Shown: piece after piece, positions 1 through 64,000 of the stretch
Numbering within the stretch: the first letter of the stretch is position 1
Layout: every line of letters begins with the position of its first letter
Assembly: GCA_963767925.1 (NCBI GenBank)
Contig: CAVYGB010000008.1
Location: forward strand, 1,056,001-1,120,000
Length of the DNA: 64,000 bases
Reading direction: 5' to 3'
Origin: an uncultured delta proteobacterium
Lineage (GTDB): Bacteria; Myxococcota_A; Polyangia; Fen-1088
Program-made: the position numbers and the translations under genes
The notes under the pieces: generated by a model
Databases searched by the model: none
What the model was told of the DNA's origin: nothing
What the model saw: only the letters and a program-made list of their open reading frames with translations

Positions 1-362
1 TCCAGGCGCAGCCCCCGCTGCCAGAGATCGCGCCAGACGAAGGCCTGCAGGCCCAGGAAGCCCGCGCTGGCCGCCCAGGCCAGGACCAGCCCGCCCGGGC
101 CCACCCGGCGACCCTGCCGGGACTGCTGGCGCGCCCGCTCCAGCCGGTAGCTCGCCAGGGCCATCAGGCCGGTGGCCAGCGCCGGCAACCCCAGGGGCAA
201 GGTGGGCAGGTCGGCGGGGGGCCAGGCGGTCGAACGGACCCGCACCAGCCCATAAGAGAAGAAGAGGGCCGCAAACAGCATCGCCCAGGAGGCCAGGAAC
301 AGGGTCATGCCCAGCAGGGCCGTCGTCTCCTGGTGCTGGCCGTCGGCACGGGCGGTGGCCAT
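1..362 (-). CDS. Cytochrome c oxidase subunit III-like protein, second copy (3' end runs off the window)
   Basis: Not in the ORF track. Read manually from ATG 362: MATARADGQHQETTALLGMTLFLASWAMLFAALFFSYGLVR...WPP, a COX3-type first helix. The start overlaps the subunit I stop (TGATG). Confidence 0.8.
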   Translation of the reverse strand, partial: MATARADGQHQETTALLGMTLFLASWAMLFAALFFSYGLVRVRSTAWPPADLPTLPLGLPALATGLMALASYRLERARQQSRQGRRVGPGGLVLAWAASAGFLGLQAFVWRDLWQRGLRL

Positions 363-2125
363 CAGGTTCCTCCGGCGGCCGCCGGCCGCCCCTCGGGCAG
401 GTCCTCGGTCTGGGCGATCCAGTCGCGGCCCAGGGTCGCCTTCACGGCGGGGTTGGACAGCTCGTGGGGTCCCCGCACCACGGTGGGGATGGGATCGAAG
501 TTGTGGACCGGGGGCGGGGAGGGCACCGTCCACTCGAGGGTGCCGACCTTCCAGGGGTTGGCCTCGGCGTTGGGCTTGCGAAAGACGTTGGCGAAGAAGT
601 TCACGACGAACAGGAGCTGGCTCGCCCCCAGGGCGAAGGCGAAGTAGCTCGTCAGGCGGTTGAGCGGGGCCAGGTGTTTGAGGAAGCCGTACTGGTGGGG
701 ATCCCAGAGCCGGCGGGGCTGCCCGGCGTACCCCGTGAAGAGCTGCCCGCAAAACAGCAGGGTGATGAACACGAGCGAGAGCCAGAAGTGGACCTTGCCC
801 AGCCGCTCGTCGAGCATCCGGCCGAACATCTTGGGGAACCAGAAGTGGATGGCGGCGAAGATGGCGAGGAAGGTGGCCGCCGCCATGATGAGGTGGAAGT
901 GCCCCACCACGAACATGGTGTCGTGCAGGTAGAGGTCGGTGGAGATAGTCGCCAGGTATAGGCCGGTCAGCCCCCCGATGGCGAACACCCAGACCACCCC
1001 CAGCGTGAACAACATCGGCGTCGAGGTGCGCATCGACCCCTTCCAGATGGTGTGCAGCCAGTTCAGGAACAGCAGCTCGGCGGGGGCGCTGATGATGAGG
1101 GTCAAGGTCATGAACGCCTTGCCCAGCATGGGGTTCATCCCGGTCGTGAACATGTGGTGCCCGTACACGACCGCCGAGAGCACGGTGATGAGGACCATGG
1201 CTCCCACCGAGCCCTTGTACCAGTAGGCGGGCTTGCGGGAGAAGAAGGCCACCAGGTCGCCGGTGAACCCCCAGGCCGGCAGGATCAGGATGTAGACCTC
1301 CGGGTGCCCGAAGATCCAGAACAGGTGCTGGAACAGGATGGGGTCGCCGCCGCCCCGCACCGAGGCGGCGCCGGCGATGAAGAACTGGGTCCCCAGCTCG
1401 CGATCGCTGAGCAGCAGCAAGGTCGCCGCCCCGAGCACGGGCACGAACAGGATGTTGAGGATCGACGTGAGCCACAGCCCCCAGACGGTCAGCGGCATCC
1501 GCAGGTAGGTCATCCCTGGCGCCCGGAAGCGGATGACCGTCACGACGTAGTTGATGGCTCCCATCACGGTGGCCACACCGGTGAAGAACAGCGCCGCCAC
1601 GACCAGGGTCTGCCCCATCCCGGGGGTGCCCACCCGGGTGGCGAGCGGCGGGTAGGTGGTCCAGCCGGCGGCGGCCGAGCCGAGCTGCACGAGGAAGGAG
1701 GCCACCACCAGGCAGAGCGACAGGGCGAAGGTCCAGAACGAGAGCATGTTGAGCCGGGGGAAGGCCATGTCCCGGGCCCCGATCATGAGGGGGATGGTGA
1801 AGTTGCCGAAGGCCCCGATCAGCAGCGGCGTCACGGCGAAGAAGATCATCACCAGGCCGTGCATCGTGAAGATGGCGTTGTAGGCCGCCGGGGAGATGAC
1901 CCCGCCCGATCGACTCAGCAGGAGGTCGCCCACCAGGGGGACCTTCTGGCCGGGATAGGCCCACTGCCAGCGGATGAGCATCGCCAGCAGGCCCCCGAAC
2001 AGCAGGAAGAGCAGCCCCGACCAGAGGAACTGCTTGGCGATGACCTTGTGGTCGGTGGAAAAAACGTAGCGCCGGACGAACGAGGTCGGCGGCGGGTGGA
2101 TGGGCTGCAGCTCGTCGCCGGTCAT
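362..2125 (-). CDS. ctaD: Heme-copper oxidase subunit I, A1-type with atypical K-channel
   Basis: STDHK, FTMHG, GARDMAFPRLN, GWTTYPPL, WIFGHPEVY, GHHMF, HDT..VVGHFH, PRR. True start is ATG 2125 (ATGA overlap with subunit II), inside track ORF 362..2941. Confidence 0.95.
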   Translation of the reverse strand: MTGDELQPIHPPPTSFVRRYVFSTDHKVIAKQFLWSGLLFLLFGGLLAMLIRWQWAYPGQKVPLVGDLLLSRSGGVISPAAYNAIFTMHGLVMIFFAVTPLLIGAFGNFTIPLMIGARDMAFPRLNMLSFWTFALSLCLVVASFLVQLGSAAAGWTTYPPLATRVGTPGMGQTLVVAALFFTGVATVMGAINYVVTVIRFRAPGMTYLRMPLTVWGLWLTSILNILFVPVLGAATLLLLSDRELGTQFFIAGAASVRGGGDPILFQHLFWIFGHPEVYILILPAWGFTGDLVAFFSRKPAYWYKGSVGAMVLITVLSAVVYGHHMFTTGMNPMLGKAFMTLTLIISAPAELLFLNWLHTIWKGSMRTSTPMLFTLGVVWVFAIGGLTGLYLATISTDLYLHDTMFVVGHFHLIMAAATFLAIFAAIHFWFPKMFGRMLDERLGKVHFWLSLVFITLLFCGQLFTGYAGQPRRLWDPHQYGFLKHLAPLNRLTSYFAFALGASQLLFVVNFFANVFRKPNAEANPWKVGTLEWTVPSPPPVHNFDPIPTVVRGPHELSNPAVKATLGRDWIAQTEDLPEGRPAAAGGT

Positions 2126-2967
2126 GGTGTGGGGTGCCCCTCGCGATCGTGGTTGGCGTGGCTCTCGGAATGGTCCTCTCCGTGTTGCTCGGCGTGGGCG
2201 CCGTGGCTCCCCTTCCAGTTCCAGCCCCACTGGGCGCCCTTGTCGTTGGGGTCGAAGCTCTCGCTCGAGAGGGCCGAGGCCTCGGCGGCCCAGGCGGCGT
2301 AGGCCTCGGCGCTCAGCACGACGAGCCGACCACGCATCTTGTAGTGGTTGACCCCGCAGTGCTGGGCGCAGGCGATGTCGAAGGCGCCGGTCTCCTTGGC
2401 CTGGAACCAGAGGCGGTTGATCATGCCCGGCACGGCATCCTGCTTGACGCGGAAGTTGGGCAACGAGAAGCTGTGCAGGACGTCGGTGGCGGCGAGCTGC
2501 AACAAGATGGGGGTGCCCACCGGCACCCGGATGTCGTTCATGCTGACGATGTCGTCGCGGCTGTTGAACCGACCGTCCGGGCCGGGGTAGCGGGCGTCCC
2601 AGGCCCACTGGCGGGCGTTGATCTCGATGCGCACGGCCCGGGGATCGGCCTCCACCGCGTCGAAGTTCCAGAAGGCGGCGTCGAGGTCGCGCAGGCCGTT
2701 GACGAAGAGGTTCCCGTCCACCACCACGAAGATCAGCAGCGAGAGCCCCAGGGCCTTGACCGTCTGCTTGCGGGCGTTGCCCTCGTCGTATTCGGCCCGG
2801 TGCCGGGGGCCGTGGAAGAAGGCCGCCCACAGGATCCAGACCAGCGTGGCGCCGAACATGATGAGCACGAACACGGTCGTCGACTTCAGCAGCCAGTCGA
2901 CCCGCCACCCGTCGACCGAGGCGTCGTGGGGCAACCCCCACCAGCCGGTCGAGGCCAGGGCGGTCAT
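2122..2967 (-). CDS. ctaC: Cytochrome c oxidase subunit II (CuA), His-rich C-terminal tail, no fused cytochrome c
   Basis: Two TM helices, ARQWAW, DVLHSF, KQDAVPG and CuA motif CAQHCGVNHYKM. ATG 2967 overlaps the upstream stop. Confidence 0.93.
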   Translation of the reverse strand: MTALASTGWWGLPHDASVDGWRVDWLLKSTTVFVLIMFGATLVWILWAAFFHGPRHRAEYDEGNARKQTVKALGLSLLIFVVVDGNLFVNGLRDLDAAFWNFDAVEADPRAVRIEINARQWAWDARYPGPDGRFNSRDDIVSMNDIRVPVGTPILLQLAATDVLHSFSLPNFRVKQDAVPGMINRLWFQAKETGAFDIACAQHCGVNHYKMRGRLVVLSAEAYAAWAAEASALSSESFDPNDKGAQWGWNWKGSHGAHAEQHGEDHSESHANHDREGHPTP

Positions 2968-3167
2968 CGACCGCGCTCCAGCTTGCGCACCACCTTGAAG
3001 GCCACCGCCGCCACCAGGTAAGGCACCGCGACGAGGGCGCCCACGAGCGCCAGCACGCCGTTGCCCGGCCCCTCCCGGGCGGCGCAGGCCGGGCAGGCCA
3101 GCGCGGCGCCCGGAGTCAGGCAAATCGCCAGAGCGGCGAGGGCGGCCAGGGCCCGCAGGAGGGTCAT
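2964..3167 (-). CDS. Small (67 aa) exported/membrane CxxC protein inside the oxidase operon
   Basis: MTLLRALAALAALAICLTPGAALA-CPAC-AAREGPGNG, then a TM helix and basic tail. ATGA overlaps at both ends fill the gap between subunits IV and II exactly. Confidence 0.8.
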   Translation of the reverse strand: MTLLRALAALAALAICLTPGAALACPACAAREGPGNGVLALVGALVAVPYLVAAVAFKVVRKLERGR

Positions 3168-3484
3168 GGCCCCGCCCTCCAGGCCGCCTCGGCGATGAGC
3201 ACCCCCGCGAAGAGGGCGGGCAGCAAGAACGGGATCACGACCGTGAGCTTGAGACCCCGGGTCTCGGCAGACAGGTGCATGAACTGCATCAGCACGAGCC
3301 CCGCCTTGGCCAGGGCCATCAGCACCAGGGCGGCCACCAGGAGCCCCTGGCCGATCCCCGGGATGTACACCACCCCGATCTCCAGGGCGGTGAGCAGGGT
3401 GAGCAGGCCGAACACCTGGAGATAGCGGCGGCGCGGGCTTCCGGTCGGGCCGTGGCCGTGGTCGTGGGTCTGGCTGTGGATCAT
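3164..3484 (-). CDS. ctaF: Cytochrome c oxidase subunit IV (CtaF/CyoD family)
   Basis: MIHSQTHDHGH...YLQVFGLLTLLTALE...AKAGLVLMQFMHL; three TM helices; FMHL motif; ATGA overlap at 3481-3484. Confidence 0.85.
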   Translation of the reverse strand: MIHSQTHDHGHGPTGSPRRRYLQVFGLLTLLTALEIGVVYIPGIGQGLLVAALVLMALAKAGLVLMQFMHLSAETRGLKLTVVIPFLLPALFAGVLIAEAAWRAGP

Positions 3485-4149
3485 CGGCCGGCCCCCGGGG
3501 GCGGGCTGGGGATGAGGTACACGAAGGTGAAGACGAGGATCCAGACCAGGTCGACGAAGTGCCAGAACAGGCCGACGCTCTCGATGGCGTCGGCGCGGGC
3601 CTCGACCGAGGGGCTGCGCAGCACCCGCGCCAGCATGACCCCCAGCAGGACGACGCCGGTGAAGACGTGGGCCCCGTGAAAGCTGGTGATGGCATAGAAG
3701 GTTGTGGCCCGGTGCGAATGCCCGAGCTGCAGCCCGCTGCCCGCGAGCCCACCCCCCACGATCCCGAAGTATTCGTGGTACTGCCCGACGAGGAAGAGCA
3801 GCCCACCCAGCATGGTGAGGGCCAGGAACCGGGCGCTGGCGCCCCGATTGCCCTCCCGGGCGGCGGCCACTGCCAGGACCATCGTCACGCTCGAGCAGAT
3901 CAGCAGGAAGGTCAGCCCGGCGGTGAAGTTGATCCCCAGGGGGGGCTCGCCGGGGGGCCACCAGCGGACGGAGGCTGCGCGCAGCACGCCATAGGCGATC
4001 AGCAGCCCCGAAAAGGAGAACGCGTCGGAGATGAGGAACATCCACATCCCCAGCTTGAGCGCCGAGGCGCGGCCGACGAATCGCTCGGGAGGCCACTTCA
4101 CAGCGGCGGTCGGAGCAGGGGAGGTCACGACGTCGCGCTGCCATAGCAT
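3481..4149 (-). CDS. ctaE: Cytochrome c oxidase subunit III
   Basis: KLGMWMFLISD, LICSS, TFYAITSFHGAHV, GLFWHFVDLVWILVFTFVY. Exact start uncertain (may be a downstream GTG). Confidence 0.92.
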   Translation of the reverse strand: MLWQRDVVTSPAPTAAVKWPPERFVGRASALKLGMWMFLISDAFSFSGLLIAYGVLRAASVRWWPPGEPPLGINFTAGLTFLLICSSVTMVLAVAAAREGNRGASARFLALTMLGGLLFLVGQYHEYFGIVGGGLAGSGLQLGHSHRATTFYAITSFHGAHVFTGVVLLGVMLARVLRSPSVEARADAIESVGLFWHFVDLVWILVFTFVYLIPSPPPGAGR

Positions 4150-4214
4150 GCGCCGCTGCGGGCTCGCAAGGCAGACTCTTCTCGGAAGGGCGCCCGCCGA
4201 CGTATACCTGCCGC

Positions 4215-5573
4215 ATGGAGCGCGCGGAGGAAGACCCCTATCGGCTCACGGCGGCCGACGTGCTCGAGCCGCCCCGCAGCCTGCCCGAGATCCTCCGCCG
4301 CATCGGACCCGGGATGATCCTGGCCGCCGCCATCGTGGGCTCGGGCGAGCTGATCGCGACGACCACGCTGGGCGCCGAGGAGGGTTACCGCCTCCTCTGG
4401 CTCATCATCCTGTCCTGCCTGATCAAGCCCATCGTGCAGGCGGAGCTGGGCCGCTACACAATCGCCACCGGGGAGCCGACCCTGGAGAGCCTCAGCCGGG
4501 TGCCGGGGCCGCGCTGGAAGGTGGGCTGGGTGGCCTGGGGCTGGGCGATCACGGTCCTCATCACGCTGCTCCAGGTCGGGGCCATGTACGGAGGCGTGGC
4601 CCAGGTGATGGCCTTGCTGGTTCCGGCGGTGCCCGTGCGGGCCTGGGTCGGCGTGTTCCTCGTGGTGACCCTCTTGCTCCTGCTGGGCGGCGGCTACCGG
4701 CGGGTCGAGCGGCTGGCGGTGGTCAAGGTGGGGCTGTTCACCTTGCTGACCGTGCTGGCCGCGGTCTTGCTGGTGCGGCGGCCGGAGTTCTCCGTCGCCC
4801 CCCTCCTGCAGGGCTTGCGCTTCGATCTGCCGATCTACGGCGTGGCGACCGCGGTGGCCGTCTTCGGGATCACCGGCGTCGGCACCAACGAGCTGGCCAT
4901 GTACCCCTACTGGTGCGTCGAGAAGGGGTACGCCCGCTTCAGCGGACCGCGCGACGGCAGCGCGGCCTGGGTTCGTCGCGCGCGCGGCTGGATCCGGGTG
5001 ATGCATGTCGACATCGTCGTGTCGCTGCTGGTCTACACCCTGGCCACCATCGCCTTTTACCTGCTGGGGGCGGGGGTGCTGCACAGCCAGGGGCTGGTAC
5101 CCCGGGGCAGCGACCTCATCGTCGTGCTGTCGCGCATCTACACCGAGACCCTGGGCGCCTGGGCGCTGCCGGTGTTCTACGCCGGGGCCATCGTCACCCT
5201 CTACGGGACCATCTTCGCCGCCACCGCGGCCCACGCCCGCATCTATGCGGATCTGTTTCGCCTGATGGGCGCCTTTGCCCGCGAGGACTTCGCGGCCCGC
5301 AGCCGGTATCGGCGCCGCCTGACCTGGGCCCTGACCCTGGTGCCGGTGGGCCTCTATTACCTGTTCGAATCACCGGTGAAGATGGTCGTCATCGGCGCTC
5401 TGGCGCAGTCGTTCATGCTGCCGGTGTTCGCCTTCGGAACCCTCTACCTGCAGCGCCGGCAGCTCCCGATCGAGCTGCGGCCCCGCCGCTTCGTGCGGGT
5501 GGCGCTCCTGCTGGCGGCCGTCGTCATCGCGCTGGTCATGTCCGTGTCGCTCGGAATCACCCTGCTCCGTTGA
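4215..5573 (+). CDS. Nramp-like (APC fold) divalent metal transporter
   Basis: GPGMILAAAIVGSGELIATT..GA..GY.LLW signature; about 11 TM helices. Confidence 0.8.
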   Translation: MERAEEDPYRLTAADVLEPPRSLPEILRRIGPGMILAAAIVGSGELIATTTLGAEEGYRLLWLIILSCLIKPIVQAELGRYTIATGEPTLESLSRVPGPRWKVGWVAWGWAITVLITLLQVGAMYGGVAQVMALLVPAVPVRAWVGVFLVVTLLLLLGGGYRRVERLAVVKVGLFTLLTVLAAVLLVRRPEFSVAPLLQGLRFDLPIYGVATAVAVFGITGVGTNELAMYPYWCVEKGYARFSGPRDGSAAWVRRARGWIRVMHVDIVVSLLVYTLATIAFYLLGAGVLHSQGLVPRGSDLIVVLSRIYTETLGAWALPVFYAGAIVTLYGTIFAATAAHARIYADLFRLMGAFAREDFAARSRYRRRLTWALTLVPVGLYYLFESPVKMVVIGALAQSFMLPVFAFGTLYLQRRQLPIELRPRRFVRVALLLAAVVIALVMSVSLGITLLR

Positions 5574-5621
5574 TAGCCCTGGGCTTGCCCGACGGGGGGT
5601 GCTAGCGTCCGGGCCCGTTGC

Positions 5622-6299
5622 ATGTCGGCGTCGCTTCCGCGGGAAAACCAGCCCGTCCAGACGGCACGCCGGCGGCGCTGGTCCTGGCGCTTCGCCGGTA
5701 GTGCGCTCTTCTGGGGCGCGATCGTGGCGATCGGTCTGATCGTCCCGATCGCCACCCGGGTGTGGCGATCCGCGCCGCCGCCGCTGCCGGTGCTGGGCAC
5801 CTTGCCGGCGTTCAGCCTCGTCGACCAGGACGGCCGCACCACCGGCTCGGCCGACCTGCGCGGCTACGTCTGGGTGGCGAGCTTCCTCTTTACCCGCTGC
5901 CCGACCATCTGTCCCGCGCTGATGACCACCCTCGGCCGCGTGCAGCACCGGGCGCGCGGCATCGAACACGGCTTCCGGCTGGTCAGCTTCAGCGTCGATC
6001 CCCAGCACGACACGCCCGAGCGCCTGGCGGCCTACGCCCGGCAGCACCGGGCCAGCCCGCGCATGTGGAGGTTTCTCACCGGTCCCTTCGCCAGCGTGCA
6101 AAAGACGGTGGTCGACGGGCTGAAGATCGCCATGGGCGAGGTCGAGGGCCAGCAGGACTTCGCCAGCATCATGCACGGGACCCACTTCGTCCTGGTCGAC
6201 CAGCAGGGACGCATCCGCGGCTACTACGACTCGACCGGCGCCGACGTCGTGGACCGCCTGCTCATCGACGCCTCCTTGCTCATCAACCGCGGCGACTGA
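5622..6299 (+). CDS. SCO1/SenC family copper chaperone
   Basis: N-terminal TM, FSLVDQDG, FTRCPTICP (CxxxC), SVDP..DTP, conserved His in MHGTHFVLVD. Confidence 0.93.
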   Translation: MSASLPRENQPVQTARRRRWSWRFAGSALFWGAIVAIGLIVPIATRVWRSAPPPLPVLGTLPAFSLVDQDGRTTGSADLRGYVWVASFLFTRCPTICPALMTTLGRVQHRARGIEHGFRLVSFSVDPQHDTPERLAAYARQHRASPRMWRFLTGPFASVQKTVVDGLKIAMGEVEGQQDFASIMHGTHFVLVDQQGRIRGYYDSTGADVVDRLLIDASLLINRGD

Positions 6300-6310
6300 G
6301 GAGGAGTCGG

Positions 6311-7640
6311 ATGGCCGAAGACCTGCAAGCCATGACCCGGGCCCGGTCGGTACGAGGCAAGCGCTTCGGCCGCTACCTCCTGCAGGAGCACCTGGCCTCG
6401 GGAGGCATGGCCGAGATCTTCCTGGCCCGCCTGCCCGGAGAGGGCGGCTTCGCCAAGGACCTGGTGCTCAAGATCCTGCAACAGCGCTACGCCGAGAGCC
6501 CGCAGGTCGTGCAGATGTTCATCGAGGAGGCGCGGCTGGGCGCGGAGCTCCGCCACCCCAACGTCGTCGACATCTACGAGAGCGGGGAGGAGAACGGGCT
6601 CCGCTTCATCGCCATGGAGTACATCGAGGGGCGCACGTTGACCGATTCTCGTGACCCGCGCCTTCGAGGTCTCGCAGCCGCTCCCCATCTCGTTCGCCGC
6701 CCACATCCTGGGGCAAGTCGCCGAGGGCCTAGCCTACCTCCAGGAAGGCCTACCGGGGCGGCCATACGCCCCCGGCCCGTCGGGGATCGTCCACCGCGAC
6801 ATCTCTCCGCCCAACATCCTCATCAGCTTCGCGGGCCACGCCAAGATAATCGATTTCGGCATCGCCCGTGCAGGCACCTCGGTCACCGTCGAGACGGGGG
6901 CACGGCCGGGCAAGTTGTCCTATATGTCTCCGGAGCAGGCGCAAGGGTTCCCCCTCGACGGGCGGTCCGACATCTTCTCCCTGGGAACCATCCTCTACGA
7001 GGTGACGCTGGGCCGACGCCTGTGGCGAGGGACCCCCGAGAGCGTGCTCCGCCGGATCGTTCACGAGGACCCCGAGCCGCCGACCTTCGTCAACCGGGCC
7101 TATCCTCCGACGCTCGAGCGGATCGTGCTGCGGGCCCTGGCCAAGCGTCCGGCCGATCGCTACGGCTCCGCCGGGGAGATGGCCCGGGACCTCGATCGCT
7201 TCCTCGGCGAAAGCGGTGAGCGGGTGGCTGATCGACACATCGCGCAGTTCATCCAGGGGCTCTACGTGCCCACCGCGCGCGTGAACGACGGCGGCAGCCA
7301 GCGGGCCCGCGACTTCCGCGACGAGGACGTCGCCCCCGATGAATACGATCAGCCGCTCGACTTCGACGGGCTTCGACCCCCGCCCGGCGTGGCGCACGCC
7401 CTTCGCGATTCGAACGTCTTCGACCTGGCGGCCCGGGCAGTGTCTGCGCCGCGGCAGGCGAGCGGAGTCCCCTGGGCCACGCCGCCTATCGGCGCCGCGG
7501 CGACGAGCCCCGAGCCGCTGACTCGTCTGTCCCTCGCGTCGGAGGAGCCGAGCTCCCGGGGGCGCCTGGCGGTGGGCATTCTGCTCATTTTGACGGCGCT
7601 CGTCCTCAGCGGCCTGTTTTTCGTCCTGAAAGGACCATGA
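6311..7640 (+). pseudogene. Hanks-type Ser/Thr protein kinase with C-terminal TM, split by a +1 frameshift near 6646 (real pseudogene or sequencing error)
   Basis: GAGGAG RBS then ATG 6311. First frame has GGMAEIF, VLK, FIEEAR, HPNVV, AMEYIEG. Second frame has HRDISPPN, DFG, YMSPEQ, DIFSLG. Removing one T from GATTCTC restores ...TDLVTRAFE. Confidence 0.85.
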
Positions 7641-7842
7641 AAGGTCCATGAGCAGGTCGAGAACAAAACTGCTAATTTGGGCAGGCCTGCGCCGCGGTCG
7701 CCTGCTCCTGTGTTTCCCTGTTGACCCGACCGCAACAGCACGTTGTCGCTTCAAAAAGCAAACGCGATGGTTATAGTAGCAACCCGGCTCTGCCGAAACC
7801 CTGTGGTAGGCTGGGCCGCGAGGTAGCCCCCGGAAATTACGG

Positions 7843-9600
7843 ATGAAGTTTGTCTGCGAGCGCTGCCACACCAAGTACTCCATCGCGGACGACAAGGTCA
7901 GGCAGAAGATCCTGAAGATTCGCTGCAAGACCTGCGAAAACGTGATCACGATCCGCGACGCGGTGGTGGTCAACGAGGCGCGGGCGATGAGCGAACCTCG
8001 GGGGGTGCGTGCGGTTCCACCACCGCCGCCGCGAGGCCCACGTGTGATCGAATGGCACGTGGCCATCGAAGGCCGGCAGGAGGGTCCGCTGCCCATGGCG
8101 GCGCTCGTCTCGCGCATCTCCGGCGCCCCCAAGGGCAGCGAGATCTACGTCTGGAACGAAGGCCTCGACGGCTGGAAAGATCCCAAGACGGTCCCCGAGA
8201 TCGCGACCGAGCTGCGGGGGCGGACGGTTCCGCCGCCCATCCCACCGCCGCTTCCTCCTGGCGGACCCAAGCGGCTGCCGAGCCCCCCCGGGGGCAGGCC
8301 GGCGGTCTCCGCGGTCGGTCTTCTTACCCGACGATCGGGCGCCCACGGCAGCGTGGACGGGGGCAAGTCGATGTCGGGCGGTGGCCCGGCCGCGAGCGTG
8401 GCCACCGCGGCCGCGCCCGCGCCACATCACGAGGGCGGATTCGCAATCGGGGGAGAGGGCGACGGCGAACGGACCCAGATCCAGGCTCCCGACGCGCAGC
8501 TCTTGCTGGCCAACGACCTCGGCGGCCACACCGCGCCGGGGCCCGCGTCGGCCTTCGCTCCCCGGTCGACCGATCTCGGGCCCGACATCCAGCCTGGCCG
8601 GTCCGGCTCGTTCCCCAAATCCATCGGATCGACCAACGGATCGTCGGTGCCGGGAGGCTCGTCGAGCGGTCTCGAGGCGCTCGACTTCGTCCCCGCCTCG
8701 CCCCCCGCCGCCGGACCTCCCCCGCCCTCCGGCCTGGGCATGCACCCCATGGGTCCGCCGATCGGGGCGGTGTCCTCACCGATCATGGGCGCCTCGACCT
8801 CCACCATGCTGGCGCAGGTGGGGGGCCTGGGGGCCCGGACACGACACCCGGCCTTCAAGTTCGTCGTGACGGGCGGCCTGCTGCTGGGCCTCGTGATCGT
8901 GGTGGCCGTGCTGGCCCTGAGCGATCGCGACCGGCCGGCCGGTGTGGGTAAGCCCGCCCTGGCCGAGGCCAACCCGCCCGCACCGGCCCCCGAGGCCGAG
9001 GCGCGCGCCCGCGCCGAGGCGGAGAAATACTTCAAGAGCATGGTCGGCGAGAAGCCGGCGCCGCCCGCGCCCGCCAATCCGGTGGCCGCCCGCTCGGTCG
9101 GTCCACCCCCCCGCCGGGCGGTGGCTCGCCCGCGGAACAGCCAGGACAGCTCCCTGGCGCCGCCTCCCCTGGCCCCACCGCCGATCGGCGCCGGGGGCCA
9201 GCCGGCGGGCGCCGACAGCTCCGGGGTGGCCCGGCGCTTCGACCAGGACGAGCGCAAGGTCTCGGCCCCCAGCAAGGACCGGGCCGGTCGCCGCGGCGAC
9301 GCCACCTTCGATCATCAGAAGTTCATGGGTGTGTTCAAGCAGCAGGACCACCACACCGCCATCAAGAGCTGTTACGAGCGGGCGCTCAAGCGCGACGAGA
9401 GGCTCAAGCTGGCCCGCCTGGACATCTCCGTGAACGTCGGCGAGACCGGCTCGGTCAAGCGGGTCCGGGTCGACGCCCCGCCCGAGTTCAACGGCGTCTC
9501 GAACTGCATCCGCGAGGCGGTTCGCCGCTGGCGCTTCCCGGCCAACTCCGAGGAGTACGAAGCCAGCTTCCCGCTCATCCTGCACGGCAACGCCGACTGA
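7843..9600 (+). CDS. GltJ/AgmX-like protein: zinc ribbon + GYF_2 + Pro-rich linker + TM + TonB-C-like (AgmX/PglI) C-terminus
   Basis: CERC...IRCKTC ribbon; WHVAIEGRQEGP..YVWNEGLDGWK; single TM; IKSCYERALK...CIREAVRRWRFP. Confidence 0.8.
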   Translation: MKFVCERCHTKYSIADDKVRQKILKIRCKTCENVITIRDAVVVNEARAMSEPRGVRAVPPPPPRGPRVIEWHVAIEGRQEGPLPMAALVSRISGAPKGSEIYVWNEGLDGWKDPKTVPEIATELRGRTVPPPIPPPLPPGGPKRLPSPPGGRPAVSAVGLLTRRSGAHGSVDGGKSMSGGGPAASVATAAAPAPHHEGGFAIGGEGDGERTQIQAPDAQLLLANDLGGHTAPGPASAFAPRSTDLGPDIQPGRSGSFPKSIGSTNGSSVPGGSSSGLEALDFVPASPPAAGPPPPSGLGMHPMGPPIGAVSSPIMGASTSTMLAQVGGLGARTRHPAFKFVVTGGLLLGLVIVVAVLALSDRDRPAGVGKPALAEANPPAPAPEAEARARAEAEKYFKSMVGEKPAPPAPANPVAARSVGPPPRRAVARPRNSQDSSLAPPPLAPPPIGAGGQPAGADSSGVARRFDQDERKVSAPSKDRAGRRGDATFDHQKFMGVFKQQDHHTAIKSCYERALKRDERLKLARLDISVNVGETGSVKRVRVDAPPEFNGVSNCIREAVRRWRFPANSEEYEASFPLILHGNAD

Positions 9601-9673
9601 TCGCCCCTGGCCCCCGGGGTCGGGAGCGCCGGGAGTGTCATCAGCGCGGGGATCAGGCTAGACTTCGCGCCCC

Positions 9674-12493
9674 ATGTCGTCGCGGTTTGCGCACCCTTAC
9701 GCCGAGTTCCTCGATGCGGTGGAAAAACCCACCCGCTACATCGGGGGCGAATACCAGGAGGCGCGCAAGGATCCCGCCACCATCAAGGCCCGGGTCTGTC
9801 TGGCCTTTCCCGACACCTACGAGATCGGGATGTCCCATCTCGGCACGAAGATCCTCTATTCGGTGCTCAACAAGGTGCCGGAGATCGCCTGCGAGCGCGC
9901 CTTCGCGCCCTGGTTCGACATGGAGGCGGAGCTGCGCCGCCGGGGCCTGCCCGTCCTCACCCTGGAGAGCGCCTCACCGCTGGCCAGCTTCGACGTCGTC
10001 GGCTTCTCGCTGCAATACGAGCTGACCTATACCAACGTCCTCGCCCTGCTCGACCTGTCGGGGCTGCCCCTGCGTGCGCTCGACCGGGGGGACGAGGCCC
10101 CGCTCGTCATCGCCGGGGGACCCACCGCCACCCATCCCGAGCCCCTGGCACCTTTCATCGACGCCTTCTTCATCGGGGAGGCCGAAGAGAAGCTGCCGCC
10201 GCTTTGCCTCGAGGCAGCGGAGCTGCGGCGCGCGGGGATCCCTCGGCGCGAGCGCCTGATCCGCCTGGCGGAGAAATACCCCCTCTACGTCCCCGAGCTT
10301 TACCGGCTGCAGGTCGACGGGGACACCGGCTTCCTCGTCGTCGACGAGCCGCTGGATCCCCGGGTGCCCGCCCGTCCCAAGCGGGTGTGGGTCGCCGACA
10401 TCAACCGCTTCCCGTTCCCCGACGACTCGCCCTTGCCCTATTCGGAGGCGATCTTCGATCGCATGGCGGTGGAGATCGCCCGGGGCTGCACCGAAGGCTG
10501 CCGCTTCTGTCAGGCGGGCATGATCTACCGGCCGGTGCGCGAGCGCGATCCGGTGGCGGTGATTGACGCCCTCGTGCAGGGCGTGCGCAAGGGTGGGTAC
10601 GACGAGACCGCCTTGACCTCGCTGTCGACCGCCGACTACTCCTGCGTCACGCCGCTGGTCAAGGCGGCGATGGACAAGCTCCGCGACGAGAAGGTCTCGC
10701 TGTCGGTCTCCTCGCTGCGGGCCTACGGGCTCAACGACGAGCTGCTGGCCGACATGGCGACCATGAAGGCCCAGGGCCTGACCTTCGCGCCCGAGGCGGG
10801 CACCCAGCGCATGCGGGACGTGATCACGAAAAACGTCACCGAGGCGGACATCACCGATTCGGCCCACCGCGTGTTCGGGCGGGGCTTCCAGCGCATGAAG
10901 CTCTACTTCATGATCGGCCTGCCCACCGAGGAGGAGGCCGACGTGCGCGGCATCGTCGAGACCGCCTCCCAGGTCAAGCAGATCGGCCGCTCCTACTTCC
11001 GAGGGGCCGAGGTCACGGCCTCGGTCTCGACCCACGTGCCCAAGCCCCACACCCCCTTCCAGTGGGCGGCCATGGACAGCGAGGCGGACACCACCCGCAA
11101 GCAGGCCCTGCTGGCCGAGGGGGCGCAGCAGCTCCGGGTGGCCCTCAAGATGCACGAGAACTATCAATCCCACATCGAGGGGATCTTCTCCCGGGGGGAT
11201 CGGGCCTGCGCCGACCTGCTCGAGCGCGCCTTCCGCCTGGGCTGCCGGTTCGACGGCTGGGACGAGGGGCTGCGCCCCGACCTCTGGGAGCAGGCCCTGG
11301 GCGAGGAGGCGGCCGCCTCGGGGTTCGAGCCGGGCCGCTACCTGGGCACCATCCCGGTGACCGCCCGCTTGCCCTGGGACCACATCGACATCGGGCTCGA
11401 GCCCGACTTCCTCCTCAAGGAGTACCGCAAGGCCCTCAAGGATCGCCTCTCGCCCCCCTGTGGCAAGCCCTTCAAGCAGCTCCTCCACCCCAACAACGTG
11501 GAGACCGCCGAGAACGAGCGGGCCCGCAAGCTGGTCTGCTACGACTGCGGCGTGGCCTGCGACCTCCAGGCGATGAAGGAGGAGCGGCTGTATTTCCTCC
11601 GGCGCATGAACGCCTGGATGCCGCCGCCCCCGCCGCCCCCCCGGATCCGCAAGATCGCTCCAGGCGACAGCCAGCCCACCCGCAAGTCGTCCCGGCCGCT
11701 GACCGCGATCGTGCAGGACCTCCCACGCCGCTACCGCCTCCGCTACACGAAGCTCGGGCGCATCGCCTACCTGGGGCACCTCGATCTCATCCGCCACCTG
11801 CCCCGGATCTTCCGGCGGGCCGGGGTGGAGCTGTATTACTCCAGCGGGTTTCACCCCAAGCCGGAGCTCAGCTTCGGCCCGGCGCTGGGGCTGGGGATCC
11901 CCTCGCTCGGTGAGCTGCTCGACGTCAAGCTGGCCGAAGACGTCGACGCCGACGGGCTCATCGATCGGCTCAACGCGGTCACCCTCGACGGGATCGACTT
12001 CCTCGGGGCGGTCCGCCTGGGGGAAAGCGACCGGGCCCTGGGTCGGGTGCTGGCGGGCGCCACCTTCGCCGCCCGCCTGCCCGCGCCGACCCGCGCCGCC
12101 GCCCTCGTCGCGCGCTTCCAGTCGGACGAGCCGCTCTCGGTGGTGCGCGCCTCCTCCCGGGTGGGCGGCCGCGGTCAGGCCAGCATCGGCCGGCGGGTCG
12201 ACGTCCGCAAGTCGCTGCGTTCGGTGACCCTCCCGTCGCTCGAGGCCTTGCAGCGGCTCGATCGGGCGCTGGGCTGGCCCGGCGAGCCGACCCTGGTGTT
12301 CGAGCTGGCCATCAGCGGGGAGGGGAGCGCCCGGCCCTACGAGGTCATCGAGGCGCTGGCCGGCGAGGAGGCGGCGGACGGCAGCGCCTTCGCCCGCCTC
12401 TCGCTCACCGCGGGGGTGGCCGGGGAGGTCGAGCAGGATCCCCTCGATCTGCCGGCCCTGCGATCGCCGCCCCCGGCGGCCGTTTCGGTTTGA
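9674..12493 (+). CDS. TIGR03960-type radical SAM protein fused to a TIGR03936/DUF2344 domain
   Basis: EKPTRYIGGE, FPDTYEIGMSHLG, RGCTEGCRFC (CxxxCxxC), APEAG, PKPHTPFQW; C-terminal YTKLG..LGHLD..FHPKP.LSFGPAL.LG. Confidence 0.88.
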   Translation: MSSRFAHPYAEFLDAVEKPTRYIGGEYQEARKDPATIKARVCLAFPDTYEIGMSHLGTKILYSVLNKVPEIACERAFAPWFDMEAELRRRGLPVLTLESASPLASFDVVGFSLQYELTYTNVLALLDLSGLPLRALDRGDEAPLVIAGGPTATHPEPLAPFIDAFFIGEAEEKLPPLCLEAAELRRAGIPRRERLIRLAEKYPLYVPELYRLQVDGDTGFLVVDEPLDPRVPARPKRVWVADINRFPFPDDSPLPYSEAIFDRMAVEIARGCTEGCRFCQAGMIYRPVRERDPVAVIDALVQGVRKGGYDETALTSLSTADYSCVTPLVKAAMDKLRDEKVSLSVSSLRAYGLNDELLADMATMKAQGLTFAPEAGTQRMRDVITKNVTEADITDSAHRVFGRGFQRMKLYFMIGLPTEEEADVRGIVETASQVKQIGRSYFRGAEVTASVSTHVPKPHTPFQWAAMDSEADTTRKQALLAEGAQQLRVALKMHENYQSHIEGIFSRGDRACADLLERAFRLGCRFDGWDEGLRPDLWEQALGEEAAASGFEPGRYLGTIPVTARLPWDHIDIGLEPDFLLKEYRKALKDRLSPPCGKPFKQLLHPNNVETAENERARKLVCYDCGVACDLQAMKEERLYFLRRMNAWMPPPPPPPRIRKIAPGDSQPTRKSSRPLTAIVQDLPRRYRLRYTKLGRIAYLGHLDLIRHLPRIFRRAGVELYYSSGFHPKPELSFGPALGLGIPSLGELLDVKLAEDVDADGLIDRLNAVTLDGIDFLGAVRLGESDRALGRVLAGATFAARLPAPTRAAALVARFQSDEPLSVVRASSRVGGRGQASIGRRVDVRKSLRSVTLPSLEALQRLDRALGWPGEPTLVFELAISGEGSARPYEVIEALAGEEAADGSAFARLSLTAGVAGEVEQDPLDLPALRSPPPAAVSV

Positions 12494-13215
12494 TCGAGAC
12501 CTTCGCCCTAGGCAAGCGCTTCGGCGACAAGGTCGCCCTCGACGATCTCTCGATCCGGGTAGAACCCGGCGAGGTGCTGGGGTTCCTCGGCCCCAACGGC
12601 TCGGGCAAGACCACCACCATCCGGCTGCTCATGGGCCTTTACCGGCCCTCGTCGGGCCGGGCCACCATCCGGGGCCTCGATTGCCACCGCGACGCCGTCG
12701 CCCTGAAGCGCGAGGTCGGCTATCTGCCCGACGAGCCGTTCCTGTACCCTTATCTCACCGGCCTCGAGCTGCTCGAGCTGGTGGCCGGCCTGCACGGCCA
12801 CCGCGGCGGCGCGGCCAGGCAGCGGGCGGGGGCGGCCATCGAGCGGTTCGGCCTGGGGCCCGAGGCCAACGCCTTCACCGCGACCTATTCGCTGGGGATG
12901 CGCAAGCGTCTGGCCCTGGCCGCCGCTCTGCTGCACGAGCCGCGGGTGCTGATCCTCGACGAGCCGCAGAGCGGGCTCGATCCGCGCGGCGCGCGCGACA
13001 TGCGGGAGACCGTCGCCCAGCTGGCCCGGGAGGGCCGGACCGTGTTCCTGGCGACCCACCTGCTCGACGTCGCCGAGCGCCTGTGCCACCGCCTGGCCAT
13101 CGTGGAGGGCGGTCGGCTGCGCGCTCTGGGCACCCCGGCCGAGCTGCGGGCCAGGCTGGCCGCCGACGCCGACCTCTCGCTCGAGGAGGTGTTCCTGCGG
13201 GTGACCGAGCCGTGA
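12490..13215 (+). CDS. ABC transporter ATP-binding protein (ABC-2 exporter type)
   Basis: Walker A GPNGSGKT, signature YSLGM, Walker B LILDEP, TH switch; TTGA overlap with the radical SAM gene. Confidence 0.93.
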   Translation: MIETFALGKRFGDKVALDDLSIRVEPGEVLGFLGPNGSGKTTTIRLLMGLYRPSSGRATIRGLDCHRDAVALKREVGYLPDEPFLYPYLTGLELLELVAGLHGHRGGAARQRAGAAIERFGLGPEANAFTATYSLGMRKRLALAAALLHEPRVLILDEPQSGLDPRGARDMRETVAQLAREGRTVFLATHLLDVAERLCHRLAIVEGGRLRALGTPAELRARLAADADLSLEEVFLRVTEP

Positions 13216-15338
13216 CCGGCGGCGCGGCCTCCGGAGGTCTGTCTCCGCTGGGGCTGTGCCGGCTGCTGATCGGCCTGCGGCTGCGGCTGCTGCGCAACCG
13301 GCTGGCCGGAGGACCCCAGGTCGCCACCGCGCGCCTGGCGGCCCTGGTCGGCTTGCTGGTCCCCCTGGCTTACCTGGGGCTGTTCGCCACCGCCTTCGAG
13401 GTGCTGGGGCTGACCGGCGGCGTGGCGGTGCAGGGGCGGGCGGTCGCGCTCGTGGCCACCGCCATCGCGCTGTCGAGCTGCGCCCTCAAGATCGCCGGGC
13501 GCGAGGCCGTCACCGGGATGGGCGGCGAGAGCGCGTTCCTGCTGACCCGCCCGGTCTCCCTGTCGTCCCTGGTCCTGGCCCGCGGGCTGGCCGGCGTGGC
13601 CACCGACCTCTACGACGCCTTCTTCCTGGTGCCGATCCTCGCCGCCGCGGCCGTCGCCTGGAACCTCGGCCTCGCCGGGTTCTTGCTGGCGGCGGTCGCC
13701 TCGGTGTTCGTGCAGATGGCGGTGACGGCGGTGGCCCTGGCCGCCCAGATCCTCGTCGTCCGCCTCGTCCCGCCTGGCCGCCGCCGGCTGCTCTGGACGG
13801 CCGGCGCGCTCACCGCGGCCGCGGCGATGGCCGGGGTGTGGATGGGCGGCAGCGCGGTCCTGCGGGCGCCGGCCGCGCCCGCGCAGCTCCTCGCCGAGCA
13901 GGCCTGGATCGGGCGCCTCCCGGGTGGCCTCATCGCGGCGCCCCTGGTGGCGTTGCGAGAGGGCGCTCCGCTGCGCGCGGCGGGGGCGTTGCTGGTGCTC
14001 GCGGCCGGCAGCGCGGCCGCCCTGGCCCTCTCCTGGACGCTGGCCCGCCTCTGCGCCCGCGGGGGCTGGGAGCAGGCCGACGCGCCCTGGGTGGGCGGGG
14101 CCCGGCCGGCGGGATCCGGGGCGCGCTTGACCCTGTTCGGGAAGGACTGGCGGCTGTTCCGGCGGGACCCGGTCCGCCTGGCCGCCTTCCTCGCCATGCC
14201 CCTGCTGTTCGTGGGCATGCAGGTGTTCGGCAGCGCGGGCTGGAGCTGGTTGCGGGGGGACGCCACCCGGGTCGCCCTGCTGGCCTATTCCCTGGCCGCT
14301 TACGCCGCCACCTTCGGACCGCTGCAGCACATGGCGGCGGAGGGGCGGGCCTTCTGGATCCTGCGCACGGTCCCGGTTCCGCTCGGGCGGCTGCTCGCCG
14401 GGAAGGCGGCCTTCCAGACCAGCCTGGTGGCCGGGATGGCCGCCGCCGTCTACCTCCTGCTGGCGCTGCTCGCGGGTGTGCCGGCGGGCGCGGCGGCCGT
14501 GGGGCTGGGCCTGCTCGTCGTCGCGGGCGCCGCTGTGGTCTCCTGGCTGGCGGTGGGCCTGGCCGCCGAGGTGGCCGACCTGTCGGACGAGCGCCGGCCC
14601 GGCGTGGGCATAGGCACCACCTATCTGTTCCTGCTCGTGGCGGGGCTGTTCAACGTCGCGCTCCTGCAGCCGAGCCCCGATCGGCTGCGCGCCCTGCTGC
14701 TCTACCTGATCGCCGCCGGGACAGCCTGGACCGCCGGGGTCGAGCGCGCCGCCCTGGCCTTCGACGCCGAGGCCACCCGACGGCGCGTCTTGTCCCCGAC
14801 CGTGGGGGCGCTGGCCGCGGTCTCTCTCTTCCTCGGCGAGCGGGCCACGACCTCCCTGACCGCGACCCTGGGCGGTGCGGAGGTGGCCTGGGCGCAGCTC
14901 GCCTGGATGGTGCTGGTGGGCCTCGCCGCCCTGGCCCATCGGAGGCGCAGCCCGCCGTCCGTGCCACCCCGGGGTGGCGCACTCCGGGCCGGCGTCCTGG
15001 CCCTGGGGGTGGGGCTGCTCGGGGCGCTGGCGGTCCAGCTCTCAGGGCTCGTCCGCCCGGTCGACCTGCCGCTCGCCGCGCTGCTGACACGAGCCCTGGC
15101 GCAGGAGGTGGTCGTCCGGGGGGTGTTCCAGGCCGGTCTGGCCCGCCCCCAGGACGGGGGCTCGCGGCGGGTCGCCGTGGCCGCGGTCTCGGCGCTGGTG
15201 GCCTGGTCGGCCGGCGCCGGCCCGACTTGCATCGCCGCCGTCGCGCCGGCGGCGGTCGCGGCCTTGACCGGCCGGCTGTGGCCCGCGCTCGTGACCCGCG
15301 CGCTCCTGGAGATCCTGTCCGTCGCGCGCCTGGCTTGA
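13212..15338 (+). CDS. Polytopic ABC exporter permease with a degenerate CPBP/Abi-like C-terminus
   Basis: GTGA overlap start; many TM helices; KDWRLFRRD and EGRAFWILRTVPV..LLAGK permease motifs; C-terminal AQEVVVRGVFQ. Confidence 0.72.
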   Translation: MTGGAASGGLSPLGLCRLLIGLRLRLLRNRLAGGPQVATARLAALVGLLVPLAYLGLFATAFEVLGLTGGVAVQGRAVALVATAIALSSCALKIAGREAVTGMGGESAFLLTRPVSLSSLVLARGLAGVATDLYDAFFLVPILAAAAVAWNLGLAGFLLAAVASVFVQMAVTAVALAAQILVVRLVPPGRRRLLWTAGALTAAAAMAGVWMGGSAVLRAPAAPAQLLAEQAWIGRLPGGLIAAPLVALREGAPLRAAGALLVLAAGSAAALALSWTLARLCARGGWEQADAPWVGGARPAGSGARLTLFGKDWRLFRRDPVRLAAFLAMPLLFVGMQVFGSAGWSWLRGDATRVALLAYSLAAYAATFGPLQHMAAEGRAFWILRTVPVPLGRLLAGKAAFQTSLVAGMAAAVYLLLALLAGVPAGAAAVGLGLLVVAGAAVVSWLAVGLAAEVADLSDERRPGVGIGTTYLFLLVAGLFNVALLQPSPDRLRALLLYLIAAGTAWTAGVERAALAFDAEATRRRVLSPTVGALAAVSLFLGERATTSLTATLGGAEVAWAQLAWMVLVGLAALAHRRRSPPSVPPRGGALRAGVLALGVGLLGALAVQLSGLVRPVDLPLAALLTRALAQEVVVRGVFQAGLARPQDGGSRRVAVAAVSALVAWSAGAGPTCIAAVAPAAVAALTGRLWPALVTRALLEILSVARLA

Positions 15339-15440
15339 TAGCGTGGGCGCTACTTGACGCAGGACAATTACCTGAATCGGCGAACCCTGCCAGGGCCACT
15401 GTCAGGGGTGGATCGTCGCCGGTCCAGCGGTCGCGCTGCG

Positions 15441-17546
15441 ATGAGATGCGCCAGGAGCAGCACCTGGCACCTGGCTCGCGGGCTGACCTTGCTCGGGCTC
15501 CTGGCCTCCTGCGAGGCGCCGCCGGACGGCGGAGGGCCAATCTTTCCGGGCGACGCGGGTAGCCGCGCCCGCCGCCCGGACGGGCCGGTGGGGCGCGAAT
15601 TCGACGCCGGCCGCCTCGACGGCCCCGACCCCACGCGCCTCGACGCGCCGCCGGTCGCTGCGGACGCGCCGCCGCTCGACGCCAATCTCGCGGGGCCTCG
15701 GATGCCACCGCCGGCAGCTTGCCGCCCGGGCGAGCCCGTGCTCGTGGTGGCCGACCGCGAGGTGGCGATCGGCAAGACCGCGGGGGCGGCGCTCCTGGGC
15801 TGCGCGGGACCGCTGCTCGAGGTCTCCTGGACCCAGACCGGCGGTTCCCCGGTGACCCTCCTCGCCGCCCGGACACAGGCGATCAGCTTCGATCCGCCCG
15901 ACCCGGGCGGCTACCGGTTCACCGTCTCCTACCGCACGGCGGACGGGGCCACCGGCAGCCGGACCGCGACCGTCGGCGCCTCGGCGAACCCCTCGAGCAG
16001 CCGCCTCACCGTCCGCAGCGACCAAGCCGTGCGAAAGCGGGGCAATGCCTCGGTCCGCGCCTGGCCGACCCTGGCGGTCGGAGAGGTGATGGCCGGCCTC
16101 ACCTGGCAGCAGCTCGAGGGCCCCGCCGTCAAGCTCGACCTGGCCGACCCCCGCCGGATCGTCTTCGCCGCCCCCGAGGTCGACCGCGACACCCTCCTGC
16201 GGTTTCGGGCCACCGTGCGCACGACCGGCGGGGCCAGCGACAGCGACGACGTGCTCGTCGTGATCGAGGACGCGCCGCAGGCCGCCGACGACGGATTTTT
16301 CGCCCGCATCCACGTGTCGCGGGTCCACCCCTTCCGGCCCGCGGGCCGATACGCCGACCGGCTGACCACCTGCGTGTTCGACGCCCGGCTCGATCCGAGC
16401 AACGGCTGCTCGCTGCAGCGCCTGCCTCTCATCTCCCAGGAGGCCCCGGGCAATCAGCCACCCAGCGTCGACGACATCCTGGCCCGGGTGCTCGTCTCCC
16501 ACGACTTCCTCGGCGCGAGCTTCGAGCAGTTCCTGCGCACCCAGGACCCCGAAGGAGACTTTCGCCGCATGCTGGGGGCGGTCACCGCGGTCGTCATCGG
16601 GGCCCACGTGCGGCCGCCGATCTACTACGGCGCCACCGGGGCCATCTACCTCGACGCCACCGACCTGTGGCTGACCGCCGACCAGCGGGACCTGATCGAC
16701 GAGGCGCCCGATTACCGCCTGGGCTTCGGCGACGGCCTCACGTTCTCCGGGCTGACGCGCTGGACGGTGGCGAACGACTTCGCCTGGCCCTTTTACCGCC
16801 GGGACACCCGGGCCAGCCGGAGCGTCGCCGCGCTGACCAACGAGTTCGGCCGCGTCCTCTACCACGAGCTGACCCACGCCGCCGACTTCTTCCCGCCCGC
16901 GCTCCACGGCTCGCTCGACACGAGCAAGACGCCCAACGACCTGTACCTGCCCCGCTTCCGCGCCGGGCAGCTCCCGTCCTCCCTCCTGGCGAACCGGATA
17001 CCCCTGCAGTCGGCCGAGATGAAGGCGCTCGGCCAGGTGCTGTTTGCCGGCGCGATGGCCAGCGACAGCCAGAAGGGGTTCCCGCCCGCCCAGGTGGCGG
17101 ACTTCTTCCGCAGCGACCAGGCCAACGACACCTACAGCTACGCGACCTCCCGGGAGGACCTCGCGATGCTGGTCGAGGAGTTCATGATGGCGCACCGGCG
17201 CGAGGTCCGCCGCGACGTGGCCATCACGAACAAGTACCGGACCGGGATCCCCAGCGACCAGCTCATCGTGGCCTGGGGGCAACGTGGTCGCATCGGGGAG
17301 GCGGCGATAAAGGCCCGGGTTCGGTTCGCTCTGGGACAGATCCTGCCCTGGGTCGACCCGGTCCAGGTCGACCGCCTGCCGCCGCCGCTCGCGATGCCGG
17401 CCGGGAGTAGCTGGTACGCCACCGTCCGGCTGCCGGTAGCGCCCCCGCCCGGGACCGCGTTCCGGCTCGGTCCCGGCGACGAGGAGCGGGCCCTGCTGGA
17501 GCAGGAGCTGGCCCGGCAGGCCCGGCACCGGGCCGCGCTCCCCTGA
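15441..17546 (+). CDS. Lipoprotein with Ig/PKD-like repeats and a zincin-like HExxH domain
   Basis: Lipobox LLASC; SWTQTGG and TWQQLEGP Ig-like repeats; YHELTH with a downstream YATSREDLA. Start chosen at ATG 15441. Confidence 0.7.
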   Translation: MRCARSSTWHLARGLTLLGLLASCEAPPDGGGPIFPGDAGSRARRPDGPVGREFDAGRLDGPDPTRLDAPPVAADAPPLDANLAGPRMPPPAACRPGEPVLVVADREVAIGKTAGAALLGCAGPLLEVSWTQTGGSPVTLLAARTQAISFDPPDPGGYRFTVSYRTADGATGSRTATVGASANPSSSRLTVRSDQAVRKRGNASVRAWPTLAVGEVMAGLTWQQLEGPAVKLDLADPRRIVFAAPEVDRDTLLRFRATVRTTGGASDSDDVLVVIEDAPQAADDGFFARIHVSRVHPFRPAGRYADRLTTCVFDARLDPSNGCSLQRLPLISQEAPGNQPPSVDDILARVLVSHDFLGASFEQFLRTQDPEGDFRRMLGAVTAVVIGAHVRPPIYYGATGAIYLDATDLWLTADQRDLIDEAPDYRLGFGDGLTFSGLTRWTVANDFAWPFYRRDTRASRSVAALTNEFGRVLYHELTHAADFFPPALHGSLDTSKTPNDLYLPRFRAGQLPSSLLANRIPLQSAEMKALGQVLFAGAMASDSQKGFPPAQVADFFRSDQANDTYSYATSREDLAMLVEEFMMAHRREVRRDVAITNKYRTGIPSDQLIVAWGQRGRIGEAAIKARVRFALGQILPWVDPVQVDRLPPPLAMPAGSSWYATVRLPVAPPPGTAFRLGPGDEERALLEQELARQARHRAALP

Positions 17547-17548
17547 TC

Positions 17549-18019
17549 CTAGCGCTTGCGCGCCGAGCGGGCGCGGGCGGCGGCCGGTCTCGCCGCAGCC
17601 ACCAGCCGGTGGCTCTCCTCCACCAGGGCCTCCACCTCGGCCCAGTCCACCTTCTTGCTGAGGTCGAGCGACACCCAGCCGTGTTTTCCGACGTAGGCGG
17701 CGATCGTGAAGCGTTCGTCCGAGCTCACCAGCGCCGCCTGCAGATCGAAGCTCGTCTTGACCGATATCGACGCCGTCTCCTCGTCGGCCCCGAAGCCGGC
17801 GAAGATCTTGCCCGCTACCCGGAAGGTGGGGTGGCCCCAGGCCTCCACCTCGGTGCTGTCGGGCAGCGACAGGCAGATCGGTCGCAGCTTCGCCAGCAAG
17901 CGCCGCGCGAGCGGGGAGCTGTCCAGCTTGGCGGGTTTCTTGGCTGGAGGGGCGGCCCTGGCGGGGGGAGGGGGGGCGGGCCTGGCGCGGGCCGGAGGGG
18001 CTTTCTTCTTGGCAGGCAT
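17549..18019 (-). CDS. MmcQ/YjbR family DNA-binding protein
   Basis: ICLSLP...WGHPTFRVAGKIFA...AAYVGKHGWV...LVEESHRLV; basic Pro/Ala/Lys-rich N-terminal tail. Confidence 0.85.
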   Translation of the reverse strand: MPAKKKAPPARARPAPPPPARAAPPAKKPAKLDSSPLARRLLAKLRPICLSLPDSTEVEAWGHPTFRVAGKIFAGFGADEETASISVKTSFDLQAALVSSDERFTIAAYVGKHGWVSLDLSKKVDWAEVEALVEESHRLVAAARPAAARARSARKR

Positions 18020-18052
18020 GCGGACAGGTTACGTCAGGAGACCCGTGGCCGG

Positions 18053-19201
18053 TCAGGGTGCGCCGGCCCCCGACCGCCGGGAGCAGTGGCTGGCGGCGGT
18101 GCCACCCAGACAGATGCCGGCCGGCGCGCAGGGCGCGTCCGAATCGCAGGGCTTGGGCGCGCACAGGGTGGCCGCGCCGGCGCCGCCCGAGGCGGCCTCC
18201 CAGCCCAGAGGACCCGCCCGCCCGGGGGGCGCGCAAGCGAGCAGGGGGTCGCCCCGACAGGCTTCGGGCGTGTCGCAGGGGCGCAGGCAGAGCTTGCGTC
18301 CATCCCGGAAGGAAGCGCAGGTGGTCCCGGTGGGGCAGGTTCGCCCGGTGCAGTCGAACGAGCAGACGCCGAGGGCGCCGAGATCGGCGCAGAGGCCGCT
18401 CAGGCACAGGTCCTTCTGGGGCTCGCCGGTGCCACCGCGGCAGGCGGCCCCCAGCTCCCCGGGGAATCGATAGAAGCAGGCCCGCTCCCAGCGCTCGGGC
18501 GTTTCCGCCGCGGGCAGGGCCCGGCAGGCCTGACCGGTGGCGCAGTCGCCGTCGTCGGTGCAGCGCCGGAGGCAGCGCCGTCCTCGCCAGGCCTCGCCCT
18601 CGGCCGAGGCGGGGTCGGCGCCCAGCCCCAGGTCGGCGCAGAAGGCGTTCTCCGGGCAACCGGCGCCTCCCTCACAGGCCTGGGTGCACAGCCCGCGCGG
18701 GAAGGCGCTGGGGCACTGTGAGGCCAGGCCACAGAGACAGGAAAACCCCGGCTCGCACTGCCGCTCGAGGTCGCAGACTCCGCCGAGGGGGTTGGGCGTG
18801 ACAACCACGAACGCCTTGCGCGTCTGCATGGCCAGGGCGGGCGCGCCGAGCAGGCTGACGTCGTAGCTCTCGGGGAGGGTATAGGTGTGCGTAGGCAGAG
18901 CCTCGAACGACTTGGCCAGGTCTCCGAAGTCCCAGAGGAAGCGGGTGACCACCCCGGACGTGATGGGGACGAAGGTCAGGGTCAGCGGCGCGGGCCCGCG
19001 ACACCGCGGAACGCTGGCATCGAAGTCGGGGCAGCCGATCACGGTGAAGTCCACCGCCAGCACCGTGGGCGGGCCGTCGGGTGACGGCGTGTCGAAAGGA
19101 CTGTCGACGGCGGCATCGACAACCGCCCCCGTCTCTCCCGAGCAGGACGCTGGCAACGCCCCGAGCAGGGCGAGCGCGGCAGGGGCAGCGCAGCGGCGCA
19201 T
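18053..19201 (-). CDS. Cys-rich PKD-domain lipoprotein
   Basis: Lipobox-like LPASC; APLTLTF...FLWDFGD...PTHTYT..YDVSL (PKD); Cys-dense C-terminal repeats. Confidence 0.78.
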   Translation of the reverse strand: MRRCAAPAALALLGALPASCSGETGAVVDAAVDSPFDTPSPDGPPTVLAVDFTVIGCPDFDASVPRCRGPAPLTLTFVPITSGVVTRFLWDFGDLAKSFEALPTHTYTLPESYDVSLLGAPALAMQTRKAFVVVTPNPLGGVCDLERQCEPGFSCLCGLASQCPSAFPRGLCTQACEGGAGCPENAFCADLGLGADPASAEGEAWRGRRCLRRCTDDGDCATGQACRALPAAETPERWERACFYRFPGELGAACRGGTGEPQKDLCLSGLCADLGALGVCSFDCTGRTCPTGTTCASFRDGRKLCLRPCDTPEACRGDPLLACAPPGRAGPLGWEAASGGAGAATLCAPKPCDSDAPCAPAGICLGGTAASHCSRRSGAGAP

Positions 19202-19428
19202 GGACCCTATAATCGTCCCGGGTAACCGTGCCGACGTCAAACGGTCCATGGATCGAAACGGGCTGCTTTCACCCTGCGCGTTAGCTGGTCGCAAACTGCC
19301 AAGGTTCTTCCTGTCGGGCGGCTCACGTGTGAAAAGGGTTGTCTCACCGACGGTTGGCAGGTCCCTGGGACCGGGCTAACATCAACCATCATTGGGCCCC
19401 CGCCGGGTCTAGAAAAAGGAGTGGGGGG

Positions 19429-20481
19429 TTGTCCGGGACAGGCAAGAACGGCGCACGCAAAGAATCCGACTTGAGCACCATCGGCTGGGTTGGACTGCGC
19501 CTTCTGCTGGAGAAATCTCCTTCCATCCTCTGGACCACCGACCGCGAGCTGCGCGTGGCCCGCAGCCTGGGCTCGGGGCTCACCGCCCTGGGTCTGCGGC
19601 CCGGCGACTCCGATGGGCTGACGATCTACGAGTTCTTCGGCAACCGCGACGACAGCTTTCCTCCCCTGGCGGCCCACGTCGCCGCCCTGCGCGGCGAGTC
19701 CCGCGACCTCGAGTACCGCTGGAACGGGCGGCTCCTGGGGCTGCACATCGAACCGCTGCGCGACGAGGGAGGCCATTGCATCGGGGTGGTGGGGGTCGGT
19801 CTCGATATCACCGATCGGCGTGATGGCGCCGGCGAGACCCGCCAGCTCCAGGGGGAGGCGGAGGAGGCACGCAACGACCCCGCGCTGTACCAGCTCCTCC
19901 GGTTGCGCCTGGCCGAGCTGTCCGAGGTTCTCACCAGTGTCCTGGACAACGCCGAGAGGCTGGCCAGCCACGGCGTGGGCCACCAGTCCGAGCCCCTCAT
20001 CCAGCTCACCCGGAAGGCCGGGCGCGGCGCGGGCCTGCTGCAAGAGTTGCAGCAAGCCCTGCTCGATCAGCCCCGGTCGGAGAAGCCAGCCGCGGTCGTC
20101 CTGCCGGCCGATGGCGGCGAGACCATCCTCCTCGTCGACGACGAGCCACAGGTCCGCGGCTTCGTCCGCCGGGCCCTGGAGGAGCACGGCTACCGGGTGC
20201 TGGAGACGTCGGCGGTGGACGAGGCGCTGGCGCTCGGCGCCTCTTACCCGGGGCGGATTCACCTGCTGCTGACCGACGTTGTGTTGCCGGGGATGAGCGG
20301 GCCCCAGCTCGCCGCCCGGCTCGCTCCCCTGCGCCCGGAGATGCGGATCCTGTACATGACGGGCTACGCCGACGACGCCATCGTGCACAGGGGCGTCATC
20401 TCGGCCGGCCAGGCCCTGCTGGTCAAGCCCTTCACCTCGCTGGGCCTGGCCCACGAAGTGAAGAAGGCCCTTCGCAACTGA
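19429..20481 (+). CDS. PAS + degenerate HisKA-like helix + receiver domain protein
   Basis: AGGAG then in-frame TTG 19429; PAS (ILWTTDRELR...GVVGVGLDITDR); REC (ETILLVDDE, LLLTDVVLPGMSG, YMTGY, KPF). No HATPase domain. Confidence 0.8.
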   Translation: MSGTGKNGARKESDLSTIGWVGLRLLLEKSPSILWTTDRELRVARSLGSGLTALGLRPGDSDGLTIYEFFGNRDDSFPPLAAHVAALRGESRDLEYRWNGRLLGLHIEPLRDEGGHCIGVVGVGLDITDRRDGAGETRQLQGEAEEARNDPALYQLLRLRLAELSEVLTSVLDNAERLASHGVGHQSEPLIQLTRKAGRGAGLLQELQQALLDQPRSEKPAAVVLPADGGETILLVDDEPQVRGFVRRALEEHGYRVLETSAVDEALALGASYPGRIHLLLTDVVLPGMSGPQLAARLAPLRPEMRILYMTGYADDAIVHRGVISAGQALLVKPFTSLGLAHEVKKALRN

Positions 20482-20497
20482 GCCGCCCCGAAGCTGG

Positions 20498-21715
20498 TCA
20501 GTCGGAGGGGCCGACGTGGAGCTGGCAGACCTCGAGGTAACGCGAGTCGAGCCAGTCGGGTGGCGTCGGGTAGTCCGGAGGCAGGCCACCTAGCTCGAGC
20601 AGGGCGCCTCGCCGACCCGCCCGGCGCAGCCCGAGCGCGACGTGCTCGAGCACCGAGGGGCCCCGCCGCGGATTGCCCGAGACCCAGAGCAGCCCACCGC
20701 TGGCCGGGAGCAGCTTGGCTCCCAGGGCGATCAGATCCGGATAGTCCCGCTTCATCGACCAGGACGAGGCCCGCGCCGCCGAGACCGTCGGTGGGTCGAA
20801 GATGATGGTGTCGTATTCGACCTTGCGCTCCTCGGCCTTCTCGAGAAAGCGCCGGACGTCGGAGGTCTCGAACCGGAAACGACTGTCCTTGGGGTCGAGG
20901 CCCGCCAGCCGGAAGTTCTCCTCTGCCCAGGCCAGCACACCGGACGAGAGATCGACGCTGGTGACCTCGGTGGCCCCGGCCAGCGCCGCCGCCACCGATA
21001 GTGCGCCGGTGTAGGCGAACGTGTTGAGCACCCGCCGCCCGGCGGTGAAGCGGGCGATGTTGCGCCGTTGCTCGCGCATATCGGTGAACAACCCGACGTT
21101 GAGCGCGCCCAGCAGGTGCACCTCGAACGGCACGCCCCGCTCCCGCACGACGAGCTTGCGGGGCGGCTCCTCGCCGAGGATCTCCTCCTTGGCCGAGCGG
21201 TCCTGGGGGTCCTTGCCCCGCACCTTGATCACCGCGCCCTGCCAGCCCTGTCCCCCTTCGCGCCCGAGCTCGAGCGCCGCCTCCCCCAGCGTGCGGCCGA
21301 TCGGCAGGAGGCCCCGGGAGGGAACCGACACGACGAGGTAGCTCCCGTAGACGTCGGCGGTCAGGCCGGGGAGCCCATCGCCCTCGGCGTTGACCAGCCG
21401 CCAGGCCTCGTCGGTCCGGTCACCCACCCCCGCCAGCCCCACCGCCTGCCGCAGGGACAGGGCGGTCTTCAGGCGGGTCCGGAAGAAGGCGCCGTCGAAG
21501 CCGCGCACCTCGTGCCGGCTGAAGACGCGGACCAGCCCGTTCTCCGGATCGGCCACCCCGCAGGCCACCACCGCGGCGTCCCGGTCGATGAGGCGCACCG
21601 GGCGGCCCGGCTCCAGCTCCTTGCCGAGCGCCAGCTCCTCCACCCGCAGCTCGGGAGCCCCGCTCTCGAGCCGGATGCGGGCCGTCTCCGGCAAGCTGAT
21701 TCCGAACAGGGCCAT
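20498..21715 (-). CDS. RlmI/RlmK-family class I SAM-dependent rRNA methyltransferase
   Basis: RLVNAEGDGLPGL..D.YG, GLFTDMRE, VLNTFAYTG, SVDLS, IIFDPP. Confidence 0.87.
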   Translation of the reverse strand: MALFGISLPETARIRLESGAPELRVEELALGKELEPGRPVRLIDRDAAVVACGVADPENGLVRVFSRHEVRGFDGAFFRTRLKTALSLRQAVGLAGVGDRTDEAWRLVNAEGDGLPGLTADVYGSYLVVSVPSRGLLPIGRTLGEAALELGREGGQGWQGAVIKVRGKDPQDRSAKEEILGEEPPRKLVVRERGVPFEVHLLGALNVGLFTDMREQRRNIARFTAGRRVLNTFAYTGALSVAAALAGATEVTSVDLSSGVLAWAEENFRLAGLDPKDSRFRFETSDVRRFLEKAEERKVEYDTIIFDPPTVSAARASSWSMKRDYPDLIALGAKLLPASGGLLWVSGNPRRGPSVLEHVALGLRRAGRRGALLELGGLPPDYPTPPDWLDSRYLEVCQLHVGPSD

Positions 21716-21719
21716 CGTC

Positions 21720-23204
21720 TCAGCCCACCGCTCCGGCGGAGACCGGCCCGGGCAGGACGATCTCGTCGCGGTGTCCCTCGCTCCGGAGCGTGGGGGAGGG
21801 CGCCTTGCCCAGCATCTCGCGCAGGGCGGGCTCCAGCTCCGGATGCTGAAAGCGAAAGCCAGCCGCCAGCAGCGCCCGGGGCAAGACCCGGGCGCCCCCC
21901 AGGACGATCGAATCGGCCATCTCTGCGCCGAACAGCAGCCGCAGGGCGAAGGCGGGGACCGGCAGGGCCGCCGGTCGCCCGAGCACGCCGGCCAGGGTGC
22001 GGGTGAAATCCGCGTTCGTCACCGGCTCGGGCGCTGTCACGTTGACCGGACCTCGCAGCCGGTCGTCGTGCAGCATCTGGTAGAGGGCGCCGACGGCATC
22101 GTCGAGGGCCACCCAGCTCATCGGCTGACGGCCGCTGCCGAGCCTGCCCCCCACCCCCGCCCGGAATGGCGTGAGGAAGCGGGGCAGGGCACCGTCGTTC
22201 GGATCGAGCACCGCCCCGAAGCGCGGGTGGACCACCCGGATCCCGCGCGCCGCGGCCGGCGCGGCGGCCGCCTCCCAGGCCGCGGCCACCTCGGCAAGGT
22301 AGTCTCCGGCGGTAGGAGCGGTCTCGTCGAGCGGCGCGTCGGTCGTCGTCCCGTAGATGTTGATCCCCGAGGCGCTCACCAGCACCTTCGGCGGCCGGAG
22401 CAACGAGGCCAGGGCCTCCGCCAGCAGGGACGTCCCCCGCACGCGGCTCTCCCGGATCCGCCGCTTGCGCTCCGCGGTCCAGCGGCCGCCCGCCACGCTC
22501 TCGCCGGCGAGGTGCACGACGGCCCCTAGCCCCTCGAGCGCCTGGGGGTCGAGCTGGCCCCCCTCGGGATCCCAGGCCACCTCGTCGGGACCGAGCTCCG
22601 ACCCGGGACCGCGCCCGCGGACCAGCCGGATCACCCGGTGGCCGGCCGTGCCGAGGAAGGCGGCCAGCGTGCGACCCAGCAGGCCCGACGACCCGCTGAT
22701 CGCGACCGGCAAGCGCTCGCTGTCTCCGGCGGCCGCCTGGCGCGACAGGTCGCGTGCCGTCTGACGGTGGCGGTAAGCGAAGGTGGACACCAGGCGCTCG
22801 CGCAGGAGGACCGGCCCGAGCCAATCACCGAGAGCCCCCGCGGGGAGCTGGTAGCGGATCCGATCTTCCAGCCAGGCCGCGCTGGTGCCGTCGGGTTCGA
22901 CCCGGTGGCGGTGCTCCCAGGCGGCGAAGGGACCCTGGAGCTGGCGATCGTTGAACTCCAGGCCGTCGCGGAAGCCGAAGTGCTCGACCTCCCAGCGCAG
23001 CGGCACCGGTCCCATCTTCATGCGCAGCGAGACGCGGCCGCCGTCGGAGACGCCGCCTTTCCGGGCCAGCACCTCCACCGGATCCCAGGGCGGCGTCAGC
23101 CGCTCGAACGCCCCGGGCCGGGTGTGCCAGGTGAAGACGGTCGGCGCCGGAAAAGGCAACCGCGAGCGCACGAGCAGCTCGCGGGTGGGTTGGGTGGACG
23201 ACAC
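21720..23204 (-). CDS. SRPBCC domain + TIGR01777 (YfcH-like) NAD-dependent epimerase fusion
   Basis: WHTRPGAFERLTPPW, GPFAAWEHRH; ISGSSGLLG, VVHLAGE, GGRLGSGRQPMSWV, GPVNVTAP. Confidence 0.88.
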   Translation of the reverse strand: MSSTQPTRELLVRSRLPFPAPTVFTWHTRPGAFERLTPPWDPVEVLARKGGVSDGGRVSLRMKMGPVPLRWEVEHFGFRDGLEFNDRQLQGPFAAWEHRHRVEPDGTSAAWLEDRIRYQLPAGALGDWLGPVLLRERLVSTFAYRHRQTARDLSRQAAAGDSERLPVAISGSSGLLGRTLAAFLGTAGHRVIRLVRGRGPGSELGPDEVAWDPEGGQLDPQALEGLGAVVHLAGESVAGGRWTAERKRRIRESRVRGTSLLAEALASLLRPPKVLVSASGINIYGTTTDAPLDETAPTAGDYLAEVAAAWEAAAAPAAARGIRVVHPRFGAVLDPNDGALPRFLTPFRAGVGGRLGSGRQPMSWVALDDAVGALYQMLHDDRLRGPVNVTAPEPVTNADFTRTLAGVLGRPAALPVPAFALRLLFGAEMADSIVLGGARVLPRALLAAGFRFQHPELEPALREMLGKAPSPTLRSEGHRDEIVLPGPVSAGAVG

Positions 23205-23247
23205 GGGAGCGGGACGTTAGCGGCCGCCGCCGCACCTGTCGAGAGCC

Positions 23248-24252
23248 TCAGGCCAGCAGGGCGGTCGCGCGCGTGGCGGCTTCCTCGTGCCGGCTGGCCT
23301 CTCCGCTGTTGCTGTCTGGTGTGGACCCGATGCGGGCGAGCACGCCCGCCGGATCGGAGGTGGCGCCCAGCCAGGCCAGCAGCCGCTCGGGCGTGCCGCA
23401 GTCGAACCAGCCCGAGCCTACCACCGGGACCACCGCCAGACCGGGGGCCGCCTGCAGCAGATCCCGGCTGAGGTCGGCGGCCGCCATCCGGTCGTAGCGC
23501 AAGGAGAGCACCTGGTAGGCGCGCCGGTGATGGAGCGCGCGCAGGTACCGCTCGAAGTGGGTCATCATCGCCGGCACGCGGGCGCGGCCGAGCCGCCACA
23601 TCGCCGAGACCCGGCCCACCACGACCATGGTGTTCCAGAGGCCACCGGCGGCCAGCAGCTCCATCGCCTGCTCGTGTGGGGGCTTCTCAGCGAACTCGCG
23701 CACGTCCGAGGCGAAGGAGGCCGACAGCCGTCCCCCCGGGACGATCCAGCCGAGGTCGGTGGCGGGACGGTCGGCGGGCGCGCCCAGCAGGGCGATGCCG
23801 CTGGGGGTGATGCGCGAGGCAAAGCGGGCCTGGCGAATGGCGTTGCACCAGGCGGCGGGAAACTGAACGTGGTGGTCGGCAGGGAAGATCGCGACCTCGG
23901 CCTGCGGATCGCGAGCCCGGACGTGGGCCAGTCCGAGCATCAGGCCCGCGGCGGTCCCCCGGTCCTGCGGCTGGCGCACCAGCTCGATGCCGGGGTAGCC
24001 GGCGAGCTGCGTCCGGGCGGTGGGCTCGTCCTGCTCCGACACGACGACCACAGTGCGCATCGGCGGCGTAAGGCTGGCCGTCCGCTCGACCGTCTCCTGG
24101 ATCAGGGTGCGGGGAGTGGTCAGCGCCACGAACTGCTTCGGCAACCAGCGGCCACACAGGGCTCGGGTGATCGATGCCAGACGTTTCCCCTGGCCCGCAG
24201 CCAGGATGATCGACCAGAGAGCGTTGCCACGGTGTGGCCTTGTTTCCATCAT
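23248..24252 (-). CDS. Mannose-1-phosphate guanylyltransferase-like sugar nucleotidyltransferase
   Basis: IILAAGQGKRL, PKQF, QPQDRGTA, FPADH, FAEKP, LWNT, GWFDCGTPER. Confidence 0.82.
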   Translation of the reverse strand: MMETRPHRGNALWSIILAAGQGKRLASITRALCGRWLPKQFVALTTPRTLIQETVERTASLTPPMRTVVVVSEQDEPTARTQLAGYPGIELVRQPQDRGTAAGLMLGLAHVRARDPQAEVAIFPADHHVQFPAAWCNAIRQARFASRITPSGIALLGAPADRPATDLGWIVPGGRLSASFASDVREFAEKPPHEQAMELLAAGGLWNTMVVVGRVSAMWRLGRARVPAMMTHFERYLRALHHRRAYQVLSLRYDRMAAADLSRDLLQAAPGLAVVPVVGSGWFDCGTPERLLAWLGATSDPAGVLARIGSTPDSNSGEASRHEEAATRATALLA

Positions 24253-24585
24253 GGGTCCCCCTCGCTGGCGTCCCGATTGATGGACGCCTGAGCCGCTCCG
24301 ACTCCGCACGCTCCGTGCCAGGCTGTGACGCGGGCAACGCCGGCGGCCTCGACCCAGGGCGAAGCGCGGCTTGTCGCGATTTCCTCGGGGATCGAGCGGA
24401 TTTTCCGCGGCAGCCCTCAGCGGGTGGGGAGAACCCCTGGCCGCCAGGTATTACCAATCCGAGACACGCGGTCGGGAGCCGTTCCGGTCAGGTAACTGCG
24501 GGCCTGGGGGGCCCGCGCGACCGCTGGGCCATCGATTGGCTCGGGGTCCGCGCTCGAAGTCGCCAGTGTCGGAATTACCCTTGGG

Positions 24586-24658
24586 GGTGAGCGACGGGGA
24601 TTGAACCCGCAGCCCTCGGAGCCACAGTCCGATGCTCTACCATTGAGCTACGCTCACC
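24586..24658 (-). tRNA. tRNA-His (GTG)
   Basis: G-1 + GTGAGCG/CGCTCAC acceptor, TAGCTCAATGGTAGAGC D arm, TCGGA-CTGTGGC-TCCGA anticodon arm, GGTTCAATCC T arm, C73. Followed by CCC-A, so CCA is not exactly encoded. Confidence 0.95.
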
Positions 24659-24929
24659 GTGCCGCCCTCGCGGACGGTGCCCATGTATGCCGCGCGGCGA
24701 GGGGCCCCGTCAAGGCCTACAGGCCTCCACACGACCGCCGGCAGGGCGAATGACGCTCCGGCGAAACCACGGGCGAACCGGCTGTCGAAGCGTCGACGAG
24801 GTGTCGGTCGAGGTGCGGATCCATGCTCGCCGGGTAACGTTCACGTATCCGTGTCCGACGGGATCCCGGTCGGGTTTCCCCTTGCGGTTGCGAGGGTTTG
24901 TCCATTAGCTTCAAGAACGCAAAAGGCCC

Positions 24930-25364
24930 ATGTACGTAAAGATTCGAGCTTTTTTGAGCGGGGTGGTCCTGGTCGGAGCGGTGCTGGTCGGGGATGCCGC
25001 CACCGCAGGCGAAGCAGACGATTTGCAGGTCATGATCGACCGGGCTCGTAACGGGGTGCCCGACCTGGAGCGCCAGGACGATCGTGGCGCGACCCGCGAC
25101 GAGACGACGGTCCTCCGGGTGTGGCTGGACGAGGCCTGGCGGCTCCGCTCGGAGCAGCGGTACGACGACGTCCGCATCGTGCTGGATCGCTGTGAGGCCC
25201 AGGCCGAGCTGATCCGCCAGAAGATCCAGGCCTCGAAGGTGGCGGCCCGCGCCGCCGAACGGGAGAACGACCTCAAGCGCCTGCGCGACAACATGGATAA
25301 GACCAAACGCGCCATCCAGCAGGCCACCCTGGCCAAGGCGGCGCTCGAGGCCCGGTCCAAATGA
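24930..25364 (+). CDS. Secreted helical protein (DUF4398-like), partner of the downstream OmpA protein
   Basis: Signal peptide (..AATA/GE), coiled-coil composition, ATGA overlap with the next gene. Confidence 0.65.
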   Translation: MYVKIRAFLSGVVLVGAVLVGDAATAGEADDLQVMIDRARNGVPDLERQDDRGATRDETTVLRVWLDEAWRLRSEQRYDDVRIVLDRCEAQAELIRQKIQASKVAARAAERENDLKRLRDNMDKTKRAIQQATLAKAALEARSK

Positions 25365-26515
25365 GCGGCCGCTGCCGCTCGCGCGTGCACCTGACCGGGG
25401 GGCTCGCGCTGGCCGCGCTCGTCTCCTGTGCCACCCCCCCCAAGCCGCCCGAGCTGGAGGCGTTCGAACGCATGCGGGCCGATCCCACGCTGGAGGCCGC
25501 CGCCAAGCGCCAGCCCGATCTGGTCAGCAGCTCTGACCAGCTCATGGCCCGGGCCCGCGAGCAGTGGGAGGACAATGAGCTCAACGAGGCCCGGAACTCG
25601 GCCCTGCTCGGACAGATCAAGCTCAAGCACGCGCTGGCCCTCGCTGAACAGGAGAAGTCCCGGCAGCGGATCGCCACCGCCGAGACCGAGATGCAGACCG
25701 CGCAGGAGGAGTACGGCCGTCTGCAGAAGGAGCTCAGCGGGGTCAACGAGCAGGTCGCCCTGCTGAAGCGGCTGCAGGAGTCCACCGTCGAGCGACAGAA
25801 GCTCGCCCAGCAGATAACCACCGAGCAGCTCCGGGCCCAGGCCTCGGATCGGATCTCGGACGCCGAGCTGGCGGTCAAGACCGCGGACACGGTCAACGCC
25901 GGAGCCCACGCCAAGGACGCCTACAGCGCCGCGGTGGACAACCTGGCGCGGGCCCGCCAGGAGATGCAGAGCGGCAACTTCCAGGCGGCCCAGACCAGCG
26001 CCGAGATGGCCAAGGCCAAGGCCGACGAGGCCAGCTCGGTGGCCAAGCCTCTTTACGAGCAGGAGGCCCAGGCCTCCGAGAACAAGGCCCGAGCCGAGGC
26101 GCTGGCCCGGGACGCGGCCGCCATCCCCGGCATCGTCGTCCGCCGGGAAGCGCGCGGCTCGCTGCAGCGGCTGGTGATCCCGCTGGCCGCCGAGCGCCTG
26201 TTCGTCCGCCGGGGCACCAGCGTGGCCCGCGAGAAGGACGCCGGCCTCGATCCCATCGCCAGCTTGCTCAAGAAGTACTCGAGCTATCCGGTGCAGATCG
26301 TCGGTTACACCGACAACCGGGGGCGTCCTGGCGAGCAGCTCGCGTTTTCCCTGGCCCGGGCCGAGTCGGTCTTTTCCTCGCTGGCTCTGCGGGGCGTCGA
26401 TGCCAAGCGCATGGTCGTGAGCGGGCAGGGCGCCGCCGACCCCATCGCCGACAATCGAACCGCCACCGGCCGGGCCCAGAACAACCGGATCGAGATCGTC
26501 TTTCTGTATCAGTAG
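25361..26515 (+). CDS. Lipoprotein with DUF4398-like coiled coils and an OmpA-C peptidoglycan-binding domain
   Basis: Lipobox LVSC; IVGYTDNRG, SLARAESV, G.G...PIADN.T..GRAQNNRIEI. Confidence 0.87.
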   Translation: MSGRCRSRVHLTGGLALAALVSCATPPKPPELEAFERMRADPTLEAAAKRQPDLVSSSDQLMARAREQWEDNELNEARNSALLGQIKLKHALALAEQEKSRQRIATAETEMQTAQEEYGRLQKELSGVNEQVALLKRLQESTVERQKLAQQITTEQLRAQASDRISDAELAVKTADTVNAGAHAKDAYSAAVDNLARARQEMQSGNFQAAQTSAEMAKAKADEASSVAKPLYEQEAQASENKARAEALARDAAAIPGIVVRREARGSLQRLVIPLAAERLFVRRGTSVAREKDAGLDPIASLLKKYSSYPVQIVGYTDNRGRPGEQLAFSLARAESVFSSLALRGVDAKRMVVSGQGAADPIADNRTATGRAQNNRIEIVFLYQ

Positions 26516-27036
26516 CGGTTCCGGGGGTGGGCGAACCACAGCCCGGCGTAGGTCTGGAGGGAGACCAGCCCGCCCTCCCGCACCCGTTCCTCGAGCCAGG
26601 CCGGCACCCGCTCGAGCGGCACGGCGTGCACCCGGATCTGCTCGCCGCCCACGCCGCCGCCCGGCCCCACCTTGTGCAGCCCGCTGGCCCGGACGAAGGT
26701 GATGACCTCGCTCGCCAGGCCGGGCGCGGTGGCGCAGGAGGTGATGATCTCCAGGCGCTGGGCGCTCCAGCCGGTCTCCTCGGTGAGCTCGCGTCCGGCC
26801 GCCTCCAGCAACGGCTCGGCGCTGTTGGCCGGGTCGTCGCCGACCAGCCCGGCGGGCAGCTCGATGATCCAGCGGGAGAGGGCCGGGCGGAACTGCTCGA
26901 GCAGCAGGAGCTCTCCGGCCGGGGTGAGGGCCACCAGCAGGACCACCCCGCCGGGGTGGGGGCGCTCGACGAAGTACCAGCCGTCGCGATCGATGAAGCG
27001 GAGGTAGGGCGTTTCCTGGAGGATCCGGTCGGACAT
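26509..27036 (-). CDS. NUDIX hydrolase (ADP-ribose pyrophosphatase-like)
   Basis: ATG 27036; EQFRP, IELPAGLVG...EAAGRELTEETGW Nudix box. Confidence 0.88.
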   Translation of the reverse strand: MSDRILQETPYLRFIDRDGWYFVERPHPGGVVLLVALTPAGELLLLEQFRPALSRWIIELPAGLVGDDPANSAEPLLEAAGRELTEETGWSAQRLEIITSCATAPGLASEVITFVRASGLHKVGPGGGVGGEQIRVHAVPLERVPAWLEERVREGGLVSLQTYAGLWFAHPRNRY

Positions 27037-27041
27037 CCCGA

Positions 27042-29069
27042 TCAGAACTCGTACCCCAGGGAGGCGTTCAGCGCAAACGTCCAGCGGGAGTGGAAGTTCT
27101 GGTCCTGCTCGAAGGTCAGCTCGTGCAGGTCGACGTCGGTGAAGCGCTGGACGAAGAAGTAGCGCCGGCCCTCGCCCTGGATGAAGAAGAAGGGCAGGAC
27201 CATGAGGCGGGCCCCGCCGAAGAACACCTCGTTGTCCCCGTCGAAGCGGAAGGCGCCGAGGCCCTTCTCGGTCGTGGTGCTGAACACCTCGTAGCTGGCG
27301 AAGGCCTGCAGGAAGCGCCGGAAGGGCAGCTCGGCGTGCAGACGGAGCGACCCGAACCCCGGCTCCCGGGCGAGGCCGATCTTGCCGTTGCAGGTCTGGG
27401 TGCCCTTGGCGTCCGGCTGGCAGGTCGCGCCGAGGTCGGAGAACTGGGGGGCCATGTAGCCGGCCGTGCGGGGCTCGCCGTAGGGGGTCCAGCCCCGCAG
27501 GAAGGCCCCCACCGTGAGGTAGTCGCGCAGCGAATAGGTCAGCTCGGCGTAGCCGCCGACCCGGCGGCGCCCCTGCCGGCTGGCCTCGAGGAACTCGAGC
27601 TTGGTGGGGTAATAGGTCATGCCGCTCGACGACTGGTAGCCGGCCGGCAGGTACTGGTACTGGAAGATGTCGTGGAAGGTGTCGAAGTAGCCAGGCAGGA
27701 AGGCGGGCCCGAAGGAGGACACCTCGGTGCGCGCGCGCAGGGCCTGGTGCGCGGGTTTGCCGAAGCTGAAGCGCCAGAGCGAGCCAACGGTGACGCCGCT
27801 GTCGTAGGCCAGCATCTTGTCGTAATCGGCGTAGACCTTGATGTCGGCCCAGTCCCGGCGGAGGACCTTGGCCTCGACGTTGATCCCGATGATGCTGGCC
27901 TGGTGGAAGGTGGACCCTTGCAGGTCGAGGTTGGAGTCGAGCTCGGGAATGAGCTGATCGTAAGACCGCCGGAACAGGCCCCGCTCGTAGCGCAGGCCCA
28001 GCGGCTGGTTGCCGCCCCGGATCCAGGAACCCCCGAAAGAGAGGCTGCGCAGCAGCACCTTGTCGCTGAAGGGACGGAAGGGCCGCACGAAGCCCATCAG
28101 ACCGATCACATCGGGGCGGACGAGGTCGTTGGCCAGCGCCTGCACGCCGATGGCCGACTTCGACAGGTCGATGGTCGCGCCGAGCCGGGAGGTGTTGTAG
28201 TCGATGTTCGGGTTGTAGTGGCGGACCACCGTGCCGTGGCCGAAGCTCTGGTCGTAGAGGCGGCTCAAGCTCAGGTAAAAAGGCTGCTCCTGGCCCCCCA
28301 CCTGGACGTTGCGGATGATCTTGGCGAAATCGGAGGGCTCGTCCCAGTCCTCCCGGCGCAGCTTGCCGAAGTTCTGGGTGATCTGACCCTTCTTGTCGTT
28401 CATGCAGGTCGGGATCGCGCTCTCGATGGCGGCCCGGGACTGGCCCTGCATGCGCAGGACCTTGGCCTCTGCGATGCACGTCTCGAACGGGCCGCGCAGG
28501 TCGACCATCTCGAACTGCAGGGGGGCGCCCAGCGAGAGCTTCCAGTTGAAGCGCTGGCTGGACAGGTCGATCAGCGGCTCGACCGTGAAGAAGAAGGAGT
28601 TGATGACGGTGTTCGTGTCGCGCGGGATGGCGCTAGCGCCGCCGGCCACCCCGATGAAGTTGCGCCGGGGACCGGGGCGGAGGCTGAAGTTTTGCAGGTC
28701 GCCCTTGACGAAGTGGGGCCGGGCCCAGGGGTCAACCTCCTCCAGGGTCGGCCGCCGGACGGGCAAGCCGGGGGGCAACGCCGGCGGCTGGGCAGGGGTA
28801 GCCGGGCCGGTGGCGGGGGTGGCCGGGCCGGTGGTGGGGGTAGCCGGGCCGGTGGTGGGGGTAGCCGGGCCGGTGGCGGGGGCCGCGCCGTTCGGACCGG
28901 TGCTGGTGGGACGAGCCGGGCGGGTGGCCCCCGTCGGCCCGCTCGGGCTGGCCGCGCTCGCCCCGCCTGGCCTGGCCGGCGTCTGCTGCGCTGCTCCGTC
29001 CGTCCCCGTCTGAGCCGCGGCGAGGCCGCACCAAAAGACCGCCACGAGAGTCCCGCCGCCGATCGCCAT
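27042..29069 (-). CDS. Predicted outer-membrane beta-barrel protein with a Pro/Thr-rich N-terminal linker
   Basis: Signal peptide, amphipathic aromatic-rich strands, C-terminal ...ASLGYEF BAM-type signal. Confidence 0.62.
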   Translation of the reverse strand: MAIGGGTLVAVFWCGLAAAQTGTDGAAQQTPARPGGASAASPSGPTGATRPARPTSTGPNGAAPATGPATPTTGPATPTTGPATPATGPATPAQPPALPPGLPVRRPTLEEVDPWARPHFVKGDLQNFSLRPGPRRNFIGVAGGASAIPRDTNTVINSFFFTVEPLIDLSSQRFNWKLSLGAPLQFEMVDLRGPFETCIAEAKVLRMQGQSRAAIESAIPTCMNDKKGQITQNFGKLRREDWDEPSDFAKIIRNVQVGGQEQPFYLSLSRLYDQSFGHGTVVRHYNPNIDYNTSRLGATIDLSKSAIGVQALANDLVRPDVIGLMGFVRPFRPFSDKVLLRSLSFGGSWIRGGNQPLGLRYERGLFRRSYDQLIPELDSNLDLQGSTFHQASIIGINVEAKVLRRDWADIKVYADYDKMLAYDSGVTVGSLWRFSFGKPAHQALRARTEVSSFGPAFLPGYFDTFHDIFQYQYLPAGYQSSSGMTYYPTKLEFLEASRQGRRRVGGYAELTYSLRDYLTVGAFLRGWTPYGEPRTAGYMAPQFSDLGATCQPDAKGTQTCNGKIGLAREPGFGSLRLHAELPFRRFLQAFASYEVFSTTTEKGLGAFRFDGDNEVFFGGARLMVLPFFFIQGEGRRYFFVQRFTDVDLHELTFEQDQNFHSRWTFALNASLGYEF
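28795..28878. repeat. 4 x 21-bp in-frame tandem repeat (encodes ATGPATP/TTGPATP)
   Basis: GGGGT(A/G)GCCGGGCCGGTGG(C/T)G at 28795, 28816, 28837 and 28858. Confidence 0.92.
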
Positions 29070-29138
29070 CTCCGATCGCGTTCGGCGCCCGACCGGCCCG
29101 ACTTGAGGGGAGGCCGGCTCGGGGTGGGTGCACGGGCG

Positions 29139-30059
29139 TTAGCGGTTCAGCTCCTCGTTGATCCAGTCGCGCAGGCTCTCCTGGTCCCGGTTGTCGGTGA
29201 ACAGTCGACCATTGATGTAGATGGTGGGGGTGGCGGCGAGGCCCAGGGCCTGCCCCTCGTTCCGGTCCTTCTCCACCCGGGCCTTGATCTCGGCCGACTC
29301 GAAGTCGGCACGCCACCTGGCGACGTCGAGCCCGACGTCCTTGGCGAACTGCTCCATGGCGGCCGGTGTCAAGCTGTCGGCGTTCGCCCACAGCTTGTCG
29401 TTCAAGGGCCAGAACTTGCCCTGCTTGTGGGCGGCCATCCCCGCCTCCGCCGCCGCGCGGGCGTTGGTGTGGCCCCCGAGCGGGTAGTGCTTGAAGAACA
29501 CCCGGACCTCGTCGCGGTACTCTTCCAGGATCTGGCGCAGGACGGGCTGCACCCGCTTGCAGTGGGGGCACTCGTAGTCGACGAACTCGACGATGGTCAC
29601 CGGGGCGGCCGGGCTGCCTTTCCAGGGGGAATCGCCGAGCTCGAGCGTCTTGCGCCCGCCCTTGAACCGCTTCTCGATCGATTCGCCGATCTCCGAGTCG
29701 GTGTAGCCCCCGTCCACCAGCCGGGCGACGTAGCGGGCGGCGTAGAGGGACTTGCGGCAGGAGCGGTCGGTCTTGACCGACTTGATGAGGCTCTCGCCCT
29801 TCCCGCAGGCGGAGGACTCCTTGTTGAGCACCCGGAAGAAGACCTTGCGCTCGAAGTCGTCCAGCTTGCTCAGATCGACGCCCGGGGGGGGCGTGGTGTC
29901 CTCACCTTCGCTCTTCTTGTCGCTGGCCCGCGGGTCGGCGGAGGGGGAAGCGCTGGCGGAGGCCGGGAGGTCGGCCGAGCCCTTGGCGCACGCCGAAGCG
30001 GCAGCCAGCCAACCGGCGAGCGCCGGCACGAACGCAGCGCGTACCATTTCGGAGAGCAT
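29139..30059 (-). CDS. DsbA/thioredoxin-fold lipoprotein
   Basis: AASAC lipobox-like; GSPAAPVTIVEFVDYECPHC, KHYPL, ATPTIYING; extra N-terminal domain with 2 Cys. Start may be ATG 30047. Confidence 0.88.
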   Translation of the reverse strand: MLSEMVRAAFVPALAGWLAAASACAKGSADLPASASASPSADPRASDKKSEGEDTTPPPGVDLSKLDDFERKVFFRVLNKESSACGKGESLIKSVKTDRSCRKSLYAARYVARLVDGGYTDSEIGESIEKRFKGGRKTLELGDSPWKGSPAAPVTIVEFVDYECPHCKRVQPVLRQILEEYRDEVRVFFKHYPLGGHTNARAAAEAGMAAHKQGKFWPLNDKLWANADSLTPAAMEQFAKDVGLDVARWRADFESAEIKARVEKDRNEGQALGLAATPTIYINGRLFTDNRDQESLRDWINEELNR

Positions 30060-30198
30060 CGCACAGAGTTTTAGGAATGGCTTGCACCGGTGTCAATGTG
30101 CGCGTGGGCGCGCGAACGCGCGCGATCAGCCGACCCGACCGACATCGAGCGCGGTCCGCGCCGGGGCCCTGGCCTCGACGCCGCGCCCGGCTTTGCAA

Positions 30199-30227
30199 TT
30201 GACGGGCGACCGGTCAACCACTATAAA
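30199..30227 (+). promoter_or_regulatory. Sigma70-type promoter for the nuo operon
   Basis: TTGACG (30199-30204), 17 bp spacer, TATAAA (30222-30227), 21 nt upstream of the nuoA ATG. Confidence 0.7.
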
Positions 30228-30248
30228 TCCCGGCGTTCGAGAGACACG

Positions 30249-30650
30249 ATGAGCTCCGACTACCTAGCAGCAGCGATCGCCATCATCGCCGGGGTCGGAA
30301 TGGCGTTGCTCCTCACCCTGGCATCCAAATACCTCGGACCCAGCCGTCCGACCAAGGCGAAGGCCATCCCGTACGAGGCCGGCTCCGATGTCATCGGCAG
30401 CCCGCGCGCACGGTTCTCGGTGAAGTTCTACCAGGTTGCCATTCTGTTTCTGGTGTTCGACATCGAGGCGGCCTTCCTCTACCCCTGGGCGGTCAACTAC
30501 CGCGCGCTGTCCTGCAAGGGACCGCTCGCCGGTGGCGTCTGCACGGCGGGCGTGTCCTTGTTCGGTCTCGGCGGCGTCCTGGTCTTCATGAGCCTCCTCG
30601 TCGTGGCGCTGGCCTACGTCTGGCGGAAGCGCGCGGTAGGCTGGGAGTAA
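30249..30650 (+). CDS. nuoA: NADH-quinone oxidoreductase subunit A
   Basis: K..PYEAG, FSVKFY.VAILFLVFDIE..FLYPWA, YVWRK..WE. Confidence 0.94.
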   Translation: MSSDYLAAAIAIIAGVGMALLLTLASKYLGPSRPTKAKAIPYEAGSDVIGSPRARFSVKFYQVAILFLVFDIEAAFLYPWAVNYRALSCKGPLAGGVCTAGVSLFGLGGVLVFMSLLVVALAYVWRKRAVGWE

Positions 30651-30664
30651 AGGAGCAACCGACC

Positions 30665-31189
30665 ATGGGATTCGACGTCTACACCAGCAAGCTCGCCGAC
30701 GCGGTCAACTGGGCCCGGAAGTTCTCCCTCTTCAACTACCCGTTCGTGACGGCCTGTTGCGGGATGGAGTTCATGGCCACCGCCGGCCCGAAGTACGACC
30801 TCGCGCGCTTCGGCTCCGAGTTCCCTCGCTTCTCGCCCCGCCAGGCCGACATGCTGGTGGTGGTCGGCACGATCACCGAACGGCAGGGGCCGGCCCTCCG
30901 CCGCATCTACGATCAGATGTGCGAGCCCAAGTGGGTAATGGCCTTCGGCGTCTGCGCCTCGACGGGGGGCTTTTACCAGAACTACTCGACCATGCCGGGC
31001 TGCGACCAGGTCATCCCCGTCGACGTGTACATCCCCGGCTGCCCGCCCCGGCCCGAGCAGGTCCTCGATGGCCTCATGATGCTGCAGGAGCGCATCCAGC
31101 GCGGCGAGGGCCACAGCCAGGTCACCCTCAAGGCAGAGCGGGGCTACGACGTGCCGATCGCCGCCATCCGGCCGATCGGCCAGCGTTGA
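30665..31189 (+). CDS. nuoB: NADH-quinone oxidoreductase subunit B
   Basis: TACCGME, SPRQAD, GVCASTGG, VDVYIPGCPPRPE. Confidence 0.96.
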   Translation: MGFDVYTSKLADAVNWARKFSLFNYPFVTACCGMEFMATAGPKYDLARFGSEFPRFSPRQADMLVVVGTITERQGPALRRIYDQMCEPKWVMAFGVCASTGGFYQNYSTMPGCDQVIPVDVYIPGCPPRPEQVLDGLMMLQERIQRGEGHSQVTLKAERGYDVPIAAIRPIGQR

Positions 31190-31247
31190 GCGCGAGCACC
31201 CCCCCGAGACACCCGGCACGAGCAACCCGACAGACGAAAAAAGGGCC

Positions 31248-31742
31248 ATGGCGCAGATCATCCTCGACCGGCTCAGCCAGACCTTCACCGGCGGTGAGAT
31301 CCTCGAGAGCGGCTCCTCGCTGGGAAACGAGTGGGCCCGCATCCGGACCGACGCCTGGGCGGCGGTGGCGCGTTTCCTCAAGGAAGACACCGTCACCAAC
31401 CTGGACATGTTCGTCGATCTGACCTGCGTCGATCGCTTCGGGCGAGAGCCACGGTTCGACGTCGTCCTGCACCTCTACTCCCTGGACAAGAAGCACCGGG
31501 TGCGGCTCTACGCCGGGGTGTCCGAGGAAGATCCCACCATCGAGACCCTGGTGCCGATGTGGCTGGGCGCCGACTGGTTCGAGCGGGAGGCTTTCGATCT
31601 CTATGGCGTCCGCTTCATGGGCCACCCCGACCTGCGGCGCATCCTCATGTACCCGGAGTTCGTGGGCCACCCCTTGCGCAAGGACTATCCCAAGGAGAAG
31701 CGGCAGCCGCTGGTCCGCCGCGAACCAGGTAAAGTGGACTAG
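31248..31742 (+). CDS. nuoC: NADH-quinone oxidoreductase subunit C
   Basis: [36 protein letters not shown]. Confidence 0.95.
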
Positions 31743-31748
31743 GTAACG

Positions 31749-33035
31749 ATGGCGACCAACAGCAGCACGACCAGCGGGGTGCCGGCCACGACCGCCACTC
31801 CGACCAGCCGCCGGATGGTCCTCGGCATCAAGGACGCGGCCGACCTCGACGAGCCGGAGCTCCCCTCCGAGACGATGCCCCTCAACATGGGCCCCTCCCA
31901 CCCGGCCATGCACGGAACCGTGCGGATGGTGCTGGAGGTCGAGGGGGAGAAGATCGTCTCGGCCGACGTGCAGGTGGGGTACCTGCACCGCTGCTTCGAG
32001 AAAGAATCGGAGTACGCTACCTACACCCAGATCTTCCCTTACACCGATCGCCTAAACTACGTCTCGCCGATGTTGAACAACGTCGGCTACGCCCTGGCGG
32101 TGGAGAAGCTGCTGGGGGTCGAAAAGGCGGTGCCCGAGCGCGCGCAGTACATCCGGGTGATCGTGGGGGAGGTGTCCCGCATCTGCGATCACCTCACCTG
32201 CCTGGGCGCGGGGGCCATGGAGCTGGGCGCCTTCGGCCCCTTCCTCTACAACCTCAAGTTCCGGGAGTGGCTGTGGGAGCTCCTCGAGGAGATCTCGGGC
32301 GCCCGCCTCACCCACAGCTATCTCCGCATCGGCGGCGTCTCGGGGGACATGCCCGAGGGCTGGGCGGACAAGCTGCGGGACGTCTTCGCCCGCGGCCGGA
32401 CGGTGCTGGCCGAGGTCGACAAGCTGCTCACGCGCAACCGGATCTTCCGGGATCGCATGGACGGCATCGGCATCATCACCCGCGAGGACGTGGCCCAATA
32501 CGGGCTGACCGGGCCGATGGCCCGCTCGGCCGGGGTGGCCTACGACATCCGCAAGGACCACCCCTACCTGGTCTACGACCGCTTCGACTTCGACGTCCCC
32601 GTGGGGTCGGTGGGGGACAACTTCGATCGCTTTGCCGTGCGGGTCGAGGAGATGCACCAGTCCATGCGCATCGTCGAGCAGGCGCTCGATCAGATCCAGC
32701 CGGGCCCCACCTTGCTCAACGATCCCCGCATCGTGCTGCCGGCCAAGAGCGAGACCTACAACAGCATCGAGGCCATGATCTCGCACTTCAAGCTGATCAT
32801 GGACGGGATCCGGGTCCCCGCCGGAGAGATCTACTCCTTCACCGAAGGGGGCAACGGGGAGCTCGGCTTTTACATCGTGTCCGACGGAACTGGACGACCC
32901 TGGAAATGCCGGGTGCGTCCCCCCAGCTTCGCCAATACGGCGATCCTCAACAGGCTGCTGGTCGGTCTGTTCATAGCCGACGTGGTCCCCACCTTCGGCA
33001 TGATCAACATGATCGGTGGGGAGTGTGACCGCTGA
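31749..33035 (+). CDS. nuoD: NADH-quinone oxidoreductase subunit D
   Basis: [42 protein letters not shown]. Confidence 0.96.
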
Positions 33036-34678
33036 TGCCCGATCCCAGCCAGAGCTCGACCGCCCCCAAGACCCCGCCACCACCTGCCAGCCCGGCCGCG
33101 CCGGCGCCCGAGACGGTGACGGTGAACATCGACGGACGGGCCCATCAGTTCCCCAAGGGGACCAACCTGCTGGAGGCCTGCAACGAGGTCGGGTGCAACG
33201 TACCCTTCTTCTGCTACCACGAAGGGCTCTCCTCGCCCGCCGTCTGCCGCCAGTGCCTGGTGGAGGTCAAGGGCCAGCCCAAGCCGGTGCCTTCCTGCTA
33301 CACGCCGGTGGCCGACAAGATGGAGGTGAGGACCAACTCGAAGTGGGTGCTGGACATCCGGCGCCAGATGCTCGAGTTCACCCTGCTCAACCACCCCATC
33401 GATTGCCCCATCTGCGACAAGGCGGGTGAGTGCACCCTGCAGAAGCACTACTTCGACTGGGACGCCAAGTTTGCCCGCAACGACGGGATCAAGGTCGAGA
33501 AGGACAAGGTCGTCGACATCGGCCGGCACATCGTCCTCGACCAGGAGCGATGCATCCTCTGCACCCGCTGCATCCGGGTCTGCGACGAGGTGGCCAAGCA
33601 GCCCGAGCTGACGATGGCCAAGCGTGGGGACCACGAGGTGCTCACCACCGCCCCCGGCCGGCGCCTGGACAACCCCTATTCGCTCAACACGGTCGACGTC
33701 TGCCCGGTGGGCGCCTTGACCTCCAAGGACTTCCGCTTCGCCATGCGGGCCTGGGAGCTGATGTCGACCCCCTCGGTGTGCAACGGCTGTGCCACGGGGT
33801 GCAACGTCGAGGTGCACGGATCGCGCAACCAGATCTACCGACTGGTGCCCCGGCAGAACGACGCGGTCAACAAGCACTGGATGTGCGACGAAGGCCGCTT
33901 CACCTACAAGGCCATCAACGACCGCCGGCTGGCCGTCCCCCTTTCGGGGGGCGTGCCGGTGGACTGGGATCGGGCTCTCGAGGACGCCGCCGCCCGCCTG
34001 CGCGCGGTCCGCGAGAAGTCGCCCGGCGGGCTGGGCGTGATCTTCTCGGCCGGGTCGAGCAACGAGGATCTGCACGCCCTGGCTCGCCTGGCCTTCGATA
34101 ACCTGCAGGTCGACCGGGCCTACCTGGTGGGTCGAGGCGAGGGCTGGTTCGACGACATCCTCGTGAGCGCGGACAAGAACCCGAACACGGCTGGCGCCAA
34201 GGCCATCGGCGGCCCCGGGCTCAAGACCGTCTCCGATCTGAGCCGCGACCTGCGCGACGGCGCGCTCTCGGCTTTGCTCGTCGTTGGTGACGAGGGGGTC
34301 CTGCGCGGCGCCGAGCCGGCGGCCTTCCCCTGGGAGCGGCTCGAGGCCCTCATCGTCCTGGCCAGCCACCAGGGCCCGCTGGTGGACGCGGCCCAGGTGG
34401 CCCTGCCCCTGGCGCTCTGGGCAGAGGTCGACGGGACCGTCACCAACCGCACCGGCCGGGTCCAGCGCATGCGCGCCGCCCTCGAGCCGGCCGGCGACGC
34501 CCTGCCGGGCTGGGAGATCCTCTCTCACCTGGCCCACCGCCTGGGCATCGCCATGGACCTCGAGACGGCCAAGAAGGTCTTCCTCGAGGCCCAGCAGAAG
34601 TACCCCTTCATGAAAGGCGCCGAGTGGGGCCGCCCGATGCTGCCGGTGCAGCTCCGGTTCGCCAACACACGAGGCTGA
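33035..34678 (+). CDS. nuoG: NADH-quinone oxidoreductase subunit G, short form (547 aa)
   Basis: FCYH...CRQC, HPIDCPICDKAGEC, CILCTRC..CPVGAL, CNGCATGC..MCDEG Fe-S motifs. Confidence 0.88.
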   Translation: MPDPSQSSTAPKTPPPPASPAAPAPETVTVNIDGRAHQFPKGTNLLEACNEVGCNVPFFCYHEGLSSPAVCRQCLVEVKGQPKPVPSCYTPVADKMEVRTNSKWVLDIRRQMLEFTLLNHPIDCPICDKAGECTLQKHYFDWDAKFARNDGIKVEKDKVVDIGRHIVLDQERCILCTRCIRVCDEVAKQPELTMAKRGDHEVLTTAPGRRLDNPYSLNTVDVCPVGALTSKDFRFAMRAWELMSTPSVCNGCATGCNVEVHGSRNQIYRLVPRQNDAVNKHWMCDEGRFTYKAINDRRLAVPLSGGVPVDWDRALEDAAARLRAVREKSPGGLGVIFSAGSSNEDLHALARLAFDNLQVDRAYLVGRGEGWFDDILVSADKNPNTAGAKAIGGPGLKTVSDLSRDLRDGALSALLVVGDEGVLRGAEPAAFPWERLEALIVLASHQGPLVDAAQVALPLALWAEVDGTVTNRTGRVQRMRAALEPAGDALPGWEILSHLAHRLGIAMDLETAKKVFLEAQQKYPFMKGAEWGRPMLPVQLRFANTRG

Positions 34679-34679
34679 G

Positions 34680-35816
34680 ATGGACGCGAACCCGGGACTC
34701 TTCTCTTACGGCCAGCCTGGCTTCTGGGCCGTGGCGGCGGCGATCAAGGTCCTCTACCTGATGCTGGCCATCGGGCCGGGCGTGGCCTCGATCCTCACCT
34801 GGCTCGAGCGGCGCCAGTCCTCGATGATGCAGGACCGGCTGGGACCCAACCGGGCCAACATCGGTCCCTTCCGCGCCTGGGGCATCACCCACTTCCTGGC
34901 CGACGCCCTCAAGTTCCTCTTCAAGGAGGACTTCGTGCCGCCCAAGGCGCACAAGTTCCTCTTCGCGCTGGCCCCCATCTTGGCCCTGGCCCCCGCCCTG
35001 ATCGTGGCGGCCATCTTGCCGTTCGGTCCCCCTCTGTGCTGGGGCCAGCTCCTGGAGGCGGTGCCGCCGGGGCAATGCGCCCAGCCCATCGATCTGCAGA
35101 TCGCCCGGCTCGACGTCGGCATCCTCTTCTACTTTGCCATCGCCTCGCTGTCGGTCTACGGCGCGACCCTGGCGGGCTGGGCCTCGTACAACAAGTGGGC
35201 GCTGATGGGCGGCCTGCGGGCCAGCTCTCAGATGGTCTCTTACGAGGTGACGATGGGCATGGCGGTGCTGGCCATGTTCCTGTTTTACGGGACCCTCGAG
35301 CCGGGGGCGATGGTCGCCCAGCAGGGGGGGCTGCCCTGGGACTGGGGCATCTTCGGGGTGCCTCAGTTCATCGCCTTCGTGCTGTTCCTGACGGCGGCCA
35401 TCGCCGAGACCAAGCGCACCCCCTTCGACATCCCGGAAGGCGAGCCGGAGATCATCGGGTACTTCGTGGAGTATTCGGGCCTCCGCTTCGGCATGTTCTT
35501 CCTCGGGGAGTTCATCGAGATCGTCTTCTCGAGCGCGCTCATGGTGACGATCTTCCTGGGGGGCTGGCACCTTCCTCTGCCGATCGGCGTCGAGCAGCAG
35601 CTCGCGGCGAGCATCCCCAACATCGCCTACGTCCTGATGGTCCACGGCTGGTGGCTGGCCAAGGTCTTCGTGTTCTGCGCCTTCCAGCTCCTGCTGCGCT
35701 GGTCGTTGCCCCGCTTCCGGCCGGATCAGCTCATGCAGCTCGGCTGGCAGCGGCTGCTGCCCATCTCCATCGCCAATGTCCTCATCGCCGCGTCCTGGAT
35801 TCTGCTAACCCAGTAG
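34680..35816 (+). CDS. nuoH: NADH-quinone oxidoreductase subunit H
   Basis: ERR..QDRLGPN, ADALK, GGLRASSQMVSYE, AETKRTPFD..EGE, EYSG, PRFRPDQLM. Confidence 0.96.
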   Translation: MDANPGLFSYGQPGFWAVAAAIKVLYLMLAIGPGVASILTWLERRQSSMMQDRLGPNRANIGPFRAWGITHFLADALKFLFKEDFVPPKAHKFLFALAPILALAPALIVAAILPFGPPLCWGQLLEAVPPGQCAQPIDLQIARLDVGILFYFAIASLSVYGATLAGWASYNKWALMGGLRASSQMVSYEVTMGMAVLAMFLFYGTLEPGAMVAQQGGLPWDWGIFGVPQFIAFVLFLTAAIAETKRTPFDIPEGEPEIIGYFVEYSGLRFGMFFLGEFIEIVFSSALMVTIFLGGWHLPLPIGVEQQLAASIPNIAYVLMVHGWWLAKVFVFCAFQLLLRWSLPRFRPDQLMQLGWQRLLPISIANVLIAASWILLTQ

Positions 35817-35834
35817 GGAGTCGAGAACCATCCA

Positions 35835-36479
35835 ATGGCCGTCGGAGTCATAGTCGTCGCCCGCCCGGGGAGCTTCTCCCAGCAGATGTATTTGCCTGCC
35901 ATCGCCGAAGGGCTGGGAGTCACCTTCCGGCACTTCATGAAAAACTGGATCGGGAACATCACCGGGCGGCGTCACAAGACCGATATCGTCACCGTGCAGT
36001 ACCCCGAGGAGAAGGTGCCGTACCCGGCCCGCTTCCGCGGCCTGCACCGGCTCATGTTGCGCGACGATGGGGAGGTGCGGTGTGTGGCCTGCATGATGTG
36101 CCCCACCGTCTGCCCCGCCCACTGCATCACGATCGTGCCCGAGGAGGCCCCGGACGGACGTATCGAGAAGCGTCCCAAGATCTTCGAGATCGACGAGCTT
36201 CGCTGCGTCGTCTGTGGCCTGTGTGCCGAGGCCTGCCCTTGTGACGCCATCCGGATGGACACGATGGAGCACGCCAAGCCGACCTACCGTCGCGCCGACG
36301 CCGTCCTCGACAAGGAGGAGCTGCTCTCGCGCGGCGCCAAGTCCATCGCGGTCCAGGGCGGGGTGGGGGGGTTCTGGCGGGAGAAGCTGAACGGGCAGAG
36401 CCAGACCCCGCCCGAGGGTGCGGTGGTGCCCGCTGGGGCTCCAACCGGGCCCCCCGCCGTCTCCAAAGCGGGCCCTTGA
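35835..36479 (+). CDS. nuoI: NADH-quinone oxidoreductase subunit I
   Basis: TVQYPEE, RFRG.H, CVACMMCPTVCP and CVVCGLCAEACP. Confidence 0.95.
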   Translation: MAVGVIVVARPGSFSQQMYLPAIAEGLGVTFRHFMKNWIGNITGRRHKTDIVTVQYPEEKVPYPARFRGLHRLMLRDDGEVRCVACMMCPTVCPAHCITIVPEEAPDGRIEKRPKIFEIDELRCVVCGLCAEACPCDAIRMDTMEHAKPTYRRADAVLDKEELLSRGAKSIAVQGGVGGFWREKLNGQSQTPPEGAVVPAGAPTGPPAVSKAGP

Positions 36480-36504
36480 CCGACGGCCAGCGGCCGGCCA
36501 TCAT
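36476..36504 (+). promoter_or_regulatory. Putative sigma70-type promoter for the 6S-like RNA
   Basis: TTGACC (36476-36481, overlapping the nuoI stop), 17 bp spacer, CATCAT (36499-36504); implies a TSS near 36511. Confidence 0.5.
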
Positions 36505-36512
36505 CTCGATCG

Positions 36513-36699
36513 GACCTTCTGCACGGTTCGATTACGGAAGAGATTTTTTTCCCCTACAGGCAATCACCCGGGAGCTGCCTCTGGCCGATGGAATGAGCAC
36601 GCCCGCGAGTCGGGAAGCCCGATGCGGTCATCTTCAGCGGCTCCCCCCTTACTAATCGTAGGGGTTCAAAACTCTCCCGAACGGCCGAGGCGGAAGGTT
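36513..36699 (+). ncRNA. ssrS: 6S RNA
   Basis: About 187-nt rod: GACCTTCTGC/GCGGAAGGTT, CCCCTAC/GTAGGGG, central bubble, GGGAGCTGC/GCGGCTCCC. TGAGCACGCCCG...CGGGAAGCC and GGGTTCAA resemble E. coli 6S segments. A U-tract follows. Confidence 0.8.
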
Positions 36700-36751
36700 T
36701 GTTTTTTGTGAGCGCCGGCGCCTCCTGTCCCCAGGACTGGCCCGCGCTCCG

Positions 36752-37900
36752 CTACCGCGCCCCCAGGGAACGCTTCGATCCGATGGGCGCTCCCTCGGAG
36801 GCGAAGCGGCGCAGGGAGACGTTCATGACCAGCCCCAGGGCGGTCAGGACGGTGAGCAGGCTGGAGCCCCCGTAGCTGATGAGCGGCAGCGTCACGCCGG
36901 CCACCGGCAGCAGGCCGGTGACCATCCCCACGTTGAACAGGATCTGCCAGAACAACATCGCCGCGCAGCCGACGCAGAGGAAGGCCCCGAAGCGGTCGCG
37001 CGCCTCGCGGGCGATCTTCAGGATCCAGAGGATGAGGAACCCGTAGCAGCCGAGCAGGAGGACCCCACCGAGGAAGCCCCACTCCTCGCCCCACAGGGCG
37101 AAGGGGAAGTCGGTCCACAGCGCCGGCAGCGAACCGGCCCGCACCACCGTCGCCCGGAGCAGCCCCTTGCCGGTGAGCTGCCCGGACCCGACCGCGCTCA
37201 TGGCCTGCTGGGGTTGCCAGGCGGTCGCCGGGTCGAGGGCCGGATTGACGAAGGCGATGATCCGGTTGCGCTGGTACTGGTGCAGCCCCCATTCCCACAT
37301 CGGCACCACCGCCAGCAGCGCCGCCACCAGGATGACCAGCCAGGTGCGCAGGCTGAGGCGGGCCGTGAGCAGCACCGTCAGGAACACGAGGGTCAGCACC
37401 AAGGTGGTGCTGAGGTCCGGCTGCGCCGCGACCAGCAGCACCGGGATCGCCGCCAGAACCACCGGGATCAGCAGGTGGCGCAGAGTCCGTTCCTTGACGC
37501 TGGGAGCGTTCTGGAAGTGCTTGGCGAGGGCCACCACCAGCAACACCTTCATGATCTCGGAGGGCTGGATGGTGAGTGGTCCGATGTCGATCCAGCGCTG
37601 GGCGCCCCAGCTCGAGCGTCCCCCGATGAGCACCCAGGCCAGGACGAGCACGCCGACTCCGTAGAAGACGTAGCCCAGCCGCATGAGCCGCCGGTAGTCG
37701 ACCGTGGCGGCCACCAGGAAGACGACCACCCCCAGGGCCAGCCACCAGAGCTGTCGCCCGACGAGCTGGCCTTGCCGGTTCAAGGTGGCGCTGTAGAGGT
37801 TCATCAGGCCGAGCGTCAGCAAGACCAGGGTGCCGATGCTGAGCGGCCAGTCGAACCGGGCCCGCAGCGTCTCCCACCACTTCTGGGCGCCCGCCACCAT
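36752..37900 (-). CDS. rodA: Rod shape-determining protein RodA (SEDS)
   Basis: GAQRWI, IQPSE..K, QPDL, YQ.NRI, AVGSG...GKG, TDF, EEWGF, PVAGVTLPLISYGGSS. Confidence 0.95.
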   Translation of the reverse strand: MVAGAQKWWETLRARFDWPLSIGTLVLLTLGLMNLYSATLNRQGQLVGRQLWWLALGVVVFLVAATVDYRRLMRLGYVFYGVGVLVLAWVLIGGRSSWGAQRWIDIGPLTIQPSEIMKVLLVVALAKHFQNAPSVKERTLRHLLIPVVLAAIPVLLVAAQPDLSTTLVLTLVFLTVLLTARLSLRTWLVILVAALLAVVPMWEWGLHQYQRNRIIAFVNPALDPATAWQPQQAMSAVGSGQLTGKGLLRATVVRAGSLPALWTDFPFALWGEEWGFLGGVLLLGCYGFLILWILKIAREARDRFGAFLCVGCAAMLFWQILFNVGMVTGLLPVAGVTLPLISYGGSSLLTVLTALGLVMNVSLRRFASEGAPIGSKRSLGAR

Positions 37901-39756
37901 CAGGGATCCTCGGGCAGGGGGGCCAGCACGCTCTCGGCCACCTTCACCGCCACCGGCGCGGCCACGAAGCCGCCGAAGCCTCCGTGCTCGATGACCACCG
38001 CGAAGGCGATCTGGGGGTCGCTGGCCGGGGCGTAGCCGGCGAACCAGGCGTGGTCGGCCTTTTGCCTGCGGGCGGGGGTCCCGTCGCCCGGCCGGGCAAT
38101 CACCATCTCGGTCTGGGCGGTCCCGGTCTTGCCAGCCACCCGGATCCGGGTCGAGCGGGCGGCCCAGGCGGTCCCTCGGGGATCGTTCACCACGCCATCG
38201 AGGGCGGCGCGGAGGGTTGTCAGCGTGGCGGGGCTCAGACCCACTTGCCGGCGCACCCGGGGAGGGAACTGCTCCACCACCTTGCCCTGGGCGCTCTCGA
38301 TCCGCTCCACGATGCGGGGCTGCAAGAGCTGCCCGCCGTTGGCGATGGCCGCGTAGGCCAGGGCCATCTGCATGACGGTCACGCGGGTGTCGCCCTCGCC
38401 GATCACGGTGTTGAGGCTGTGGCCGACCGAGACGTTGCTCCGCCCCTCCAGGCGCTGGAACATCTCCTCGCTGGGGACGACGCCGGGTGAGTCGATGTTG
38501 AGGGCGAGGCCCGTCGCCGCGCCCAGCCCGAAGTCGGTGGCGGAGCGGGTCAGCCGGTTCAGCATGTCGGGGCGCAGCCCGAGCTCGTAGAAGAAGACGT
38601 TACAGCTTGCCACCAGGGCGGCGTGCAGGTCGACCACGCCGTGGGTGTGGGTGCAGCGAAACCGGCGCCGGCCGAGCGCGATCGACCCCAGGCAGCGGGT
38701 CCGGTGGTTGGGCGGCAGGAGGTTCTCCTCGAGGGCGGCGGCCGCCGAGATCACCTTGAAGGTGGACCCCGGGTTGTAGGTGTCGGCCAGGGTCTTGTCC
38801 CGGAAGGGCCGGTAAGGATCGGCCAGCAGGCGGGCCTGCTCGTTGGCGCTGAGGCGTCCCGACATCCGGTTGGGGTCGTAGCTGGGGAGGGAGACGAGGG
38901 CCAGGATGGCACCCGTGTGGACGTCGAGGATGACCACCCCACCCACCCGCTTTCCCTCGAGGGCGCGCTCGACCGCCTGCTGGACGTCGAGGTCGAGGGT
39001 CAAGACGAGGTTGTGGCCGGGGACCGGATCCTCCCGGGCGGGACCCTCGATGAGATCGGAGACGTGGATGCCCGGCAGGGGGCGGTTGCGTCGATCCACA
39101 ACCGTCTTCTCGAAGCCTCGCCGCCCGCGCAGGTACCCTTCGAAGCGGCGTTCCAGCCCGGTCCGGCCGACAAGATCAGCCGGGCGGTAGCCCTCGGACC
39201 GGCGCTTGCGCAGCTCGTCCGCGGTGATCTCGTTGAGGTAACCGATCACGTGGGCGAGGAGCGGCCCGTGGGGATAGCGCCGGCGGGCCTCCGCCCGGAT
39301 GCCGACCCCCGGCAGGTCCATCGCGGTGGCGAGCAGCGCCATCTGTTCGGGCGAGACGTCCTCGGCCAGCGTGATGGTCTCCCTGGGATCGCGGCGGGCC
39401 CGGCTGCGCAGGCGATCCCAGTCGGGCAGGGTGTCGAAGGAGGTGCCCAGCACCCGCCGGGCGGCGGCATAACTCTCCGGCGTCAGCTCGCCGGGGTTGA
39501 CCATGACATCGAAGGAGGGGCGGGTGGTGGCCAGCAGACGGCCCCGGCGGTCCCGGATCTCGCCGCGGAAGGCGGGCAGCCCGATGGTCCGGACCACGCT
39601 CTCCGAGGTGATGCGGTGGAAGGTCTCGCCGAGGACGACCTGCAGGTAAAAGACCCGGCCCACCAGCCCGAACAGGCCGATCGTGACGATGGCGGCGAAC
39701 ACCCGCGTGCGCAGTCGAATCTCGGGCAGCTCCGCGTCCTGACCGGCGATCTCCAT
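37900..39756 (-). CDS. mrdA: Penicillin-binding protein 2
   Basis: RGEIRDR, GRTGLE, PGSTFK (SxxK), SCN, KTGTAQ, HAWF. Confidence 0.95.
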   Translation of the reverse strand: MEIAGQDAELPEIRLRTRVFAAIVTIGLFGLVGRVFYLQVVLGETFHRITSESVVRTIGLPAFRGEIRDRRGRLLATTRPSFDVMVNPGELTPESYAAARRVLGTSFDTLPDWDRLRSRARRDPRETITLAEDVSPEQMALLATAMDLPGVGIRAEARRRYPHGPLLAHVIGYLNEITADELRKRRSEGYRPADLVGRTGLERRFEGYLRGRRGFEKTVVDRRNRPLPGIHVSDLIEGPAREDPVPGHNLVLTLDLDVQQAVERALEGKRVGGVVILDVHTGAILALVSLPSYDPNRMSGRLSANEQARLLADPYRPFRDKTLADTYNPGSTFKVISAAAALEENLLPPNHRTRCLGSIALGRRRFRCTHTHGVVDLHAALVASCNVFFYELGLRPDMLNRLTRSATDFGLGAATGLALNIDSPGVVPSEEMFQRLEGRSNVSVGHSLNTVIGEGDTRVTVMQMALAYAAIANGGQLLQPRIVERIESAQGKVVEQFPPRVRRQVGLSPATLTTLRAALDGVVNDPRGTAWAARSTRIRVAGKTGTAQTEMVIARPGDGTPARRQKADHAWFAGYAPASDPQIAFAVVIEHGGFGGFVAAPVAVKVAESVLAPLPEDP

Positions 39757-39774
39757 GGGCTCAGCGTTCTCCGG

Positions 39775-40326
39775 TCACGGCAGCTCGAGGCCCCCGCTGG
39801 GCTTGCTCCCCCGGGCCACCAGGCCGGCCTCGCCCCGGGCCGCGTCCAGGCGTCCGTCCAGCCGGTCGAGGAGAGCGAGGACCAGCGGCGCCAGCGCGGC
39901 GGTCAGGGCCGCGTCGAGGAGGACGATGCGGAAGCCCCCCGCCGGCGATCCGCTTCCGGCGAGCAGGCGCACGGCCGCAACCAGCAGCCCGCCGGCCAGC
40001 GTGACGATCAGGCCGGTGGCCGTCCGCAGGAAGAACCCCCGCACCGTCAAGCGGGGCCCCAGCAGCGCCGTCGTCAAGGCGAGCACCGAATAGACCAGGG
40101 CGTGGGTCCCCCGGGGCGTCCCCGAGACGAGATCGAACAGATACCCGAGGCAGAAGCCCACCACGACCGAGGAGGAGACCGTCCAGCGGGAGGACAGGCC
40201 GACGTGCATCGCCACCAGCACCCCGAAGGCCGGGGTGGGCAAGCTGACCGGCAGGAGCTGCAGCAGCACGGACTGCACGAGGAGGAGCGCCAGCGCGAAC
40301 GAGAGCGTCAGGAGCGCGCGCATCAC
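39775..40326 (-). CDS. mreD: Rod shape-determining protein MreD
   Basis: Hydrophobic; GYLFDL.SG...G motif; sits between mreC and mrdA. Confidence 0.85.
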   Translation of the reverse strand: MMRALLTLSFALALLLVQSVLLQLLPVSLPTPAFGVLVAMHVGLSSRWTVSSSVVVGFCLGYLFDLVSGTPRGTHALVYSVLALTTALLGPRLTVRGFFLRTATGLIVTLAGGLLVAAVRLLAGSGSPAGGFRIVLLDAALTAALAPLVLALLDRLDGRLDAARGEAGLVARGSKPSGGLELP

Positions 40327-41204
40327 CGGTACAGCGAGAGGCCCCGCCCGGGGGGCGCGGGGGACGGGCGGCGCGGGCTCCCTTCCGGGTCGGGCGTCTG
40401 GCCCGGAGCCACAACCACCAGCACCTCCGACAGCCGGGTGAAATCGACGTGGGGCGTGACGTGCACCTCCTGGAACAGCCCGGCCTTGCCCTCGACCACG
40501 TGGCTCACGGTCCCGACCGGGTAGTCGCGGGGGAACTCCCCGACGCCGCTCGTGACGACCGGATCGCCCACCCGGGTTGCCTCACCCCGGGCGACGTATT
40601 GCAGGTCGCAGCGGTAGCCGTTGCTCCCGGCCTTGCCGACGAGGATGCCCCGGGAGCCGGTGCGCGGGAGCAGGACGTGGATGGCCGACGCCGGGTCGAC
40701 CGCGAGCTGCACGTCCGCGACCGAGCCGACGACCCGCTCGAGGCGGCCGACGACACCTTCGTGGGCGATGACCGGCATGCCCCGCTGGACCGCGACGTCG
40801 CCCAGCTCGATCCGGACCCGGGCCACCCGGAAGAAGGGGGAGGCGTCCAGGGCGATGATCCGGGCGGCCACCGTGGCCGGGCTCAACGACTCGCGCAGCG
40901 CCAGCAGGCGCCGCAGGCGCTCGGCCTCGGCGGCGACGCGCCTGGCGTCGGTGAGCTGGGTGCGGAGGCCGAGGTTCTCCTGCCGCAGGGAGCGGTTCTG
41001 CGTCTCCACGTCGACCAGCACCAGGTAACGCACGACGAGCTGGCCAGCGCCATGTGCGGCCCGGGCCAGGGTGGCCTGGGCCGGGCCGATCAGGTGAAGC
41101 AGGCCTCGATCGATGATCCCGAGGTCTCCGGGGTTGCGGGCGCTGTGGCGCACGAGCCCCAGCGCCAGCCCCAGCAGGCCCACCACCACCACCACCTCGC
41201 GCAA
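40323..41204 (-). CDS. mreC: Rod shape-determining protein MreC
   Basis: TM + coiled coil, GMPV..GVVG, GDPVVTSG...P.G.V, VDFTRLSEVLV. Start approximate. Confidence 0.92.
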   Translation of the reverse strand: MREVVVVVGLLGLALGLVRHSARNPGDLGIIDRGLLHLIGPAQATLARAAHGAGQLVVRYLVLVDVETQNRSLRQENLGLRTQLTDARRVAAEAERLRRLLALRESLSPATVAARIIALDASPFFRVARVRIELGDVAVQRGMPVIAHEGVVGRLERVVGSVADVQLAVDPASAIHVLLPRTGSRGILVGKAGSNGYRCDLQYVARGEATRVGDPVVTSGVGEFPRDYPVGTVSHVVEGKAGLFQEVHVTPHVDFTRLSEVLVVVAPGQTPDPEGSPRRPSPAPPGRGLSLYR

Positions 41205-41244
41205 CCTGTTTCGGGTCCCGGTCAGAGTCCGCCTCCCGCCCCAG

Positions 41245-42312
<1,068 letters not shown>

Positions 42313-42542
42313 TTAGCGAGGAGCGGAATGCGGTCCGGTGCCAGATTTTCGCCTACATGATCCGGGTCGACGCACAGGCGCGCAGGCCGCTGCACAAGGT
42401 AGGAACCTACCTCCCTGCCGCCGGTGCGGTACTCTCCGGCGCCCGCTGGGGCCCTCCGGACGACTTCTCTCGTCGCCCGGTGACCCTGTGCTAGATTCGC
42501 CAGCCCGTCGGGTAACCACTCAGAAACATTTGGAGGCTGCTC

Positions 42543-44189
42543 ATGTTGGAGCAGTTACGTCGCTCCTCTCGCTCGCTCATCATCTACGTCCTGTTCGGCA
42601 TCGTGATTGCCGTCTTCATCGTCAACTTCGGCCCGCAGTCGCAGGGCGGATGCGAGTCATCCGCCGTCACCCAGGCGACCTACGCGGCCAAGGTGAACGG
42701 CGCCACGGTCTCGACCCGCGACTTCCGCTATGCCTTCATCCTGGCCGGAGGGCCCCAGTACCAGCCGGATCGGGCCCGTGAGCTCCGCCTGCGGGAGCGG
42801 GTCCTCGACGAGCTGCTCGAGCGCGAGCTCCTCGTGGCGGAGGCCCAACGCCTGGGCTTCGCCGTGAGCAACGAGGAGGTCGAGGACCTCATCGCCCAGT
42901 CCAAGCTGGTCGGCCTCGGCGGCTTCGAGCAGACGGCGACAGCCATGCAGAAGGATGGGCACTTCGACTACGAGAGCTTCGTCCGCTTCGTGCAGTTCCA
43001 GCTCGGCATGTCGCCGAAGGCGTTCATCGACGAGCAGAAGCGGGAGCTGCTGGCGGCCCGGGTCCGCCACCTGCTGCGCAACGGCGTCAACGTCTCGGAG
43101 CACGAGGTGCAGGGGGAGTTCGATCGGCAGTCCAACCAGGTCAACCTGGAGTACGTGCGCTTCTCCTGGCGGCGCCACGAGGAGTCCATCGAGCTGACGC
43201 AGGCCGAGATCCAGGCCTACGCCAAGGACAACGAGAAGAAGCTCAAGGACCTCTACGACCAGCGCAAGTTCCTCTACGAGAACGCCCCCAAGGAGCGCCG
43301 CCTGCGTCAACTCTTCGTCAAGCTGGACAGCGGCGCGTCCCCCGAGGCCACCACCGCGGCCGAGAAGAAGGCTCAGGCGCTGCTCGAGCGGGTCAAGAAG
43401 GGCGAGGCCTTCGCCGCCGTGGCCCGGGCCGCCTCCGAGGACACCCGCAGCCGGCTGCGCGGCGGGGACGTCGGCTGGCGCCGCCAGGGCGCCACCCCCT
43501 ACGGCGCCGCCCTCGAGGAGAAGGTGTGGGCCGCCAAGGACGGGGAGGTCGTCGGACCCATGAAGGGCAACGACGGCTTCTACGTCCTCCTGGCCGAGGC
43601 GACCCGGGAGGGCAACATCGGCTTCGATCAGGTCCGGCTGGATCTGGCGGAGAACGAGCTGCGGCAGGAGCGGGCCAAGGTGAAGGCCCGGGTCGACGCC
43701 GAAGCCGGGCTTGCCAAGGCCCGGGCGGCCAAGGACAAGACCCTCAAGGACCTCTATCCGTCCCCTGAGGGCGCCGGCGCCCACGGGTCGGACGCCACTC
43801 CCCGGGCCGAGGAGACGGGGCTGTTCGCCCGCCGGGGCACGGTGGTCGAGGGGATCGGGATGGCTCCCGAGCTGGCCAAGGCCGCCTTCGATCTCAAGCC
43901 GGCGGATCCGCTCGCCGGACCCTACGAGGTGACGGGCAGCTACGTGATCGTCCGCCTCAAGGAGAAGAAGGAGCCGGACGCGGCCGAATACGACAAGAAG
44001 AAGGCGGAGCTGCTCTTCCAGGCCTCGATGGTCCGGGGTGAGGAGATCCTGGGCGAGTGGACCCAGCGCCGCTGCGTGGAGGCCAAGGAGGCCAAGCGGA
44101 TCCGCGTCAACACCGACATCCTCCGCTACGACAACACACCGAACGAGCGCATCGCCTACGAACCCTGCTCGCCCCCGTTCCGCTTCTGA
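42543..44189 (+). CDS. PpiD/SurA-like periplasmic chaperone (SurA N-terminal + parvulin domains)
   Basis: GGAGG RBS; N-terminal TM, AKVNG, AQRLG..VS, FAAVARAASED...GGDVGW. Confidence 0.85.
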   Translation: MLEQLRRSSRSLIIYVLFGIVIAVFIVNFGPQSQGGCESSAVTQATYAAKVNGATVSTRDFRYAFILAGGPQYQPDRARELRLRERVLDELLERELLVAEAQRLGFAVSNEEVEDLIAQSKLVGLGGFEQTATAMQKDGHFDYESFVRFVQFQLGMSPKAFIDEQKRELLAARVRHLLRNGVNVSEHEVQGEFDRQSNQVNLEYVRFSWRRHEESIELTQAEIQAYAKDNEKKLKDLYDQRKFLYENAPKERRLRQLFVKLDSGASPEATTAAEKKAQALLERVKKGEAFAAVARAASEDTRSRLRGGDVGWRRQGATPYGAALEEKVWAAKDGEVVGPMKGNDGFYVLLAEATREGNIGFDQVRLDLAENELRQERAKVKARVDAEAGLAKARAAKDKTLKDLYPSPEGAGAHGSDATPRAEETGLFARRGTVVEGIGMAPELAKAAFDLKPADPLAGPYEVTGSYVIVRLKEKKEPDAAEYDKKKAELLFQASMVRGEEILGEWTQRRCVEAKEAKRIRVNTDILRYDNTPNERIAYEPCSPPFRF

Positions 44190-44192
44190 CCC

Positions 44193-44885
44193 ATGGACGG
44201 CGCCGGGCAGAGCGGCCAGCAAGGGGCCTCCACTCCGGGAGGCCAGCCGCCTCTGCCCTCGCCCCGTCCGGGCTGGGTGGTGGTCCTGGGAGGACTGATG
44301 ATGCTGTTCGCCTTTCACCTCTTCCTGGGGGGGCTGTCCGCCTTCTCGGGAACCGAGGGCGGACCGGTGGACGGCTCGGCCACGGCACCCGGGGCCGAGG
44401 CGGCCCAGGTCGCGCTCCGGCGGGCGCTCATGCAGGCCTTCGCCCAGGTGGACGCGACGATGATGCGGTCCCATGCGGTGGCCCAGATCGTCCTCGCCAT
44501 CGTCATGTTGTTCGCGGTGTCGGCCATCGCCACCAACGATCGCCGCGGCCGGCCGGCGGCCCTGGCCGCAGCCTGGGTGGGCATCGTCTACCACCTGGGC
44601 AGCGCCCTCTTCTTCGTCTTCGTCGTGCGGGCGGGGCTCCTCGCCAGCGCCCCGACCTGGATCGATCAGGTCGTCGCCCTCACCGGTGGGGCTGACGCCG
44701 GCCGATCGCGCCAGGAGCTGCTAAGCTCGACGAGCACCTTGCTGTTGCTCGTACCCTTGACCGTGTCCGCTCTGGGAGTCGGCTTCAGCCTGATCGTCAT
44801 GCGCTTCTTCGGCGGTCCCCGGGGGCGGGCCTTTTATGGGGTGGTGGCGCTGGACGGACCGAGCCAGCCGCAGCCGAGGGGCTGA
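44193..44885 (+). CDS. Hypothetical membrane protein (about 4 TM)
   Basis: Codon-biased ORF packed 3 nt from both neighbours; four hydrophobic segments. Confidence 0.7.
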   Translation: MDGAGQSGQQGASTPGGQPPLPSPRPGWVVVLGGLMMLFAFHLFLGGLSAFSGTEGGPVDGSATAPGAEAAQVALRRALMQAFAQVDATMMRSHAVAQIVLAIVMLFAVSAIATNDRRGRPAALAAAWVGIVYHLGSALFFVFVVRAGLLASAPTWIDQVVALTGGADAGRSRQELLSSTSTLLLLVPLTVSALGVGFSLIVMRFFGGPRGRAFYGVVALDGPSQPQPRG

Positions 44886-44888
44886 GGC

Positions 44889-47800
44889 GTGCCCCAGCCC
44901 TCGCTGCGCTTCACGCTCAGCTTCGTCGAAGGCAACGGAGTCCTGCAGCTCGAGGACCGCCCGCTGGCGGTGGGTGGCCTGGCCGAGCGCCTGGCCCTCG
45001 ACATCCCCGGTCTGAAGTTCCCCTTCGACCTCTCGGGGGGCCTGGCCCGCTTCCAGAACCGCCACAGCCGCCTGCGCGAGCTGGTTCTCTCCTTCACCGG
45101 CGCCGAGATCGCCCGCATCGTCGCCGGGGCGCCCCTGGCCGACTTCGGCATCCACGATCCGATCCTCGAGCTGTCGGCGGGCGGTGTGCGGCTGGGCGGG
45201 CAGGCCCGGGTGGGCGGGTGCGCGGCCGACTTCACCGCCCGGGCGACCTTGCGCCCGCTGCCCCTGGCCCGCCTGGCGGTCTGCTTCGACGACCTCCGGC
45301 TGTATGGCTTCTTGCCCGTCCCGGCCCCCCTGCTCGCCCGGGCGGTGTTCTCTGCGCTGGTAGCGCGAGGGACGGCGAGCTGGGCGACGGGGGCCTTCCA
45401 GGCGGCGAGCGCGACCCGCCTCGAGCTGGCGGCCCTCGAGCTGTCGCTGTTCCCGCTGCTGCCGGCCAACGGCTGGCGCCTGCCCGAACAGCGCCAGGTG
45501 CGGCTGCAGTCGGTCGAGGTCGGACCCGGCGGGGTGCACCTCCACTTCCTGCGCACGCCAGCCGGGGCGCCGGTCGAGCCGGAGAGCCCGGGCGTCGTGT
45601 CCGACTTCGCCGAGGCCGAGGCGGCGATCCTGAGCGGGGATCTCTCGTTCGCCCGGGCCGCCTATCAGCAGGCGCACGCCCGGGCGCCCGCAGACGAGCT
45701 GCCCCGTCAGCGGCTGCTGCAGCTCCTGGCCGCGTCGGCCGACCTGTCGCCCGAGCTCGAGCGAGCCGCGGAGGAGATGGCCGCGACGACGCCGGATCAT
45801 CCGGCTGTCCTGCTAGCCCAGGCGCAGGTCGCCAGCCAGCGGGGCCAGCCGGCCCAGGCCGCCCGGGTCTACCTGCGCGCCGCCGAGCTGGCCGAGGCGG
45901 CGGGCGAGACCCTCGACGCCGCCTGTGCCCGGGGTGCCGCTGCCGAGCAGCAGCAGCGGGCCGGACAGGGCCCGGCCTCCACCTCGGAGCTCGAACGGGC
46001 CCACGCGCTCCGCCCGGACCATCGCGGGATCCTGGGGGCCTTGCGGCGGCGGTTCCAGGTCGAGGCGCGCTGGGACGACCTGCTACGGATCCTCTGGCAG
46101 CAGGCGGCAGCCGCGACAGATCCGATCGAGCGGGCCGCCCTGCTCTCGGCCAGCGGGCTGGTCCTGCTCGACCCGCTGGGGAAGGCCGACCTGGCGCGGG
46201 AGCGGTTCGACCAGGCCAGGCACCTCCACGGCGAGGACGCCGGAGCCTGGGAGGGGGTCGGCCGGCTCGAGGCGGGGCAGGGGAATCGACAGGCTGCCCT
46301 GGCCTCTCTGGACCAGGCCGCGCGGCGGTACGCCCGCGCGGAGGACCGGGCCGGGCAGGCCCGGGTGGAGGTGGCGCTCGGTCGCTTGCAGGAAGCGGCC
46401 GGGGCCCGGGACGAGGCGCTGGTCCGTTTCCGGCGGGCGGCCGAGATCGACGGGGGGGCGCCCGAGGCGATCCTGGCGGGGGCCGCCCTGCTGGACCAGC
46501 AGGGGCGTTTGCCCGAGGCCGTCGACCTGATTCGCGAGGCGCTCGCGCGTGCGACCGAGCCGCCGGACCGGGTGCGCCTGTATCGGCGGCTGGCTACTCT
46601 GGAGCAGGGGGGGCGCCGGGACCCGTTGGCGGCCGTGCGCTGGCTCGAGGAGGCCCTGCGCGAAGCGCCGGCCGACGTGGGGGCGCTGGAAGATCTGGCC
46701 CGTATCCTCGACCGCGAGGGGGAGCCCGGGCGGCTGGAGCCCTTCTTGCGACGGGCGGCGGCCGCCGCCAGACCCGGCCCCCAGCGGCAGCAGGTCGGTC
46801 GCCTGTGCGAGGAGCGCGGCCGGGCGAGCGGATCGAGCAGCCTTCGGACGGAGGGCCTGGCGCTCCTGGCCGCCGAAGGGGGGCGGGCGGGGGCCGAGCA
46901 GGCGCTGGCGCTGGCCGACCTCGGCGACAGCCTCGAGAGCGGGACGGTGCTCCGGCGGGCCGCCGACGCCATCGAGACGCTGCTGGCGGCGGAGGGGACG
47001 ACGGGGGCGGATCCTTTGCCACTGGCCCGGCTGGCGAACCGGCTGGCCAGCCTGCGCCTCCGGGAAGGCGACCGGACGGCCTCGGAGAAGCTGTCGCACC
47101 GGGCGCTCGACAGCTATCCCGACCCGGACGCCGCCGGGCAGGCCTGGCAGACCATCGTCCGCTGCGCGCTCGAGCGCGGGGACGTAACCGCCACCCGGGC
47201 TGGGCTGGCGGGATGGGCCGAGGACGGCCGGGTGGCCGATGCGCCCACCGCCCGGGCCGGCCGGCTGGCCGAGGCGGGCGCCCTCGAACGCGAGCGCCTG
47301 GGCTCGGCTGCCCTGGCCGCCTCCCTGTTCGAACGCGCGCTGGCCCTCGATCCCGAGAACCGGGCCGCCCTGCAGGGCCTGGCCGCCGCCCTCGAGGAGC
47401 GGCAGCAGTGGCCCCGCCTCGAGGAGCTGCTGCAGCAGATCCTGGCCCACGAGACCGATCCGGAGGTGGTGCGCGACCTGCGGCATCGCCTGGCCGAGAC
47501 GCTGGTGCGGCAAAGCGGGCGGGGCCAGGAGGCCACCCGCATCTACGAGTCGCTGCAGGCGCAAGACGCCGACGACCTGCGGGCTAGCCTGGGGCTGGGC
47601 CGGGCCCTCTGGCAGAGCGGGCGCCTCGAGCAGAGTGTCAAGCAGTTCGGCAAGGTGCTGGTAGCCGAAGACCGCAGTGCGTGGGCCGCCGAGGCGCACC
47701 TGCGGCTGGCCCAGGCCGCCCGGCTGTTCGGGGAGGTCGAGAAGGCCGAGCGCCACCTGCAGCAGGCCACCCGAGCCGAGCCCGAGCAGGGCGCCCCCGC

Positions 47801-49580
47801 CGAGGTCCTCGTCGAGGTGCTCGAGTCGTTCGGACAGACCGACGAGCTCGTGGATCTGCTGCAGCGCCGGCGGGCCGGCGCCACCAACCCGCGCCTGGCC
47901 CAGGAGCTCGCGCGCGCGCTGGGCGGCGTGCTCGAGCGGGTCGGCCGGGCCGACGATGCGGTCGCCGTCTACCGCAGCCTCCTCGCGGCCTCGCCCGACG
48001 ACGTCGAGTCGCTGCAGCGGCTGGCCGAGATCTTCCGGCGGGACGCGCGCCCCGAAGAGCTGCTGCCGCCGCTCGAGCACCTGCTGCAGCTCGCCAGCCA
48101 GCACGGCGAAACCGGCGACATCGACGTCGAGGCCATCGGGCTCGAGCTGATGGGGCTGCTCGAGGAGACCGGGGCCGAGAGCGACCGGGTCGAGGCGTTG
48201 CTCCGGCAGGTGCTGGCGGTCCGCCCGGACTCGACCCATGTCCTGCAGGCCCTCCTGCAGCGGCTCGAGCGGCAGCCTGGCCGCCTGCCCGAGGCGTTTG
48301 CCACCCTCGCGCTCCTGCACCGCCAGAACCTGAAGACCGCCCGCGGGCTCGCGCTCGATCAGCCGCTGGTGGCCATGGCGGCGAGCCCGGGGCTGGACCA
48401 GGGGCTGGCCCGGTCGGTGCTGGAAGAGGCGGCGGTCGCCCAGGGTGGGGGAGGTGAGCTCGTGGATGCCCTCGTCGGGCTCTACCGGCGCATGCCGGGC
48501 GAGGCCGACCGGGTCGACAAGCTTCGGGGGCTGCTGCAGCGGATGCCGGGCCTGGCCGGACCCTCCCGGGTGCGGATCCACCTCGCCCTGGCCGCCGGGG
48601 CCGAGGGCCGGAGCGACTGGGCGACCGCCGCCGCCGAGCTGGGTCAGGCCCTCGCCTTCGAGGGCCTGACGGCCCGGCGGGCCAATCACCTCGCCGCCCG
48701 GGCCCGCATCGGCCTGATGATCGGCGACCTCCCGGCCGGCCGGAGCGACCTGCAGGCGGCGCTGGACGCCGCGCCGGATCATCCGGACGCGCTCTTGCAG
48801 CTCGCCGACCTCTGTGAGACCGACGAGGACTGGCGAGCCGCGCTCGGCTTGCTGGACCGGCTGGCCGCGGCGGCCGGCGGGGAGGCCCTGGTCTCCCGCG
48901 AGCGCCTGGCCTTCCGGCGGGCCATGGCCGCCCTGCGGGCCGACGATCCGGGCCGGGCGGCCGCCGGGTTCGAGGAGGTGCTGGCCATCGACCCCGACCA
49001 CGTCCACGCGCGCGAGATGCTGGTCGAGGTCCACCAGCGCGCTGGCAACCTGGAAGGCGCCCGGGGGGAGCTCGAGCGGCTCACCGCCGCCCACCCCGAG
49101 CGGACCGCCTCCTGGACCGCGCTGGGAGAGCTTTACGAGCGATCGGGCCTTCACCGCGAGGCGGCCGACGCGCTCGGGGGCCTGGCCCGGAGCCTGGCCG
49201 AGCCGCGGCCCCGGGCGGAGACGCTGCTGCGGCGGGGAGACCTGCTGCGCGACCGACTGGCCGACGTGGGTGCCGCCCAGGACGCCTACCTGCTGGCTCA
49301 CGACGCGGATCCGAGCTTTCTCCAGCCCGCGGTCCGGCTCATCGAGAGCCGCTGGCGGGCGGGGCACCTCGGCGCCGAGGCGCTGGCCGATCGGGTGATC
49401 GAGCTCGCGCGCCAGGCTGGCGATCCGGGGGCCCTGGCCCAGGCCCTCGCCCTGCTGGCCGAGGCGGACGACGGCGCGTTGCTGCGCGCGCTGCGGCCCG
49501 TGCTGGGGCGGCGGGCCACCGATGGTTCCCGGGACGAAGCAGCGGACGCCGTTCGCCAGTGGCTCTCCACGCGTTCGTGA
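44889..49580 (+). CDS. Large TPR-repeat protein with a beta-rich N-terminal domain (1563 aa)
   Basis: Recurrent TPR-like motifs (ALALDPENRAAL, VLAIDPDHVHAR, ALDAAPDHPDAL); non-repetitive N-terminal about 230 aa. Confidence 0.8.
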   Translation: MPQPSLRFTLSFVEGNGVLQLEDRPLAVGGLAERLALDIPGLKFPFDLSGGLARFQNRHSRLRELVLSFTGAEIARIVAGAPLADFGIHDPILELSAGGVRLGGQARVGGCAADFTARATLRPLPLARLAVCFDDLRLYGFLPVPAPLLARAVFSALVARGTASWATGAFQAASATRLELAALELSLFPLLPANGWRLPEQRQVRLQSVEVGPGGVHLHFLRTPAGAPVEPESPGVVSDFAEAEAAILSGDLSFARAAYQQAHARAPADELPRQRLLQLLAASADLSPELERAAEEMAATTPDHPAVLLAQAQVASQRGQPAQAARVYLRAAELAEAAGETLDAACARGAAAEQQQRAGQGPASTSELERAHALRPDHRGILGALRRRFQVEARWDDLLRILWQQAAAATDPIERAALLSASGLVLLDPLGKADLARERFDQARHLHGEDAGAWEGVGRLEAGQGNRQAALASLDQAARRYARAEDRAGQARVEVALGRLQEAAGARDEALVRFRRAAEIDGGAPEAILAGAALLDQQGRLPEAVDLIREALARATEPPDRVRLYRRLATLEQGGRRDPLAAVRWLEEALREAPADVGALEDLARILDREGEPGRLEPFLRRAAAAARPGPQRQQVGRLCEERGRASGSSSLRTEGLALLAAEGGRAGAEQALALADLGDSLESGTVLRRAADAIETLLAAEGTTGADPLPLARLANRLASLRLREGDRTASEKLSHRALDSYPDPDAAGQAWQTIVRCALERGDVTATRAGLAGWAEDGRVADAPTARAGRLAEAGALERERLGSAALAASLFERALALDPENRAALQGLAAALEERQQWPRLEELLQQILAHETDPEVVRDLRHRLAETLVRQSGRGQEATRIYESLQAQDADDLRASLGLGRALWQSGRLEQSVKQFGKVLVAEDRSAWAAEAHLRLAQAARLFGEVEKAERHLQQATRAEPEQGAPAEVLVEVLESFGQTDELVDLLQRRRAGATNPRLAQELARALGGVLERVGRADDAVAVYRSLLAASPDDVESLQRLAEIFRRDARPEELLPPLEHLLQLASQHGETGDIDVEAIGLELMGLLEETGAESDRVEALLRQVLAVRPDSTHVLQALLQRLERQPGRLPEAFATLALLHRQNLKTARGLALDQPLVAMAASPGLDQGLARSVLEEAAVAQGGGGELVDALVGLYRRMPGEADRVDKLRGLLQRMPGLAGPSRVRIHLALAAGAEGRSDWATAAAELGQALAFEGLTARRANHLAARARIGLMIGDLPAGRSDLQAALDAAPDHPDALLQLADLCETDEDWRAALGLLDRLAAAAGGEALVSRERLAFRRAMAALRADDPGRAAAGFEEVLAIDPDHVHAREMLVEVHQRAGNLEGARGELERLTAAHPERTASWTALGELYERSGLHREAADALGGLARSLAEPRPRAETLLRRGDLLRDRLADVGAAQDAYLLAHDADPSFLQPAVRLIESRWRAGHLGAEALADRVIELARQAGDPGALAQALALLAEADDGALLRALRPVLGRRATDGSRDEAADAVRQWLSTRS

Positions 49581-50611
49581 CCGCGCTGGGGGTCGAGCCG
49601 GCCCTCGCGAGCGAGCTGGGGCGGTCGGTCGCCCCCGGCCCCCGCTGGCCGGCGGTCTTCACCGCCGGGGCGCCGCTCGTCGGGCAGGACCCGGTCTTCG
49701 CTCTGCAGCAGCTACCCGCGGCTTCCCACGTCCAGGCCGATTCGGTGCAGGCGCTGGCCGAGGCGGCCTTCGGCTGCGTGGCCGGCCGCCTGGAGGCGGA
49801 GGCGAGGCCCTTCACGCTGCACGCCTACGTGCCCGAGCCGCGGGCCTACCGGACGCTGGCCGGGCGGGCCGCCCTGCTGGGCAAGGCCTTCCTGGAGCTC
49901 CTGCGCGATCGCCGCAGGCGCCTCCTGCGCAGCTACCTGCCCTGGGCCGAGGTCCCGGCGTTCGAGGGGGTCGACCTGGTCCAGCTCGCGCTCGTCGGGC
50001 GCGGCTCGCTGCTCGTATCGGTGGCCCGACCGACCCGGCTGCGGGGCGGAGGACTCGATCTGGCCCCCTGGCCCGGTGGGCGGGCGCCGGTCCCCGACGA
50101 TCGCCGGGCGCCGTCCCGGGCTTACCGCAAGCTGCGGGAGGCGTTCGCCTGGATGGGGGTGGCTCCCGGCGAAGGAGACGTCTGCGTCGACCTGGGAGGC
50201 GCCCCCGGCGGCTGGGCCTGGACCGCCCTCCAGAACGGGGCCCGGGTGGTGGCCGTCGACCGGGCGGCGCTGCAGGCCCCGGCGGCGGGGCACCCCGGAC
50301 TCACCGCCCAGACCGGGGATGCCTTCTCGTACCGGCCGCCCGGTCCCGTCGATTGGTTGATGTGCGACGTGATCTGCCGGCCCGAACGGACGGCGGACCT
50401 GTGCGAGACCTGGATGACTTCGGGCTGGTGCCGGCGGCTCGTCGCCACCCTCAAGCTCAAGGGGCGGGACGACGACCAGCAGCTCCTGGCCATTCGCAAG
50501 CGTCTGGCCCGGGCTGGCTGGCCCTATCTCCGCTTCAAGCACCTCGCCAACCACAACAACGAGGTCGCCATCCTCGCCCGACGCGACGAGGAGGCGACCG
50601 CCCAGATCTAG
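49559..50611 (+). CDS. RlmM-like (FtsJ fold) rRNA 2'-O-methyltransferase
   Basis: APSRAYRKLREA, VDLGGAPGGW, VAVD, DWLMCDV, TLKL, HL.NH..EV. Confidence 0.8.
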   Translation: MALHAFVTALGVEPALASELGRSVAPGPRWPAVFTAGAPLVGQDPVFALQQLPAASHVQADSVQALAEAAFGCVAGRLEAEARPFTLHAYVPEPRAYRTLAGRAALLGKAFLELLRDRRRRLLRSYLPWAEVPAFEGVDLVQLALVGRGSLLVSVARPTRLRGGGLDLAPWPGGRAPVPDDRRAPSRAYRKLREAFAWMGVAPGEGDVCVDLGGAPGGWAWTALQNGARVVAVDRAALQAPAAGHPGLTAQTGDAFSYRPPGPVDWLMCDVICRPERTADLCETWMTSGWCRRLVATLKLKGRDDDQQLLAIRKRLARAGWPYLRFKHLANHNNEVAILARRDEEATAQI

Positions 50612-50656
50612 CCCGGTGGGCTGGCCGACCGCTGGTCGACCCCTGGGCCCGTCCGC

Positions 50657-51721
50657 TCAGGCGATCGTGACCGACCGGTCCAGGTACACGTCCTGGATCG
50701 CCTGGAGGAGCTGGGCGCCGTCCTTGAGGGTCTTCTGGAAGGCCTTCCGACCGGAGATCAGCCCCATGCCCCCGGCGCGCTTGTTGATCACCGCGGTCTT
50801 GACCGCCTCGGCCAGATCGCCAGCGCCCTTGGACTCGCCGCCGCTGTTGATGAGGCCGGCCCGGCCCATGTAGCAGTTGAGGATCTGGTAGCGGGTGAGA
50901 TCGATCGGGTGGTCGCTGGCCAGCTCGTTGTAGATCCGGTCGTCGGTCTTCCCGTAGGGGTTCTCCTTCGAGGAGAGCGCCTTGTAGCCCCCGTTGTTGG
51001 TGGGGAGCTTCTGCTTGATGATGTCCGCCTCGATGGTGACGCCGAGGTGGTTGGCCTGCCCCGTGAGGTCGGCCGAGGTGTGGTAGTCCTTGTCCTTCTT
51101 GAAGGCCGGGTTGCGGGTGTAACACCAGAGGATGGTGGCCAGCCCGAGCTGGTGGGCGGCGTGGAAGGCCTGGCTCACCTCGACGATCTGCCGGGTCGAC
51201 TCCGGGGAGCCGAAGTAGATGGTCGCGCCCACCGCCACCGCGCCCATGTCGGCCGCCTGCTTGACCTGCCCGAACATGATCTGGTCGAACTTGTTGGGGT
51301 AAGTGAGAAACTCGTTGTGGTTCACCTTCACCACGAAGGGGATCTTGTGGGCGTATTTGCGGGCGACCGCGCCCAGCACGCCGAGGGTCGAGGCGACCGC
51401 GTTGCAGCCACCCTCGATGGCCAGCTTCACGATGTTCTCCGGATCGAAGTAGTCGGGGTTGGGGGCGAACGACGCGCCGGCCGAGTGCTCGATGCCCTGG
51501 TCGACGGGGAGGATGGAGACGTACCCCGTCCCGGACAGGCGGCCCTGGGAAAAGAGCTGCTGCAAGCTGCGCAACACCGGCGTCGGGCGGTCGCTCACCG
51601 AGAACACGCGATCGACGAAGTCCGGCCCGGGGAGGTGGAGGCGTTCGGCCGAGACCTTGGCCTTGTAGCCGAGCAGGGTTTCGCCATCGGCACCAAGAAG
51701 CTGCTTCACATCGATACTCAT
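50657..51721 (-). CDS. fbaB: Class I fructose-bisphosphate aldolase
   Basis: [48 protein letters not shown]. Confidence 0.95.
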
Positions 51722-51853
51722 GGTCTCGTTTCTCCTTTATCCCGCGGGAAACGCTCTTCATTACGCGGGTGGGGCGGCGCAGTCAATCGACCCACCATCG
51801 GTGTTTCATCCTGAAAACTTGACGCGGTCCCCTGCAAGCCGTCAGACTTAGGG

Positions 51854-52273
51854 ATGACCCGCGTCAGGAGCTGGATGGTGGTTGGGCTGGTGGGCGCGAC
51901 GGCCGGGATCGCCTGTCAGAAGCCCACGGTCTGTCCGGTGGGCTGGGACGAGAGCGCGGTCGGGGACCAGGCGCTGTGGTGCCGCAGCCCGGACGGGAAG
52001 GAAGCGACGTATTTCCAGCTCCACCCCGGCACCCGGCGCAAGCGGCAGAGCTGCCCCTTCGTCGGCGGGGTCCTGCAGGGCGAGTTCCAGGCCTGGCATC
52101 CCGATGGCCGGAGCTGGCTGACCGGCCGCTTCCAGGACGGCGCGCTGGCCGGCAAGTGGCAGCAGTGGAGCGAAACCGGGAGCAAGGTCGCCGACGGCGA
52201 ATACCGCGACGGCAAGCTCATCGTCGGCGCGCCCGTGGCGATCGCCGCCGCCTGCGACAGCATCAAACCCTGA
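51854..52273 (+). CDS. Small lipoprotein with MORN2-like repeats
   Basis: GIAC lipobox; LQGEFQAWHPDG and LAGKWQQWSETG..ADGEYRDG repeats. Confidence 0.7.
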   Translation: MTRVRSWMVVGLVGATAGIACQKPTVCPVGWDESAVGDQALWCRSPDGKEATYFQLHPGTRRKRQSCPFVGGVLQGEFQAWHPDGRSWLTGRFQDGALAGKWQQWSETGSKVADGEYRDGKLIVGAPVAIAAACDSIKP

Positions 52274-52277
52274 CCGG

Positions 52278-54471
52278 TCAGCGCCGGGCGCGGGCGGGGT
52301 GGGGCCGTTCGACCCCCAGGCGGTCGGCCAGGGCCTCCAGCCCGGTAGGGGCGGCGTGCCGCCCGCGGGCGGCTTGCAGCCCCATCCACACCCATTCCTC
52401 GGTCCGCCGCCGGGCCTCGTCGTGGACCGCCTCCGGCACCACGCCGAGCATGTCGCCCACCGCCTGGATGGCCTCGGGCTCGGCCTCGGCGGCCGGGTGT
52501 TCGAGCAACCTGCGCAGCAGGTCGCCGAAAGCCGGGCGGAGCCCGGGGGCGACCGTCAGGCCTGCGCCGCCGCTCACCCGGGCCAGCTCGAGCGCCCGCA
52601 GGCATTCCCGGCCGCTCACCCGGAGGGCGAGGGCCAGCCGGGCCAGCAGGGCGAACACGATCGGCTCGCGGGCCTCTTCGGGCAGGGCCTTCAGCGTGAG
52701 GTGGGTGCGGCCCACCCGGCATTGCACCGAGAGCGGACCGTGGGTCGAGGCCTGGTAGGCGAGGGTCTCGACCTCGCCCGTGCGCAGCCGTTTCACCTCG
52801 GCGCGGCCACGCACCTGGGCCGGCTTCCGCCCGGCGAGGGCCGGACGGTCGATGGCGAACCCCGGCAAGCTGGCGTGTCCGGCCTTCGAGCCGGCCCCCG
52901 CCACCTCGGCCATGGCCAGCGCCGCGAGGGCGTGGGCCGAGCTGGTGCGGTGCTGGGCCATGCGCCGGAACACGTCGGCCCCGGTGCCGGCCTGGGGGAT
53001 GTTGCTGCGGGCCAGGGCCAGTCGATCCAGCACCGGCTCGAGGGGAGCCTTTTCCCCGAGGTCCTTCCATAGATCGAGGGCGTAGGCGGCCTGGCGGATC
53101 ACCAGGGCGGCCTCGACGCCGGCGACGTCGTCGAAGAACCAGCCGCAGCTCGCGTACATCAGCAGGCTCGCCCGCTGCATCTCGAGGAGGAGGCTGGCCC
53201 GCCGGCGCGCCGCCCGGTTGCCTCCCCGCAAGGAGGCGCGGCCATGACGAGCCAGGAAGGCCAGCCGCTGCTCGGGCGCCGCCTCGAGCACGGCCCCGAA
53301 GTCGTCCCGGAGCTTCCAGGGATCGGCGAACAGCTCTCCGCCGTGTGCTTCGAAGAGAGCGGCGGCCCGCCCGCGCAGGTCGTCGAGCGCCTCCCGCAGG
53401 GGGGCCCGCCAGGCCTGGGTCCAGCCGCTCTCCGAGCGCGAGACCATGGCGCAGCCGCAGTCGCGCTGCCAGCGGCCCAGGCCGTGGGGGCAGCTCCAGG
53501 CGGTGCCCTCGCCGCCCGGTCCCTTGGCCAGCTCCGCCTCCCACTGGGGAGGCTCGTCCCGCAGGTAGGCGGCCAGGTTCGTCACCTCCAGCCCCCGGCT
53601 GGCCGCGCTCACCGCCGCCACGTGGGCCAGGGTCAGGTCGGCGAACTTCTTGTGGTGTCCGTAGAGCTCGCCGTCGGAGGCGGCCAGCACCAGCCGGCGC
53701 GTCGCCACGCTCGAGCGGGCGGCGCTGGCCGAGACGGCGGCGAGGTAGGACTCGCTGTCCCGGGTGGCCGTCCCGAAGGCCAGCTCGCGCGACAGCGGGC
53801 CGTCGAACACCGCCAGCGCCAGGGAGCGGCCCGAGCCGTCTCCGTGCACGAAGCGGTAGGCCCGACCGGTGTCGACGGTGTCGCGGGTGACGGGTTTCCA
53901 GGCCCCCCCCGGCGGGCGCACCGCCGCGATCTGCTCGGGCGCCACGATGGTGTAGCTCAGCCCGGCCTCGATGAGGGCCTCCAGCGTGGGGGCGTCGGCC
54001 GCCGTCTCTGGGCAGCCAGATGCCGTCGGCGGGCCGGCCAAAGCGCCGCTCGAAGTCGTGCAGGCCCCAGCGGATCTGGGTGCGCCGATCGCGCGGCTCA
54101 CACAGCGGGGTGATGGGGTGGCCCCAGACCTGGGCCAGGGCGCCGCCCGCGCCGAGCTGCCGGCGCTGCTCCTCGTCGCCGGCGCGCATCTGCTGGCTGG
54201 TGATGGGATCGGTGACGTCGATCCAGCGGGCCAGGGTGGGGCCCACGTTGAACGACAGGTGCCTGTAGTTGTTGACCAGCGCCTGGATGCGCCCGCCCGC
54301 CCCGTACACCCGGGCGAAGGCGTTGGCCCGGTAGGACTCGGAGAGGATGCGTTCGTTCCAGTCGTGGTAAGGGGCGGCGCTGGGCTCCCGGGAGACGGCG
54401 TCGGTCCAGGGGTTCTCCCGGGGCGGCTGATAGAAGTGGCCGTGCACCACCAGCGCGATTGGGGCCGTCAC
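52278..54471 (-). pseudogene. GH57/DUF3536 glycoside hydrolase, split by a +1 frameshift near 54009 (pseudogene or sequencing error)
   Basis: HGHFYQPPRENPW, SAAPYHDWN, GIWLP then ETA in another frame, ASDGELYGHH, WSC.HG..RW, MYASCGWFFDD. An extra base in CCC-A-GAG breaks the catalytic WLPE motif. Confidence 0.87.
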
Positions 54472-54490
54472 GTGATCTCCGCCGGCCGTC

Positions 54491-55747
54491 TCACAGGTCG
54501 CGCGAGCGCGTGACCAGCGTGTCGCGCGCCTTGGCCACCACCGTGATACCGCCGTCGCTCACGTGGTGGCGGATGGCATCCCGCGCGAGGTCGTGGCCGA
54601 TGTGGTCGCCATCGGCCACCCGGACGTTCTTGTCGATGATGGCCCGCTGGATGCGCGCCCGCCGCCCAACGTGGACGTTGTCGAGCAGGATGGAGTCGCG
54701 GATCTCCGAGCCCTCGCCCACGAACACGTTGCGGCCCAGGAGGGAGTCCTTCACGAAACCACCGGCGATGATGCAGCCGCCGGCGATGATCGACTGCAGC
54801 ACCATGCCCCGGCGTTCGGGGTCGTCGAACACCAGCTTGGAAGGTGGGTCGGGGTAGTTGGCGCTGAGAATGGGCCACTCCCAGTTGTAGAGGTTGAAGT
54901 GGGGCACCACGTTCTTGAGGTCGAGGTTGGCCTCATAATAGGCCTCGATCGTCCCCACGTCCCGCCAATACGCATGTTCACCAGCGTCGGTGACGCCGGG
55001 GATTCGATTCTGGCTGAAGTCGTAGGCGTATACCCGACCGCTCTTGAGCATTTCCGGGAGGATGTTGCGCCCGAAATCGTGGTGGGATTCGGCCTCGGCG
55101 TCCCGGAGCAGGGCGGCCGCCAGCGGCCCCGGCGCGAACACGTAGTTCCCCATCGAGGCCAGGCAGCGGGTGGGGTCCCCCGGCATGGTGAAGATGTCGC
55201 GGTCGGGCTTCTCCTGGAACCCGGTGATGCGGCCGTCCGGCTCGGTCTTTACCACCCCGAAGCTCGAGGCCTCGCTGACCGGGGTGGGGATACAGGCCAC
55301 CGTCCCGAGCGCGTTCCGATCGATGTGAAAGTCGACCATCTGGCGGACGTTCATCTTGTAGACGTGGTCCGCCCCGAACACGAGGACCAGGTCGGGCCGG
55401 TAGTCCTCCACCATCTGGAAGTTCTGGTAGACGGAGTCGGCGGTGCCCCGGTACCAGGACTCACCGATCCGCATCTGGGCGGGGACCACGGTGACGAAGT
55501 CCGAGTAGGAGTTGCGCATGCTCCAGGTGCGCTGGATGTGCTCCACCAGGGACTGGGCCTTGTACTGGGTGAGCACGTAAATTGCGCGGATTCCGGAGTT
55601 GACCAGGTTCGAGAGCACGAAGTCGATGATTCGGTAGCGCGCACCGAAGGGCACCGCGGGCTTCGCGCGTTCGAGCGTCAGGGGGTAGAGCCGGGCTCCG
55701 CGCCCGCCGGCCATCACGAGGGCCAGGAGGCGTGTTTGAGGATCCAT
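54491..55747 (-). CDS. glgC: Glucose-1-phosphate adenylyltransferase
   Basis: MAGGRGARLYPLT..RAKPAVPFG, WYRGTAD, ADHVY, EKP, ASMGNY, YWRDVGT; start ATG 55747. Confidence 0.95.
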   Translation of the reverse strand: MDPQTRLLALVMAGGRGARLYPLTLERAKPAVPFGARYRIIDFVLSNLVNSGIRAIYVLTQYKAQSLVEHIQRTWSMRNSYSDFVTVVPAQMRIGESWYRGTADSVYQNFQMVEDYRPDLVLVFGADHVYKMNVRQMVDFHIDRNALGTVACIPTPVSEASSFGVVKTEPDGRITGFQEKPDRDIFTMPGDPTRCLASMGNYVFAPGPLAAALLRDAEAESHHDFGRNILPEMLKSGRVYAYDFSQNRIPGVTDAGEHAYWRDVGTIEAYYEANLDLKNVVPHFNLYNWEWPILSANYPDPPSKLVFDDPERRGMVLQSIIAGGCIIAGGFVKDSLLGRNVFVGEGSEIRDSILLDNVHVGRRARIQRAIIDKNVRVADGDHIGHDLARDAIRHHVSDGGITVVAKARDTLVTRSRDL

Positions 55748-55907
55748 CGAAGTCGCCCAGTATACCGTGGTGTGTCCCGCGGAAGAAATGTGCTCTCGCA
55801 TCTCCTTTCGCGCCGGGGGAGCTTCGGAAATTTTTGGGAGATTTGATCGTCGCATCGAATGGCTTCGGCTTCTCGAATGGCAGGCGTGCAAGTACAATCC
55901 TCGGTGC

Positions 55908-58052
55908 ATGTCTCCCGAGGATCGCTTCGAACGCCAGCTCAGCGAACTGGCGATGAACCTGTGGTGGTCGTGGCATCCGGACTCGATCAAGCTGTTTCGT
56001 GACCTGGATCCAGAGGGTTTCCGGGCCTCGAAACACAACGCGCTCCGCGTGGTCAAGTCCCTCACGCCCGAGCGGATCGCCGTCCTGGCCAAGGACGCCG
56101 TCCTGCGGGCCCGGGTCGATCGGGCCCACCGCGAGTTCCGCGCATACATGTCCCCCCAGGCGGTGACCTGGGCGTCGACTCAGGCCGCGCCCCTCCGGGT
56201 GAGACCCGTGGCCTACCTGTCGGCGGAGTTCGGCCTGCACGAGTCGCTGCCCATCTACAGCGGCGGCCTGGGCGTGCTCGCGGGCGACCACCTCAAGACC
56301 GCCTCCGACCTCGGCCTGCCCATGGTGGGCGTGGGGCTGTTCTACCGGGAGTCCTACTTCCGGCAGCAGATCGACCGGGAGGGACACCAGCACGCGGAAT
56401 ACACCGACTTCCCCATGGAGTACTTCCCGGCCACCCTGCTGCGGACGGCAGAGGGGGAGCCCCTGCTGATCGAGGTCCCCCTCGCCACCGAGAAGCTGTT
56501 CACCCAGGTCTGGCAGATCAGCGTGGGGCGCACCCCCCTCCTGCTGCTCGACACCGACGTGCCCCAGAACTCCACCGAGAACCGGGAGCTGGCCGCCCGC
56601 CTCTATTTCGGCGACCAGCGGGTCCGCATCCGGCAGGAGCTGCTGCTCGGGGTGGGCGGCATCCGGGCCATGCGGGCGGCGGGCATCAACTGGAGCCTCC
56701 TTCACCTCAACGAGGGCCACAGCGCCTTCGCCACCCTGGAGTTCACCCGCCTGCGCATGGAGGCCACCGGGGCCAGCTTCTGGGTCGCCGCCCAGGAGGT
56801 GGCGCAGTCCTCGGTGTTCACCACCCACACCCCGGTCGACGCCGGCCACGACCGGTTCCCGCCCGAGCTCGTCGACGAGCACCTCGAGCCGCTGCGCCGC
56901 TCGCTCGGCATCACCCGGGAGGAGTTCCTGGGCCTGGGCCGCATCCGCCCCGCCGATCCGCGCGAGGCCCTCTGCATGACGGTGCTCGCGTTCAAGATGT
57001 CCCGCTACGCCAACGCCGTCTCCAACCTGCACGCCCGGGTCACCCGCAAATCCTGGCAGGTGCTCTGGCCCCACCACCGGGAGGACGAGGTGCCGATCGG
57101 GCACATCACCAACGGGGTGCACGTCCGCACCTGGGTGGCGCCCGCCATGCAGGAGCTCTACCGCCACCACATCGGCCCCCACTGGGTCGAGAGCCTGACC
57201 GACCCGACCATGTGGGCCCGCATCGAGAAGGTCTACGACGCCGAGCTGTGGGAGACCCACCGCACCCTGCGGGCCAGCCTGGTCCAGTTCGTTCGCCGCG
57301 AGCTGGGCGTCCAGCGCCGGCGCGACGGCTACAGCGACGAGCTGATGGCCGCGGCGCAGGAGGCGCTCGATCCGGACGCCCTCACCATCGGGTTCGCCCG
57401 TCGGTTCGCCACCTACAAACGGGCCAACATGATCTTCCGGGACCACGATCGGCTGCGCCGGCTGCTGCTCGATTCCAAGCGGCCGGTCCAGCTCATCTTC
57501 TCGGGCAAGGCCCACCCGGCCGACCGCCCCGGGCAGGAGATCCTGCGCACCGTCTTCCAGGCTTCGCTGTCCTCCGAGCTGCGCCACCGCATCGTCTTCA
57601 TCGAGGATTACGACATCAACATCGCCCGCCACCTGGTGCAGGGGGTGGACCTGTGGCTCAACACCCCCCGGCGCCCCCAGGAGGCGAGCGGCACCAGCGG
57701 GCAGAAGGTCCTCCTCAACGGCGGGCTCAACCTCTCGGTCCTCGATGGCTGGTGGGCGGAGGCCTACGACGGGCTCAACGGCTTCGCCATCGGCGACGTG
57801 ACCACCCACGTCTCACCCGAGGAGCAGGATCGGCGGGACGGCGAGTCCCTCTTCCGCACCCTCGAGGAGCAGGTGGTGCCGCTCTACTACCAGCGCGACG
57901 AATACGGGGTGCCGCGGGGCTGGGTGGCACGCATGAAGCAGTCGCTGCGCACCCTGGGCTGGCGCTTCAACACCGATCGGATGTTGATGGACTACGTCCG
58001 CGAGTGTTACCTGCCAGCCGCCGGGACGACGAGCTGCGCGATGCCGAAGTGA
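55908..58052 (+). CDS. glgP: Alpha-glucan phosphorylase
   Basis: NLWWSW, YSGGLGVLAGD, NEGH, FARRFATYKR, GKAHP, EASGTSGQK (PLP Lys); start ATG 55908. Confidence 0.95.
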   Translation: MSPEDRFERQLSELAMNLWWSWHPDSIKLFRDLDPEGFRASKHNALRVVKSLTPERIAVLAKDAVLRARVDRAHREFRAYMSPQAVTWASTQAAPLRVRPVAYLSAEFGLHESLPIYSGGLGVLAGDHLKTASDLGLPMVGVGLFYRESYFRQQIDREGHQHAEYTDFPMEYFPATLLRTAEGEPLLIEVPLATEKLFTQVWQISVGRTPLLLLDTDVPQNSTENRELAARLYFGDQRVRIRQELLLGVGGIRAMRAAGINWSLLHLNEGHSAFATLEFTRLRMEATGASFWVAAQEVAQSSVFTTHTPVDAGHDRFPPELVDEHLEPLRRSLGITREEFLGLGRIRPADPREALCMTVLAFKMSRYANAVSNLHARVTRKSWQVLWPHHREDEVPIGHITNGVHVRTWVAPAMQELYRHHIGPHWVESLTDPTMWARIEKVYDAELWETHRTLRASLVQFVRRELGVQRRRDGYSDELMAAAQEALDPDALTIGFARRFATYKRANMIFRDHDRLRRLLLDSKRPVQLIFSGKAHPADRPGQEILRTVFQASLSSELRHRIVFIEDYDINIARHLVQGVDLWLNTPRRPQEASGTSGQKVLLNGGLNLSVLDGWWAEAYDGLNGFAIGDVTTHVSPEEQDRRDGESLFRTLEEQVVPLYYQRDEYGVPRGWVARMKQSLRTLGWRFNTDRMLMDYVRECYLPAAGTTSCAMPK

Positions 58053-58064
58053 CCACCGGTTGAC

Positions 58065-58598
58065 TCACGACGGGCGGGCGAGGGCTCGCCGCCGGGGGAA
58101 CAGACAGCTCCGCATCTGCTCGACCGGCACGTCGAATCGGCGGGCCAGCTCGGCGAGCACGAGCGGCGCCAGGCGTCCTTCGGGCGGGCGGGCGAAGGCC
58201 TCGACGAGGGCCCCGTCGAGCGCTTCCCCGGCCAGGAGCTCGGCCCGCGCCACAACCTCCGCCCCGACCGTGGCCCGGGCCGCCCGCCCGCGCCGGACCG
58301 TGGGGTCACCCTTGACCAGCAGGGCGGCGGTCATGAGGCGGTGGAAGGCCGCGATCCAGCCCATCCACGGCTCGGATGGCCCGCCCTCCGCGGCCAGCCG
58401 GGCGGCCCGCGCCCGCCGCAGGAGCTCGGCGGGTCCCAGCGTGTCGAGCTCCCGCAGCGAACCGGGGAAGCGCCGGGCGAGCTGGCGCAGCTCCTCCCGG
58501 GTGGCCTCCGGGCCTCCGCCGTCGCGCCGGGTGCGCAGGTGCACCAGGGCGTCGTACTTGTCTGCGAGCGCCAAGAGCTCGGCCGAGATCGGCGCCAT
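58065..58598 (-). CDS. Hypothetical protein (177 aa)
   Basis: Start at ATG 58598 (MAPISAELL...FPGSLRELD...) with TATACT 6 nt upstream; fills the gap between glgP and the cupredoxin gene. Confidence 0.62.
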   Translation of the reverse strand: MAPISAELLALADKYDALVHLRTRRDGGGPEATREELRQLARRFPGSLRELDTLGPAELLRRARAARLAAEGGPSEPWMGWIAAFHRLMTAALLVKGDPTVRRGRAARATVGAEVVARAELLAGEALDGALVEAFARPPEGRLAPLVLAELARRFDVPVEQMRSCLFPRRRALARPS

Positions 58599-58619
58599 CG
58601 ATGTAGTATACCGACCGTC
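58599..58619. promoter_or_regulatory. 21-bp divergent intergenic with overlapping -10 hexamers
   Basis: TATACT on - strand (58610-58605) and TAGTAT on + strand (58604-58609); no Shine-Dalgarno for either gene. Confidence 0.55.
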
Positions 58620-59042
58620 ATGAGCAAGCTCCGGGTCCACGTTCTGGTGGCTCTCGTCCTCGCCGTGGGGGCGTGCAAGAAGAATCAGCCGGCGGCGCCG
58701 CCCCCGTCCCCCGCGCCCGCGGCCGAGCCCGCCCCGCCTGCCCAGCCCCCGGCCCCCGCGGTGCCGTCGGCGTCGGGCAAGGTCGAGATGACCATCACGG
58801 AGGAGGGGTTCGTGCCGAGCCGCATCCTGGCGAAGGCTGGCCAGCCCCTGATCCTCGCCATCACCCGGAAGGCCGAGCGGACCTGCGCCACCGAGATCCT
58901 GTTTCACGGCCAGGAGGGCAAGACCGACCTGCCCCTCAACAAGACGGTCGAGGTGACCTACGTGCCCAAGTCGAGCGGACCGGTCAAGTTCGGCTGCGCG
59001 ATGGGCATGATGATCGGCGGCGTGATCGAGGTCAGCCCGTGA
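58620..59042 (+). CDS. Cupredoxin-domain lipoprotein (CupA-like)
   Basis: AVGAC lipobox, Pro linker, GFVPSRI..AGQP, TCATE, FGCAMGM..G.I.V. Confidence 0.82.
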   Translation: MSKLRVHVLVALVLAVGACKKNQPAAPPPSPAPAAEPAPPAQPPAPAVPSASGKVEMTITEEGFVPSRILAKAGQPLILAITRKAERTCATEILFHGQEGKTDLPLNKTVEVTYVPKSSGPVKFGCAMGMMIGGVIEVSP

Positions 59043-60402
59043 CCCGCCCCGACGCCCGGTAAGCGTCGGCCAGCAGCTCGATCGGGTGCTGGACCCGGAT
59101 GGGCAGGCCGGCCGCCCGCAGGCCGCCTCCGATCTGGAGGAGGCAGCCGGGGTTTCCGCTCGTCACGACGCTGGCCCCGCTGCGCTGGATGGCGGCGATC
59201 TTCCGATCGCCTATGCGGCCGGAGAGGGCCGGCTCGAGCAGGGAGTAGATCCCCGCGCTGCCGCAGCAGGCATCCGCCTCCTCGAGCGGCACCAGCGTGA
59301 GGCCGGGAACGCTGCGCAGCAGGCGCCGGGGGGCCTCGCTCACCTTCTGGGCGTGCAGCAGGTGGCAAGGCTCGTCGTAGGCCACCTTGCCGGTGATGGC
59401 CCCCGGGCCGGCGGGCGGCGCGAAGCCGATCTCACACAGGAACTCCGACACGTCCCGGATCCGGGCGCCGAAGGCGGCCGCTTCGGGGTCTCCGAGCAGC
59501 TCGCCGTAGTGACGGAGCTCGGCGCTGCAGCCGGCCGCGTTCGAGACGATGGCGTCGTAGCCACGCCCGGCGAACAGCCGCACGTTGTGGCGAGCCAGGT
59601 CCCGGGCCTGCTCCCGCGCGCCGTTGTGGATGTGCAGGGCTCCGCAGCAGCCCTCGTCGTCCAGCACCTCCACCTCGCACCCGTTTTCGGTGAGGACCCG
59701 GACCGTCGCCTCGTTGACCCCCGCAAAGAGCTGATCGGCCAGACAGCCGGTCACCAGCGCCACCTTGCGCCGCTGCTCGCCGCGGGCGGGAAAGACGTAC
59801 GCCTGGCGATCCCGGCGATGGGCCGGACTGTTCTGGGCCCGGAACGATCGCCGGGGCACGGGCGGCGCCTGCCGGGCCGCAGCCGCCAGGGCCCGGGGCA
59901 GGAGCTTGCGGCTGGCCAGCCAGCCGCCCAGTCGGGTGATCCGGCTGACCTCGAGGAGCCAGAGCAGCTTGAAAAGCAGCCCCTGGGCCAGGCGCGAGGG
60001 CAGTAGCACCGTGAACCCCAGCCAGCGCCCCAGCCGGGCCAACGCCCCCCGCTGCCGCACCGGCTCGAGCACCGTGCGCGTGTGCTCGAGGATGTTGCCG
60101 TACTCCACCCCGGAGGGGCAGGCCGTCTCGCAGGCCCGGCAGTCGAGGCACTGGTCCAGGTGGCGCAGGACCTGAGGGGAGGGGGCGATCTTGTTCTCCA
60201 GGAGTCCCCGCATGAGGTAGATGCGCCCTCGCGGCGAATCCATCTCCACCCGCAGCTCGCGGTAGGTCGGGCAGGCCTCCAGGCAGAGCCCACAGTGCAC
60301 ACAGGTGGCGACCTTCTCGAAAGAAGGCGCCCCCGGGGTGTCGAAGCCGAGGACCTTCAGAGCCGCAGGCGGCCGGGGTTCAAGATGCCGTTCGGATCCC
60401 AT
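59032..60402 (-). CDS. glcF: Glycolate oxidase Fe-S subunit
   Basis: CVHCGLCLEACPTY, SPRGR, CLDCRACETACPSGV, CCGALH, PCHL.H, CCGSAG, NPGC. Start approximate (AAGGAAG then ATG 60402). Confidence 0.9.
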   Translation of the reverse strand: MGSERHLEPRPPAALKVLGFDTPGAPSFEKVATCVHCGLCLEACPTYRELRVEMDSPRGRIYLMRGLLENKIAPSPQVLRHLDQCLDCRACETACPSGVEYGNILEHTRTVLEPVRQRGALARLGRWLGFTVLLPSRLAQGLLFKLLWLLEVSRITRLGGWLASRKLLPRALAAAARQAPPVPRRSFRAQNSPAHRRDRQAYVFPARGEQRRKVALVTGCLADQLFAGVNEATVRVLTENGCEVEVLDDEGCCGALHIHNGAREQARDLARHNVRLFAGRGYDAIVSNAAGCSAELRHYGELLGDPEAAAFGARIRDVSEFLCEIGFAPPAGPGAITGKVAYDEPCHLLHAQKVSEAPRRLLRSVPGLTLVPLEEADACCGSAGIYSLLEPALSGRIGDRKIAAIQRSGASVVTSGNPGCLLQIGGGLRAAGLPIRVQHPIELLADAYRASGRVTG

Positions 60403-61592
60403 GCTTCCTTGATGCTGCGACCGAGCCCATGGCTGCTGCCGCCCCAGGGGAGCGTTTCGCGGCCGGAGATGCCCAGGGGGGCCGCCTCGACAACGACGTA
60501 CCCGCGGCGGGCGCGAGCCCGGGTCTCCCAGTCCGCCAGCCGGGCGTTGAGCTCGGGGATGGGGGCGCGGGGCAGGCGGACGCGGGCCAGACCGGTGCCG
60601 GCCTGGCAGAAGACCGCGCGCGCGCCGACGCCCTCGAGATCGAAGCCCGCGAGCAGGCCGGGCAGGTCGTGCGGGCGGGCGCCGACCCGGATCGTGATCT
60701 GATCGGCGGCGCGGGCTGGCGCGTCCCGGAAGGCTTGCCACAGCCGCTCGGCGGCGCCGCCCTCCAGCAGGACCGCCTCCGCTGCCCGGGCCCGGAAGGC
60801 CTCCAGGTCGCGGACATGCCGATCGAACGCCGCCGCCGACCCCTCGAAGCCGACGATGGCGACCGCCGGGGTGCCCGGGAGCTCGGGGACCGAGGTCCGG
60901 AGGGCCGCCATGGCCCCCCCGTCGAGCCCCTCGAGCGCCACCGGGCGCAAGGCCGTGGCCCGCAGCTCGAGCAGGAGCGAGAGCGCGGCCGACAGGCAGT
61001 CCTGACCGAGGAGAAGGGCACCGAGCCGGGCCGGGCGGGTGCTGACCTTGAAGTGGGCCTCCACGATGACGCCGAGCACGCCCATGGCCCCGACCTGGGG
61101 GCGGTGCAGGTCGAACCCGCTCACGTTCTTGACCACCCGGCCACCCGAGCGGGTGACCTGGCCGCTGATCCCCACGCTGTGCAGCCCCAGCAGGTGATCT
61201 TTGATCGTTCCGTACCCAAGCCGGCGCGGCCCTGAGCTGGCGGTGGCGAGCACCCCGCCGACGGTAGCGTTGGCGTAAGGCGGGTCGATGGGGAGCCACT
61301 GGCGGTGTTCGGCCAGGGTTCGCTGCAGGTCCACCAGGCGCGTGCCAGCCCGCACGCTCACGACCATGTCCGCGGGATCGTAGGCGGTGATCTGCGACAG
61401 GCGCCGCATCGACAGCCGCCGGACCCGCTCTGGCGCCGCCGGTCCGTGGTGCCGCTTGGTGCCGTTGCCCTCGCAGAGCAGCGGCTGCCGGCGTGACGCG
61501 CACTCGCGCACCAGCTCGCCCAGCTCGTCTTCGCTGGCCGGCGCCAGGGCCGAGCCAGCGGGGGAGATCCCGGACGCGGGGGTGACCGACAT
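60357..61592 (-). CDS. glcE: Glycolate oxidase FAD-binding subunit GlcE
   Basis: YDPADM.V.V.AG, ATVGG..A...SGPRR..YG..KD, GGRVVKNVSGFD, WDP.GILNPGR; TGATG overlap. Confidence 0.88.
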   Translation of the reverse strand: MSVTPASGISPAGSALAPASEDELGELVRECASRRQPLLCEGNGTKRHHGPAAPERVRRLSMRRLSQITAYDPADMVVSVRAGTRLVDLQRTLAEHRQWLPIDPPYANATVGGVLATASSGPRRLGYGTIKDHLLGLHSVGISGQVTRSGGRVVKNVSGFDLHRPQVGAMGVLGVIVEAHFKVSTRPARLGALLLGQDCLSAALSLLLELRATALRPVALEGLDGGAMAALRTSVPELPGTPAVAIVGFEGSAAAFDRHVRDLEAFRARAAEAVLLEGGAAERLWQAFRDAPARAADQITIRVGARPHDLPGLLAGFDLEGVGARAVFCQAGTGLARVRLPRAPIPELNARLADWETRARARRGYVVVEAAPLGISGRETLPWGGSSHGLGRSIKEAWDPNGILNPGRLRL

Positions 61593-63112
61593 CAGTGACC
61601 CAGGGGCACCTTGCGGCCGCTGCCCGGACCGGGCTCCAGGCAGCGCCCCGGCGAGGGGATCACCTTGCCGGGGTTGCACAGGCCGCGCGGGTTGAAGACG
61701 TCGCGCAGCCGCCGCATCTCGGCCAGGCTGGCCTCGTCGAACAGCCGATCCATGTAGCCGATCTTCTCGAGGCCGATGCCGTGTTCACCTGACAGCGCCC
61801 CGCCGACCGAGATGACGAGCTTGAGGATCCCGTCCCCCGCCGCCTTGACCCGGGCCAGGACACCCGGCTGGCGCTCGTCGTACAGCACCACCGGGTGGAG
61901 GTTGCCGTCGCCAGCGTGAAAGACGTTTGCGATGGTGACCTGGTGCTCCTCGGCCAGACGGGCGATCTCGGCCAGCACCTCGGGCAGCCGCGTCCGGGGG
62001 ATGACCCCGTCGTGGGTGTAGTAGTTGGGAGCCAGCCGGCCCAGCGCCCCGAAGGCCTGCTTGCGGCCCTTCCACAGCTTGGCCCGCTCGGCATCGTCCC
62101 GGGCCAGACGCACCTCGCGCGCACCCGCTGCCCGGCATCCGGCGAGGACGGCGTCGGCCTGCTCGGGCAGCTCGTCCTCCAGCCCGTCGACCTCGATCAG
62201 CAGGACCGCCGCCGCGTCGAGCGGAAAGCCGGCCTGGATGTAAGCCTCCACCGCCCGGAGCGTGACCTGGTCGATGAGCTCGATGGCCGCCGGCGTGATG
62301 CCCCGCTGCAGGATCTCGGTCACCGCCCGGCAGGCGTCGGCCACCCGGTCGAACACGGCCAGCGCGGTCCGGACTCCCTCGGGCACCGGGGTGAGCCGCA
62401 CGAGGATCCTCGTCGCGATGCCGAAGGTCCCCTCCGAGCCAACGAAGGCAGACACCAGATCCAGCCCGGGCTGATCGGGCGCCGCCCCACCGAGCTCGAC
62501 CAGGCCGCCATCGGGCAGGACGACCTCCAGGGCCAGGACGTGGTTGGTTGTTACGCCGTATTTGAGGGTGTGGGGGCCGCCGGAGTTCTCCGCCACGTTG
62601 CCGCCGATGGTGCAGGCGTTCTGGCTGGAGGGGTCGGGGGCGTAATGAAGGCCGTGGGCCGCCACCGCCCGGGAGAGGTGGGCGTTGACCACCCCGGGGC
62701 CGACCCAGGCCTGCCGGTTGGGCAGGTCGATCTCGTGGATCTGGTTCAGGCGGGCGGTCGAGATGAGGACGCTGTCGACCGCGACCGCCCCGCCCGACAG
62801 GCCGGTGCCGGCGCCCCGGGCCAGGAAGGGGACCCCCTGGGCGGCGCAGATCTTCACGACGGCGACCACCTCCTCGGTGGTGGCGGGGAAGGTCACCGCC
62901 AGGGGCAGCCCGCGATCGAGGGTCTGGCCGTCGCACTCGTAGGCGAACAGGTCCTCGCTGCCGAGCACCACCCGATCGGCCGGGAGCAGGCGCTGGAGCT
63001 GGGCGCGCACGGCCAGCTTCGCCGCCGCGGGCACGGCGGCGGCGACATCGGCCAGCTCGGAGCCGGAGGCTCCGGGCGGCGGCAGGGCCGGCTGGCTGGC
63101 TCGCTGTTTCAT
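61592..63112 (-). CDS. glcD: Glycolate oxidase subunit GlcD
   Basis: ARGAGTGLSGG, YAPDPSSQ.ACTIGGNVAENSGGPH.LKYG, HAGDGNLHP, GEHGIG.EK, NPGK. Confidence 0.92.
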   Translation of the reverse strand: MKQRASQPALPPPGASGSELADVAAAVPAAAKLAVRAQLQRLLPADRVVLGSEDLFAYECDGQTLDRGLPLAVTFPATTEEVVAVVKICAAQGVPFLARGAGTGLSGGAVAVDSVLISTARLNQIHEIDLPNRQAWVGPGVVNAHLSRAVAAHGLHYAPDPSSQNACTIGGNVAENSGGPHTLKYGVTTNHVLALEVVLPDGGLVELGGAAPDQPGLDLVSAFVGSEGTFGIATRILVRLTPVPEGVRTALAVFDRVADACRAVTEILQRGITPAAIELIDQVTLRAVEAYIQAGFPLDAAAVLLIEVDGLEDELPEQADAVLAGCRAAGAREVRLARDDAERAKLWKGRKQAFGALGRLAPNYYTHDGVIPRTRLPEVLAEIARLAEEHQVTIANVFHAGDGNLHPVVLYDERQPGVLARVKAAGDGILKLVISVGGALSGEHGIGLEKIGYMDRLFDEASLAEMRRLRDVFNPRGLCNPGKVIPSPGRCLEPGPGSGRKVPLGH

Positions 63113-63220
63113 GGGCTCACGCAGAGCGGCGTCGGTGGCGACGCGGCCTGGGACCCTCTAGCAGGCTCACCTGGGGCGGCGCAAATCTCTCGGAACCCGG
63201 CCGGCGGCGCCAGAACGCGC

Positions 63221-64000
63221 TCAGCTCGGCTGCGGCAGCTCGACCCGCAGGTGGGTGCGGCGGGTGAACCAGACCAGCGCCACCAGGCCGATCACGACGG
63301 CAAACCAGAGCGTGCACAGGCGGGTGACGAAGGTGGCGGCGGTGGCCGTTCCCCGGCCGATGCCGGTCCCCAGCTTGACGAGCAGGGCGAGCATGCCGGC
63401 CTCGGTGACGCCGAGGCCGCCGGGGAGGAAGGAGAGGGCCCCGGCGATGGTCATCGTGGCATAGATGAAGGTCGCGGCCTGGTGCTCGATGTGGGCGCCG
63501 GGGAACCCGCGCACCACGATCCAGAAGGCCAGGCACTCGAGGTACCAGCTCACCACCGAGAGCAGGAGCGCCAGGCCGAGCGGCGCCGGGCGCAGCAGGC
63601 TGGCGGTGCTCTCGTAGAACTCGCCGAGCTTGCCCGACAGCCGGGACAGGCCAGGCACCCGCACGAGCAGCCGGATCGCCCCCCGGGCCAGCGGCTCGAC
63701 CGTGACCACCACCAGCCCGAGCACGATGACGATCGCCGCCGCGACGAGGAAGCCCCGGTCCACCTCGAAGGTGAAGGCCCCCACCGCCGCCAGCACGAGC
63801 AGGCCGGCCAGGTCGGTGAGGCGTTCGGCCAGCACGATGGGGGCCGTACGGGCTGCCGGGATGCCCCGGGACTGGCGCAGGAGGAGCGCCTTGACCGCCT
63901 CGCCGAGCTTGCCCGGGGTGACGGTGAGGGCGAACCCGCCCAGGAACACCAGCAGGCTCTCGCCCGCCGGCACGGTCAGCCCCAGCACCCGGAGGTAGTA
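63221..64000 (-). CDS. UPF0104/lysylphosphatidylglycerol synthase TM-region (flippase-like) protein, 5' end off window
   Basis: TPGKLGE..K, ERLTD, AGALSFLPGGLGVTEA, TRLCTLW. Confidence 0.85.
   Translation of the reverse strand, partial: YYLRVLGLTVPAGESLLVFLGGFALTVTPGKLGEAVKALLLRQSRGIPAARTAPIVLAERLTDLAGLLVLAAVGAFTFEVDRGFLVAAAIVIVLGLVVVTVEPLARGAIRLLVRVPGLSRLSGKLGEFYESTASLLRPAPLGLALLLSVVSWYLECLAFWIVVRGFPGAHIEHQAATFIYATMTIAGALSFLPGGLGVTEAGMLALLVKLGTGIGRGTATAATFVTRLCTLWFAVVIGLVALVWFTRRTHLRVELPQPS

Follow-up and report, generated by a model that had tools for sequence, protein, structure and literature searches.

An operon at the beginning of the analysed window (the whole stretch of DNA, 64,000 nucleotides), which apparently comes from a Myxococcota-like bacterium, encodes an A1-type heme-copper oxidase whose subunit I has no K-channel lysine, and, judged by its relatives in sequence, this subunit belongs to a distinct and conserved natural subfamily that is neither an error nor a case of decay. 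According to textbooks, A-type oxidases, the mitochondrial enzyme included, require the lysine of the K channel. It seems fairly probable that the product of the operon is a functional A1-type cytochrome c oxidase, which would reduce O2 to water using a lysine-independent route in place of the lysine-based K pathway, with pumping through the D channel. The genes and segments concerned are the following (query residues are numbered from Met=1).

3484..4149, minus strand: COX3a, at the head of the operon, a subunit III-like protein with five helices (Pfam COX3, 71.1 bits)
3167..3487, minus strand: COX4_pro, small subunit IV (Pfam PF03626, 54.2 bits; NCBIfam caa3_sub_IV, 41.1 bits, cut-off 37.25)
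2125..2970, minus strand: COX2, subunit II (Pfam COX2, 59.6 bits; start uncertain, ORF open up to 3123)
365..2125, minus strand: COX1, subunit I, lysine-less variant of the A1-type heme-copper oxidase (587 aa)
1256..1306, minus strand: helix VI, His274 to Asp290 (GHPEVYILILPAWGFTGD), with a CuB His, Glu276, Tyr278, Trp285, Gly289 (S299 column) and Asp290
1154..1210, minus strand: helix VII, Ser306 to His324, with a clade-specific polar stripe (Ser306, Thr314, Ser317, small Ala318, Tyr321) that runs up to the CuB ligands His323/His324
1052..1102, minus strand: helix VIII segment, residues 342-358 (T-L-I-I-S346-A-P-A349-E350-L-L352-F-L-N355-W-L-H358), from the ungapped alignment to solved oxidases
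3..362, minus strand: COX3b, second subunit III-like gene, truncated by the window start (weak NCBIfam match)
5622..6296, plus strand: SCO1/SenC copper chaperone (Pfam PF02630, 92.5 bits), near the operon on the opposite strand

COX1 is a member of the A family by predicted fold and by sequence. The assignment is based on about 400 bits to A-type subunit I (best PDB match 7jro_a, 400.6 bits in HMMER; R. sphaeroides 1m56_A, E 1.4e-111) compared with only about 25-35 bits to ba3 chains, and on the AF2 model (pLDDT 91.4), for which the top Foldseek match was R. sphaeroides aa3 (2gsm_A, TM 0.90). The Pfam COX1 score is 435.5 bits (cut-off 34.8), and the NCBIfam TIGR02891 CtaD_CoxA score of 577.1 bits lies under the curated cut-off of 670.75; a search of the ESM Atlas returned generic COX1 clusters only. 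The translation and the alignment confirmed the catalytic and D-channel residues named in the original prediction. The six His ligands of the low-spin heme, the high-spin heme and CuB (His89, His274, His323, His324, His409, and His411) are present, as are Glu276 and Tyr278 of GHPEVY, which are the A1 Glu and the helix VI active-site Tyr, four residues past the CuB His. The VVYGHH and HDTMFVVGHFH motifs, also pointed out at that stage, can be read in the translation. The D-channel residues Asp119, Asn108, Asn126, Asn192, and Ser129 correspond to Asp132, Asn121, Asn139, Asn207, and Ser142 in R. sphaeroides numbering; changes in the lining of this channel are Ser200/Ser201 to Ala/Thr and Tyr33 to Phe. 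The six His, Glu276, Tyr278, the Arg471/472 pair, and each of the five D-channel residues are found in 133/133 rows of the subclade described below.

The reading frame of COX1 is intact and the operon is translationally coupled, as had been predicted, with start/stop overlaps at three junctions (ATGA, ATGA, and TGATG): COX4_pro overlaps the upstream gene by ATGA, COX2 and COX1 share a 4-base ATGA, and the ATG of COX3b shares one base with the COX1 stop. COX2 matches R. sphaeroides subunit II with 84 bits (HMMER), and the CuA His, Cys, Cys, His, and Met ligands align to it (the His of VLHSF, and C-A-Q-H-C-G-V-N-H-Y-K-M), the loop being CAQHC and not CSELC; the C-terminal tail is His-rich. At the column of the subunit II entry Glu (Glu101), where the alignment is weak, the query has Gln, compared with Glu in 55/55 Lys-type loci; no clade row has Glu there and 6/21 have Asp. 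The NCBIfam CyoC/CtaE-type matches of COX3a are under cut-off.

The loss of the lysine is located in helix VIII, where the minus-strand translation reads ...MTLTLIISAPAELLFLNWLH..., and where the HMMER alignments to solved A-family subunit I chains contain no gaps in the three best that were inspected; the query ‘tliisapaellflnw’ stands opposite ‘tmiiavptgikifsw’ of 7jro_a. The absence of gaps places Leu352 at K362, Ala349 at T359, and Glu350 at G360; the Glu is encoded by GAG at 1078-1076 and the second Leu by CTG at 1072-1070, in agreement with the substitutions and codon positions originally proposed. With Gly289 at the S299 column, the whole canonical set of Lys362, Thr359, and Ser299 is thus replaced in the query, and Glu350 and His358 are new in this helix. 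Another lysine does not take over this position: among 146 clade rows, none has Lys in residues 342-358, including the places next to 352, and the Lys361/362 at the cytoplasmic end of the helix occurs in Lys-type enzymes too. By helical periodicity, Glu350 would lie about 160 degrees from the K362 face of helix VIII.

The query’s clade, 146 rows comprising 133 rows of a Glu subclade and 13 outer rows, obtained support of 100 in FastTree (40 rows) and SH-aLRT of 100 in IQ-TREE (22 rows). The prediction of a distinct subfamily, and not of decay, was upheld by this support in two trees together with the lack of Lys in all 146 rows and the conserved operon. Most of the lineage is Myxococcota, members also being found in Bdellovibrionota, Planctomycetota, and Omnitrophota MAGs, and all members found in genomes come from metagenome-assembled genomes. 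As to the PAE-x-L motif, whose conservation was to be checked, Leu352, Ala349, Ser346, and Asn355 are each found in 133/133 rows of the Glu subclade, Glu350 in 125/133, and His358 in 118/133. At position 350 the remaining 8/133 rows have Met, Gln, Ile or Val, and Glu is absent from 13/13 outer rows, 11/13 of which keep Ser/Thr at the T359 column; Glu350, not being universal, cannot be essential to the whole clade. It co-varies with residue 358, which is His in 117 and Arg in 8 of the 125 Glu rows, while His358 is missing from 7/8 of the non-Glu350 rows (Met/Met in four, Gln/Tyr in two, Val/Arg in one); this covariation represents perhaps three or four independent events. The Glu350/His358 pair appears to be specific to the Myxococcota branch and undescribed so far. 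The statement that K362, T359, and S299 are near-invariant in the A family was too strong, as 31 rows beyond the query’s clade in the 144-row tree also lack Lys and Lys-less groups have been published.

The neighbouring helices VI and VII carry polar residues by which the clade differs from Lys-type enzymes. In the Glu subclade, helix VII has Ser/Thr306 in 133/133 rows, Thr/Ser314 in 132/133, Ser317 in 133/133, Ala318 in 131/133, and Tyr321 in 133/133, where Lys-type enzymes have Met, Gly/Ala, Gly, Phe, and Trp, respectively. In helix VI, Trp285 and Asp290 are present in 146/146 clade rows; in Lys-type rows residue 285 is Phe in 59/73 and residue 290 is mixed. The clade-fixed polar positions where Lys-type enzymes have an apolar residue or Gly are Ser/Thr306, Thr/Ser314, Ser317, Tyr321, Ser346, Trp285, and Asp290. 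The Gly predicted at the S299 column is true of the query (Gly289, adjoined by Thr288) but is not typical of the clade, since the 133 rows have Ser in 55, Thr in 38, Gly in 28, Ala in 5, and other residues in 7. In a sister group without the Asp/Asn of the D channel, and in some cases without Glu276 as well, part of the helix VII stripe is preserved, with Tyr321 in 6/6 rows and Ser317 and Thr/Ser314 in 4/6 each.

On these data, the rewired proton delivery suggested in the original prediction is plausible, because the polar set of helices VI–VIII is invariant or almost so in the clade and missing in Lys-type enzymes. The enzyme would consist of a CuA subunit II, subunit I with the heme/CuB-Tyr site, two subunit III-like proteins, and subunit IV. 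It is proposed that the protons of the reductive half enter by a lysine-independent route lined with hydroxyl and carboxyl groups, resembling the one channel that B- and C-family oxidases possess. Such a route could begin near the cytoplasmic ends of helices VI–VIII, at Asp290, Lys/Arg304, Ser306, and His358, and might continue to Tyr278/CuB via Thr314, Ser317, the small Ala318, and Tyr321 of helix VII and Glu350 and Ser346 of helix VIII. The D channel would go on serving proton pumping, which probably takes place through it, given the conserved residues. Glu350/His358 may be a later addition in the Myxococcota branch, which would have arisen together with the loss of the hydroxyl equivalent to Thr359. 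Several points weigh against this reading: mutation of K362 abolishes O2 turnover in model enzymes, Glu350 is off the K362 face by helical periodicity and missing from part of the clade, its covariation with residue 358 goes back to perhaps three or four events, and the sister group preserves the helix VII stripe in part only.

An O2 reductase may also be imagined with no K-type pathway at all, in which every proton passes through the D channel and the polar residues of the clade are structural or have another use. The D channel and Glu276, found in 133/133 rows, are consistent with it, Leu352 and Phe353 turn the canonical K site hydrophobic, and some lineages have Met/Met in place of Glu350/His358. 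However, at least seven polar positions are fixed in the clade in helices VI–VIII, along the very course that K-analogue channels take in the B and C families, and the sister group, devoid of the D-channel Asp/Asn and sometimes of Glu276, retains Tyr321 in 6/6 rows and most of the stripe, which is hard to square with the D channel as the sole route of the clade. This explanation is considered rather unlikely, although it deserves some weight. Decay, a sequencing error or a pseudogene, for which nothing was found to speak, has a negligible probability when the intact and translationally coupled reading frame is taken together with the invariant catalytic residues and with 120 homologues, 71-94% identical, which share the helix VIII pattern of the query; close homologues with PTGxK, which would have indicated an isolated error, were not encountered.

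Changed chemistry has to be considered as well: the enzyme might reduce nitric oxide, or act in the manner of a cytochrome c peroxidase, and then have no need of the K pathway. Model enzymes use the K pathway in the reductive phase, and their K362M block can be circumvented with peroxide, which speaks for such a change, as do the wider-clade relatives that also lack the D channel and the replacement of the subunit II Mg-ligand Glu by Gln in 18/21 clade rows. Some nitric oxide reductase activity of A-, B-, and C-family oxidases is described in the literature (PMC11214002). On the other hand, neither Tyr278 nor any of the three CuB His varies, conservation of the D channel and Glu276 is what one would expect of a pump, and CuA with an adjoining cytochrome c is the usual arrangement of an oxidase. 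Furthermore, the denitrification families (nir, nor, and nos) had no Pfam match among the 62 window ORFs scanned and no match among 32 ORFs of three related loci. Changed chemistry is accordingly regarded as improbable, and the idea of NO or peroxide as substrate found no support in an enzyme with the Tyr, the CuB and heme ligands, Glu276, and the D channel in 133/133 rows and with CuA intact. The nitric oxide reductases (cNOR, qNOR, bNOR, eNOR, sNOR, gNOR, and nNOR) belong to the same superfamily; some have lost or altered proton channels, and they are relatives of the B or C families that lack the cross-linked Tyr or have a changed CuB ligand (an extra Glu, or Asp for His) (PMC11214002); the query differs from them in keeping the Tyr and three CuB His and in belonging to the A family.

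The preferred reading, an A1-type oxidase with a lysine-independent route, can be compared with several known systems. The canonical A1 aa3 enzymes of R. sphaeroides and Paracoccus denitrificans (1m56, 2gsm, and 1ar1) share the fold with the COX1 model (TM 0.90-0.92, 38-40% identity), as well as the six His, GHPEVY, the D-channel Asp/Asn, the Arg pair, the Mg-site His/Asp of subunit I, and the CuA subunit II. The query differs from them by Lys362 to Leu, Thr359 to Ala, Gly360 to Glu, Trp331 to Tyr, and Phe295 to Trp, by Thr/Ser/Ala for Gly/Met/Phe in helix VII, by the replaced entry Glu and Mg-ligand Glu of subunit II, and by having two five-helix subunit III-like proteins. The ba3 and cbb3 oxidases have a single lysine-free K-analogue channel, and the cbb3 active-site Tyr sits in helix VII. 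The principle proposed for the query would be alike, with a proton path of Ser/Thr/Tyr/Glu and water without Lys, but it scores only ~25-35 bits against ba3 chains and has retained both the D channel and the helix VI Tyr. The concept of a ‘KC-channel’ is taken from Degli Esposti et al., 2021 (PMC8239418).

In the same work, Lys-less A-family oxidases were catalogued, including an A1 group of Bacteriovorax/Halobacteriovorax labelled as having ‘no K, KC-channel’; the novelty implied in the original prediction was therefore overstated. The rows of this Oligoflexia A1 group (P. denitrificans numbering) have Tyr at Y280, Phe/Leu at K354, Asn at S357, Asp at E292, Ser at the G319 column, and a replaced subunit II Glu (PMC8239418), a pattern which the query fits with Tyr278, Leu352, Asn355, Asp290, and Ser317. 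The published rows have Ser at the T351 column followed by Gly, whereas the query’s Myxococcota branch is distinguished by Ala349 and Glu350, and also by His358, Tyr301, and Trp302. Common descent is indicated by a Bacteriovoracaceae MAG protein (L017; PSGIFFLNW, VVYGHH), which lies inside the clade supported at 100 in both trees and has Ser/Thr at the T351 column like other outer rows; it represents this family in the tree set, the named Bacteriovorax/Halobacteriovorax proteins being outside the set. The supplements of PMC8239418 contain no Myxococc-, Polyangi- or Sorangi- names. An assayed member of the clade did not turn up in the literature search, which found only a 2020 preprint and its 2021 published version, and searches for Myxococcota with the K or D channel, or for a non-conserved lysine in the A family, found nothing. 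A further Lys-less enzyme is the aa3 oxidase of the rus operon of Acidithiobacillus and other Fe(II) oxidisers, of the A2 type, with a ‘modified’ K channel and Ile at K354 (PMC8239418). It shares with the query a hydrophobic residue for Lys, the replaced subunit II Glu, and the kept D channel; it differs in being A2, of another family branch, in keeping Thr at T351, and in lacking the Tyr321/Glu350/His358 signature, as read from the published table and outside the tree. The Acidithiobacillus enzyme is described as a terminal O2-reducing oxidase, which provides a precedent for O2-reductase function without the lysine.

A large conserved lineage without the lysine and with the D channel kept constitutes a natural experiment on which protons need which channel and on the ways of rebuilding a proton path. 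In the Myxococcota branch, individual residues present themselves for testing (Glu350, His358, Tyr321, Thr314, Ser317, and Asp290), and the sister branch without the D channel is a complementary case. The value is tempered by the fact that Lys-less A-family oxidases were already catalogued, at least one of which, that of Acidithiobacillus, is described as O2-reducing, and, since only MAG members were found, there is no experimental system at hand for the exact branch. A more far-reaching proposal, which is speculative and unlikely, is that the Lys-less ‘VYGHH’ lineage forms a functional class of its own among A-derived heme-copper enzymes, with a helix VII/VIII proton input re-invented on the A1 scaffold, convergent with the one channel found in each of the B and C families. 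The input residues would then be Tyr321, Ser317, and Thr314, with a Glu350/His358 relay in the Myxococcota branch. Since sister members are also without the Asp/Asn of the D channel, and even without Glu276, a natural transition in several steps would be recorded in this lineage, from a two-channel pump to an enzyme with one channel that either pumps at another stoichiometry or does not pump, possibly with altered substrate preference.

The surroundings of the operon were compared in related loci with tblastn. The order COX3a-COX4-COX2-COX1-COX3b was found in 8/23 of them, with shorter versions in others, and relatives have a counterpart of COX3b after COX1. The two subunit III-like genes suggested a coxMNOP-type alternative oxidase, for which the literature search gave nothing on K-channel loss. 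Because the channel is missing and a SenC/SCO1 gene lies close by, an sNOR, gNOR or eNOR was also considered, an idea that was rejected. A SCO1 match adjoins the operon in six related loci (L001-L005 and L012), and a gene for a c-type cytochrome directly follows it in 3/3 related loci examined. In L004, a UbiA-family (heme O synthase-like) gene and SCO1 are located upstream of the operon.

The oxidase operon lies on the minus strand at the window edge, and two further genes follow past its upstream end:

4149-3484, minus strand: COX3a, first in operon order
3487-3167, minus strand: COX4_pro, second in operon order
about 2970-2125, minus strand: COX2, with all CuA ligands present
2125-365, minus strand: COX1 (subunit I, the query), a 587-codon gene scoring 435.5 bits for Pfam COX1
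362-3, minus strand: COX3b, another gene resembling subunit III, truncated where the window starts
4215-5570, opposite strand to the operon: Nramp-family transporter
5622-6296, opposite strand to the operon: SCO1/SenC, after the transporter

Three gene junctions overlap (ATGA for COX3a/COX4 and COX2/COX1, TGATG for COX1/COX3b). With the window proteins as tblastn queries, the full order COX3a-COX4-COX2-COX1-COX3b was found in 8 of 23 related genomic loci (L001, L003-L007, L009, L010) and partial versions in L002, L008, and L012; the outer members of the clade described below share a COX2-COX1 core with other neighbours. Pfam scans placed a c-type cytochrome gene directly after COX3b in all three flanks scanned (L003, L004, L010), and a UbiA-family gene and SCO1 in the upstream flank of L004.

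In HMMER searches, the query matched solved A-family subunit I chains with up to 400.6 bits (7jro_a; E 1.4e-111 for R. sphaeroides 1m56_A) and B-family ba3 chains with only about 25-35 bits. Its score for the NCBIfam equivalog CtaD_CoxA, 577.1 bits, is below the curated cut-off of 670.75, which marks the query as divergent within the A family. An alignment of 63 sequences served to build an AlphaFold2 model (mean pLDDT 91.4, pTM 0.92), which was superimposed by Foldseek on the R. sphaeroides and P. denitrificans aa3 oxidases with TM 0.90-0.92. The translation bears out the residues originally predicted to be kept, namely six His ligands (89, 274, 323, 324, 409, 411), Glu276/Tyr278, and the D-channel residues Asp119, Asn108, and Asn126, as well as the readings VVYGHH and HDTMFVVGHFH. 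The A1 catalytic core is intact and the D channel complete, CuA and an adjacent cytochrome c are present, and the canonical K-pathway residues are absent.

In the helix VIII region, query numbering (Met=1) equals the R. sphaeroides number minus 10. Three HMMER alignments are ungapped here, with 'tliisapaellflnw' opposite 'tmiiavptgikifsw'; together with the strand reading they confirm the predicted substitutions of K362 by Leu352 (codon 1072-1070), T359 by Ala349, and G360 by Glu350 (codon 1078-1076). Residues were counted in an alignment of 133 sequences of the inner, Myxococcota branch of the Lys-less clade, 13 outer members, and 73 A-family sequences retaining K362 (Lys-type). Position 352 is Leu in 133/133 inner rows, Leu, Phe, or Ile in the outer ones, and Lys in 73/73 Lys-type rows. 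A Lys hidden at or near the K362 position was found in none of the 146 clade rows (residues 342-358). Ser346 is present in all 146, and Asn355 in 133/133 inner rows. Restricted to the inner branch are Ala349 (133/133), Glu350 (125/133), and His358 (118/133). In the outer members the T359 column holds Ser or Thr in 11/13 and position 350 is never Glu; the loss of the hydroxyl and the gain of Glu350 therefore coincide. Glu350 is accompanied at position 358 by His in 117 rows and Arg in 8, and at 350/358 four of the eight non-Glu inner rows read Met/Met, two (of identical sequence) Gln/Tyr, one Val/Arg, and one Ile/His. This pairing is suggestive of a functional link, although it reflects few independent events.

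Helix VII columns 306/314/317/318/321, which in Lys-type enzymes hold Met, Gly/Ala, Gly, Phe, and Trp, form a polar stripe in the clade instead: in inner rows Ser/Thr306 (133/133), Thr/Ser314 (132/133), Ser317 (133/133), and small Ala318 (131/133), and Tyr321 in 133/133 inner and 11/13 outer rows. Trp285 and Asp290 of helix VI occur in 146/146 clade rows, and residue 304 is basic in 131/133 inner and 13/13 outer rows. The predicted Gly at the S299 column is present in the query; however, in the inner rows Ser is commonest (55/133), followed by Thr (38), so Gly is a minority state (28/133); Ala occurs in 5 and other residues in 7. The query alone has Thr at neighbouring position 288.

At the subunit II column where the K channel has its entry Glu, this residue is present in 55/55 Lys-type loci vs. 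0/21 clade rows, in a weakly aligned transmembrane stretch; under the same weak alignment, six of the 21 (L011, L013-L016, L018) have Asp and the query Gln. The CuA-loop Glu, also a Mg ligand in model enzymes, is replaced by Gln in 18/21 clade rows (CAQHC in the query). The COX2 C-terminus (2125-2340, minus strand) carries a clade-conserved motif, YDPxDxxAHWGWxW, in most relatives, followed in the query only by a His-rich tail (…GSHGAHAEQHGEDHSESHANHDREGHPTP); COX4 opens with a His-rich stretch (3430-3487, minus strand; MIHSQTHDHGHG…).

A word-indexed search gave at least 120 homologues of 71-94% identity among the matches listed; the few with a source name are labelled Polyangia, Polyangiaceae, Myxococcota, Myxococcales, and Minicystis MAGs and one Planctomycetes. 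A genome scan yielded 80 loci, 22 of them at ≥50% identity (L001-L021, L054); each of the 22 comes from a MAG, in most cases of Myxococcota, the exceptions being one Bacteriovoracaceae, one Planctomycetia, and one Omnitrophota. In trees built with the helix VIII columns included, FastTree (144 rows) placed the query in a 40-row clade (support 100) with Lys absent from every row, and a quick IQ-TREE tree (LG+G4, 58 of the 144 rows) recovered the clade with 22 rows (SH-aLRT 100) and a nested Tyr321 ('VYGHH') group of 20 rows (96). The presumed near-invariance of K362 in the A family was overstated, as 31 rows outside the clade in the 144-row tree are also Lys-less, in several separate groups. 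One independent A-family group of about 650-850 residues (representatives P0165, P0188, P0207, P0213, P0234, P0235, P0243, P0254, P0258, P0259, P0261) has Gln, His, or Ala at the K362 column (e.g., PSGVQIFAW) with GLWVHH; in other Lys-less groups, 'TELISIP' starts helix VIII or 'TMIISIPSVIILTCL' is found together with AHPEVY. The A-like P0143 and P0269 have 'WGQH' at the CuB His pair, the first His being Gln, and lack the A1 Glu (THPALY, LHPAAY).

Within the clade, a sister group (representatives P0122, P0123, P0131, P0146, P0164, P0221; also P0133, P0173, P0194) is without D-channel residues (e.g., GARGMALPRLT, GARNLAFPRIS, GRARPAHPGLH), and some members also without the A1 Glu (GHPQVY, GHPAVY); all of them keep Tyr278 and Tyr321 as well as both paired CuB His. 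Judged from sequence, both canonical proton channels would be missing from this group.

The original prediction had read the erased K channel as a distinct subfamily, not decay, with rewired proton delivery or different chemistry. Decay can be practically dismissed: Lys is missing throughout a supported clade, and the operon recurs in relatives. The proposed NO or peroxide chemistry found no support, given the intact catalytic core with CuA and no nir, nor, or nos Pfam match among the 62 window ORFs scanned, and altered chemistry is improbable. The enzyme is probably an O2-reducing, pumping cytochrome c oxidase. The complete D channel might serve for all of its protons, which we consider rather unlikely though the most credible of these alternatives; rewired delivery is plausible.

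B- and C-type oxidases have a single proton channel. By analogy, the most likely reading has reductive-phase protons travelling along a reconstructed route that needs no Lys and is lined by residues of helices VI-VIII specific to the clade. Near Tyr278, Glu350 of the Myxococcota branch would stand in for the missing Thr hydroxyl, with His358 as a station on the cytoplasmic side. By simple helical periodicity Glu350 lies far off the K362 face; therefore the path, if real, is shifted toward helix VII. Such a path resembles the 'KC-channel' idea of Degli Esposti and co-workers (PMC8239418).

The same group's work describes acidophilic Fe(II) oxidisers with a hydrophobic residue at COX1 K354, a replaced COX2 Glu78, and a kept D channel (2020 preprint 10.1101/2020.03.01.968255; Front Microbiol 2021, PMC8239418), and lists an A1 subclade 'Oligoflexia: Bacteriovorax and other taxa' as 'no, KC' for the K-channel (PMC8239418). 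Its Halobacteriovorax and Bacteriovorax stolpii rows (Tyr, Ser, Phe, Ser, Asn, Asp ...) correspond to the clade's outer members, e.g., L017, a Bacteriovoracaceae MAG. Names beginning with Myxococc-, Polyangi-, or Sorangi- are absent from the supplementary material searched. Among the Lys-less enzymes it tabulates is the rus-operon aa3 oxidase of A. ferrooxidans, described in PMC2754497 as that organism's terminal O2-reducing oxidase, placed in an Fe-oxidising/O2-reducing supercomplex and in an in vitro reconstitution. Our search for literature on Lys-less A-family oxidases found nothing beyond the 2020 preprint and 2021 paper. Lys-less A1 oxidases are already catalogued, though biochemically unstudied; their Glu350/His358 variant in the Myxococcota branch appears to be undescribed.

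Elsewhere the window holds housekeeping genes, including mreBCD, PBP2/RodA, and a nuo cluster (30090-36476, plus strand: nuoA, nuoB, (nuoC), nuoD, a NuoG-like Fe-S/molybdopterin protein, nuoH, nuoI); between nuoD and the NuoG-like gene no Pfam match to NuoE/NuoF was obtained in a scan of the longer ORFs. A cupredoxin-like domain ORF (58341-59039, plus strand; PF13473, 33.1 bits) is distant from the oxidase operon. A Ser/Thr protein kinase gene (6651-7637, plus strand) lies a few hundred bases past SCO1, and L011-L015 have a homologue of 47-56% identity immediately upstream of their oxidase genes, oriented against them. In the Planctomycetia MAG (L019, 10001-12250; see also L006), the COX1 frame has 745 residues and a subunit III-like match overlaps its end, which suggests a subunit I+III fusion.
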